DNA of 64,000 nt, from NCBI GenBank assembly GCA_002269645.1, contig NIVC01003328.1, positions 39,884 through 103,883 of the forward strand, read 5' to 3'. The position numbers were made by a program, and so were the translations under genes. Positions 1 through 64,000 of the stretch are shown here, in pieces (position 1 is the stretch's first letter; each line of letters starts with the position of its first letter). A model generated the notes under the pieces. The model did not search any database and had not been told where the DNA came from. It saw only the letters and a list, made by a program, of their open reading frames with translations. Source of the stretch: Macrostomum lignano. Lineage: Eukaryota.

Positions 1-3000
1 ATAGTTGATTGATACTCGTAGTTGATTGATACTTGTAGTTAATAAATCATTCGTAGTTGATTGACACTCGTAGTTGATTGATACTCGTAGTTGATTGATA
101 CTCATAGTTGATTGACACTCGTAGTTGATTGATACTCGTATTTAATAAATCACTCGTAGTTGATTGATACTCGTATTTAATAAATCACTCGTAGTTGATT
201 GATACTCGTAGTTGATTGATACTCGTAGTTAATAAATCAATCGTAGTTAATAAATCGTTCGTAGTTGATTGATACTCTTAGTTGATTGATACTCGTACTT
301 AATAAATACTCGTAGTTGATTGATACTCGTAGTTGATTGATACTCGTAGTTGATTGATACTCGTAGTTGATTGATACTCAGTTGATTGATACTCGTAGTT
401 GATTGATACTCGTAGTTGATTGATACTCGTAGTTGATTGATACTCGCAGTTGATTGATACTCGTATTTGATTGATACTCGTAGTTGATAAATATTCGTAG
501 TTGATAAATATTCGTATTTGATAAATACTCGTAGTTGATAAATACTCGTAGTTGATTGATACTCCTAGTTAATAAATCACTCGTAGTTAATAAATCGTTC
601 GTAGTTGATTGATACTCTTAGTTGATTGATACTCGTAGTTGATTGATACTTGCAGTTGATTGATACTCGTAGTTGATTGATACTCGTAGTTGATTGATAC
701 TCGTAGTTGATTGATACTTGTAGTTGATTGATACTCGTAGTTGATTGATACTCGTAGTTGATTGATACTCGTAGTTGATTGATACTCGTAGTTAATAAAT
801 CACTCGTAGTTAATAAATCGTTCGTAGTTGATTGATACTCTTAGTTGATTGATACTCGTAGTTGATTGATACTTGCAGTTGATTGATACTCGTAGTTGAT
901 TGATACTCGTAGTTGATTGATACTCGTAGTTGATTGATACTCGTATTTGATTGATACTTGCAGTTGATTGATACTCGTAGTTGATTGATACTCGTAGTTG
1001 ATTGATACTCGTAGTTGATTGATACTCGTAGTTGATTGATACTCGTAGTTCATAAATACTCGTAGTTCATAAATATTCGTATTTGATAAATACTCGTAGC
1101 TGATAAATACTCGTATTGGATAAATACTCGTAGTTGATTGATACTCAGTTGATAGTTACTCGTAGTTGATTGATACTCGTAGTTGATTGATACTCGTAGT
1201 TGATTGATACTCGTAGTTGATTGATACTCGTAGTTAATAAATCATTCGTAGTTGATTGACACTCGTAGTTGATTGACACTCGTAGTTGATTGATACTCGT
1301 ATTTAATAAATCACTCGTAGTTGATTGATACTCGTAGTTCATTGATACTCGTAGTTAATAAATACTCGTAGTTGATTGATACTCGTAGTTGATTGGTACT
1401 CGTAGTTGATTGATACTCAGTTGATTGATACTCGTAGTTGATTGATACTCGTAGTTGATTGATACTCGTAGTTGATTGATACTCGTAGTTGATTGATACT
1501 CGTATTTGATTGATACTCGTAGTTGATAAATACTCGTAGTTGATTGATACTCCTAGTTAATAAATCACTCGTAGTTAATAAATCGTTCGTAGTTGATTGA
1601 TACTCAGTTGATTGATACTCGTAGTTGATTGATACTCGTAGTTGATAAATATTCGTAGTTGATAAATATTCGTAGTTGATAAATATTCGTATTTGATAAA
1701 TACTCGTAGTTGATAAATACTCGTAGTTGATTGATACTCCTAGTTAATAAATCACTCGTAGTTAATAAATCGTTCGTAGTTGATTGATACTCTTAGTTGA
1801 TTGATACTCGTAGTTAATAAATCACTCGTAGTTGATTGATACTCGTAGTTGATTGATACTCGTAGTTGATTGATACTCATAGTTGATTGATACTCGTAGT
1901 TGATTGATACTTGTAGTTAATAAATCATTCGTAGTTGATTGACACTCGTAGTTGATTGATACTCGTATTTAATAAATCACTCGTAGTTGATTGATACTCG
2001 TAGTTGATTGATACTCATAGTTGATTGATACTCGTAGTTGATTGATACTTGTAGTTAATAAATCATTCGTAGTTGATTGATACTCGTAGTTGATTGATAC
2101 TCGTATTTAATAAATCACTCGTAGTTGATTGATACTCGTAGTTGATTGATACTCGTAGTTGATTGATACTCGTAGTTGATTGATACTCGTAGTTAATAAA
2201 TCAATCGTAGTTAATAAATCGTTCGTAGTTGATTGATACTCTTAGTTGATTGATACTCGTACTTAATAAATACTCTTAGTTGATTGATACTCGTAGTTGA
2301 TTGATACTCGTAGTTGATTGATACTCGTAGTTGATTGATACTCAGTTGATTGATACTCTTAGTTGATTGATACTCGTAGTTGATAAATATTCGTAGTTGA
2401 TAAATATTCGTAGTTGATAAATACTCGTAGTTGATAAATACTCGTAGTTGATTGATACTTGCAGTTGATTGATACTCGTAGTTGATTGATACTCGTAGTT
2501 GATTGATACTCGTAGTTGATTGATACTCGTAGTTGATTGATACTCGTAGTTGATTGATACTCGTAGTTGATTGATACTCGTAGTTAATAAATCACTCGTA
2601 GTTAATAAATCGTTCGTAGTTGATTGATACTCGTAGTTGATTGATACTCGTATTTGATTGATACTCGTAGTTGATAAATATTCGTAGTTGATAAATATTC
2701 GTATTTGATAAATACTCGTAGTTGATAAATACTCGTAGTTGATTGATACTCGTAGTTGATTGATACTCGTAGTTGATTGATACTCGTAGTTGATTGATAC
2801 TCGTAGTTAATAAATCACTCGTAGTTAATAAATCGTTCGTAGTTGATTGATACTTGCAGTTGATTGATACTCGTAGTTGATTGATACTCGTAGTTGATTG
2901 ATACTCGTAGTTGATTGATACTCGTATTTGATTGATACTTGCAGTTGATTGATACTCGTAGTTGATTGATACTCGTAGTTGATTGATACTCGTAGTTGAT

Positions 3001-4110
3001 TGATACTCGTATTTGATTGATACTCGTAGTTGATAAATATTCGTAGTTGATAAATATTCGTATTTGATAAATACTCGTAGTTGATAAATACTCGTAGTTG
3101 ATTGATACTCGTAGTTGATTGATACTCGTAGTTGATTGATACTCGTAGTTGATAAATACTCGTAGTTCATAAATATTCGTATTTGATAAATACTCGTAGC
3201 TGATAAATACTCGTAGTTGATAAATACTCGTAGTTGATTGATACTCGTAGTTGATTGATACTCGTAGTTGATTGATACTCGTAGTTGATAAATACTCGTA
3301 GTTCATAAATATTCGTATTTGATAAATACTCGTAGTTGATTGATACTCGTAGTTAATAAATCACTCGTAGTTGATGGATACTCAGTTGATAGTTACTCGT
3401 AGTTGATTGATACTCGTAGTTGATTGATACTCGTATTTGATTGATACTCGTAGTTGATAAATATTCGTAGTTGATTGATACTCGTAGTTGATTGATACTC
3501 GTAGTTCATAAATACTCGTAGTTCATAAATATTCGTATTTGATAAATACTCGTAGCTGATAAATACTCGTATTGGATAAATACTCGTAGTTGATTGATAC
3601 TCGTAGTTAATAAATCACTCGTAGTTGATGGATACTCAGTTGATAGTTACTCGTAGTTGATTGATACTCGTAGTTGATTGATACTCGCAGTTGATTGATA
3701 CTCGTATTAGGTATTTGATAAATACTCGTAGTTGATAGATAATCGTAGTTGATTGATACTCGTAGTTAATAAATCACTCGTAGTTAATAAATCGTTCGTA
3801 GTTGATTGATACTCGTAGTTGATTGATACTCGTAGTTGATAAATACTCGTAGTTGATTGATACTCGTAGTTGATTGATACTCGTAGTTGATAAATACTCG
3901 TAGTTGATTGATACTCGTAATTGATAAATACTCGTAGTTGATTGATACTCGTAGTTGATTGATACTCGCAGTTGATTGATACTCGTAGTTGATTGATACT
4001 CGTAGTTGATTGATACTCGTAGTTGATTGATACTCGTATTTGATAAATACTCGTAGTTGATTGATACTCGTAGTTGATAAATACTCGTATTTGATAGATA
4101 ATCGTAGTTG
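1..4110. repeat. 17-bp tandem satellite, consensus GATACTCGTAGTTGATT, with 16-19 bp variants; runs off the window start
   Basis: Directly visible. The minus-strand ORFs repeat a 17-aa string (YEYQSTTSINQLRVSIN = 3 units, 51 bp). Confidence 0.97.
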
Positions 4111-4967
4111 AGTTACTCGCAGCTGGTGCACAACTTGCATGGCTGACGTCTTGGTCGGTCTATTGACCGGTTCCTGGCATTCGCCAGTGACTGAATCTCT
4201 GCGGCTGCCTGGAGTTTCTGTACTCAGGCATTCTCAGATCCCGTCTACGTTCTCAGAGCTGTTGTTCCCCCCGGGTTGCCCCCACAAAACACTCCGTTTC
4301 TCCCCCCTCATCTGCTTTCATGCGGCTCTCTGTCCTCGTAAGGGGAGTTTTCTAAGAAACACCGCGGCCCCAGCGACCCAGAACCGGCCTTCCTCCTCTC
4401 CGTTCCCTATTGAAATCTGCTCACGCAGTCCCGGCTATTGAAACTGCCCCGCTAGACCTGCGATGGCGCGTTTCCTCGCAAATCTGGACTACAAGAGCCC
4501 AGCTTCCGGCGCGGAAATTGCTAATAAATGTCAGCATGCAAATTAGGGGGCTCAGCGCTGGGGCCTGAGCTTGAGTCCGCCCGCCCGCACGCTCAGACAC
4601 GCACGACTCAATAAGCTCCGGTCCGGGGGAGCGCCGGTGAGGATTAAGATAAATGGGACAGGCCCGGCGCTGGAGGTGGCTCTTTGTCACCCGGCCTCCC
4701 CAAGATGGATTGTTTGGTGAAGGAAACTCGCGTGTAAATCACCGCCTCGCTAGCAGCAACAACGGCCGATTAAGGCCCGATGGCGTGCGCGCAACAAACC
4801 TCAGGGCGCCGGGCTCCTTCCATTTCCTGACCCCTGCGCCCCCAGCCTCCCTTGCCTGTCTGCTCTTCATCTTCTCCGGCTTCCTCGCAGATGTGGGTCC
4901 TGAGTGTTTTTTTGCTCTCAGTTTCCGGGGCTCTGAATTTGAATTGAAATTTTCCTGTTTTCTTGAA

Positions 4968-5334
4968 ATTGTCTTAGGTGAGATTCTCTTGAGATTGTCT
5001 TGGGTGAGTTTCTCTTGAGGTTGTCTTGGGTGAGATTCTTTTGAGATTGTCTTGAAAAGATTCTCTTGAGATTTTCTTAGGTGAGATTGTCGTGGGTGAG
5101 ATTCTCTTGAGCTTGTCTTATGTGAGATTGTCTTGGGTGAGATTCTCTTGAGCTTGCTTGTCTTATGTGAGATTGTCTTGGGTGAGATTCTCTTGAGCTT
5201 GTCTTATGTGAGATTGTCTTGGGTGAGATTCTCTTGAGCTTGTCTTGGGTGAGATTCTCTTGAGTTTGTCTTGGGTGAGATTCTCTTGAGCTTGTCTTGG
5301 GTGAGATTCTCTTGAGCTTGTCTTATGTGAGATT
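4968..5334. repeat. ~26-bp minisatellite TTGTCTTGGGTGAGATTCTCTTGAGC with 15-bp sub-units
   Basis: About 14 imperfect tandem units are visible. Confidence 0.9.
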
Positions 5335-8168
5335 ATTGTGAAACTATCATATGAATATTTTTGAGCTTATCCTATCTAAGATTCTGCAAATTATGATCGT
5401 CAAATGCATGTTAATGACGCGATTAATGAGCAGGTAGACAAGTAGATTGCCATCTAGTATAGCCTATATAAACTTACGCTTTGTAGTCAGTCAGCGTTGA
5501 TTTGAAAGCCTGTGACGTGCGGCTTCCTGGCTGAAATCTTGGCCTGACTGCCTTGAACTTTGGCATTCATTTTTTCAATCTTTTTTCATTCGTTCCGCCT
5601 CGCGCGTCACAGCCGGTGATGCAGGGGGCGACTTGTTTTTCTTTTTTCTCTGCTTTGTTATTCATTTCGCATCCAGCCGGAGGGGCTGACAAGTCAAACT
5701 GAGCAAACAGCCCGAAGGTAGGCGTTTTTGTTGAACTCTAAATTTGAAATGGTACGAGCTAGTATTAGAATTGTGAAACCTTCGAGTCGGCCTTGCTCAG
5801 CTTGACTCGGCTCAGCTCGAGTCGGTTGGCTATGAGAAAATTAAAAGCAACTCCAGTTCGGGAAGCGGGGGATGAGGATTGGAATTGAGCCGTCCTGACG
5901 CAAGCTGGCGGGCGGGGCCGACTGTTACGTCATAAGCCGGGCTGTTTGTCTGTCGCAGATTGAATTTTTGACGCTTATTATGAGCTCGAGAAGCCGACTG
6001 GGGGCTGGGATTGGGATGAGCTTGAGCAGCCCTTTCGGTGTTGAGTTCGGGCTGAGTCGGGACTGCTGGTTACTGGGCCATTACCAACGGGCGGGGGTTG
6101 ACAGGGCAGAGAGACAGCTAGCGGGCCGGCTCATCAGACTGGAGCTGCAATGCTTGGGCGCATTTAAAGGCACTTAATTACCATGGGGCTGCTGCAGCCG
6201 GCCGGCCTCTCAAGGAGGCCCCCCTCCCGTGGCAGCGAAGTTTCACTGAGCGGAAATCATTTAGACAGAGGCGTAATGAGAAGTGAATTGTCTCCTTCCG
6301 CCAGCCAGCGCCTCCCAAGCGGCCCCCTGTAGCTGGCCGGCCCTCTTTGATCTGATCGGCTACAAATCGCTTCTTAATACTTGGCCGGGCCGTGGCCATG
6401 ATGAAATATTCAACGCGCCTTCGGGACCGGCCGTGACTCACCCCGACTCTCGCCTGCTGTGCGATCAACTTTGGCCAAGCTGTTCTGTTCTGTCATTAAA
6501 GAGGCGGGCGATTATAAAGTTTAGAAACTTTCTTTGAGTCAATCACGGACTAGGCGGTGCGACTATTTTGATGCAGCATCAGCTTCCACAAGCTCCTAAC
6601 GCTCTCTACGTTGCAGCCCGAACCCTAACCCAGCTTTTGAATTTCGTAGCATATCCATGATGTCTTATATAGCCTTTTTACTCACAATCCCCTTCTAATC
6701 AGGCCTGAAACTCACAAGCTTAACACCCGTTCCCAGTTTTCCAACTCCAAGAATTACAAACTTTCTAAATCCCAAATTAGAAAGCACCAGAACTTTCCAA
6801 AGCTAAAAAAATCATGACTGAATCAACCTCCAAGACTTGAATCAGAAGCTTCCTAAATCCCATTTTTCGTGATTCGTGAACTCCAATGTGGCGGTGTCTG
6901 GTGCATGAAGACAGATATTCACAGGCTTTACTATTCATTCCTGTCTGCAGAGAGCTGTCCGATGAGCTCAGTCTGCATACACTTGGCGGCATTAATTGGT
7001 CCTGGACTCCTGGCTCAGCCACAAAAATCCGTCTTTCTTGCTTGTGGCTCATTTTGAACTGTTTGCTTAATGCGATCGCCCCATTCTCTGTTGTCAATTA
7101 CTAGAAGGAGTTGCCATGCCGCAGTTGTGACAGGCCGGTGGTTGAGACGCCGACTCAATCAAGTTGAGAATGTTGAGCCTTTAAATAGCAACTTTTAATA
7201 GGCCTATCCATAGTTCTGTTTCATATGGAACCTGCGGGCTATGCGGCTGCGATGTTTATCTACTGCGGGGCGGAGGTCGCAGACGGCCGCCTCAGCAGGC
7301 CAACGCAGATCTGGCGTGTCGATATTGCGAGTTTTCCCTTGATTTATCGCCTTGTTTTCCCTTGCCAACTGCCGCCCCGCGCCATTCCAAAACACTGCAG
7401 GGCCATTCTATATTGCCGTCCCCGCCTCAACTTGCAAGACGTTGATAAAGCGATTGAGGCCATTATTTAGCGAGGATTTTTTTAAGCGGCAGTGGAAGGT
7501 GGAGAAAATTGTGCAGCCAACTTAACTATGAGCGCAAAGAAATCCTGGGATTAAAATCCCAACTAATCTTAAGGAAATGCGAGCAATAAAATAGCGAATT
7601 TTGAGTTTCTGATGGCTGCCGGCTGGCTATCGGCTGTCAGGCCGGCAGTTCTGTGCGTGTATTTTGTGTTTAAGACTGTCCCTCTGCTTCTGCTATGCTT
7701 TGAAATTGCTTTTTTATATGCGCTTTCGGAATGGGGGGGTCCGAGCTCGCTGATGGGGCGGCAAGAGCAGATTAGGAATAGGGAAGAGTTTTAGGGTCAA
7801 GCAGAAATCGAGATAAGACTGCACAGTCTCACGGCTATCTTTTTATACATGTGTGGGATTTCCGTGTTTGACGAATAAAAGCAGAATTTACAGAAAAAAG
7901 ACAACAGTTCGCAAATTCGGACCGAGCTTGGCCTAGTGCCGACCTCAGTCCGTATGCAAGCAATATGGCCTAAGCATTGTATAATAGATTTATGCATGAA
8001 ACCTGTATAGTCAACACGATTAGATATATATGATATGGTAATAATACGGTGGGCATTGCATGCGCTACCTACGGCCCTGCGGCCTTTTGCTATGTTCTTG
8101 GGAAAGTCCCAACTGTGTTCTGCAAAGTGAGTCAATTGTTTAGGTATGTAATTATCAGCTTAAAAATG

Positions 8169-9447
8169 TCACGTGTCGGGCGAGTCGGCGGCAGCAACGG
8201 CAGCCGGAGTTTCTGCCGTCGGGCTCGTCGGCGATGTTGCCGTGGTCGCTGGTGTGGGCGGCTTGGGACTGGGGAAGAGGCCGCTTGGCGGGATCAGCGG
8301 CAGCTGCGGCCGCGATAGCGGGAATGTTGGCGGCGGCTGAGGCTGTGACGGTGGCGACTGCTGGGCGGTTGTGCATCTGGGCGGCGGTGGCAGAGCGCCG
8401 AGAGGCGGCGGTGCAGCGGAGGCGACAGCGGCAGCAGCACTGGCGCGGCAGATCATGTCCATGTTGGCGATGACCTGATGCGCGCCCGGGTGGAAGGCCC
8501 AGTAGGGATTGGTCTGCAGGATGCGCTGCACCGCGGCAAAGTTGCCGGCCTCGGCCAGAAGTTCCAGGCCGACCGCTGTCTGCCGTTTCCACTTCGTCCT
8601 GGGCGGTGGGGTTTAGAAAATCATTTTTGCTTTTGTTTGCTTTGTAGCTTGAGAAATGGGCCCTTAACTAATAAAGGTGCTGATATTAATGACAGTCTCA
8701 CCTGCGATTCTGGTACCAGGTTTGACTTGAGTATCGGTTAGATTCAGCCTCGCCGCCAGCTCCATCCGGTCCTGCACGCTGAGGTACTTCTGCCTTTCAA
8801 ACGCCCGCTCTAGCTCGTTCAGCTGGTTGTCCGAGAAGGCGGTGCGCGCCTTGCGCGGCTTCTTTGCTTTCTGATCCCGGTGGTGCATTCCTGTATTGGA
8901 AAGATCGAAGTCAATAAATTAGATATAACTACACCAGTTTAGCTCAATCTTGGGAATTTTATCCACCCGAAAGCCCGCACTCACTGGCTTCGTGTCCGCC
9001 GCTTCTGTCGCCAGCGTGCCCTGCAAACTTTTCACCAGCGCCGCCTCCGCCAGCCGCCCCGGAACCGCGCGACCACTTCGCCTCCAGCAGATCGTCGTCT
9101 TCTTCTTCGTCCATCTCGTCGTCGTCTTCATCATCCTCGATGACGGCGTCTTCGGGCTCGCCAATCGAGCGTCTGCGCTCGTCCCCGCTGCCACCGTCGC
9201 CAGCGCTGTTATTGTTTGAGTCGCCGCCCAGGATGTCAGTAATCATGAAACCGGTTGTCCGCCTGCGGACCTGTACGGAGGGCCGTGTTACCATTACTGC
9301 CGCAGCCGCTGCAGCGGCCGCCGACACTATAGCTTCGGCCTTTTCTGTGGCTTGCTCCACTGCGTCCTCGGTAGCAGCTTCGGTTGTCTCTGCATTGTCG
9401 CGATATTCCGCTGACATTGTGGCTGTAAGGCGTCTCACTGCCGGCAT
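8169..9447 (-). CDS. BarH: BarH-like homeobox transcription factor, 3 exons (9447-8985, 8890-8702, 8598-8169), with an apparent 1-nt deletion at 8721-8723
   Basis: eh1 motif FMITDIL; homeodomain [48 protein letters not shown](T)[25 protein letters not shown], which is BarH-diagnostic. Both introns are GT-AG. Exons sum to 1082 nt; adding 1 nt gives 361 codons. The start could instead be the ATG at 9417. Confidence 0.93.
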
Positions 9448-9922
9448 GCTGCTGTCTGCTGAGCTGCTTTGCTGGCTTCGGCTAGAGGGAATATCAGTTG
9501 CGATTTCTACCAGCAACAACGATTTTGGTGCGATGAGTAGCGAGCTCTTGAGGCCACTTTTATGTTCGGGAGGAAGGGGTCGTTTGAGAAGAGGGTTGGG
9601 CGGCGCTGGGGATGGGGTTGCTGGCTTGGGGTGGGAGGCCCGCGTTGATGGGAAATATTTCCGCTCGGCTTGTCTGATTTGCTCGGCCGCAAATGGGCTC
9701 GGGGATGAGGCGGTGCGGAGCTGCCGGCGGATGAGGTGACGAAGATAGGACACTTTTCCTGGCCGCTTGTACAATTCCGTCAGTCAGTGAAGGGAAAGCT
9801 TTTATCGCCGACTCTGAGACCTCTTGATAAAGCGGCGGGGGCCACACTCCTCACTTAATCAGGGGAAGAGAGCTGGGTGGGGCGCGGAATGGGAACTGGA
9901 TGGGACGCCCCCGTGTGGTCGC

Positions 9923-9968
9923 CCAATCAGAACTAATTGCTATTGGCTGCAAGCCGGCGCTATCCAAT
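9923..9968 (-). promoter_or_regulatory. Cluster of three CCAAT boxes upstream of BarH
   Basis: CCAAT at 9923, ATTGG at 9942 and CCAAT at 9964, about 500 bp upstream of the ATG. Confidence 0.4.
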
Positions 9969-12900
9969 CATGGGCAGATTAAGTGAGCTTTGATCAGCTT
10001 TTACTGCTGTCGATTATCGGCTGTGGAGAGTCGACACTGATGGGGAAGCCGAGGGGCCGCCTGTCAGCTGTGATTTGCAAACGGTCTCTCCCTCCCGGAG
10101 ACTGGCTCAGAAGTGTCTCTCGTTTCTAAGCCCCTCTCTTTCTTTTCCTGTCTCTTCACACACAATTCTCAGCGTCTTTTAAGTGGGCAAAGGAATTAGG
10201 GGAAGAGTTGCTGCCCCCGCCTGGGTCCTCTTTCTATTCCCCTTTCCCTCATCTCGCGTCCCCCAGCGGATTTCCTCGCTGCCACTTCCAGCTATTCCTA
10301 TTTTCTATCCCAGAAGTGGCCAGTCCCCCTTCGGAGACTCATTCGCTCCTGGCGGGTCGGGGTTGGCGTGGCCGCTCGACCATGCGAAATTGTCACGGCC
10401 GCTCTGTCTGGCTTGCCACTTTCCCCGGCTGTATCGCTTGAAGGCTTGTAAAAATGAGGCAGGGTCGAATTTGTGCAAAGCAATAGCACAGAGTCCGGTC
10501 CGCATAGGACGATCGTAGCGACGATCGCATAGGAAAAGCTCCCCTATTTTTGTTTAGCAAGTCTCCGTGTTACCGTGTACCACGTGAAAGTCACAGCAGT
10601 TTGCTGCGGTAATTAGCTGTCGGCCCCGATCTGCAATTGTCGATATTGACCCTTGGGGTTCTCGCGAGTGACGCCCGCGTCAAGGATGCCTGTCTGAGAT
10701 TTTGAGCTGGCGAGTGCAGTACAAACTAGCGGATCAACTGGCTGCTGCGAGACCCCATAGCTAATCGAATGCAGCCTCCGGGGGGCCGAGCTCTCTACCC
10801 CTGCCATGTCCCTTTTTGTGTTCGCCAAATAAATGAAATATTTAGCAATTTAATTAGCAAAAAGTCAGTCTCTCGGGAGCCTTCTGATTATGCTAATTAG
10901 CTGCTTGAATCCAGCCATCGGAGCTGTTCAATTTTCGCTTTTCACGATAGGGGCTTTGCACGCCTGAGTTGGCGTGAGTGCCGCCAATGCAAACTGACTG
11001 CTGCCGCATCCCCGGGGCTCTCGGGCGCTGCCGCGGCTCCTCACTTGTCATGCACGGCGCGGGTTGGGAGGGGCTTATCAGGCCATCAGGCCTGTCTACA
11101 CTCTGTAGCCCTGGGGCGGCGGCGGCCCGTCGGAGTCTGCGGCATGGCTAGGATTGATGCCGGACCTGGCATCAAGTGTCTGCGACTCACCAGCTTCGGG
11201 GCGATTCGCCGCAGTGAGACAGAAAGAAATGTATAAAGGTGACACGGACATATCTTTGCTGGGATATTTCTCCCTTGCATCTTTATCTGGCCAGGGCGCA
11301 GTGTCGCGCCTGGTAGCCATGCTATTATCTCTGCGTGTGTTGCTAGTCTCCCTAATCTCCCGCTGATCCCCCGACCTTGTTTCTCGCTTCCCTGTCAAAT
11401 CGCCTCTTCGTCTGTGTACATTTCTCTGTCCAGAAATGTCATGCAATTTACTGCACAGCGTGACTGAAAACAAGTTTTGTGCTTTTTCGCCTCTGAAACT
11501 TTAAATAACTTGTTGCCATGCCTAGTTGCAAGCTATAAGGTGCTAATTGATTTGGGAACTCCACTCGTGTAAACAACAAAGTGTGAGCAAATAAGAAACC
11601 TGCCTCTTTAATCTCCCAAATTGCTTTGTTTGCCTGCGTGTTTTACACTGTCTACTTTGGCTGCAAATTTAATTGCGACTTCATCGGAGATGCCATCTTG
11701 TCTTTTTGTGTGCGCCCGTCTTCGCATGCACAGCTCATCTCGGCCAAAGTGTCCCACGGGGAATATCTCAATCTGCCGAAATCATGGCTTCGCTTTTCAC
11801 TCCGTTTTCCTTGAGTTCTCCTGCTATCAGTTTCTCTCTCTCTCTCGGCCTGAATTGAGCCTAAATTGAGTTGAGTGTGTGACGCATTGGACAATGTTAT
11901 ATTGCTGGCGCCGTGATCTTTGCTTGGCCCTGGGATGTCTTTCTGTCTGCGACTCTCGACTCCGCTAAGAGGCCGATCATTATCAAGCAAAATTGTGTTT
12001 TTTGTGTTCCACCCCCTCCCCCTTATTCTACCCACTTCCCCTTGCTCCATTGATAGCTCGAGTGACTCATAACTGCATGAATATGGCTATGAAATGAAAA
12101 TGTCTCAATTTCGTTATTTCGCTGGAGTCCCGCCCGCCTGCCACCTGTCCAAGTCCCCTACTCCCCTGTCCAATGCCCTGTCTGTCCCCTGATGGGGAGA
12201 ATTTCCCCGGAGTTCTCTCAATTCGCCATTATCCCCCTTCCGACGTTTCGCATTTATTGCAGAGCCACTTAGAAGTAATGAGGCCGGGCTGTTGTAAGAT
12301 TTTTTTAGTTGTTGTTCCCCGTCCCGCTCGCTTCCCCTGATCATTTATTAACCATGCTGGATTGTCTGCGCACGCCTCATTTCACAGCTTAGCCCCCCTT
12401 AAGTCTGCTAGCGATTGCTGTCTACTTGTCAGTAGCCAGTTGCCACTGACTCAGCCCCCCCCCCAATCGAACGCAGTCAGCCGCTTTCTCACTCCGTTTA
12501 TTCTTCGGCCCGAGCGCTCATTGCATTGCATTCTCTCCATAGCGGGCCTTGAATTATTAACCTGTCGCCTGACCGCCCGATGCCGTGTCTCGCGGCAGTG
12601 AACATTGTGTTTCGATAAACATCGCAGCCCCGCTAACATGCTGCAGTTATCCCGGTGTTTATTGCCTACCTCGATTGTCTCCTGCTTGGTTGCTGAGCAC
12701 GCAATTTTCATCTTGGCTGGCTCTGTTCTACCAGTATCGCTCTACCAGCATTGCTAACCTCACTGATTGACTCATTGGCTTCTTTATCCGCCTGTTTGTG
12801 ACACTCGGACTCCGGGATGAATCAAAGTTAAGATGCTGAGGCAGACTCGGGGGAGCGTGAGGGCGGCCTGTAATGCGCGCTGCCCACGCCCGGCTGCCCC

Positions 12901-15142
12901 CACTCCGCTATTCTGCATGCCTTAAAAAATAAATCGGCACCGCTTTCTTCCCAGTAAATGGCGCCTCTATTAGAGCGATTTCCCCCGGAGCCTTATTGTG
13001 CACGGCGGGCTGGGTGCGGGGAAAACTGCGCGGAATATAAAAGATTAAGATTTCATGCCGGTCGGACAGAGCCTTCTCAGGCTGCTCAGTTTTGATTCCG
13101 CCACCACCTTGCCGGCCTGGCCGGATGCGGATTAATAATTCACTGAAGCCGGTCCGCGGCGCGAAGTAACAAGGCGCGCTAATCACTGGTAACTGGCGTG
13201 CGGACCGCAGCTTAAGGCTGAGAGAAGGGGGGAGAAATCACCGCGCCTTGCGTGATGCAGCTGAGAAGCTGAGTGCGCCTGTGCTGACTGTATTTGAAAC
13301 TCTTTTGGCAGCTTCGGGGCCTGATGCGGCCCGTCGCTTAATATCTGTCCGTCTATCCCTTCTTTCTTATGCTCTTCCTCTTCTGATTAAACTGCCTGAG
13401 GGCCTGTTTAGAATTGGGGTCGAAGGCAGAATCAGAGGGGAGGCTGGCTGCCGCATCACTTATTCATCGGCGACTCCGCCAGTTTCCCTTCTGTTCTGCC
13501 CCGTGTCTGTCTGAGCAGCTTTGCAAAGGTGGAAATGTCTTGATTTTGCGTCTCCCCAACCCTCTCGCAGGCTCCCTGTGCCTCTCATGCGCCATCAATT
13601 CTCCCGGTGAATGGGGTCGTAAAGCCGCCCCTCCATCCCAGAGGTAAAGGTGAGTTGGGGTCCTCCGAGGCCAGGAATGTGAGCAGTCCAAGGCAAGGAG
13701 CGCAGGCACAGTTTAAGTATCTTCGCTTGCTCTCAAATTATCAGCGCTTGTCCGGGTCGGACTAAACTGTCCGGTTTTGTTGGCCGCTTGGGACGGGACA
13801 AATCGGGCCTGTTATGCTTGTGCGGCTGGCCATTTTGCACTGGCGCTCAGGAGTGGCTGTCCAGTTTTACAACCGCAGCTTGTGCCTTTCTTGTCCTCCG
13901 GCTTTTGTACCGGCGCAAATGGCCGTTTCGGAGCATTTAATTAACCACAGTCTGTTTACTGCCGTGTCTCGGCTAACTCTTTGAGGTGAAACCTGCAGCT
14001 GCCCGGCCGCGTCTTGGGAAATTAGAGACCAAATCGAAGATTGAGATTGCGATTTGTGAGATCAGTCAGGAAGTGCCGCACAATGCATCTCGGGATGTAG
14101 TGGAGTCGAGCGAAAAAATATTTAAAAACATTTTGAGCTGAGTTACGTCCTCTGACTACGAGTAACCCTTGGGTTCAGCGATTAATTTTGTAACATATCG
14201 GCGCTTCTTAATTCAGCAAGGATTATTTTACGCAAAAGCCTTAGCCCAGGGCGTCTCTTCAAACCCTAAAAGTAGTTGACAAGTTGACAAAAAGTGATCC
14301 CTATTTGTTGTTTGATTATAATAGAGTCCCTTCCCAGCTCGCCTGCACTCCACCTGCAAGTATTTCTAGAACCCCATGGCAGAGCAGAAGCGAGCAGGCT
14401 GCTGTCAGGTCTAGCATTAGCAGCAGCATATGGGCTTTGCTGCATTCCATCGCAGAGGCAGGCCTGCAGCTCCTTAGTCGCCGAACTGCTGCTCCTAGAA
14501 GAACAATCGCTGCCCAGGATGCGGCCGGTTCGCCGCCCGACTCTCCGCTGCGCGCCGCAGTCGCAGGCTCTGGCAGCGGGCCGCCAACTTCTCCAGCCAG
14601 ATTGACGTGATAAATGACGCGGGGCCGGGGCAGGCCGCCATTCCGACCCGGGGATGAAGGGGAGAGGGGGGCGGCCTCCCGCCTGAAAGCGCCGAGGCCT
14701 CCTTGATGAAGTGGCCGCCTCCGCGCTTGGCTTCCTACAATCAATGCTCAAAGGAAACGACCTGCTTTGCGGGCCCATTGTGCCGGGCGCGCCCGCCTGC
14801 CTTCATGACCCCCGGCTCTGCTTTCCCTGTTCCCGGCCAGGCCTGTTGGCAGCTTCCATTGTTAGGCAGAGGCCGGCCTTTTTGCAGGTCGGGCCCCTAA
14901 TTAGCTTATTTTCATTTTTACATTGCATTGTAATTGTTCAGCTTTCGGTTCAGTTTGCTGTGTTGTTGCGCCCGCGAATTGCCGCGCCTTTCTGCGTTAT
15001 TTTTTTAACTAACCCTGCACATTTGCTTACTATTAGTAGCGACGCTAGGATATGTTTTTATTTTATAGATAATATATAAACTGTTTGGAAATAGGCGGGG
15101 GGTAGGCCTTATCTGCCCAGCTGTGCACACCGCACTGCAGGC

Positions 15143-15148
15143 TATAAA
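15143..15148 (+). promoter_or_regulatory. TATA box of SHMT; probable non-coding first exon to 15326 and 5'UTR intron 15327-15784
   Basis: GCTATAAATTGGCC, then donor GTGAGT at 15327 and acceptor TTTTCACTGCACAG ending at 15784, 11 nt before the ATG. Confidence 0.6.
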
Positions 15149-15375
15149 TTGGCCGTCCCCGCGCAGGCTTCTCTTCGTCTGTCCGCGTCTTCCTTTACGG
15201 GAAATCTCTTCTAATTCCGCCGGAGCCTGTTTCTGAGCTTGCTAAAAAACGGTTTTTTTAACTGGCTTTCTAATAGCCGCTGATTTCTCTCATAATTTTC
15301 CGCATTTCTTTATCTGCTGAATTTATGTGAGTACACTTCACTTTACTATAACCGAACTTTTAATCAATCAATAAG

Positions 15376-15624
15376 TCAGTCAGTCAGTCAGTCAGTCAGT
15401 CAGTCAGTCAGTCAGTCAGCCAGTCAGTCAGTCAGTCAGTCAGTCAGTCAGTCAGTCAGTCAGTCAGCCAGTCAGTCAGTCAGTCAGTCAGTCAGTCAGT
15501 CAGTCAGTCAGTCAGTCAGCCAGTCAGTCAGTCAGTCAGTCAGTCAGTCAGCCAGTCAGTCAGTCAGTCAGTCAGTCAGTCAGTCAGCCAGTCAGTCAGT
15601 CAGTCAGTCAGTCAGTCAGTCAGA
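15376..15624. repeat. (CAGT)n microsatellite with five CAGC interruptions, in the SHMT 5'UTR intron
   Basis: Directly visible. Confidence 0.97.
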
Positions 15625-15795
15625 CTCTGCTGCAAGAGCTGCTCGTGAATGAGTGAATCAACAGCGGATTTACTGAGGCCCGGCAGTCCCAGATAGTCCT
15701 GTTAATCACCCATTGGGCACGCGCTCCTTCTTAAAGCCCTGCAAGTCAATTCTACCTTGACCGCCACCGCTTTTCACTGCACAGAAGCCTGGGAG

Positions 15796-18700
15796 ATGAC
15801 CGCGCCGCTGTCCTCAGTTGACCCCGAGATGCACGCCATCCTGCGCCGGGAGCGCGAGCGCCAAATGAGCGGCCTGGAGATGATCGCCTCGGAGAATTTC
15901 ACCAGCGCCGCGGTGCAGCAGGCCCTGGCCTCCTGCATGACCAACAAGTACAGCGAGGGCCAGGTCGGCAACCGCTACTATGGCGGCAACGAGGTCGTGG
16001 ACGAGATGGAGTCCATGTGCAAATCCCGAGCTCTGCAGGTGTTCGGTTTGAAATCCGAGGAGTGGGGCGTCAATGTGCAGGTGGGCTGCTGCAGTAGTAT
16101 ACTGTGCTTACGGCATTGCAGTGGGATTTAAGAATTCAGCACTCCCTGTGGATTGTAGCATTTCCTGTGGATTGCAGCATTCCCTGTGGATTGCAGCATT
16201 CCCTGTGGATTGCAGCATTCCCTGTAGATTGCATCATTCCCTGTGGATTGTAGCATTTCCTGTGGATTGCATCATTCCCTGTAGATTGCAGCATTCCCTG
16301 TAGATTGCAGCATTCCCTGTAGATTTCATCATTCCCTGTGGATTGCATCATTCCCTGTAGATTGCATCATTCCCTGTGGATTGCATCATTCCCTGTAGAT
16401 TGCAGCATTCCCTGTAGATTGCATCATTCCCTGTGGATTGCAGCATTCCCTGTAGATTGCAGCATTCCCTGTAGATTGCATCATTCCCTGTGGATTGCAT
16501 CATTCCCTGTGGATTGTGTCATTCCCTGTGGATTGCATCATTCCCTGCAGATTGCATCATTCCCTGTGGATTGCAGCATTCCCTGTAGATTGCATCATTC
16601 CCTGCGGATGGCATCATTTCTTCCCTGCAGATTGCATCATTCCCTGTGGATTGTGTCATTCCCTGTGGATTGCATCATTCCCTGTGGATTGCAGCATTCC
16701 CTGTAGATTGCATCATTCCCTGCGGATGGCATCATTTCTTCCCTGCAGATTGCATCATTCCCTGTAGATTGCATCATTCCCTGTGGATTGCAGCATTTCC
16801 TGTAGATTGCATCATTCCCTGTGGATTGCAGCATTCCCTGTAGATTGCATCATTCCCTGTGGATTGTGTCATTCCCTGTGGATTGCATCATTCCCTGTGG
16901 ATTGCAGCATTCCCTGTAGATTGCATCATTCCCTGCGGATGGCATGATTTCTTCCCTGCAGATTGCATCATTCCCTGTAGATTGCAGCATTCCCTGTAGA
17001 TTGCATCATTCCCTGCGGATGGCATCATTTCTTCCCTGCAGATTACATCATTCCCTGTAGATTGCATCATTCCCTGTGGATTGCAGCATTCCCTGTAGAT
17101 TGCATCATTCCCTGTGGATGGCATCATTTCTTCCCTGCAGATTGCATCATTCCCTGTGGATTGCAGCATTCCCTGTAGATTGCATCATTCCCTGCGGATG
17201 GCATCATTTCTTCCCTGCAGATTACATCATTCCCTGTAGATTGCATCATTCCCTGTGGATTGTAGCATTTCCTGTGGATTGCATCATTTCCTGTGGATTG
17301 CATCATTCCCCTGTGTACATTGCATCATTCCCTGTGGTTTAAAGCATTCCCTGTGGATGGCATCATTTCTTCCCTGCAGATTGCATCATTCCCTGTGGAT
17401 TGCATCATTCCCTGTGCATTGCATCATTCCCCTGTGTACATTGCATCATTCCCTGTGGTTTAAAGCATTCTCTGTAGATTGCAGCATTCCTTTTGTCATC
17501 CCCTATAATACGTGTACGCAGAGCATCCCCTGTAGGCTCTCAAGAGTCGCCCCATCTTGGCTGCCGCATCCCGCAGGCCCTCTCCGGCTGCCCGGCCAAC
17601 TTCGCCGTGTACACCGCGCTGGTCGGGCCGCACGGCCGCATCATGGGCCTGGACCTGCCGGACGGCGGCCACCTCAGCCACGGCTTCCAGACGCCGGCCA
17701 AGAAGGTGTCGGCCACCTCGCTCTATTTCGAGTCCATGTGCTACAAGGTGAGAAGTCCTTGACTGTTGTCTCTGGACACGGTTTGCTGCTCATTGCTGCT
17801 CACATCTAATAATGGGTACTCACAGCTGTCTTAGCTACTCGTGGGTTTCACGGTTTCTCCTGGGTATTCACAGTTTAACAGTTTCTCAGGTATTCACAGT
17901 TTGTTATAGGTATTCACAGTTTTTCAGGTATTCACAGTTTCTCAGGTATTCACAGTTTCTCAGGTATTCACAGTTTTTCAGGTATTCACAGTTTCTCATG
18001 AGCATTCGCGGTTTCTCATGAACATTCTGCACGGTTTCTCAAGGGTATTCACAGTTTGACAGTTTCTCAGGTATTCACAGTTTCTCAGATATTCACAGTT
18101 TCTCATGAGCATTCGCGGTTTCTCATGAACATTCTGCACGGTTTCTCAAAAGTATTCACAGTTTGACAGTTTCTCAGGTATTCACAGTTTCTTAAGTATT
18201 CACAGTTTCTCAGGTATTCACAGTTTCTCAGGTATTCACAGTTTCTTATAGGTATTCACAGTTTCTTATGGCTACTCACGCTACTCACAGCTCGTCATTG
18301 CGCATCTCCCCAACCCACAGGTGGACCCGGTCACGGGGCTCATCGATTACGACGCCCTGGCGGCCAGCGCCCGCCTGTTCCGTCCCAAGCTGATCGTGGC
18401 CGGCATGAGCTGCTACTCGCAGCACTTGGACTACGCCCGCTTCCGGCAGATCTGCGACGAAGTCGGCGCCATCCTCATGGCCGACATGGCCCACGTGTCC
18501 GGCCTGGTGGCCGCCGGGGTGGTGCCCTCGCCCTTCGAGCACAGCGACATTGTCACCACCACCACGCACAAAAGCCTGCGCGGCCCGCGCTCCGCGCTTA
18601 TCTTCTACCGCAAAGGTAAACTTGGGCAACTTGTTTTCGATACATGTCGGAATCCCAGGCGTAGTGCTGAGCGCTGAAGCTGAAGCTGAAAGCTCCTCTA

Positions 18701-19916
18701 TTCGATTTCCCACTGCAGGCACGGTGATGCAGAAAGGCAAAGAGGTGCCGCTCACCTACGAGCAGCGCATCAACGAGGCCGTCTTCCCCGGACTGCAGGG
18801 CGGCCCCCACAACAACGCCATCGCAGCGGTGGCTGTGGCCCTCAAGCAGTGCATGTCGCCGGACTTCAAGGCTTATCAGCAGCAGGTGAGGCTCTGGTTC
18901 AGGTAGCTTTTTAAGCCCCCCCCCCCCCAGATACTCAGTTGCTGGGCCGCCACCCTCCCAGATCCCCAGTTGCCTTAATTCCACCCTCCCAGATCCCCAG
19001 TTGCCTTAATTCCACCCTCCCAGATCCCCAGTTGCCGGAAATCCACCTTCCCAGATCCCCAGTTGCCGGAAATCCACCCTCCCAGATCCCCAGTTGCCGG
19101 ACATCCACCCTCCCAGATCCCCAGTTGCCGGAAATCCACCCTCCCAGATCCCCAGTTGCCGGAAATCCACCCTTCCAGATCCCCAGTTGCCGGACATCCA
19201 CCCTCCCAGATCCCCAGTTGCCGGACATCCACCCTTCCAGATCCCCAGTTGCCGGACATCCACCCTCCCAGATCCCCAGTTGCCGGAAATCCACCCTTCC
19301 AGATCCCCAGTTGCCGGACATCCACCCTCCCAGATCCCCAGTTGCCGGACATCCACCCTTCCAGATCCCCAGTTGCCGGACATCCACCCTCCCAGATCCC
19401 CAGTTGCCGGGCCACATAGACAAACGCCGCCCACTTCCCCATCGCCCGCAGGTTCTGCTGAACGCCCAGGCGCTGGTGGCCCGACTGAAGGAGCTCGGCT
19501 ACTCCATCGTAACTGGCGGCACCGTCAACCACCTCTGCCTCGTGGACTTCCGGCCGCAGGGCGTCGAAGGCGCCCGGGTTGAGAAGTCGCTGGACCTGGT
19601 GGGCATCACCGCCAACAAGAACACCTGCCCCGGCGACCGCAGCGCCCTGCGCCCCAGCGGCCTCCGCCTGGGCACTCCGGCGCTGACCAGCCGCGGCCTG
19701 TGCGAGGCCGACATGCGCCGCGTTGCCGACTTCATCCACCAGGGCGTCCGGCTGGCCATCGACGCCGGAACCAAGCTGGCCGCACCCGGCCGGCTGGCCG
19801 ACTTTGAGCGGCTGCTGCGCGAGGACGCCGAGCTCGGGCCGCGCACCGCCGAGCTGCGCCGCCAGGTGCACGAGTTCGCCAAGGGCTTCGCCATGCCCGG
19901 CCTGGCCGAGTTCTGA
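15796..19916 (+). CDS. SHMT: Serine hydroxymethyltransferase, cytosolic type, ~460 aa; coding exons 15796-16080, 17577-17747, 18321-18615, 18719-18885, 19452-19916
   Basis: Motifs [46 protein letters not shown] (PLP lysine), [18 protein letters not shown] and [13 protein letters not shown]. All introns are GT-AG with matching phases; 1383 nt total. No mitochondrial presequence is visible. Confidence 0.97.
16137..17490. repeat. 19-bp intronic minisatellite GATTGCATCATTCCCTGT(G/A), with a recurring variant cassette GGATGGCATCATTTCTTCCCTGCAG
   Basis: About 70 units inside an SHMT intron. Confidence 0.95.
17860..18275. repeat. 18-bp intronic minisatellite GTATTCACAGTTTCTCAG with a ~107-bp higher-order duplication
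   Basis: Directly visible inside SHMT intron 17748-18320. Confidence 0.9.
18950..19410. repeat. 31-bp intronic minisatellite CCACCCTCCCAGATCCCCAGTTGCCGGA(C/A)AT
   Basis: About 15 units inside SHMT intron 18886-19451. Confidence 0.95.
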
Positions 19917-20862
19917 CCGCGAGCTTGAAACCCACGAAACCGCTGCGAAATGAACTCTGCTTTGCTAGTTTCCATAGTAACGGTGAATTCCCTGCCATAT
20001 CTCCAAACATTGCCCCCGGAATCCTGCGCCTGAGCACAAAGTGCCGAAGTGTCCAACAGCCTGTGGGATTCGCTGCGCCAGGCTGACTCCCCTAGCCACT
20101 GCACTGCACATGCCTCTGGTTAATTCTCTAATCTTATCCGCTTCCACTGAACTTTCCTACACAGTCTGTCTCTCTGATCCGGCGAACATTTGCTTATTGT
20201 TTTGTTAATTTCCACTAAATTTTTCGGGCCTGTCAGGTGCTGCGTTCTTGCCGCGGAGATTTTCCAGCCGGTTCGAATTTGCTCCGGCTATAAATAGCTG
20301 GCCGCAGCCCCGTGCCCGATAAGCCCAGCGGAGACTCCCGCTCTGCTCTCTGCCCCCCTGCCTGCCTCCCCTGTAGCGAAAAATTTTTTCTATCAGCGCC
20401 GACGGAATTTTCCTGTGCGCTCATTGCCTTGGAAAAAAATACTTAATAATGCCCAGTACAGGCTACTATTAGTAGGCTGCGGTTAAATACTTTATCTATT
20501 CAATACTGCTTGCGAGCGAGTGCGTGTTTACAGTTTAGCCTTATCAAATAATGTCAGTTCAGCAGAGCACTGCGACCTTTTCTGTTTTTTTTTCAAGTTG
20601 ATTTCACATTCAATCAGTTTCTTTTTGGACTCTGGCATCCTGATTTTGCATATCGATTTGAGCTTGACAATAAAACGCCGACTCCCTTAATCGTGTCTCG
20701 CGGCAATTCAACTGCTCCGTCTGGCAAGCGGGTGATTCTTATTTTCTACTAAAATGAACTCAAATTATTGCTTTGTTAATTAAACATAATTTTACTGTCT
20801 AGCTATATTTTTACATGCGTATGTTGAAGAAATGCAGGAAAACAGCAGCTGACAGACCGTGT

Positions 20863-21264
20863 CTACCAAAGTCTCTCGTCCGCATCGTATCGAGTCTGGT
20901 TCTTCTGGCTGAAGTGCAGCTGAAACTCCGTGTCGTTGAGCACAAACACCACCAGAGTGCGGCCATTCAGGTACTCGATGGGCCGGATGTAGGACGAGAT
21001 CAGTTCGGGAATCTCTATGAATTCAAACTGCTGCATGGTCTCCAGGCTCACGGTGCTGGCTGGCAGGCCGAACTTCTTGCCGTCTTTGTCATCATAGAAA
21101 ACCAAGATCTGCTTGCTGGGCTCAATCTGGAAGCGGTGATAGATCTTGCGCTTCAGATCCACCACCAAGTCTGTGGAGTAGAGCACCAGGCGGCCTGACT
21201 GAATGTGTTTAGCGTAGTTATGAGCTATGTTCAGCTCGATCAGGGTCACATTGATCATCGACAT
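20863..21264 (-). CDS. Small single-exon ubiquitin-like (beta-grasp) protein, ~133 aa from ATG 21264 (152 aa if ATG 21321 is used)
   Basis: The ORF has GC-rich third codon positions like the other genes. LVVDLKRKIYHRFQIEPSKQILVF resembles the Ubl helix1/QxL segment. There is no C-terminal GG. Confidence 0.65.
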   Translation of the reverse strand: MSMINVTLIELNIAHNYAKHIQSGRLVLYSTDLVVDLKRKIYHRFQIEPSKQILVFYDDKDGKKFGLPASTVSLETMQQFEFIEIPELISSYIRPIEYLNGRTLVVFVLNDTEFQLHFSQKNQTRYDADERLW

Positions 21265-21818
21265 CTTGATGGGTTCGTGGTTGACCTTTGATCTGTACAA
21301 GGTTGCTGATGAATTGAACACATACGTAGCAGCCGTAATTTACAGTGCTTCATCTGTCCTAGTAAAACAATAGAATTGCAGAAGTGCTAAAATTAATTGC
21401 CAAAAGTTGTCTATGGCCATAATGGTGTGTCAAAAACGATTTATCGTTGATAATGATGAACTTCTATAAATTACTCGTAGCATCTGTAGCGGAGAAATTC
21501 TATTCTTCACGTACATAAGTTTTCGAAATCGAAATTCGCGCTGTGCACAACGTTGCATGAGTTGCAACGTTGAAAAAAATAAAATGATGTTTTATTTAAC
21601 GTTGCAGACTTGCAATTAAAGTTATTCTGTTTAAAGGTATCGGTATTGCATAGATTGTTCCATAAATAAACTCCAACATATCCAACATAAACACATACTC
21701 CAACTCAAAAAAACTCCATAGGATGAAGGAATAAATTCATTAATCCAGGCAGCAAACTACAGCAATCTCCCATCTAGAACCTTTTCTTGGCGGGATGTCA
21801 GTAAAAGACAGTGATGGG

Positions 21819-22698
21819 CACCGCTAAATTTATTTTTAGCGCCGCTAATTAGCGCTATCGCTAACTGATAGAAGAAAATTTCTATTTTCGTTATTTCTAG
21901 CGCCGCTAATTTCTGCAAATTTCAAAATGCGCTATCTAATATAAACTGCCGTTTCACACGTATTTAAGCGTTTTTGCACATTTTTAACTGACACGTTTTA
22001 AATGAAAAAGCTAATAATGCTATTGCTAATAATTAGTTTTTATTATCAATCCTAATTTAAAAAAACCTCAAGCCGCTGAACTGTCAGAGAAACAGTTGGT
22101 AGAAAGATCAGTTCCTAAATTACAGCTGTTTGCCTTGAAAAACGTCAAGGGTCCTTGCTACCAGGGCCATGGCCTTCTTATACTCAAGAAGGAAGGCGAG
22201 ATCATCAGCTTGAAACGGTGGTACGGGATTTATTAACCCCACCATCACCCGGTTGATATACGTAGTCGCTTCGCATCATCGCTTAGAATATCAACTAAGT
22301 TGAACGTTGAATTCTTTGATTAAATTATTAAATTAAATTAAATTTATCAACAACTTTTGCTAACAAATTAAAGGTAGTAAGAAAACTTTTAAAAGTCAAT
22401 GACAAAAACAAGATTGATTGTTGATAACGAAAGCGAAAAAAAGAAATTCAAATTTCGTTTCGCATTTCTAAGAAAATTAGAAGCATATTAGAGATTTACT
22501 ATAGATTGATTTGCGTAATCTTTAATTTATTACTCAAATAGGGTCTCATTTTAAGTATTAAACAGTCATTAACCGTTTAGTTTTATAGCAAAAAAAATTA
22601 ATTTAGCGCAATTAGCGATTTTCAGAAAATATTAGCGGCGCTTTGATAGCGCGCCCTAATTGGAATTCAAATTTAGAGGCGCTAGTGGGCCATCACTG
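21819..22698. mobile_element. hAT-type non-autonomous element (MITE), ~880 bp
   Basis: TIRs CAGTGATGG...CCATCACTG; 8-bp TSD GTAAAAGA/GTACAAGA; subterminal (TAGCG) repeats. Confidence 0.85.
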
Positions 22699-22814
22699 GT
22701 ACAAGATGAACGTACATGTAATTAATTAATGGCGCGTCAATTGTACAGTAATTATAATTAATGAAAAAGATTTTGCAACTTGTGACAGCGCGATGAATTG
22801 TATGCTATATATAC

Positions 22815-25800
22815 CCCGGGTAGCATTTTGACAACAATTTGCGGTTGCGTTGACGTCGCAAAAATTACCTTCGCAAATCTATTCACCCCAGCCCGTCTTC
22901 GTTGATATTTTAGTTTATTTTTGCATAATTAGATGCCAGAGTCAATATGCATTTATAGTCATCATTTTGCTAGCTCAATTATACCTGTAAAATAGCAAAG
23001 AAGTAACGTAAAATATTCGTTGTAAAGTAGGTTGAAAAATCAACGTCAAACTTTAGTCATTATGGGGTGCGTTCGAGTGACTTAAAATGACTTAAACTGC
23101 CATTTTAACGTCCTTAGTAAAACAAATGTTAAGCAGACTAAATGTAAAAATAATCTAGGTAAATGATAGTCAAATTACAATTAAGAATTAATACAATTTC
23201 TAAAACCGGTCTAAGATTAAAAAACGTCGCCTATACTTCTTCCAACTCAACCTGAACGCCTAGGCACCGTTTTAACTTCGCTCGCAATTACCACATTTAA
23301 TCGTAATTTAATATTTTGTATTCTTCACCTTTGTTCTATCATTTGCTTTCACGTCCTTTTGCTCAGTTCGCTGCCCGTCATTATAGTCTTTGAATAATTG
23401 CTTAGTACTAATATTGTTTATTTATTAATTGTTATTACGTAGTAGTTTATTTGGACTTGGAATATAGTCACTATTTCAGCTTGGTTCTTATTCTTCAATA
23501 TAGTATCTGAGTGAACTTCATGTTATAGTTTTGTCTTTCTATTTATTCTATAGTATTGTATCTATAGTATAGTATTGTATATTGTATTCTATAATATAGT
23601 ATCTATAGATAGATATCTATGAGTTGTTGTCTCAACATCTTTCAGTGTTAGCCTCAGCAATCCATTATCTTGCGTTGCAGTTGCTGGGTGTATGCAAGCA
23701 GGATATATTCAACTACATGTACGAAGGGGCAGCATCTATATAGCAGCATCTACTCAGATAATCTATATAGTAGTCATTTCAGAAACAAAAAGTTGCCTAC
23801 CTCCGACCAAATACTGCAGGGCGGTGTCGTAATTAGTCGACTCCACAAGAAGCCTACACAATTGTCCACCATTTTTCTATGAAAACATCAAATACAGGCA
23901 TTGTTATCCAGCGGTGTAGATTAACACTACTTGCAAAAAATGAGTATATGCAACAAGAGAAACTGTAAACAAATTTACAGAGATTGGCACAAAATACAAA
24001 AAATATATGAAACTTATTGATGCAGAGGTATATTTGAAAGAAATGTTTTTTTTGGTTTATATAAGTTGACTGTGATGAATAAAGATAATAAATAAGGAGC
24101 TCATTACTATATTCAAAAAAGCAAAAGAATAAAAAACAAGGTAAGTCAGTCAACTATTCATTGAGAAAAAAATAGGCCAGATAGCAATAAAATAATATGA
24201 TTTAACCAAAGTGAATAATTCCTTGGTATTACAATAGCTACGGAATAAATAGAAAGACAAAACTATAACATGAAGTTCACTCAGATACTATATTGAAGAA
24301 TAAGAACCAAGCTGAAAAAGTACAAAACTCCAATAGAAAAATAATAACAGTAGCAACAATAATAGTGACTATATTCCAAGTCCAAATAAACTACTATGCA
24401 ATAACAATTAATAAATAACAATATTAGTACTAAGCAATTATTCAAAGACTATACTGACGGGCAGCGAACTGAGCAAAAGGACGTGAAAGCAAATGATAGA
24501 ACAAAGGTGAAGAATACAAAATATTAAATTACGATTAAATGTGGTAATTGCGAGCGAAGTTAAAACGGTGCCTAGGCGTTCAGGTTGAGTTAGAAGAAGT
24601 ATAGGCGACGTTTTTTTAATCTTAGACCGGTTTTAGAAGTTGAATTAATTCTTAATTGTAATTTGACTATCATTTACCTAGATTATTTTTACATTTAGTC
24701 TGCTTAACATTTGTTTTACTAAGGACGTTAAATGGTTTATATACTCCAGTACTATATAATTACGTAGATTGAATGATTTTTATAACACTGAGAAAAGTAA
24801 GGGAAAAAGTAAGGCTCGTTTTTTTACAGTTTTATTTTGTTAATACGTATTATTAAAATCGTATATTTGAATATTTTGCTGCATGATAAATCGCTTTGTA
24901 TCATAAGTGGCGTTGCTTTTTTATTTAGTTAGTGTTACCAGCTATATGAAACTTCACCTTCACAATGATATCAACGTCATCTTTCTCCTGGTTGAATATT
25001 ATTCGAAATATTTTCAGCTGCCATAAAACGTACCAATAGATGTTTTTGGTATAGAATGACTTAAAGCAATACCAAATCATGGCTGATTTAGCTACTACAA
25101 ACTTTGCTAAATTGGCTGGCTAATAAAATAGTTGCTCATTTTAATTCTACTACTTTCTCTCTCCCCATTTTCCTATCAGTACTGCTGTTTGTATTGGAAA
25201 TATACAATAATAATAGCCTGGCCTACCACAAGTATTGCATTGATTACAACTACTAGAGTTAAACATAATTCCTATCAAAATAATTGTCTGGAAATCAAAT
25301 TCCTACATACATACAGTTTGCAAAGAACTGCTTGATTTTCAAATCAGTCTTACTCTCAGCCTAATCATATATAATCATTGGACCTTAGATATCATATCCA
25401 AGATCCAATTTCAAATTTTTATTTGGAAGGTGCAGTTGTTCTAGCATTTCTATCATACAAAAAGCTTGGCATAGGCCTACTTGATTTGAAATTAATATTT
25501 TTTGTTTCTTAGTTTTACTAATCAGCCATTTAATTACATCATATCTATTATACATGCTAAGTTCATGTTAGCATTTAAAATATATTTTAGTTTCCTAGTT
25601 AGCTCATTAAAATCTTTAGTAGGCCCTAATTTCTCATTTTAGCACTCTTAGAGCTACAATTTCCTTAACAAACTTATACTTAGCTATATTCTATATTAAA
25701 ACATATATTTATTAATGTTTTGCCTCATCAAGTAGCCTATAGCTTGTTAATCATATTTAGACATATTTTAGACATTATTGTAGCATTGCTAGGCACTATT

Positions 25801-27168
25801 GTTTAATTTTTGGTTGAGCAGATTTTTTAGCTGAATAGAAAGTCTGAACAAAAGTAAAAATATTTATAAGATTATGTATAGAAATCCTAAGACTAAGAGT
25901 AAGGCTAAAGACTTCTGTATAATAGGGCCTATAGTTTTGTATATTGTAATTTGTGGATATATAAAATATAACTGTACAAATGCATAAGTCAAAATCTTTT
26001 TATAACCAAATATACTTTTTTCTGCCTATTTCAGATGGCCACCTAGGTGAAGAGGACAGGAGAGATTGCTACTATATGCCATCAATGATACTAATTCCAA
26101 CTACTAGATAAGGAGGAGAAAATTCATTCCCATGATGACATCATCCCTGCTTATTGGAACAGGTTGTCATGAAGGGATGTCAGCTAGTCAATTTGAGGAA
26201 GGAGTTGTGGAAGAGGATAACAATTTACGATTTGATTCAGTCTCCTCCAATTCAGAGACTGGGGACTATCAAGAATTTGATGTAGATCTTCTGAGTGAAA
26301 GACTGGGCAAAATGCAGCAATATTCAACTATACTCTCTATTTATTTATTCTACAGTTCTGTTGTTTGCTGCTTTCATCCTTATATTTGTTTCAATGACAC
26401 TGTTTCCAACATTCTATTCTGTTTTGTCAGTACTGTCATTTTTGGCGCTATTGTAAATTTTTCAACTTTTAAAATTTAATTTATTACCATCCTTTTCATA
26501 AATTTTCATATGCAAGCATCAACTTAATTTGTGTTAAAATAACAATTTACGAAAAAAAAGTAACAATAACTTCTGAATCCAATTTCTACAATATGTATGT
26601 ATACAAGAGAAGATGAATATAAGGCTTTGTCCGCATGTATTCTTGTTTAATATTTTCTGGTAAAAATGTAACTATTAGCCAAGGGGGGTCATTGGGGTCA
26701 TGAACCCCCCAGCCGGCTGATCCAGGCCAAATACAGGCAGCAGCCCCCCTCCCCCGTCGCAGAGGCCTAACACCCCGCCCCCGGTTGCCGCTGTGACTGT
26801 GACCCCCGGAAGGAAATTCCTAGCTACGCCACTATTATTAGCTTCTAGAAATAAGATGGATACATGTACTGCCTACACACATTCAAAGAAAGTTGACTTC
26901 AGAATGCAAAGATAACCATCAATTATAAAGCCAGTAACATTTGTTTTCTTAAAAGACATTATACCAGTCATTTCGTGCATTTAAAAGCCATTAAATCTAT
27001 TAAATAAAGACGGTAAAATTTCGGTACATTTTGACGTCAAAACAACGTCATAGATCCAGGTCAAAATTACGTAAAAAACATCGACAGAATTGACGTCCTT
27101 TCGACGTTACACTTTGACCTATTTTCAACGTCATTTTGACGTCGCGCAACGTCACTTTGCTACCCGGG
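22815..27168. mobile_element. Non-autonomous DNA transposon with CCC...GGG termini (probably CMC/EnSpm-like), ~4.35 kb, containing nested inserts
   Basis: TIR CCCGGGTAGCA/TGCTACCCGGG; TA-like flanks; subterminal GACGTC/AACGTC motif arrays. Confidence 0.65.
23100..24735. mobile_element. Foldback element: ~450-bp inverted arms (23100-23548, 24243-24735) around a ~690-bp spacer
   Basis: The arms are near-identical reverse complements over their whole length; the right arm has a ~45-bp insertion. Confidence 0.9.
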
Positions 27169-30100
27169 TACTGTACTAATGATATGTATACTAGGACTAC
27201 ATGTATCCGGAAGGTGCATGCACTCACATGTGAGCTATTGAAGTTTTAGATTTCCGCTGTATATAGTTTGTTTAAAGACGGAAATAATCTAGACTTCGAA
27301 AAGCAACCTCTCCTCGGCAGCCACGATTTATTTTGTCTTGTAAACTACGCTTATTTCACTATTCGACTTTTGCTGAATTTAAAGCTACATGTACCATGAC
27401 AATAGCATGCGGTTACAATGTACCTCATGACCCACTGCACCCCTACACAAAGATTATATGATTTGCTCATTTAAAACACTATTACTTCAGTATATACAAT
27501 TTATTCGTATATTTTCTTATAGTTAAACCTCACCATTAGATACCTGCAAATGCGTGCATGAGCAAAAAATTTTGACACTAACATGCGGAAATCATTTAGT
27601 GTAATGGGCGATCCTCCCCGGGCTGCCAAAAAACGTTCGTCCAACGAAAAGGATATTTAGGCAAAGTGAATAGTCGTATGGGCTGTTGAAAAAACGTTGG
27701 AACAATGTGGGACATTCAACGAAGGAAAATACCGCACATTTGCGGCACATTTACTTTTAGTAGCATCATATGCATGTTTGTATACCTGTACAAAATAGAC
27801 GAATTGGCCGGAATTTTTTTGAAAAACTCTGTAAATCGGGTAAACTAATCTGTTCCCGTTTGTATATTATGCAAAGCTTTTCGTACATCGCTCGTAGATA
27901 AGATGAAAAATTAAATTCGCTGGACGACGATAAAGGAAGCTGAAACTGTTTTTCTGCTACATGTACGAGCGTACAGGCAGCTATAGAGCTGATGGCAATT
28001 ACAATGAATCAGATATTTCCGTTATAAATTACATTACACGTACAATTTATTGAGCTTGTTAAATTTCTAGTTTGCTAAAGGCGCCGAATAACTTTATATT
28101 TTGCTGGCTATATTAAAAGTCTTCATACATGTATAATATGGTTGCCCGTTAGTTAGCTACTACTGACAGTAAGGTCCTAAAGAGTATCCGAAAGCATCAA
28201 TATAACCCACTGGAAAATCACACCCCGATTACTCAGTTAGTTGTAGAATAAATGTATTAAGCGAAGTCCACCATATTCAGTCGTAAACCGTCAGAAACTG
28301 ATTTATTTAGAAGTTTACTAACAGACTATACTAATTGATGGCATGCAATACTCAATGCTGAAGTTCATTCAGCAATTGTTCTTTGCTTTTTTGACTGAAA
28401 CAACAATACAAAGAAGATATGAGGAGCTCATCTGAGCGGCTAATTGCTATTGGATGAAGGTTGATGAGGAGTGCCGCTATCTGTGAACGGATTGGGCCAC
28501 GGTTCCCCCGCTTCCTGTGGACAAAATATTATAGCTGCGTACGTGGGTTTCAATTCATGGCCTCTTTGCATTTGTTAATTTCTGTTGTGTAATTAAGTTG
28601 TTAATTTGCTGATTATAAATTTTCACTGAATCACTGTAGTCTATAACTGAAGCTGTGCTATAGCGGACATTTTAGTGTCAGTTCTAGCGGTAGCTCAAAG
28701 TTAAACAGTACTACGCATTTTAGTCGAAACGAGTTTCAATCAGTTTTATAGTTTCAATTAATTTTTGCATATATTAGATAAATTAAGCAGTTAAGTAAAC
28801 ATAGAGTTTGCTGCTATTGAGTCTAAATAAGCTATTCAAGCTTCCCAATATTAATTAAGGCTGGGACACTAGTCGCTATCGATAAACCCCACCTGCAGAT
28901 TCCAAACAATTAGGCTGCTCATGATCAGCACTAGATTATAGCAAGGTTAGCTCCTGCCGCTGCATGGCCGGGTGAAAAAATTTAGGGAATTCAATAGTTC
29001 AGATCCTGTATCGAAAAAAGAGGCGGGGTGAGTAGAAGGTCACAACAAAGGCATTCAAAAAATCATCTACCCAGTGAAAAAAATGATATGGATTCCATGT
29101 GGATTTATCATATGAAATCCATATGTGCATTTGTCTCCGTCCATCCATGTGGAATCAAGATATGGATTCCACATGGAAGATCCACATGGAAGTAATTATG
29201 TATTTCACATAGAATCCACATTGTCATTGAGTAAGCAGCCATTATACTGGTTGCCATAATAAATTGTTGCATCCTAAATCTCAAAATAATACCAGATCTC
29301 AAAATTTCATACAAACCCCAGATCTCAATACCATATAAAAGAAACTGAAACACAGATAAAACATTAGCTATAGCCAAAAATATTTCTGCACAAAAATATA
29401 TTCAAAAAGGATGTATCAATAAGTAAGGTGTATTTATGTACAGTAGTGAGTCACTAGCACACAAAGAATAAACACACTGATGTAGATATTGATATCTTTA
29501 AAGTTGCGCTGCGCATATGATATAATATATAATTTGAAATTGACATTGTCAATAGCATTAATTAATTAACAATAATATAATGCGCCAGAATTAGAACAGT
29601 CAGAAACATGCTGCTGCCAATTGCCAGAATGCTGCTTCTTCAGGTCAGGTGAGCAACCTTAGAAAAGAAAGGGGTTAAATTACAGAATTTTATAACAGAT
29701 TGATAACAGATTTTGTAATAGATTTTTATAGATTTTGATCTTATAACAGATTTTGATGACAGAAAAAAATCAGTTTATAACTAAAACTTACCATTACTTC
29801 ACAAAAGGTAGCATTCGAGATATTAAATTCCAATTCCAAGTAGCTTTGCATGCTTCTTCAAAGGCAAGACCAAGGTGACATCCAAGTTTAAGGATGGGCC
29901 ATGTAATGTTAGGCATGCAAGAAATAGAAAAATAATTGTTGCCAATTAAGATTGATAGATAATATTGATATAATTCATAAAACTAATTTAAGGATGAATA
30001 CTTAATAAAGTTTATTTTAAAATTAACTAGGCCTAAGTCTTAGGTTTATTTTTTTAGCGCAAAGTGTGCATATGCCTTCGCCAGGGGTTAGCAAAATGGG

Positions 30101-30555
30101 CAGCAATGCCTCCTCGCTGTTTCCAGATGCACAGAGCCCCCTGCAGCTAAGTCAAGTAAGTCAAGTGCACCCTAAATCTTAAAATTGTACCTTGAAAACT
30201 GAAATTAAAAAGTTGATACAGTTTAGGTGCGATCTCATTACCTATTTTTATGTTGAAGCCTTATTTGCATTGCCTTTATATAAGAAAAAAAAGAAACTAC
30301 ATTCTAAGCCTTAAAATCATAAAACCCTAAAAATGAGCATAGGGTATGATTTTGCACCTTGTCTCTAGCAAAAAAGAAAACCCTACCTAAGTCAATCAAT
30401 AAAATAAAATTAATAAAATTAAAATAATAAGTATAAAAATAATTAATATATGTTTCTATAAATTTAATTTTTTTTTTAAAATTGATTTTAGACTATAAAG
30501 TATTTAGGCAAAGCAATGCATGTTTTTCATATTTGCTGGCCTAGTATGATTAAAA

Positions 30556-30917
30556 GGGGGGCCGTAGCCAAGTAGTAGCGCAGCTGCTCTGGTGTGCCAG
30601 CGACCCAAGCTCGAATCCAAGTACAGTCATATTAATTTGGGGCTGAATTGGAATCTCAGCTTGGCTCTCTGCTCATGCAATTAATGGCCTTGAGAGCCAA
30701 CCCCCCAAGGCACAGTGAAGTATACATGCCTAACGATAAATAAAGCTAGGGCCGCTGTACATTCCTGTATGAGTGTGCTTGCATACATATCTGCACACTT
30801 GTGTGCCTGCTTAGGGGAGTCGGCGGAATAGGCAGCAATGCCTCTTGCCAGTTGTATGCCTATGTCGCTTAAAGTGCGCCAGGGTGCACACAACCCCCCT
30901 GCCTCTAATAAAAAAAA
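30556..30917 (+). mobile_element. tRNA-derived SINE, ~360 bp
   Basis: Head GGGGGCCGTAGCCAAGTAG (A box) and GCTCGAATCC (B box, 30609); A-rich tail; ~13-bp TSD TAGTATGATTAAA/TAGTATAATTAAA. Confidence 0.8.
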
Positions 30918-30964
30918 TAGTATAATTAAACATTAGGCCTAACCTAAGCCTAAATAGCTATGCC

Positions 30965-31136
30965 CATACATGCGCAACTTTGGGAATCACCCGGCCGTTT
31001 CTATTGGCAACATACACATGTAAGTCGCTATTGGCTGAGAGCAGTCACGTGACTACTATTCTGTCCAATAGCGACTTACATGTGTGTGTTGCCAATAGAA
31101 ACGGCCGAGTGAATCCCAAGGTTGCGCCCAAGCATG
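30965..31136. mobile_element. Almost fully palindromic hAT MITE, 172 bp
   Basis: Perfect 8-bp TSD GCTATGCC; left TIR CATACATGCGCAAC; 30972-31127 forms a near-perfect hairpin centred on AGTCACGTGACT. Confidence 0.85.
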
Positions 31137-33747
31137 GCTATGCCTTATGGCTTAAAATTAAATTCTGGACTTGGCCTAAATCAGATCAAATTTACAATAA
31201 TCATTCTTTATTTTTAATAGCAACCTTAGGGATCTGCTAGGCTAGCTATGCCAAAAGCAAGTTGCAAGTGTAATTGCAAAGAATTATTTATTATAATTAA
31301 TAATATTGTTTTTAAAAATGCAACAAGTCCAAAAGATGCTAACAGACTTTTTTGAAGAAAATCATAAATTAATTGATTTTTAACATATTAACTAGATTGA
31401 CTAGTCACAATTCACAAAGTCAAGCTAGTCCTAACCTTAATTAAAATAGAAGGACCTAAATTGATAGTTATAGCAGGCCTAGCTTAAAATACGCTTAATA
31501 AGCATACATATAAATAGATAGGACTAATAATAGGTAGGACTAAGAGGAAATTATGAACTTCTAAAGGTCTATTTAAGTTAAAAAAATGAGTAGCCAATCT
31601 ATGGACATGGCCATGGGATTTCTAGAAATTGGAGGCCTAGGCCTAAATAAATTTATCATGGATTTTACCAAAAGTATTAGGCCTATCTATGATAAAATAC
31701 TGATTTATCTAATTTCTAATCTCATGGAGGCTATGGCCTGATAAGTTATTGCCTATAGGCTAGGTCTACTAAAATTTTTAAGGTGCTTAAATAGCCATAA
31801 ACAAGGCAATTTATCTTTCAAGGCCTTGAACCAAAACATTGACGAATATAAAATAAAATTAATTTAATTTTAAAAAGCACGAAGCGTTTTTTATTGTTCA
31901 CTTCTATTTTGTCTATTTTAACAAACAGTGTCTTATTTGCCGATTATAATTTAGCTTTAAGATATTAATTTTAACTTAAAAACATATAAATGTAATAATT
32001 AATTATAGTAATTTCCTAAAAATGTCTGAATGTGGTGTATCACAGTTTTTTATCGAAGTGGATTCCATGTTGAATCAATATACGCTTATTTCTCATGAAT
32101 TCCTTGTAAAATCCACATCAACATTAGGACAGTAAAAATAAAAAAATAATGCATAAAAAATACTTTGCATACCATTATGTCATCTTTAAGTTAATAATTT
32201 GCAAAAAATAAAGAAACATTTAAATTCCACATGGCCACGTGGAACCCACGTGGAATCCATGAATCATTTTTCACTGGGTAGAGAAACTATTAAAAAAAAC
32301 CGAAAGCGGTAATTCAGTAACTCCAGCACTGCACCATACTGAAAGAGTGCTGGAGGAGGAAGATCAAATTTGTCACATGGCATCTCCATGTGCCTCACTA
32401 CTGACGCAAGGTGAAAATCGACTAGACGAAGAAGAATCCACTTCTCGGGTACTACCAGGAGAGCCACTTCTCCTGATGCTCTAACTGGAGACACCTGAAA
32501 GCACTGTAGAGGTTGATCGAGACTGCTTTCATATTCCCTTATCGCAAGTCCTAGGTAAAAACTTTTATTTGTTTTATTAGAATTCTAATCTCCCACCTCC
32601 CACTGTGGTCTACGGACCGGGACGACCCTTGAAATCATTTAAAATCATTTAATTAAAACGCAAAACTTATGTTTTTTGTTTTCGTAAGGTAAAACAATTC
32701 TGATAAACAATCTTCAATGTTAGTGCCTGACTGACTCTACTTGGCACAAAAAAATTTTAAGCAAAAATAACAATTTTAAAAAGCTGCGTTTGTAATTATC
32801 AAATTAAAAAGTTAAAAAAGATTTTTCACCGAAATGTGTCAGAGCGACTCAACTCCACGTTGGAGACCTCCGTGCACATGCTGACATCGATGTGCGCCAA
32901 GACAATTCAAGCCGAACTCAACTTACTCAAGATGGCAGGTAGCATAGAACGGGATATAATTAGCATTTTAGACCCTATTTAAGCTTAAATTTTAGAAAGT
33001 TACTTGCACTCGATGAAGCATTCACTGTTGAGTGTTGATTGTTGAATAGATTATAGATATAGCCTATTTCCTATTTGCACAAATTATTCTATAAAAAGTC
33101 CATCATTAGTAATTTTAAATCTATTTATGGAGCAGTGCAAGTTTATCAGTAAAAATTATCATTATGCTAATAATAGGGCCTACTAACTAACATATGCTGG
33201 CATAAAGTAAGCCTACATTTGCCTTTTTGTTTTACAATTAGATAATTGTTATTCAAAAATAATTATAGGCCTAATAGAAATATAATAGTGGTAGAGATTT
33301 TTTATAATAATGAATAGATTATGTAATAGGCCTAAGAAATTTTAGTAATATTTTGAATAGCAATCATTTCAAGATCAGATAATCCCCTCTGGCTCTAGCC
33401 CTATTAGAATAAGTGTAGAACACCTACACCTACGGACATGCAATATCAACATGGGGGCTAAAATTGTAGCTCACAATTGCAAGGTGACAGAACATGTTAA
33501 CTTTTGCACAAAATATAGGCATAGTACTAATTAGATGATGATGCTTTTTAGCTTTAATAAGATAGTCATAGTTACTCATACTCTTGACATTTACCCAAAA
33601 ACTGCACTATGCTATAATACCACTTGCCTTAACTCAAGTGGTGATGCAACTTGCAACACTGAAAAATTCCAAAAGAAATGTAAGCAATAATGCAAGAATA
33701 GTTGTCCCCCTTAGGTGGAAACCAGAACCAAAATCAAAGGGGTGACC

Positions 33748-34235
33748 CAGTGTGCGGATCATGTACCCGTGTACGCCGGAAAAAATTCGGGCGTCTAGGA
33801 CTTTGTACGCCAGTGTACGCCAAAAACAAAAAGTTGCGCTAAAATGTACACCAAAAATTCCTAAAAAAAGGTCATTTGGTTTTCACGAGTAGAGTTTTCT
33901 AAGAAAGGCTTTTGTATGACAAATGTTTTTAAAATATTACGAATATTTTCAATTTAAACAAACCTAAATTATACTTACAAAAAATATGATGCAAAATTAA
34001 TACTTTACACAAAAACGTTAATTTACATTACAATTTTCATGCATGGCATGAATTTATTCACCAAAATTTGTACGCCAAAAAAGTATGCGTGGCTGTGTTA
34101 CTTGTGTACGCCAATAGTGTACGCCAACAAAGTGCGCCAGGGGTTGTGTACGCCGATTGTGTACGCCAAGGACTTAGGGTGGCCGTTTTGTACGCCGGAA
34201 AAGTTCCGGCGTACATGCATACCATCCGCAACCTG
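33748..34235. mobile_element. hAT-like MITE with TGTACGCC subterminal repeats
   Basis: TIRs CAGTGTGCGGAT / ATCCGCAACCTG; flanking GGGTGACC duplicated, with a G-run slip. Confidence 0.75.
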
Positions 34236-34381
34236 GGGGGTGACCAACCATTTTTTGCCAGAATACAGAGCCATATCCCCTCTGTCCTATCTTCATCAGT
34301 GTTAGTGATAGATCCAAAAATTTAGATTCAGAATCCAAATCCAAAATGGCAAAAAATGTCTTACTTTTTTAGAAATACAAA

Positions 34382-34679
34382 CATACATGCGCAACAGTCG
34401 GCCGAGTCGGCCGATCCGGCCGACCGATTTGGCGGCCAATCAAGGAAGTCGCAAAAATGCCCACCCAAAAAATAACCTGAAGAGTAGTACTAAGTAGCTG
34501 ACGAGGCATTTTAGCTTAATAAAACAGTCATAGTTACTCCTGCCGTTTACCCAAAGTTGCGTTAATTTTGCTTTCGGGTTTTTTTATATGTAAGTCGCAT
34601 TTTTGGCCAAAAACTACGTCGCATTTTTGTTAAAACTAAGTCGCACGGCTGACCGAATTTTGGAGGTTGCACATGTATG
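34382..34679. mobile_element. hAT MITE, 298 bp
   Basis: TIRs CATACATGCGCAAC / GTTGCACATGTATG; perfect 8-bp TSD AATACAAA. Confidence 0.9.
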
Positions 34680-35130
34680 AATACAAATGTTTTCAGAATT
34701 GAAATTTTTTTTCCAAATTTTCCAAATGTACTTTCAAATATGAAAAATTAAGAAACCTAAACAAATTCAGGTTTATAAAAAAATAAAACTTTTGAAATAA
34801 AAAAGTATACTAAAAATGCAACATTTTATATCATATTGTTCATTTTTGCAGTAAAATATTTGAAAGAAAGTTATATAAAGTGAAGTTATTGAACTTTAAG
34901 ACATTTGAGGCATTGAACCCTAAAGTCATAAAAACATTTTTGGCAATAATTGCTTAAGTATAATCATTAGTTGTTTTTTTTCAAAATGCAAATGCATAGG
35001 CTTATGGATTACAATAAAGTATTCTTAAGAAAACAAACAGGCTAACGCCAGTTAGTATTTGTAATTAAAATTAGCTAGATTAAGTTATATAGGAATTATA
35101 TACAATTCAAAATTACTTACTCTCTACCCA

Positions 35131-35632
35131 CACTCCAGATCATGTAGTATATGCCCGAAAATTTGGGCATGCATTGGCCTTACATGCCAAAATTAGGCAT
35201 GCACAGTTGGCATGCATCACTCCTGAGAAAATAGTATGCGTGCACACCTGGTGTGCACTTTATAGAATCACGCATAAGAGTTATTGTAAAGTAGAAAAAA
35301 GATGAAAAAACTTCATTTTCAAGTGCAAATTTTAAGCTTTCCAGGTTTTTCCAGCTCGTAAAAGACTATTTAAACAAATCTTTGCGTGTATAAACTTTCC
35401 GCTGTTAATAGTATTGCCAAAAAAAGCTTTAAAAAAAGCAACAAAATTATCTAATATTAAGGGTCTATTATGCAATTTAAAAAAGGTCTTTTATTGTCAC
35501 AACGTAAAAAAGGTCATTTATTGTCGCAACACTGGCATATTTTTGAGAATGGGCGTGCACTAAATTTTTTTCGGTGTGCATTTGTAATTATTCAATTTTT
35601 GTTCGGGCATGCACCCAGCATGATCCGGACTA
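35131..35632. mobile_element. Degenerate MITE with GGGCATGC subterminal repeats
   Basis: Imperfect TIRs CACTCCAGATCATG / CATGATCCGGACTA; no TSD recovered. Confidence 0.5.
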
Positions 35633-36255
35633 TGGCTCTCTACTAAGTTTTAATTCTTGCAATTTCACTTGAATTTTGCTTAAAACTTGGAAAATCCATA
35701 TTCAGTCTATCACTGATCTCTATATTCACTATATTCTCTAATTTATTATATGGTATATCAGAAAAAGTGAACCTTAATACTATAAATAATAAATTCAAGT
35801 TTATGCCAAAAAAGTTTATATCAGACATTATCAAGAAGGCATTACAAAAATAAATGACTTATTTTGCATTCCAACAATAAAGGACCTTTTTGCTTCGTAT
35901 TAATAAGACTATATGACCTTTTTTGCATTACGAAATTTTGGCCTTTTATACACCAGTGTATGCCAGCTTTGTGGCACAATTTTCTAGTGGATTGTTTCAT
36001 ATGCCAGATGCCAACCATTTTTTCAAGACCACAATATACTAGAATTTTCTAGCATATATGTAAGATTTAGGAGTGGAGCATAGTTAGAAAGATGGCCTTT
36101 TTCATAGAAAATTCCAATACAAAAGAAGGTTGGTCATGTACCACTCTGGCATATTCTGGCACAATAGCAGGCAACCCTATTGGAATAAATGTTAAAAACC
36201 TGCGGACACGCGCTTTAGAAAAGAGTCAAACTATTTTACCGCACTTTAGGATTAT

Positions 36256-36566
36256 TAGAGATGTTCTGAAACATCTGCAGTTTCCTCGAAATCAAAATTT
36301 GCTAACTTTCCAAAATCAAAATTGAAATTTCCCAAAATCATAATTTAGAAAAACAAAGCTTAGTATGATCAACACTCACTTTTTTACTTTCAATTTTCTG
36401 CCTAAGCAAAAAGTAATACATGTATATGTAGTAGAAAGTAGTTTATTTTTAGCAACTTTTTAGACACTACCAAAATTTTCACTTCTAAATTTCTTTTGAA
36501 ATTGAAATTCACTGTAAAAAATTTCAAATTTTGGAAAATTGAAATTGAATTTTCGGAACATCTCTA
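36256..36566. mobile_element. hAT-like MITE
   Basis: TIRs TAGAGATGTTCTGAAA / TTTCGGAACATCTCTA; TSD degraded. Confidence 0.65.
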
Positions 36567-36952
36567 AGCTTAGTAAATTACGAGTGTATAAGCCCCTTCA
36601 ACAGAAGTATTATACCCATTTCCATATATATGTATTTGCTAGAGCAATAGCCAGTAAGAAAGGGCAGCGCGCGTGCAGGCGCTGCACCTGTGCGTGCACT
36701 ACGCTTTAGAAAAATTTCAAAAGTGCACTGGACACCATCCGCGCTTTTACAACTTTTTCCTATAGGGGCAGGCAAGGAGGAAAAATCTGGTATAGTGTGA
36801 CACAAGACAAATATTGGCATAATTTGTTGCAAGACAAAAACTTTTGGCAAGACAATATTTTCATAGACAGAAAATTAGCATGTCTTTTTATTATCACTTT
36901 TTTGTTTGCTGGTAAGGGTGGGGTAAAGAAAAATAATTTGGAAAATAGCAGG

Positions 36953-37170
36953 GGGTTTTAACTTTTGAATTTCTGCCAACATTGTGTTTGCATGATTAAC
37001 TCCAGAAAATTCAGGCAGACAAATCACAACAAAATTTTCTCTTGTTTACTCCAGCTGCTGGTGGGTTTTAACTTTTGAATTTCCACCGACATTGTGTTCA
37101 CACAATTAACTCTGGAAAATTTGTGTAGACAAATCACTAAAAAATTTTCTCCTGTTTACTCCAGCTACCG
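36953..37170. repeat. Diverged tandem duplication of ~110 bp
   Basis: Two copies starting GGTTTTAACTTTTGAATTTC and ending TGTTTACTCCAGCT. Confidence 0.75.
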
Positions 37171-37788
37171 GGGTCCTCAATTCTAGGGAAAGATAGTCGT
37201 TGTTGTAGGCAAGCAGTCATTTAACAGGCATAGTCATTTAGACATTAACACTGTATTCTTGTCACCATATAAATTAATGTATGTCAATTTGTTAAGCCAA
37301 TTACTAATAGTAGAATAGTGCTGCCACCACTATAATTTCATATTATAGAACATTGAATTTTCAGAGCTTTCTTTGAGATAAGAACTTTGGGTTGTTTTAC
37401 ATCCCACGGGCAAATAACTGAATATAAAGCTATGGACTTAAGGAACAAACAACTAAATATTGTTTTGTCAGTTATTATTAAGTATTAAACTATTACTACA
37501 AGTGAATTAACTATTATTTATGATAAATATTAGAGATGCTATGAGACAATGTGATCCGGCATACTGGGTGCGGAATAAATAGGTTAATGGGATTTAACTG
37601 TGGTTCTGGCACTCAATGAAGGAATACAAATGAAAACAACTAAAACTTAAAACAGCAACAAAGTGAATAATATAAGTGGGAAACATGGCACTGCATAAAT
37701 AAAGGGGTAACATTTTATTGCCAGAGGGAGAGGCACTCACGGAAACTAGGTGGCAGAAACATGTCACTCTGAGAATCCCAGGTTGGAC

Positions 37789-39021
37789 CAGTGTTGGGCA
37801 CTTCCGTTACCGAGTAACTTGTAAATGGTAACACAAGTTACTTTTTCGTAAAGCGTTCCTTACGCAAGTTACTTTCCTATTTTGGTAACGGAGTAATGGT
37901 AAGTTACTCAAATTTCGGAAGTCCGTTACAGTTACTTTGCAACAATCGCAATATTTAAATTTAAAACTGATATGCTTAGGTATTACGCCAGTTGTCACAT
38001 TTTTAGTATTTTTCATTCCTAAATTCAAAACTAAGTGAATAATATCATACGGTATTACGCTGTAATTGATAAAGAAATACTTGAAACATGTTTTTACTTT
38101 GTTATTTTTGGTAAAATATTTTTGCTTTTTGTTTTTAAGTTAATAAAAATATTTTGTTTAGTTCTTAGAAACAAACAACCAAAGAAAGAAATCCATCTGT
38201 AGTCTCCACAAATCCACTCAGTGATCGACGTAGCCAGGAATTTTAATTGGGGGGGGGCGGGTTGGCCTGGCTGGCTATGCCTCATGCCATTGCCACTTTT
38301 AGCGCCGCAGGCACTCATTTTAGCGCCGCAAGCACTCATTTAAGCGCCGCAGGCACTCAATCGCCTCATGGTTTTTGGTACCCGCCATGCCCAACCCCAC
38401 CCCCCCCCCCAGGTGGGGTTTCTTGCAGGTGGGGTGAAGTTGCCGCCCCAACGATTGTTAAGGCGGCCTCCCTGGCTACACCACTAAAGTCCATTGGCAC
38501 TGCACTGCACTGCACAATAATTTAATATTATGATAATAATTGAAAATAAATAAAAAGACTAGTAAAGCAGACTGTAGAGTGGAGTAAAGCCAGGTACTTA
38601 TTACGAGCAATGTATTATCAAGGACAACTGAAGTTATGTTAAGTTGTCCTTGTGTATTATAACTTATAATGTTATTAAAAATTAAATTGCGTTTTGCCTT
38701 TAACGTTTCTGACCTTCAGCTTCTCTTTTTTATGGAAAGGGCCTAAAGTGATTAAAATTTAGTACAGTTACTGAAATTAATGTTGTTTTATTCTTCCTCC
38801 TGGCTTTCGCGATCATTTGTGCTGTTCCAGCGCATTTGCAATGTTAAAAAAGCAGAAAATTTTGTTAATAACATAGGTAACGGAAGTAAGTAACGGAAGT
38901 AACTTAAAAGTTACCGGGTTTTTATATAAAGTTACTAGGCTAACGTAAGTTACTTTTTAAAAAGTGGTAACTTAAGTTACAGTAACGCAAGTTACTTTTT
39001 TGAGTAACTTGCCCAACACTG
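37789..39021. mobile_element. hAT non-autonomous element, 1233 bp, with a nested GC-rich MITE at ~38219-38486
   Basis: TIR CAGTGTTGGGCA/TGCCCAACACTG; perfect TSD GGTTGGAC; GTAAC/GTTAC subterminal repeats. The nested element has (CAGTG..)CGTAGCCAGG / CCTGGCTACACCACTA ends. Confidence 0.9.
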
Positions 39022-41979
39022 GGTTGGACACTATGCAAATAGACGGAAACATTAGAAAAGAAGAGAAAATAACGTTAGTGGAGACAATTGCTGCCCTATG
39101 TAATAGGGAAGAAAATCAAAGGTTGTGTTAGGGGTTGGGCCAACTGGGGGCGTGACATCAATCCTGTTGGTGGTGCAGACATGAATGATTCAGTTAAGAA
39201 AAATATTTATTATTACAAAAGGTACCAAAAGGTTGAACAGGTCTTACAAAAATTGAACGGGGGTAACATGCAAAAACCTAAAGGATTAGGCTAAAGTTTT
39301 AGAGTCATTGCACCAAGTGGTAGATGCACTACCACAGCTGGTATATGGATGGCTTTTTTAAAGAAGAAACAGATTCAAATACAAGTTTAACCAGTATTTA
39401 AAATACTGATTTTTATGTTTTTGTTTCTTTTCAAAAAAGTTCTAGCACATGGCACAAGCAAACTGATTTGATAAGAATAGTTCTAGTGCATGGCACAAGA
39501 AAACTTTTTTGATAGGATTATTCTGGTATGTGGTGCAATCAAACTTTTTTGATAGGATTTGTTCTAGTGCAGGCATGCTAAGATCCTAACTCTATTCCCA
39601 CCTTGGGTCCTTCCCCTCCAGAATCCATTTCCCCCTCAACAAATTTTTGGTTGCAATACTGTGTAAGGAAGCCATAGTCTCAAAGATGGCCTATTATATG
39701 CCAGAATTTATAGCTATCCCCTAGTTTTGCAAATTTATTTTTTCAAATTTTAATGAACTTTAACAAAATTTTAACAATGTTTTAACAATAGTAGTTTGTT
39801 TGAATTATACTTGTTGGTTGTTGGTGCTGCAGGGTGTCTAGCCATGGTTGCTCAAGAGATTGATCACAATAAAGAAAGCAAACAAGGCAAGAAATCTCTC
39901 AGAATCCCAGTCTCTCTTGCCCCAGTCCCTTTTAAAAAATGGAGTGATTGCAAGTTTTGGCCATAGATATAGCCAATAGCTATCTTAAACTAGTAGATAG
40001 AGACATAAAAATAGATATACTACCACATCTTAAACTTGCACAAGTTTAAATACTTACTTGTAGTAACTAAGGTAAGGAAGTTCTTTTTTATTTAATATTT
40101 AAATGTGAAAAACAAGAAGTTTGCCAAATTTTCTTGCATATGTAACAGGGCTTTTGGCTCTCTCTAGAAATCCCACCATTGACACCAAAGTTGTAACAGG
40201 GGTTATTTCTTCCTCACGACCTTACTAATTATTACTTGCCTTTTACTAGTACTGCATGTACTTCTATTGGTAGCGTATGTACTTTTATTGGTAGTGTATG
40301 TACTTTCTTGTACTTCCTGGCCTGAGCAGTCTTTAGGCACCATTTATCCTATTCCTATACCCTTCTAAATATATTATTCTCTCAGTCCTGGGCGTTCCCG
40401 GGATCAGAGGGTCACAGCGTACTTTGCTGGATATTCTGCCTTGAGGCGGGTTTCTCAGACTCTAAGCCTGGATTTCTCTACCCTGTGGTAGGAATTCTGC
40501 CTTCTAAAGGCGGGTTACTAGACTCCTAAGTCTAGGATTTCTCGTTCTCTAAGAATGGACTGAACTCCCAATCTTGGGGCAACTCCTATGTCACTAACCA
40601 CTACTCGAAATAAGTAACACGAGTGATCACAAGCCCAAGGCTGATTTAAAGCTTGATCAATGTTCGAAACAATGGTACAAGACCAACAAACAAGAAAAGG
40701 TTAACAAGGTTATTTATTTTTGCTCCTAGCTGACTCCTATTTATAGTAAAAATTTTCCTATTATTTAAAACAAAGTATTAATACATAGAATATTCAGAAT
40801 ATTTTGCATATAAGAATATTTTTAGTATTCGCATAGTATAACAACAGTAGTACATTTTTGAAATGCAACTTTTTCTAAGAAATTGTTATAAAAACTGAAG
40901 GCCTATTATACATACATAATGGATTAGGGAGTGGGGCTTGGTATATATTGTTGCATATCATAGTATGATCAATGCACTTAGTATTTATAGATTAGTTATA
41001 AATCAATTTTAAGGATAACAATTCATACATGCCCAACACCTGTCCAACCTGTCCAAACTGGATGGGTGAAATGGCCACTGGCCAAGGTAAGTTGCAAAAT
41101 CTAAAATGCAAAAAACGAAAAATTTAGGAAAGAAAGAAAGGAAAGGAAGAGAAAAAGAAAAGAAAGGAGGGAGAAGAGAGAGAGGGGGAAAGAGGAAAGA
41201 GAAAGAGAAGAAAAGAAAAGAGAAAAAGGCAATAAAAGTAATATACAAAGTGAAAATTAAGTTGCAATTGGGGGAACTAAGTCGCAAAGCTGGACAAAAC
41301 ACTAAGTTGCACCTGACGGGTGAAATTTTGAGGTTGGGCATATATGTAACAATTGAATATAATGGGCCTATATATTAGGCCTTGGTTGAATGTGAATTTT
41401 AGGTCATGTGTGATTCAATTTTTTTGTCATGATAGTATATGATTTGTGGTTGTGATTTTTAATTTTTATGTTCCATTAAAACTAAAAAACACTTTTCTTC
41501 TAAAGAAAATCATATATACTACTGTTATAATTATAATGTTTAGAATTTGTTTGTTTGTTTAGAGTCATTCAGTCTTAAAAACAGTTTCTAATGAGTTTTT
41601 TGACACAAGAAACATTATTTAATATATATTATAAATATACAAGTTTTAAAATAAGTAGTATGTAGTTTAATTCATTTTGTTTATCTTGATCTCATAACTT
41701 TTTGGCATAGATATAGATTTCTCAAAGCCACTTTTTATCCTAGTATACACTTGAAATCTTTAAGACTATGGCAAAAAGGAGAGAGCAAGGTTAATTTATC
41801 CCTTTGGTAAACCTAGGTTAAAGGTATAAAGGAGACCAAGCAACCTTTTGGCAATACCCTGTGACAAATATCTGGTCCGAGAGTTTGCATGCTGACGGGC
41901 TGCTATTCAAGTAGTGATTGAAAACATAGTTGGTGGAGACCAATAACTGATAGAGCCAATTATTCTATTATGGATTACT

Positions 41980-42700
41980 GTCGCCAAGGTCAGCTCTGGC
42001 TCCATAAGCAGTCGCTCCCTGATGTGGTTGCTGAGCACTTTCTCGACGAGCTGGTCACGCAGCATCTTGGAGTCTTGGAAGGTCTTGAAGTCGCAGTTCA
42101 AAGCCAGGTTTCGTAGCGCGGCAACGAAGGTCGCTGATCTTTTCGCCCGGTCGCTGAGCTCTGTCGGAATCTGTGCCTCTCAGCAACTACGTTGACCTTG
42201 GGTCCGAAGTGCGTGTCCAGGAGCTTCAGCGTGTCATCGACTGTTGCTGGCGGATGCTCTTCTTCCTCCTGATTGCGACTGGCCTGCAGAGACACGTAGA
42301 TGTTTTGTCCCTCTGCACCCAAGCAGTGGATGAGCAGCGCTTGTTTTCTTAGCTCCAGCAGATCGATGGCTCCCGATGCTAGCAGGTAATTGCTGAACAT
42401 TGCTTTCCATCGGTTCCATTCAATCAGCGGTGCTCCAGCGGCTGGCAGAAACGGCTGCGGTGGCGATATGTTGAGACTCATTCTGTTGGCTGTATCTCTG
42501 CTTGACTGTTGGGCTGCTGCTTGTTGGGACCCTCGCTGTGGGTCGCCAATCTCACTTGCATTTGTGCCTTCTGTGCTGCTCATGACTTGGCAGATTTGAG
42601 TTCGCGCTTTTGCTGAGTCACGCTGGCCCAAATCAATTGATTTCTCCGTGCGACGCCTAAATGTAGTGAGCGAGAGACAAGCCAGTCAGGTTGAGCAAGG
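41980..42700 (-). mobile_element. Truncated Ty3/gypsy LTR retrotransposon: LTR 3' remnant, PBS-like site and frameshifted gag (ATG 42481)
   Basis: PFLP..GAPLIEWNRWKAMFSNYL, LLIHCLGAEG, HFGPKVNVVAERHRFRQ and MLRDQLVE..IRERLLMEPELTL are typical gag segments. There are two frameshifts near 42130-42165. The LTR-like end CACTACA is at 42662, followed by TTTAGGCGTCGC. Confidence 0.85.
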
Positions 42701-42739
42701 TATAATTGTACTTTTTGCCCATCCTTTCAGCTTTAAGCG

Positions 42740-45586
42740 ATGTCTGACCTGCCAGACACCTTCGACTACATTGTCTGGGGCGCCGGCCTGTCTGAGTGCA
42801 TCCTGTCCGCCGCCCTCACCAGGGCTGGGCACTCTGTACTGCACCTGGACAGCTGGCAGCAGTACGGCGGTGCCTGGCAGTCGCCGACTCTGCGTGATCT
42901 CGAGTCTCAGCTGGCAGAGGTCGCGCCCGGCGCCCGCCTGGCCTGGGCTCAGCCGGCCGAGGCCGATGCCTGGCGATCGAGGTCGCGCTATTTCTGCCTG
43001 GACCTGAGTCCGCGTCTCTGCTTCTGCCGGGGCGACACCGTGTCCGCGCTGCTGCAGTCTGACGTGTCCCGCTACCTGGAGTTCCTGCCGGTGTCCGGGC
43101 TGTACACTGTCGACGAGGCCGGCTGTCTGGAGCGGGCGCCGGTACAGCGCGGGCAGCTGTTCCGCAGCGACAGGTACCTGCTAGTTAGCTAGTGCTCAGT
43201 GGACCCGTGTCTCAGTGCTCAGTGGACCCATGTCTCAGTGCTCAGTGGACCCGTGTCTCAGTTCTCAGTAGACTCATGTCTCAGTGCTCAGTGGACCCAT
43301 GTCTCAGTGCTCAGTGGACCCATGTCTCAGTGCTCAGTGGACCCATGTCTCAGTGCTCAGTAGACCCATGTCTCAGTTCTCAGTAGACTCATGTCTCAAT
43401 GCTCAGTGGACCCATGTCTCAGTTCTCAGTAGACCCATGTCTCAGTGCTCAGTCGACCTTATGCAAGCAAGAGCCCTGCATTCTGTGTAATCCGCAACTC
43501 CGCCCCATCGCCAACTCCAGATTCTCGCTTGTGGAGAAGCTGCACTGCGGCCGCTTCGCCGAATTCTGCGTCTCCTGCCAGCCGGACCGGGACCTGGCGG
43601 ACGCGGGCAGCTTCCCAGAGCTGCTGGCCCGTCACGGCCTCCGCTCTGGCCCGGCCCAGCGTCTCTTCGCCCTCGCCGTCGGCATGTCGCCTCCGGACTC
43701 ACCAGCCGAGACCGTCGTGGCCGGCATTCGCCGATTCCTCGCCTCCTGCGGCGCCTACGGGCCCTCGCCTCTGCTGGTGCCGAAGTACGGCGCCTCCGAG
43801 ATCTGCCAGGCCTTCAGCCGGCACGCCGCCGTCTGGGGCGCCGTCTTCCACCTGGGCGCCGATCCGGACAGGCCACCGGCCGAGGCCCGGCGCCGCCTCA
43901 TCGTCAGCGACCGCTTTGCCCAGTCTGGCTGGCTCGACCTCGGCCGGAAGCGCCGCCTGTTCAGGCAGATTCTGGTCACCGACGGGTGCGTCTGCTGGTG
44001 CTGAGGCCCTTCCCGATCCTTCCGGGCACCTCTGCTGCCCTCTCTCCGATCCTTCAGGGCACCTCTGCTGCCCTCTCCGATCCTTCAGGGCACCTCTGCT
44101 GCCCTCTCCGATCCTTCAGGGCACCTCTGCTGCCCTTCCCGATTCTTCCGGGCACCTCTGCTGCCCTCTCCGATCCTTCCGGGCACCTCTGCTGCCCTTC
44201 CCGATCCTTCAGGGCACCTCTGCTGCCCTCTCCGATCCTTCCGGGCACCTCTGCTGCCCTTCCCGATCCTTCAGGGCACCTCTGCTGCCCTCTCCGATCC
44301 TTCAGGGCACCTCTGCTGCCCTTCCCGATCCTTCAGGGCACCTCTGCTGCCCTCTCCGATCCTTCAGGGCACCTCTGCTGCCCTTCCCGATCCTTCAGGG
44401 CACCCTGACTTACCCTGCCCTCGGCCAGCAGCTGTGCCTTCTATTCAATTTGACTGATATTGATGTCACGTGATGTCGCCATGCTTTACACCTATCCACT
44501 CGCAGTTCCTGGGCGCCCCGGTCGGAGGACCAGCAGGACGCTGACGAAGTCCGTCTAGCCGTCTGCATGCTGCCCGGCTTCACTCGGCCGCTTCTGGCGA
44601 TGGAGCTGCCGCCCGAGACTGGCTGCTGCCCGACTGGCACCCGTGTTGTCCACCTGCTGCAGCCCTGCAGCCCGGGAGAGTCGCCGCCCACCGACTGCGT
44701 GCAGTGCGCGCTGGCGCCCTTCACCGACCTGCGGTTTGAGCGGCTGCCCCCCTGCTGCCAGTGCGCGTCTGAGCCGACCGCCGCGAATCTACCAACTGAG
44801 ACTGCTTTGGATAAGAATCTGGGGCAGAGTGACTCAACAGGTCAACCGGCCGACTCAGCGGGTCAACCAGCCGACTCAGCGGGTCAACCAGCCGACTCAG
44901 TGGGTCAACGAGCTGACTCTATGAGTCAAACGGCCGACTCAGTGAGTCAACCAGACGACTCAGTGGGTCAACTGGCCGACTCAGCGAGACAACCAGACGA
45001 CTCAGTGGGTCAACCGGCCGACTCAGCAAGTCAACCAGCCAACTCAACGGGTCAACCGGCCGACTCAGCGATTCAGCCAGCCGACTCAGCGAGTCAATCA
45101 GCCGACTCAGCGGAACAACCAGCCGACTCATCGGGTCAACCGGCCGACTCAGCGGGTCAACCGGCCGACTCAGCAGATCAACCGGCAGCAGCCGCCGATG
45201 ACCAGCAGCCATTCCGCAAGCCCAGCTGCATTCTGTCGGTCTGCTTTGTCCAGGACGACCTGAGCGACTGCCTGAACCCCGGCGCCCTGCCGGACAATGT
45301 GACAGTCGTTCCGAGCCTCTATTCGGACTTCGACTTCGACGTGGCTTTCCAGCGGGCCAAGGAGCTGTTCGACGAGCTCTGCCCCGGCCAGGAGTTCCTG
45401 CCGCGGCCGCCGGACCAGGAGGACCTGGTGTTCGATCAGCCCGCCTCCGAGGCGCCGACAGTCAACGGCGACTGTGGCGAGGGCGAGAACGAGGGCGCGG
45501 CGGAGGCAGCCCCGCCTGCGACGCCTGCTGCCGAGGTAACCCCCAACGGCGACTCCAGCGAAAGCCAGCCTGAGAACGCGCGCTGA
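42740..45586 (+). CDS. CHM: Rab escort protein (REP/choroideremia family, RabGGTase component A), ~659 aa; exons 42740-43173, 43521-43985, 44506-45586
   Basis: DYIVWGAGLSECILSAAL..G..VLHLD...YGGAWQS, DLSPRL..RG....LLQSDVSRYLEF, PLLVPKYG..EICQAF and the C-terminal ELCPGQEFLPRPPDQED are REP-type rather than GDI-type. GT-AG introns with matching phases; 1980 nt total. Confidence 0.92.
43190..43456. repeat. 23-bp intronic minisatellite CTCAGTGCTCAGTGGACCCATGT
   Basis: Lies in REP intron 1. Confidence 0.93.
44006..44405. repeat. 31-bp intronic minisatellite CCGATCCTTCAGGGCACCTCTGCTGCCCT(CT/TC)
   Basis: Lies in REP intron 2. Confidence 0.93.
44831..45188 (+). repeat. 21-bp tandem repeat x17 encoding (QPADSAG)n within the REP reading frame
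   Basis: Unit GACTCAGCGGGTCAACCAGCC; the frame stays open throughout. Confidence 0.9.
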
Positions 45587-45939
45587 TTGTCATCGAGTTA
45601 ATGCGAACAAATCATTGTACTAATGAGCCAATTATTCTGTAATATTAGCATCCATTTTCTCTATCCAGCCTTTGCAATTGTCGAATGCTTATATTGATAT
45701 GTACTGGTTGGTGATTGGGCTGGAGTCCTGGCGCACAGTCGTGATAATCAATGATTTTGCTATTCAGACTTATTTATGATGCCTTCGATTTCAGATCTAT
45801 TCGGACTCGAGATGGCTTGTGAGCTAATTATTTTGAAAATGTATTAATAAAACCAAATGCGTCGGTCTGTCTTTATTTGCGCTATCGGATTCCATCATTT
45901 CTGATTTGCTTGCTATGGGAGCTGTGGAGACTTTGGTTG

Positions 45940-46676
45940 TGAATCTCCCTGCTTTGGATCAGTGAATCTCCTTGCTTTGGATCAGCGAATCTCCTTGCTT
46001 TGGATCAGTGAATCTCCTTGCTTTGGATCAGTGAATCTCCTTGCTTTGGATCAGTGAATCTCCTTGCTTTGGATCAGCGAGTCTCCTTGCTTTGGATCAG
46101 TGAATCTCCTTGCTTTGGATCAGTGAATCTCCTTGCTTTGGATCAGTGAATCTCCTTGCTTTGGATCAGTGAATCTCCTTGCTTTGGAGCAGCGAATCTC
46201 CTTGCTTTGGATCAGTGAATCTCCTTGCTTTGGATCAGTGAGTCTCCTTGCTTTGGATCAGTGAGTCTCCTTGCTTTGGATCAGCGAATGTCCTTGCTTT
46301 GGATCAGTGAGTCTCCTTGCTTTGGATCAGTGAGTCTCCTTGCTTTGGATCAGCGAGTCTCCTTGCTTTGGATCAGTGAGTCTCCTTGCTTTGAATCAGT
46401 GAGTCTCCTTGCTTTGGATCAGTGAATCTCCTTGCTTTGGATCAGTGAATCTCCTTGCTTTGAATCAGTGAGTCTCCTTGCTTTGGATCAGCGAATCTCC
46501 TTGCTTTGGATCAGTGAGTCTCCTTGCTTTGGATCAGCGAATCTCCTTGCTTTGGATCAGCGAATGTCCTTCTTTGGATCAGTGAGTCTCCTTGCTTTGG
46601 ATCAGCGAATGTCCTTGTTTTGGATCAGCGAGTCTCCTTGCTTTGGATCAGCGAGTCTCCTTGCTTTGGATCAGTC
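45940..46676. repeat. 23-bp intergenic minisatellite GAATCTCCTTGCTTTGGATCAGT
   Basis: About 32 units between the REP AATAAA (45847) and the GSTCD start. Confidence 0.95.
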
Positions 46677-46790
46677 AGCCAATTGCTATGCTAGTAGTGC
46701 AAGAAACAGTTTTCAAAGAACAAAATTGGTTGCAAGGTTAAAAAGGGCCGACCTCATTTTTCACCTGCTGCGAGCCACCGCCAGAGCCGC

Positions 46791-49232
46791 ATGGCAACTG
46801 CGTCATTGGCAACGTCGCTAACCTCCGTGGTTGCCATGGCGACACCCGGCGGCAGCAATGCGGAGTCTGCAGAGCGGCTGCTAGCCAAACTGAGCCTGGA
46901 GACTCCCGAGCAGCCCGATAGTTCCACTGCAGCACCACCACCAGTCGCTAAGGACGCCGATTCGGTTCCTACGGACGCCGATTTGGTTCCTACGGACGCC
47001 GCTGTGCCGCTCGATCTCTACCTGGAATCTGACGAGTCCGGCCGCGCCCTGACTCTGCAGTCCAAAGCGGCGCTACTGATGGCGCTGTACCCGGAGCCCC
47101 GGCCCTGCCGAGTCCACCTGACTGGCGGCTCTGCTGATGAGGCTGAGGAGAAGCTGGCTGGCGAAGTCGTGCTCGTCCACGGCGATGCCCGCAACCCCGG
47201 CACGGAGCTGCCGGCCCTGGCCTGTCCGGCCGTGCTGTACGCCGGCCTGCCTTCCGTTGTACGCGCCCTGGCAGAGCGGGGCGGCGCCGTCTGTCAGGCG
47301 CTGCTGGGGCCGCACAGCGTCTGCCTAAAGGCCTGCAAGGAGCGGTCGCGGTGGACCCGCCTATGCGAGCTGACCTGTCCCGGCCAGCTGGGCACCTGGG
47401 CGCTGCCGGGCTCCGACGATGCGCAGCCGCCCGCCTGCCTGGCGGACCTGGAGCTGGCGTTGGAGCGGCCGCGCTACAAGCCGAGGCCTTTTCTGGAGGG
47501 CAAGCGGCCTACTCTGGTGAGAATTCTGGAGTTATTTCCTACTCAAAGTAGTAAAGTACTCGTAGTTCAACGGTATCGCATCTGTCTCGTGCTGGAGTCG
47601 TTCTGGAGACCAAACCTCAAGGCTCAGAGTTGAAGCCTGCGTACGGATTGCTCGCATGCTCAGGGGCAGCCGCGCAGGGTATACAGCGGCCCTGACTTTA
47701 TCACCGTCAGTTATGCTGCATCAGTCCCCTACTTTATTCTCCATTATCACCTTTGTCTTCGGGGGCCGTAGCCCAGTGGTCCAGCGAAAGTCGCGCGAGT
47801 TACCACTAAGAACCACTGAGTAGTCCTTGGTGGTTACCGCTGAGCTCCTCTGCCTCTCGTTCTCTGTATTGCGCTCAATAAGCGGTGTCAATTAAAATTT
47901 CCCAAAACTGTCCAATCCTAGGTGGACATTCTCATTGTCTGCTACTTGCGCGACGTTGCCCGCAAGGCCAACCGGCCGCCGCTGCCGCTGGGGCATCGAA
48001 CCGCGGACCTGCTGGCCAGACTGAGCGCCGATCCGGCCTTCGCCGCCGCCGCCGCCGTAACCGACAAGTTCGAAACCGAGTACCGACCGGCCGCCGGGGA
48101 CGCGCCGCGGCTCACCGACAAGCGGGCTCAGGTTGGGGTTTGCGTACTCGAATGCTTTTAAACATGCGTTTAAATTTTATGCACCAATATTTTTGCAGAC
48201 TAATTCGCTTCAAAGGATAGTGCTATCGCTACTAGTTAGTAGGCTGTAATGTGCATATAAAGTCGACAATTTTCAAAATTGGTGCATTTGTGAGGAACTC
48301 CTTTTTATAAAAATTCTTACATTTTTTCCGCATCTTTAGCATACCCAGATCGCCTACTGAAAAGTAGCAAGTAAAGAATGTGAAACTAATCTCTTATGGC
48401 GTGTACCTCTCACATGTATTGTTTCTTAACCCCCGAAACCCCACAGGTGCCCGGTCTGTGCACCGAGTCGCTGCGCCAGCTGCTGGACCGCCTGGAGCCG
48501 GCCGTGTCGCTGCCCTGGCAGCCGGAGGCCGAGGCTTCCCCGCTGCCGCCCCTGCCCGACTGGCTGGCCGCCGAGGTGCCGCCGGAGCGGGCGGCTCGCA
48601 AGCGGCAGCAGCTGGCCAGCCTGGCCGCTGACGTCCTGCCGTTGGCCCGGCCCGGTCACGTGATCGTAGACTTCTGCAGCGGCTCCGGTTACCTGGGCCT
48701 CCTGCTGGCGCACCTGCTGCCGCAGTGCCGCATCGTGCTGGTGGAGAACAAGCTCGAGTCCCTGCAGTTCGCTCTGGACCGGCTGGGCCAGCTCGGGCTC
48801 CCCAACGTGCGCATCGTGCAGAGCAACCTCTGCAACTTCCGGGCCGCCTTCGACATCGGCGTTGCCCTGCACGCCTGCGGCTCCGCCTCCGACCTGGTGC
48901 TGGAGGCCTGCGTCCGCGCCCGCGCCGCCTGCGTGCTGTCGCCCTGCTGCCACGGCGCCACCAAGCCCGGCCCGGGCCTCGCCTATCCGCGCAGCTCCGC
49001 CGCCTCGGCAGCCGGCCTGGCCAGCCTGGAGCACGCGCAGCTGTGCCACGCCGCTGACCGAATCACCGGCCGGCAGTCCCGCCAGCTCTTGGCTAAGCGG
49101 GCCCTGCGGCTGCTGGACAGCGACCGGGCCCTGGCCATGCGGGAGGCCGGCTACGGCCGGGTGCGGCTGGCTCTGATGCGGCCGGACACCTGCTCGCCTA
49201 AGAACTCAATCCTGGTGGCCTGTCCGAGCTGA
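46791..49232 (+). CDS. GSTCD: GST C-terminal domain-containing protein with a class I SAM methyltransferase domain, ~573 aa; exons 46791-47516, 47922-48131, 48447-49232
   Basis: CLKACKERSRWTRLCELT, TLVDILI, RKRQQL, IVDFCSGSGYLG, ENK, GVALHACG.ASD, PCCHG, LLDSDRA and CSPKN match GSTCD as remembered. Phase-0 GT-AG introns; 1722 nt total. An alternative ATG is at 46836. Confidence 0.93.
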
Positions 49233-49689
49233 GGTCCCGCCTGCTGCCAGCCGGGATCAGGGCACCATTAGACATAGAAAAGTGCAGAGTTGAATTTTTT
49301 GTTTTAAAATGTGCTGCGTATCGGGCACCGTGCCAAATGATTGTCTGCTGTAGTCATTGGGTTTTGCATAACAAGTTCTGGTCTGCAACACATTCAACTG
49401 TTCCCAGCTGTTTTAACTTTGACTTTGGATTACATTGGCGATTCTGCGACATATTTGTTTCAATAGATTTGCTGCTCACGCTGCACTTCATGTGTACTTT
49501 GCTTGTTTTGATAATCATTTTCAAAGTTGCTGCCTTTTTACAGTAGTACACGGTGCGGTAGACAGATGCGCAATAGCTAGATCTATTTAGTAGGTAGATG
49601 CGCACTAGGTAGATCTATTCTTTATATAGATGCATAGTTGGTAAATCTTTTTCTTAGATAGATGCGTGGTAGGTAGATCTATTCAATAG

Positions 49690-50080
49690 ATAGATGCACA
49701 GTGGGTAAATCTGTTCAGTAGATAGATTCACAGTGGGTAGATCTGTTCAGTAGATAGATTCACAGTGGGTAGATCTGTTCAGTAGATAGATTCACAGTGG
49801 GTAGATCTGTTCAGTAGATAGATTCACAGTGGGTAGATCTGTTCAGTAGATAGATGCACAGTGGGTAAATCTGTTCAGTAGATAGATTCACAGTGGGTAG
49901 ATCTGTTCAGTAGATAGATTCACAGTGGGTAGATCTGTTCAGTAGATAGATTCACAGTGGGTAGATCTGTTCAGTAGATAGATTCACAGTGGGTAGATCT
50001 GTTCAGTAGATAGATTCACAGTGGGTAGATCTGTTCAGTAGATAGATTCACAGTGGGTAGATCTATTCAGTAGATAGATG
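49690..50080. repeat. 32-bp minisatellite TAGATAGATTCACAGTGGGTAGATCTGTTCAG (degenerate copies from ~49580)
   Basis: Lies between GSTCD and TMEM126. Confidence 0.93.
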
Positions 50081-50085
50081 TGCAG

Positions 50086-51444
50086 TGGATAGACAGATTG
50101 AATTGCACTGCTGAACTACCTGACGTTCTGCTGGCGTCGGCACCTGACCGGACGGCGACCGCGCAGCGGCAAAACATTCAAGGCTCCCCTGGCTACGTGG
50201 TGTACTACCACCACAGCCAGCGGGGCTCCCTGCCGCCCGGCGCGGTGCCGCTGAACCCCCAAGAGGTGCTGGATCGTCGACACCACGCGGCAAATGCCTG
50301 GCGGCCCCGCGAGCAGGTCTGGTCGCTGCCGCTGCACGACTACGTCTGCACCTACCCCACCCTGGTCAGCTCCGCCCTCATCGCCGGCAACCACCGGCTG
50401 ATGCTGAGCCTGGGCGTGGCCAGGATGTCCTACTCGATGGCCTGCTGCATTTTCCCGACTTACATGCAGGTCTGCGGCTCGTGCTGATCCCCGAGACTCT
50501 GCCCGTCTTCCAGTGACCCCTGCCACTCTGCCCGTCACCCAGTGACCCCTGCCACTCTGCCCGTCACCCAGTGACCCCTGCCACTCTTCCCGTCACTTAG
50601 TGACCTGCCACTGTCCGTCACCCAGTGACCCCTGCCACTCTGCCCGTCACCCAGTGACCCCTGCCACTCTGCCCGTCACCCAGTCACCCCTGCCACTCTT
50701 CCCGTCACTTAGTGACCTGCCACTGTCCGTCACCCAGTGACCCCTGCCACTCTGCCCGTCACCCAGTGACCCCTGCCACTCTGCCCGTCACCCAGTGACC
50801 CCTGCCACTCTGCCCGTCACCCAGTCACCCCTGCCACTCTTCCCGTCACTTAGTGACCTGCCACTGTCCGTCACCCAGTGACCCCTGCCACTCTTCCCAT
50901 CACCCAGTGACCCCTGCCACTGCCCGTCTCCCAGTGACCCCTGCCACTCTGCTCGTCACTTTTGTCACTCAACGGCACGGCACAGCACCTGACTCCAACG
51001 AATTGAGTCTCCATCCCCCATCAACCCCAACCCGACCAGGTGATGGCGTCCAAGCAGATGCTGCTGAACAGCCTGCTGACGAACCCAATCCAGTGCCCGC
51101 CCTGCGTGATGCTGCGTGGCGCCGGCCTCGGCCTGGCCTTCGGCATCCTGATGCCCTACGTGTACAGCTTCTTCCTGCACTCCACTGCCGCGCGCATTCT
51201 GCAATCCGCGCCGGTGCCCGCGAACCTGACCGACTGGCGCCAGCAGTTTGCGCTGTTGCGCCGCCTGGTCACCGGGGAGAAGCGCCTGCTAGCCGTGCTG
51301 GCGCCCGCGGTGTCCATCTACGGCGCGTGGCTGGCCGACCGGATGCGGCGGCACAGCATCTTCCTGAACGACGCCAGCAGGCGGGCTCTGCAAGACCTGC
51401 CAAATCAGCGGGGCGGCGGCTCGCAGGCGGAGGAGGCGGGCTGA
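50086..51444 (+). CDS. TMEM126: TMEM126-family mitochondrial inner-membrane protein; exons ~50086-50469 and 51040-51444; start codon unresolved
   Basis: LPPGAVPL...W...EQVWSL, NHR..L.LG, the CPPC..LRG..LGL.FG.L.P motif and C-terminal TM helices resemble TMEM126 (DUF1370). Phase-0 intron GTCTGC...GACCAG. Confidence 0.75.
50497..50960. repeat. 29-bp intronic minisatellite CTGCCCGTCACCCAGTGACCCCTGCCACT (internal GTCAC/GTGAC inverted repeat)
   Basis: Lies in the TMEM126 intron. Confidence 0.93.
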
Positions 51445-52297
51445 GAGTGCGGGCCATGGATGAAGGAATAAAGATGAATTGCTAATCTGAGCCGGTTATT
51501 GCTGTCTTGCGGGAATGTCATCCCTTCTGAAAATGAGTTGCAATAAAATGCATTTGAATGAGATGGAGTCAATGACAGGTTGCGCAAAACAAAAATAACC
51601 GCTCAGAACGGAACTCAGTGCATTTTATTTCTTCCTCCATTGGCTGGGGGGCTTCAAAGACAATCTTGCTCGATGCACACCAGCCGGCTGCCGATGGCGC
51701 CTCGGGCTTCCCCCTCCCCCCAGGGCGCAGCATTTGTTCCCCATTAGTTTGTATTCTATTTTAGCGTTGAACCTTGATTTTAGGTTTTGTTCTGTTAGAA
51801 GTGCGCTGGAATCAAGTTACGTCACAAAGGTCAACTCCAAAGTCCACTGGGTATTAAGAGGCTATACAACGCATTTTAATACCAGTGGTCATTGGTCAGC
51901 TATTTGTGTCGGCTGCAGTAGTTTCATAGTTCATAGTAGCTTCATCTACTTTCTTATTGTGCATGCCAGCTCAGCCTGTGTTGCAAAATCATTTTGTTTC
52001 TGGCCGGTGCGTGCCGGCAAACAGAGCTGCTGCTTTGTCGGCTTTGATCAGATTTTTGCCGTTTAGCCATTAATAAACTTGTTACTGTTGTCTTCTTGAG
52101 TTGCCTTCATCTGAGGCTGCGTTCGAGTAGCTTAAAATGGCCTATGGTGACTTAAAATGACTTGTAATAATTATTTTACGTGTCTTTTGGCGTACTCCGT
52201 AATACAAAACTACTGACAATAATTTAGATAACAAACTCCGCATGTGTTTGTAACCAGCATTTTGGAGACAATAAAGAGCTGTTTAAATATTTTAGGC

Positions 52298-52355
52298 CAG
52301 GCGCTGGCAAAATTTTTTCCTCAAGGGCCGGATGAAGAATCCAGCTCAAGCTCAT

Positions 52356-52441
<86 letters not shown>

Positions 52442-52597
52442 GGGGGGTAGAAAGAAGACAAGGGGAGAAAAGAGGGAGGAGACGAGAGAAGGGAGAGAGG
52501 AGACGCAAACCTTGGCAGGCCAGATTGCTATTGTGAAGATTCAAAGGACCGAGGGCCGGATAGAGAGGCTTGATGGGCCGCAGTGTGCCGATCCCTA
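52298..52597. mobile_element. hAT-Charlie-like MITE carrying a (GA)38 microsatellite (52361-52436)
   Basis: Ends CAGGCGCTGGCAAA / TGTGCCGATCCCTA; perfect TSD TTTTAGGC with central TA; GGGCCGGAT motifs. Confidence 0.85.
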
Positions 52598-53022
52598 TTT
52601 TAGGCTAATACTAATAAGATAGTCAGTCTAAACCGGTTTTCCACTATGAATGTTTGAGAACGAAAAAAAAATAAATTGATAAGTGAAAAATGATAAATAG
52701 TTTGACGCATACGGACATATATTCGGCAGTAGTGAATACTAACGAACACTTGGTTACTGGTCAGATCGGTGACAGCCTCAATCGACTCGGTAACATCGCC
52801 GTAAATTGTATGTTTTGTTTTTCTCATTAAAACCAATTAAATAGATTTTGACTATGTACATTGCGAGGGTGTGCAATCCGGATGCACAGTGGGAAGGTGA
52901 TCTACACGATTTGGCATTATGTACATTGTGATTATATTCGTGCAATTTCAGACACATTCACTCTATGAAGCCTGTGCTGCGCACATGAAAAATTAGCATG
53001 CCCCCCTAACACAGAAATCACA

Positions 53023-53550
53023 ATGGAGCTCAACAGAGGCCATTGCATGGAGAACAATGATTTACATGGCTACAAAAGTGGTCTAAGGCAGCGGGAGAGT
53101 GAGTGGCTTTCAGCAATGAATGACCTTCCAGGACCACGATTTCTAAGCAGTTTGCCCGATTTCGACGTGGCCGACGGAGTCTGGAGATTAAGATGAAGAG
53201 TGCAGCGGCGGGCCCACCTCTGAAGCAAGCGAAGAGAATGTTGCTAGCTACCATTCGGGCCATGATTGAGAATGATGCCAGGGTAACTGTGGCCCAGGTT
53301 TCTGCACGCTGGGTGTTGATCATCACCTGACGGAGGAGGAGCAAAAGGAGGCTCGGGTGGCGATCGTGCCATGCTATGCCATGCTCGACAGATTCGATGG
53401 TGGCCGCTCAGACTCTGTCTGGGAAATCGTCAGTGGCGACGAATCCTGGATCAGCGCAGCGTGGCAAAGCAGATGTTGGCCGTCTCTGTGACCAAAGCTG
53501 GTCATCCAGCGACCGTGCCACTTGCAGGCAGGCTGAGAACCATGCAGGCT
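53023..53550 (+). pseudogene. Degenerate mariner transposase with frameshifts and internal deletions
   Basis: Fragments MELNR, FARFRRGRRSLE, IENDARVT, SARWV, LTEEEQKEARV, MLDRFDGG...WEIVSGDESWI (first catalytic Asp) and RSVAKQM. Possible left TIR at ~52862. Confidence 0.85.
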
Positions 53551-55041
53551 GAGAACCATGCAGGCTGTCTCAGTGCGCCTTTGGGCCTGGAATCTCGCTT
53601 CATTCAAGAACAGAAATCGAACAGACTTAACTACGCCGAATCATCTTGGGGATTCCGTGTAGAGTCACCCCACTGCTTTGTGACCGGGATCTACATGCAT
53701 GCCCACTTCAAAAAGCTACGAGCTAATAATACTTACGAGTATTTACGAAGGGTTCCATCCTTTCCACTTATAGTAGGCAGTTGCGGATCGACATTTTGTT
53801 ACCTGGGAAAGGCATATCATGCAATTGGTGCCAGTAACTAGCTGGTCTCCGGTCGTGAGTGCCGCGAGTCCGTCATTGCCTGGAGCAACGCCGCGTCCTC
53901 TGGAAGGGCCGCCCGCCTCGGACTGCCGGACCGGCCTCACAGAGCGAAAGGCGGGCGAGCCTAGCGGATGTCAGGAACCAAACTGCCTAGGTTGGACTGA
54001 CTGCTGACATCGCGGAAGCTCCGTCGCAGGCTGTCGACAGAAATTTCTTGGCTCAAGTGTTCTCAATTTGAGACTGAACATTTAAGCTGGCTTTCTCCAA
54101 CCAGATGCTTAGAAATTTCGGGGTCGCAGATTACACCTGCTACTTGCAGTAGAGTTCTGGATAGCTATTAGCCTTATCGTCCCGCCAGCTTTGCTCCAGG
54201 AGCCATGTGCGGCGGCCGCGGTGTTTGCCCCACTCGAGCCTTGTTTTCTTCAAGCCGTGCTTTTTGAAAAGCCAAGTCTGCCGTGCAGTTTGCTCAAGCC
54301 GGGGGGGGGGCTGAACTCGCCAAGTTCGCTTGTTGATGGTAGGTAGGTAAGTGGCGTGTGATTAAGAGCGGATTATTGAGTAATCAGAGCTGGGAACTCC
54401 GGCCACCTGTGCCGGACCCGGCCAGCCTTATCGCGGGAGCTGCGGCCGCTGTTGGCCACCTCGAGTCCGCGGCCACTACATCAATCAAGCCTGCAGTGGG
54501 AGCTGGCCCGGCTCAGTGGGGAAATTTTTATTAAATTTATTCCCAGCAGATGACGCTAAGAGGGCCTTCTGAGCGCTGATTGCGGCTTCCCGATCTTCAG
54601 ATTGAATTAGTCGGCGCTCTCAGGTGCTGCTAGCGACCTGCACGGGCAGCAGCTGATTGCCTCACCTGCTAAGTGCTGATTTGATTTGGCCCCAAACAAT
54701 GGCGCCCGAATAGCGCCATCCGCACCTGATTGCGCGAGCTGAGCTCGGGCGAGCGCGCGTGAAATCCCCGCCTTGCCTGGAGATTCGACTTTGACTAATT
54801 GAAAATTGAGGCTTGAGGCTTGAGGCTTGAGCTGCCCGGTGCAGCGCTCGGCTCCAACCCAGCTCAGCTCGCTGCCCCAGCGGCGGCAGTCGCCAGCCAA
54901 TGGGGAGGCGAGCTCGGGTTTGTCTCCAACTCTCAGGCCCTCTTTAATTCTCCGGCGATAAGCAAGTGGCGAGCGCCCCAGAACTGCTCAGCTGAAGTCT
55001 AATTGTCAGTCGGGGCCGAGTTCGGTTGCGCCACACCAGCA

Positions 55042-60117
<5,076 letters not shown>

Positions 60118-60204
60118 CGGGGACTTTTAAATTGCAATGCCGATGGAGGCACTCCAGAGCCATGAGGTGTTTTTGAAGGCCGACTATTCAGTCACACGCA
60201 AATT

Positions 60205-60680
60205 TTGCTTGGCTGCATGTACAGCTTGACTGCATCTACAGCTTGGTTGGATGTACAGCTTGGCTGCATGCACAGCTGGACTGCATGTACAGCTTGGCTG
60301 CATGTACAGCTTGGCTGCATGTACAGCTTGGCTGCATGTACAGCTTGACTGCATGTACAGCTTGGCTGCATGTACAGCTTGGCTGCATGTACAGCTTGGC
60401 TGCATGTACAGCTTGGCTGCATGTACAGCTTGGCTGCATGTACAGCTTGGCTGCATGTACAGCTTGGCTGCATGTACAGCTTGGCTGCATGTACAGCTTG
60501 GCTGCATGTACAGCTTGGCTGCATGTACAGCTTGACTGCATGTACAGCTTGGCTGCATGTACATCTACAGCTTGGTTGGATGTACAGCTTGACTGCATGT
60601 ACAGCTTGACTGCATGTACAGCTTGGCTGCATGTACAGCTTGGCTGCATGTACAGCTTGGCTGCATGTACAGCTTGGCTT
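60205..60680. repeat. 17-bp minisatellite GCATGTACAGCTTGGCT downstream of the Mnx stop
   Basis: About 28 units. Confidence 0.95.
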
Positions 60681-61475
60681 AGTTACATGACCGATTTAGT
60701 ATTGAAATCGATAAAAAGATATTAAAAATTAAACCCTCAGATCCCTGATCAAATTCAACTCAACCAATGCAAACTGGACTCCTGCAGGTACATGCAATCA
60801 ATCAAATTACCCAGGTGACTCGATGAAAGTAGGCCTTCAAAAATCGTTTTGAGTATTTAATTATGATGTCCCTGAGCCTCCAAGGACATGGCCGAACTCT
60901 AGTAAAGAATCAACAGCAGCCTCTTGTACATAGCTGATATAAACCTGGCTGGCATGGCAACTGGCAACACTCTGTACATAGTACTTGTCCGCTCCAATGC
61001 ATGAATCTGCTAACCCGCAATTCCGCTTCAATAACCCGCTTATTAACAGTCTGTGGCCCCGGCCGCCCTGCTAGTCCTCGCGCAGCGGTTCGTTATGAAT
61101 TTCAATTTCTGATGAAAATAAAAGCACTGCAATAACTGAGACATCAATCGAGTGAGTTGCGTTTTCATCAAACCGAGCACCTGAGACAGGTGCCAATAGT
61201 ACAGTCAAATCATTTTATTTATCAACAATAAATTTGCTGCTTGCAAGTTAAACAATTACTGAACGAAACAGTCAAAAAATGCCACATAAAAAACGCCAGG
61301 CAGTTTCAAGCAGCACTACTGGAAGTAGCATGCGGTGCGCACTCAGCCAGCAATTTTCTTCAAATTGTTAAATACAGCGTTCGAGAGGGGAAAGCTGATT
61401 CACAACTCAGCTAACAATTATATGGCAAACTGTACAAACCGCATTTAGTGATAGGAAAACATTTGTGCATGAACT

Positions 61476-61662
61476 GGATCCCCAATCTACCCCCACAACA
61501 CACCCAGGATCCCCAATCTACCCCCACAACACACCCAGGATCCCCAATCTACCCACAACACACCAGGATCCCCAATCTACCCCACAACACACCCAGGATC
61601 CCCAATCTACCCCACAACACACCAGGATCCCCAATCTACCCCACAACACACCCAGGATTCCC
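61476..61662. repeat. ~30-bp minisatellite CCCCAATCTACCCCACAACACACCCAGGAT just downstream of the PCGF stop
   Basis: About 6 units. Confidence 0.9.
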
Positions 61663-61687
61663 AGCAGATGTTATCGTCAAGTTTCAG

Positions 61688-62317
61688 TCAGGAGTCGCGC
61701 GAGCTCCTGGCCGCAGCGGAGTCGCGGTCCGCGATCACGTAGGTGAGGGCGATGGGGTCCCGCCAGTCGGCCTGGCCGTCCGTCTCCCTGCAGCGCAGTT
61801 TCTGCAGCTCGGCGAGGCTCCAGTAGGCCGGCAGGCGGGTGTTGCGCCTGTAGATATCCACCGTGCCGGTGGCGGACAGGCGGTGCTGGTCGCAGAGGAA
61901 GCCGGCGACGTGGCCGATGGTGGCCTGCATTGCCAGCAGCAGGAAGATCTGGCGCTGGCCTCCGCGCGGGCTCAGCGCGATCTGCACCGGAGTGGCCAGC
62001 TCCAGCGGCAGCGACTTCTCCAGCTCCAGGCTGAAGTCCAGCCGGCGATGCACCTCGCTGGCCCGCAGGCCGGGCACCAGCTTGTACACCAGGTCCTGCA
62101 GCACCCGGTCCTGGCGCAGACAGCCCTCCTCCTCCAGCTTGAGCTCCTGGCCGCACTCCGGACAGCGGCTTGGCCGGACAGTCTGCAGGTGGCCGACAAT
62201 ACAAGACTTGCAGAACACGTGGAAACAGTCGGTGAGGCGGGTGGCGTCAATCAGGTAGCCAGCGCAGAGGCTACACACTAGGATGTTGTTGAGCTGCCTG
62301 AGCTGCGGCCTGCCAGA
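61688..62317 (-). CDS. PCGF: Polycomb group RING finger (PCGF/Psc-BMI1 family) protein, RING plus RAWUL, ~210 aa; no in-frame genomic ATG ahead of the RING
   Basis: LNNILVCSLCAGYLIDAT..TDCFHVFCKSCIV.HL....CPEC and RQDRVLQDLVYKLVPGL, plus RAWUL-like QATIGHVAGFL. Acceptor CTCAATCCCCGCAG ends at 62318. Confidence 0.9.
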   Translation of the reverse strand, partial: SGRPQLRQLNNILVCSLCAGYLIDATRLTDCFHVFCKSCIVGHLQTVRPSRCPECGQELKLEEEGCLRQDRVLQDLVYKLVPGLRASEVHRRLDFSLELEKSLPLELATPVQIALSPRGGQRQIFLLLAMQATIGHVAGFLCDQHRLSATGTVDIYRRNTRLPAYWSLAELQKLRCRETDGQADWRDPIALTYVIADRDSAAARSSRDS

Positions 62318-64000
62318 CTGCGGGGATTGAGGTGAGCAGTCAGCACTCAGCTTGAGCAGTCAGTCTGGGCACGACATTAAAGCTGCTAATCTAGATGACG
62401 TAGTGACTTCAATTGGAATATATAGAAGCATTATAAAATAATTAAAAATTCTTTGTAAGGCTGAGGTCATACACCTGAACACATAAATAAAAGACCTCTA
62501 AAGCAATGCTATATGGTTTTTGGTGCTCGATTAGTTTGTCCATTTTTTAAATGTTTCTAAAAAATGGAACTGCCCGAGGACGCGCGGCGTTATTAAAGAC
62601 AGACGCCTATGTTTTCGTATGTCTATGTCCGAAACCCATAGAATTGAAAAGAGGGACGCAAAAGCGAGAGAAGACACAGCATCAAAGGAGTTCTAACTGA
62701 CGCGTTTATCACGTACTGGACATGAACCTGGGGTAAAGTGGAAGTGGTCCTACAACTGCCAGTCTGTCTTCTGCTAAACAAGGGACTCCTAAAATAGCAT
62801 TAGAGTGCTAGCTCTAGAAGTCCCTGGCTAAGCCCTGATTTACCCTAAAAGTTATTCTATAAGCTGTGCTACTTGTTTGGCATTACGAGGCCATAGTCAA
62901 TGAATTCCAAATATATAAACAACTTCAGTGTCACTGGGGTGAGTTTGGGCCATAGACAGCTTGCAAAAGTAGTCCCTGCAGCAGGTTTGTAGAGCTACAG
63001 AATCAGAGAGCAACCAGCTAAGCCAAAATGGAGTTCGCCTTGGCTTTGGTGGGTGCCAGCAGCACAAGTGTATATCAGGTGTTGCAGACCCATGGACCAA
63101 CTGCAGGGAATCAGTGAGATGTTTGCAAATATGGTAATTCCAAGTTCTGCAAGATATTGATTGCCATTTGCCATGCAAAGAGATGGCTAGTACTCTCTTT
63201 TAAGTGTACATCCTCATTCAAGATCTTGGACTTGGGAATGTCACAGCCAGCCCTGGCAGAAGCACCCACAGAGTATGTCACTGGGTCTTATTCATGATGT
63301 ATGACAATACCAGTTTATACACTGCCATAGGACTATTAGTAGAAAATGCTGCCTTTTTTCACCAAATTCCTCTGACAAGGATAGTTGTATTTGAAAATAA
63401 TTGTGCAATTAATTATATAACTCACAATCATATATCCAGAAACTATCATTTCAAACCATTGGGAATATATAATTCAAGCCAATCAATTTAATTAACTAAA
63501 GTAGCATTCATTTTATAATATTTCTAGCATTGCAAATATGTTCTAAGAATTATCTATTAGGCCTAACTTTGATATCTAAATAAATATAGATATGACAAGT
63601 GATAACAAAATTAAAAACAAAATATTAGCAAGATTAGGCAGTAGGTTGAATGATTAAGACTAAAAATGCAACTGTTATTTAATATCTTGTTTTTGCTATA
63701 CTAAAACATTCTGCCTTAAATAATAACATTTGTACTTTTATAATGTTATGTTTCTAAAAAGAGTATTGACTTATATTTATAACTATGGCTATGTTATTGA
63801 CAAAATTTTATATTTAAGGCTCCTTCTTTAAGCTAGTGATAATTGGCATAGGTGCACTCCCAGGGGGAAGAAGGATAGTCACCTCTTTTAGCAAAGACCT
63901 AAACAGAAAATAAAATAAAGGAAAGATTAAACAAGTGAATTTTTTATAAAAATATAGTCTAGGTAGAGCCATTCTATCTAGGTCTTTACTATCTAGAATT

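What the first reader, a model, noticed from the sequence alone, without database searches (positions are those of the whole stretch)
62276..62380. PCGF gene apparently lacks its own start codon and is built to receive AUG from a spliced leader
Upstream of the RING the frame is closed by TGA (62362-62360) with no ATG; the first in-frame ATG (61930) lies after the RING. A good acceptor (branch-like CTGAC at 62343-62339, then CTGCTCACCTCAATCCCCGCAG) opens exactly in phase 0 at 62317. An AUG joined there gives M-SGRPQLRQLNNILVC, the N-terminal length typical of BMI1/PCGF proteins. Flatworm spliced leaders end in AUG, which has been shown to act as initiator Met in schistosomes. The nearest strong upstream donor (62474, after ATG TGT TCA G) is phase 1 and fits no acceptor. 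If correct, a Polycomb PRC1 subunit depends on trans-splicing for translation.
Basis: partly seen in the sequence, partly recalled or inferred. Interest (0 to 1): 0.75.

Follow-up and report, generated by a model that had tools for sequence, protein, structure and literature searches.

The report
ATG-less flatworm Polycomb RING gene
A Polycomb-type RING finger gene of the flatworm Macrostomum lignano has no start codon of its own and most likely borrows the AUG at the end of the trans-spliced leader. This trick is already known in flatworms, and here it rests on sequence logic and incomplete public gene models, not on RNA reads.

Summary
The sequence facts are exactly as described. On the minus strand, a 209-codon ORF (62317-61691, stop 61690-61688) encodes a BMI1/PCGF-type RING plus a ubiquitin-like C-terminal domain. 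TGA 62362-62360 closes the frame, and all three frames carry a TGA within 45 nt upstream. The first in-frame ATG is codon 130. The first CAG after a pyrimidine tract (15 of 20) opens the ORF in phase 0.

The window is the end of contig NIVC01003328.1 of Macrostomum lignano. Its 35-nt spliced leader ends in ATG and is annotated on about 45% of conserved genes. The deposited RNA-seq-based gene models of all three genomic copies are 5'-incomplete. They start 3, 9 and 12 nt after this acceptor, with no Met and no upstream exon.

An SL-donated AUG is therefore the best explanation (about 0.55), but no junction read was available. Phase 0 is weak evidence, because 4 of 9 nearby AGs share it.

The only consensus donor upstream (ATT|GTGAGT, 63425) is phase 0 behind an open ATG (63449). 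That arrangement arises by chance in 39% of simulations.

The mechanism has been known in flatworms since 2006, so this is at most a new member of a known kind.

The parts
61691..62317 (-). Single-exon ORF of 209 codons (SGRPQLRQLNNILVC...SSRDS) with no ATG before codon 130. The stop TGA lies at 61690-61688.
   Evidence: Translation. The protein is identical in all three genomic copies. The diverged copy L003 differs by 3 substitutions, all third-position and synonymous.
62030..62311 (-). PCGF/BMI1-type C3HC4 RING domain with its flanking helices (ORF residues 3-96). The Zn ligands are C15, C18, C31, H33, C36, C39, C52 and C55.
   Evidence: Pfam zf-C3HC4 E 2.5e-8. PDB sequence hits to BMI1, PCGF1 and PCGF5 at E 1e-20 to 1e-29, against 1e-6 for RING1B. 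Top Foldseek hits are BMI1/PCGF5 chains. All ligand columns are invariant in alignment A3.
61727..61984 (-). C-terminal ubiquitin-like (RAWUL-like) domain, ORF residues ~112-197.
   Evidence: Pfam RAWUL only E 0.08, below cut-off. The AlphaFold model shows strand-strand-helix-strand-helix-strand at pLDDT 73-90. Foldseek hits polycomb ULD 5fr6 at E 0.02, TM(target) 0.64.
62318..62343 (-). Proposed 3' splice (trans-splice) site A1: branch-like CTGAC (62343-62339), a pyrimidine tract, and CAG ending at 62318.
   Evidence: 15 of the 20 nt before the AG are pyrimidines, the best of the 9 nearby AGs. It is the first CAG after the last stop in any frame. The hexamer CCGCAG is a near-match to the published trans-acceptor motif [T/C]TNCAG. 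One copy (L001) has a 1-nt shorter C-run here, as expected for non-coding sequence.
62340..62362 (-). Three TGA codons (62362-60, 62349-47, 62342-40), one in each reading frame, closing every frame upstream of the acceptor.
62360..62377 (-). ATG 62377-62375 followed by five codons and a TGA (MSCPD*). This is a mini-ORF in the putative outron, or the first exon of the weak cis model (ATGTC|GTGCCC...GGCAG|G).
   Evidence: The donor GTGCC lacks both the A(+4) and the G(+5) of the species consensus GT[G/A]AG.
62309..62311 (-). Second CAG (A2), 8 nt downstream of A1. An exon starting at 62309 would put an SL-AUG out of frame (MAAAQAAQQHPSV*), and fits only the ATG62377 cis model.
   Evidence: The annotated CDS of copy L001 starts at the first full codon after this site.
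63420..63449 (-). Rival cis first exon: ATG ATA GTT TCT GGA TAT ATG ATT (63449-63426), then donor GTGAGT (63425-63420). It is phase 0, and the intron to 62318 would be 1108 nt.
   Evidence: It is the only GT[AG]AG in the 1683 nt upstream and is present in all three copies. A 1st-order Markov simulation gives at least one such phase-0 candidate in 39% of sequences. The segment lies in the most diverged, AT-rich part of the flank, and L003 carries a non-synonymous change in it.
61476..61663 (-). Minisatellite of 29-30 nt units starting 25 nt after the stop codon, in the presumed 3' UTR. AATAAA lies at 61219-61214.
   Evidence: and the sequence. The array is much longer in copy L003.

Best explanation
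This is a single-exon PCGF-like gene (Polycomb group RING finger) of Macrostomum lignano.

Proposed mechanism:
- Its pre-mRNA is probably transcribed from a promoter within the ~1.7 kb AT-rich flank.
- The pre-mRNA is trans-spliced at CAG|TCT (62318|62317) to the 35-nt spliced leader.
- The last three bases of the leader, AUG, then sit directly in frame with the ORF. They serve as the initiator codon, giving M-SGRPQLRQLNNILVC...
- Everything upstream is discarded as an outron. That includes the ATG 62377 mini-ORF and the three TGAs.

Shown:
- The ORF, its closure upstream and its lack of ATG.
- The acceptor and its phase.
- The species, and the AUG at the end of its SL.
- The 5'-incomplete public gene models.

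Inferred:
- That this acceptor is used in trans.
- That the SL AUG is the codon translated.
For: (1) No genomic start is possible by read-through. TGAs in all three frames lie within 45 nt upstream, and the first in-frame ATG is codon 130, past the RING.

(2) The gene looks functional. The RING ligands are intact, the fold is PCGF-like, and the protein is identical in three copies with only 3 synonymous differences.

(3) The species and its SL fit. The contig is M. lignano Mlig_3_7. The SL ends in ATG, and this ATG is conserved in the genus and described as a 'translation start codon'. 45.3% of conserved genes and 85% of neoblast genes are annotated as trans-spliced.

(4) A1 is the first CAG after the stops and has the best pyrimidine tract. 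An SL-AUG placed there is in frame.

(5) The deposited annotation was built from RNA-seq, with SL sequences trimmed or unmappable under end-to-end mapping. It gives 5'-partial CDSs in all three copies, starting at +3, +9 and +12 from A1. None has a Met or an upstream exon. These calls are the GenBank models. A cis-spliced ATG exon would normally have been assembled into them.

(6) HMMER alignments to BMI1 and PCGF1 begin at the Arg encoded by 62311-62309 (R-x-x-[IL]-x-x-LN). Coding sequence therefore reaches to within two codons of A1. It would be truncated by the downstream acceptors.

(7) There is precedent. The flatworm SL 3' AUG is used as initiator Met, and more than 40 S. mansoni cDNAs require it (Cheng et al. 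2006, as summarised in PMC9851317).
Against: - No SL-junction read, cDNA or peptide was seen. The protein collection holds no M. lignano transcript-derived version of this gene, or of a neighbouring gene.
- The annotated CDS starts are scattered at +3, +9 and +12 rather than exactly at the acceptor. They were therefore probably not set by an SL-read peak.
- Phase 0 is shared by 4 of 9 nearby AGs.
- The acceptor hexamer CCGCAG does not match [T/C]TNCAG exactly.
- A consensus cis donor with an in-phase open ATG exists 1108 nt upstream.
- The perfect conservation of the 114 nt before the acceptor is not specific. The low-divergence tract continues for more than 2.7 kb downstream.
- From my own reading of the SL sequence, the SL AUG has a weak Kozak context (U at -3).
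Confidence: 0.55

Rival explanations
1. Ordinary cis-splicing from a tiny upstream first coding exon. The exon is ATGATAGTTTCTGGATATATGATT (63449-63426), or only ATGATT from 63431. It would be joined through donor GTGAGT (63425) and a 1108-nt intron to the same acceptor at 62318, giving MIVSGYMI-SGRPQ... or MI-SGRPQ... The same acceptor could also be shared between cis- and trans-splicing.
For: - It is the only GT[AG]AG donor in the 1683 nt upstream. It is phase 0, sits behind an open ATG, and is present in all three copies.
- The intron length equals the species' mean of 1.1 kb.
- Sharing of acceptors between cis- and trans-splicing is reported in parasitic flatworms.
Against: - Such a candidate arises by chance in 39% of simulated flanks.
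- The segment is 23-27% GC and lies in the most diverged part of the flank (5.75%). L003 carries a Gly>Glu change in it.
- None of the three RNA-seq-based deposited models contains this exon or a Met.
- Neither predicted protein is in the 15-billion-sequence collection.
Confidence: 0.17
2. Cis-splicing of a 63-nt intron from ATG 62377. Exon 1 ends ...ATGTC, the intron is GTGCCC...GGCAG (62372-62310), and exon 2 starts at 62309, giving MSPQLRQLN...
For: - The product is in frame.
- The annotated CDS of copy L001 begins at the first full codon after 62309.
- ATG, GT and both AGs are conserved in all copies.
Against: - The donor TC|GTGCC lacks +4A and +5G of the species consensus GT[G/A]AG, which is found at 65% of donors.
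- The model must skip the first CAG (62318), which has the better pyrimidine tract, only 8 nt upstream.
- It removes the Arg that aligns with the conserved Arg of BMI1/PCGF1.
- No deposited model starts with MS, and MSPQLRQ... is not in the collection.
Confidence: 0.06
3. No splicing supplies an AUG. Either translation starts at a near-cognate codon (for example CTG 62359 or 62350, directly after the TGA) on an unspliced mRNA, or only the C-terminal 80 residues are made from ATG 61930.
For: In-frame CTG codons follow the TGA in the window copy and, in the shifted frame, in L001 too.
Against: - Sole reliance on non-AUG initiation is rare (general knowledge).
- The C-run indel in L001 changes the peptide that would be encoded between the CTG and 62317.
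- The deposited models do not extend upstream of 62317.
- Starting at Met130 would discard an intact, conserved RING.
Confidence: 0.07
4. A start-less, decaying or non-translated paralogue. It could be a 5'-truncated intronless retrocopy of a PCGF gene, kept in three copies only because of recent genome duplication.
For: - The CDS is intronless and short (209 codons).
- The RAWUL half is highly diverged (Pfam E 0.08).
- The closest relatives in the collection are only 49-55% identical, and only over the RING.
- Divergence in the CDS (0.48%) is no lower than in 2 kb of downstream non-coding DNA (0.6-0.7%), so constraint is only weakly demonstrated.
Against: - The frame stays open for 209 codons at 64-70% GC, with all eight Zn ligands intact.
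- All three differences between copies are synonymous.
- The model is confidently folded in both domains.
- The gene is transcribed, since it has RNA-based models.
- No SL remnant lies upstream, as a retrocopy of a trans-spliced mRNA might carry.
Confidence: 0.08
5. A start exon lies further upstream than the sequence available: beyond the contig end at 64000 in this copy, or beyond the transposon insertions in the other copies.
For: - The window copy has only 1683 nt of upstream sequence.
- 35% of donors in this species lack the consensus, and 66 ATG-open-GT combinations exist in the flank.
Against: - In L001 and L003 the flanks stop being homologous 2-2.7 kb upstream. They carry different transposon and retroelement remnants.
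- No same-strand gene is annotated within 10 kb.
- The deposited models lack any such exon.
Confidence: 0.07

Closest known systems
Schistosoma mansoni mRNAs that take their initiator Met from the 3'-terminal AUG of the spliced leader (Cheng, Cohen, Ndegwa & Davis 2006, J Biol Chem 281:733; read here only through PMC9851317, PMC12582326 and PMC5832876)
   Same: It is a flatworm whose SL ends in AUG. The recipient ORF has no AUG of its own before essential sequence. The acceptor places the SL AUG in frame.
   Different: The species is free-living (Macrostomorpha) and the gene is different. Here the trans-splice junction and the use of the AUG are predicted, not demonstrated.
slORFs: reading frames created by start codons within spliced leaders (slORFfinder, PMC9851317)
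   Same: The concept is the same: the leader supplies the start codon, and the ORF shares the stop and frame of the annotated (partial) ORF.
   Different: slORFs are called from SL-containing RNA-seq reads plus ribosome footprints. None of that evidence was available here.
BMI1/PCGF4, PCGF1 and PCGF3/5, the RING-RAWUL subunits of Polycomb repressive complex 1
   Same: The N-terminal RING with flanking helices matches: 44-48% identity to BMI1 over ~95 residues, and E down to 1e-29. A ubiquitin-like C-terminal domain follows. The N-terminal arm is of similar length (15 residues before the first Cys, against 17 in BMI1).
   Different: The protein is only 210 residues, with a short linker. The RAWUL is not recognisable by Pfam at its threshold. 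The gene is intronless. No close orthologue (55-100% identity) was found outside the three genomic copies. Pairing with RING1 is untested.
Ordinary M. lignano trans-spliced gene with its own ATG, for example the GDI/REP-like gene in the same window (ATG 42740)
   Same: A pyrimidine tract plus CAG lies just upstream of the coding start. In the GDI-like gene the site is ...ccatcctTTCAG|ctttaagcgATG, a perfect [T/C]TNCAG.
   Different: There the genomic ATG lies 9 nt after the acceptor, and the SL AUG would be stopped at once (ATG CTT TAA). In the PCGF-like gene there is no genomic ATG, and the SL AUG is in frame.

Membership tests
Flatworm mRNAs initiated at the spliced-leader AUG | The organism has an SL RNA whose leader ends in AUG | tested here: met
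   The contig is M. lignano. The SL CGGTCTCTTACTGCGAAGACTCAATTTATTGCATG is reported in PMC8629364. The terminal ATG is conserved in the genus.
Flatworm mRNAs initiated at the spliced-leader AUG | The mRNA is trans-spliced at the acceptor in question (SL-junction reads or cDNA) | not testable with these tools
   No RNA reads are reachable. The collection holds no transcript-derived protein of this gene. The only indirect evidence is the three deposited 5'-partial models, which start 3-12 nt after the acceptor.
Flatworm mRNAs initiated at the spliced-leader AUG | The SL AUG is in frame with the main ORF, with no stop between | tested here: met
   The exon start 62317 is codon position 1 of the 209-codon ORF. 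This is conditional on that acceptor being the one used.
Flatworm mRNAs initiated at the spliced-leader AUG | No genomic AUG is able to start the conserved protein | tested here: met
   All frames are closed upstream, and the first ATG is codon 130. Caveat: a possible cis exon lies at 63449-63426.
Flatworm mRNAs initiated at the spliced-leader AUG | The SL-derived Met is actually used (reporter, ribosome profiling or N-terminal peptide) | not testable with these tools
   This needs an experiment.
PCGF (Polycomb group RING finger) proteins | N-terminal C3HC4 RING of the BMI1/PCGF type | tested here: met
   Pfam zf-C3HC4 E 2.5e-8. PDB BMI1/PCGF1/PCGF5 at E 1e-20 to 1e-29, against 1e-6 for RING1B. 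Top Foldseek hits are BMI1 and PCGF5.
PCGF (Polycomb group RING finger) proteins | C-terminal RAWUL (ubiquitin-like) domain | tested here: inconclusive
   Pfam RAWUL E 0.08, 13.8 bits against a cut-off of 33.5, and no hit for the C-terminal 100 aa alone. The AlphaFold model shows a beta-grasp-like domain at pLDDT 73-90. Foldseek hits polycomb ULD 5fr6 at E 0.02.
PCGF (Polycomb group RING finger) proteins | Heterodimer with RING1A/B inside PRC1 | not testable with these tools
   Not addressed.
Downstream gene of an SL-resolved operon | An upstream gene on the same strand within ~1 kb (repeat-adjusted) | tested here: not met
   There is no same-strand ORF or annotated gene in the 1.7 kb available here. 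In the near-identical copy L001 the nearest annotated gene is a transposase-like ORF on the opposite strand, 6.4 kb upstream.

The most novel reading that the evidence does not exclude
A PRC1-type RING subunit in a regenerating flatworm can be translated only after spliced-leader addition. Two CAG acceptors lie 8 nt apart (62318 and 62310). The first puts the leader's AUG in frame. The second puts it out of frame, giving a 13-codon dead-end ORF. Acceptor choice during trans-splicing could therefore act as an on/off gate for a chromatin regulator, in an animal where 85% of stem-cell genes are trans-spliced.
Probability: 0.1. Interest if true: 0.55.

Novelty: new member of a known kind. Interest (0 to 1): 0.3.

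Why it matters
If confirmed, it adds a chromatin regulator to the list of flatworm genes that cannot be translated without the spliced leader. It would be the first explicit case in the transgenic model M. lignano.

The practical consequence is for annotation. Such genes are deposited as 'partial' proteins without Met, as here in all three copies, unless the leader's ATG is added back. A genome-wide screen for 5'-partial CDSs that begin at a phase-0 acceptor would repair many models.

It does not change what is known about the mechanism, which was described in schistosomes in 2006.

Tried and rejected
- I looked for transcript-derived versions of the protein. The homologue search returned only the three genomic models. 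Exact look-up of ten possible N-terminal variants (M-SGRPQ, MSPQ, MIVSGYMI-SGRPQ, MI-SGRPQ, M-LRQ, Met130 start, stop-to-stop and others) found none. This absence is uninformative, because a neighbouring conserved gene of the window also has no M. lignano entry.

- I first mapped the window to locus L001. This was wrong. The window is L002 (NIVC01003328.1), and L001 is a near-identical duplicate.

- I treated the perfect conservation of the 114 nt before the acceptor (0 differences, against 2-6% upstream) as a sign of a promoter or outron. I rejected this, because equally low divergence continues for more than 2.7 kb downstream. It is a regional boundary, not a local constraint. TATA-, CCAAT- and CRE-like words at 62424-62396 are noted but were not tested.

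- I tried to obtain the deposited annotation of the rest of the window as a calibration. Four exact look-ups of window ORFs found nothing.

- I tried to derive local intron examples from GSTCD homologues. Only one exon aligned.

- I searched for an SL RNA gene or an SL remnant in the window and found none. There was no Rfam or tRNA hit.

- I searched papers and supplements for a Macrostomum PCGF and found nothing.

- The upstream flank is not a repeat found elsewhere in the sequences held.
Full report
WHAT IS THERE

On the minus strand, an uninterrupted frame runs from 62359 to the stop TGA at 61690-61688. The frame is closed upstream by TGA 62362-62360. ATG 62377-62375 lies before that stop and reads only MSCPD*. 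The first in-frame ATG after the stop is 61930, which is codon 130 counted from 62317.

I add that each of the three reading frames carries a TGA within 45 nt upstream of 62317, at 62362, 62349 and 62342. A single-base assembly error therefore cannot connect ATG 62377 to the ORF.

WHAT THE GENE IS

- Pfam finds a C3HC4 RING (E 2.5e-8) and a sub-threshold RAWUL (E 0.08).
- Against solved structures, the N-terminal 95 residues match BMI1, PCGF1, PCGF4 and PCGF5 at E 1e-20 to 1e-29. RING1B reaches only 1e-6.
- An AlphaFold model (mean pLDDT 77) has a RING domain, a disordered linker, and a strand-strand-helix-strand-helix-strand domain at pLDDT 73-90.
- Foldseek puts BMI1 and PCGF5 chains first. 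It finds the polycomb ubiquitin-like domain 5fr6 at E 0.02.
- All eight Zn ligands are invariant columns in the alignment with relatives.

The label 'PCGF-like' is therefore justified for the RING, and probable but not proven for the RAWUL. The closest relatives in the protein collection are only 49-55% identical, and only over the RING.

WHERE THE WINDOW COMES FROM

The gene model is on record for GenBank assembly GCA_002269645.1. The window matches contig NIVC01003328.1 exactly, and position 64000 is the contig end. Only 1683 nt of upstream sequence therefore exist for this copy.

NIVC01 is the Mlig_3_7 assembly of Macrostomum lignano. A neighbouring gene call on a sister contig carries the GenBank name 'hypothetical protein BOX15_Mlig012075g10 [Macrostomum lignano]'. 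That also shows the gene calls of this assembly in the collection are the deposited annotation.

Two more copies exist:
- L001 (NIVC01000225.1) is almost identical to the window.
- L003 (NIVC01001097.1) differs by 2-6% in the upstream flank.

All three copies encode the same protein. L003 differs at three third-codon positions, all synonymous. The stop codons, ATG 62377 and both CAGs are conserved. L001 has one C fewer in the C-run just before the CAG, which shifts the upstream frame and fits non-coding sequence.

WHAT IS KNOWN ABOUT THE SPECIES

- M. lignano has one 35-nt spliced leader, CGGTCTCTTACTGCGAAGACTCAATTTATTGCATG.
- 30% of genes are annotated as trans-spliced.
- The cis donor consensus is GT[G/A]AG (65% of donors), the cis acceptor is CAG, and the trans acceptor is [T/C]TNCAG (44% of sites).
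- 45.3% of genes with a human homologue, and 85% of neoblast genes, are annotated as trans-spliced.
- The terminal ATG is conserved in M. cliftonense and M. hystrix, and those authors call it a translation start codon.
- All flatworm leaders end in ATG.
- Cheng et al. (2006) showed that this AUG serves as initiator Met. [quoted passage not shown]

The proposed mechanism is therefore established biology for the phylum.

EVIDENCE FOR THE SL-AUG MODEL AT THIS GENE

The acceptor at 62318 is the first CAG after the last stop and has 15 pyrimidines in the preceding 20 nt. That is the best of the nine AGs between -60 and +45.

The strongest indirect support is the deposited annotation. It was built from RNA-seq with StringTie/TACO, end-to-end STAR mapping, and de novo transcripts from which SL sequences had been trimmed. 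Its CDSs for the three copies are 5'-partial:
- GRPQLRQ... (window copy, starts at +3 from the acceptor)
- PQLRQ... (L001, +9)
- QLRQ... (L003, +12)

None has a Met and none has an upstream exon. The local protein sequence is identical in the three copies. The different starts must therefore reflect locus-specific transcript ends, not homology trimming (inference). Three transcript models ending within 12 nt of the predicted exon boundary indicate that genome-colinear coverage stops there. A cis-spliced ATG exon would normally have been assembled, whereas SL-bearing read ends do not map end-to-end (inference).

In addition, HMMER alignments to BMI1 and PCGF1 begin at the Arg encoded by 62311-62309. 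Coding sequence therefore reaches to within two codons of the acceptor. It would be cut by the downstream acceptors.

WEAKNESSES

- I could not reach any RNA read. The collection holds no transcript-derived form of the protein, and none of ten possible N-terminal variants is on record. This absence says little, because a neighbouring conserved gene also lacks an M. lignano entry.
- The annotated starts are not exactly at the acceptor, so they were probably not set by an SL-read peak.
- Phase 0 is weak evidence by itself. Four of the nine nearby AGs (exon starts 62350, 62317, 62302, 62293) would put an SL-AUG in frame.
- The hexamer CCGCAG misses the published trans-acceptor motif at one position.
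- The 114 nt before the acceptor are identical in all copies. The same low divergence continues for more than 2.7 kb downstream, so this marks a regional boundary rather than a constrained promoter or outron. For the same reason, constraint on the CDS is shown only by the 3-of-3 synonymous pattern.

RIVALS

The only GT[AG]AG donor in the 1683-nt flank is ATT|GTGAGT at 63425. It is phase 0 and preceded by open ATGs at 63449 and 63431. It is present in all three copies, and the intron to 62318 would be 1108 nt, the species' mean. A first-order Markov simulation of the flank yields at least one such candidate in 39% of sequences. The segment is AT-rich, lies in the most diverged part of the flank, and has a Gly>Glu change in L003. 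None of the deposited models contains it. I give this rival about 0.17. It is not exclusive of trans-splicing, because flatworm acceptors are often shared between the two modes.

It needs a donor (TC|GTGCC) lacking both consensus positions. It must skip the better first CAG in favour of one 8 nt downstream, and it removes the conserved Arg. I give it about 0.06.

The remaining rivals share the rest:
- near-cognate initiation, or use of Met130;
- a start-less decaying paralogue;
- an exon beyond the available sequence.

Beyond 2-2.7 kb upstream, the two longer copies are no longer homologous. They carry different transposon and retroelement remnants, and no same-strand gene is annotated within 10 kb. 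An operon context is therefore not supported.

VERDICT

- The mechanism is already known in flatworms. The specific gene would be a new member.
- The useful consequence is practical. M. lignano CDSs deposited as 5'-partial that begin at a phase-0 acceptor are candidates for completion with the leader's ATG.
- A simple count of four junction strings in the public RNA-seq runs would settle this case.

Noticed in passing
window 62309-62320 (minus strand): Two CAG acceptors lie 8 nt apart. SL addition at the first puts the leader AUG in frame with the RING ORF. SL addition at the second gives MAAAQAAQQHPSV* and no RING protein. The deposited CDS of copy L001 starts at the first full codon after the second site.
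   Followed up: partly
window 62325-62322; L001 9981-9984: The C-run before the acceptor has 4 C in the window and in L003, but 3 C in the otherwise near-identical copy L001. This is either a real indel in non-coding sequence or a homopolymer error of the long-read assembly. Most other L001/L002 differences are also single-base indels.
   Followed up: partly
window ~62432 (115 nt upstream of the acceptor), against L003: There is a sharp step in divergence between the window copy and L003. Upstream of this point it is 2-6% substitutions plus indels. For at least 2.8 kb downstream it is 0-0.7%, including non-coding DNA. This looks like the edge of a gene-conversion or recombination tract between duplicated regions.
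   Followed up: partly
window 61476-61663; L003 ~10640-11320: A 29-30-nt minisatellite starts 25 nt after the PCGF stop codon, in the presumed 3' UTR. It has ~6 copies in the window and L001, but is expanded several-fold in L003.
   Followed up: partly
window 2-4111, 16143-17490, 18922-19410, 43191-43458, 44006-44404, 45939-46675, 49578-50093, 50496-50959, 58751-59363, 60207-60679: The window is packed with minisatellite arrays of 17-32-nt units. The largest has 240 copies of a 17-mer at the window start. Several create long spurious ORFs on both strands.
   Followed up: no
window 42740-43192 (+): This is the first coding exon of a GDI/Rab-escort-type gene (Pfam GDI E 1.7e-18). It has a textbook trans-splice-type acceptor, TTTCAG, 9 nt before its own ATG. 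An SL AUG there would be stopped at once (ATG CTT TAA). A 23-nt tandem repeat follows directly, probably inside an intron.
   Followed up: partly
window 48396-49232 (+): This is a methyltransferase-domain ORF, 44-50% identical to the C-terminal half of vertebrate GSTCD proteins. No M. lignano protein for it is present in the protein collection, although it looks like an intact conserved gene.
   Followed up: partly
L001 2562-3623 (-) and L003 ~1700-5700: The two longer copies of the locus carry different mobile-element remnants upstream. L001 has a 353-aa 'transposase domain-containing' ORF, present in at least 6 genomic copies. L003 has a GC-rich stretch with a weak reverse-transcriptase match. 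Homology between the copies ends 2-2.7 kb upstream of the gene.
   Followed up: partly
window 62396-62424 (minus strand): TATATAT, CCAAT and TACGTCA (CRE-like) words lie 80-107 nt upstream of the acceptor. They could mark a core promoter giving a ~75-nt outron. This was not tested, and no statistics were done.
   Followed up: no
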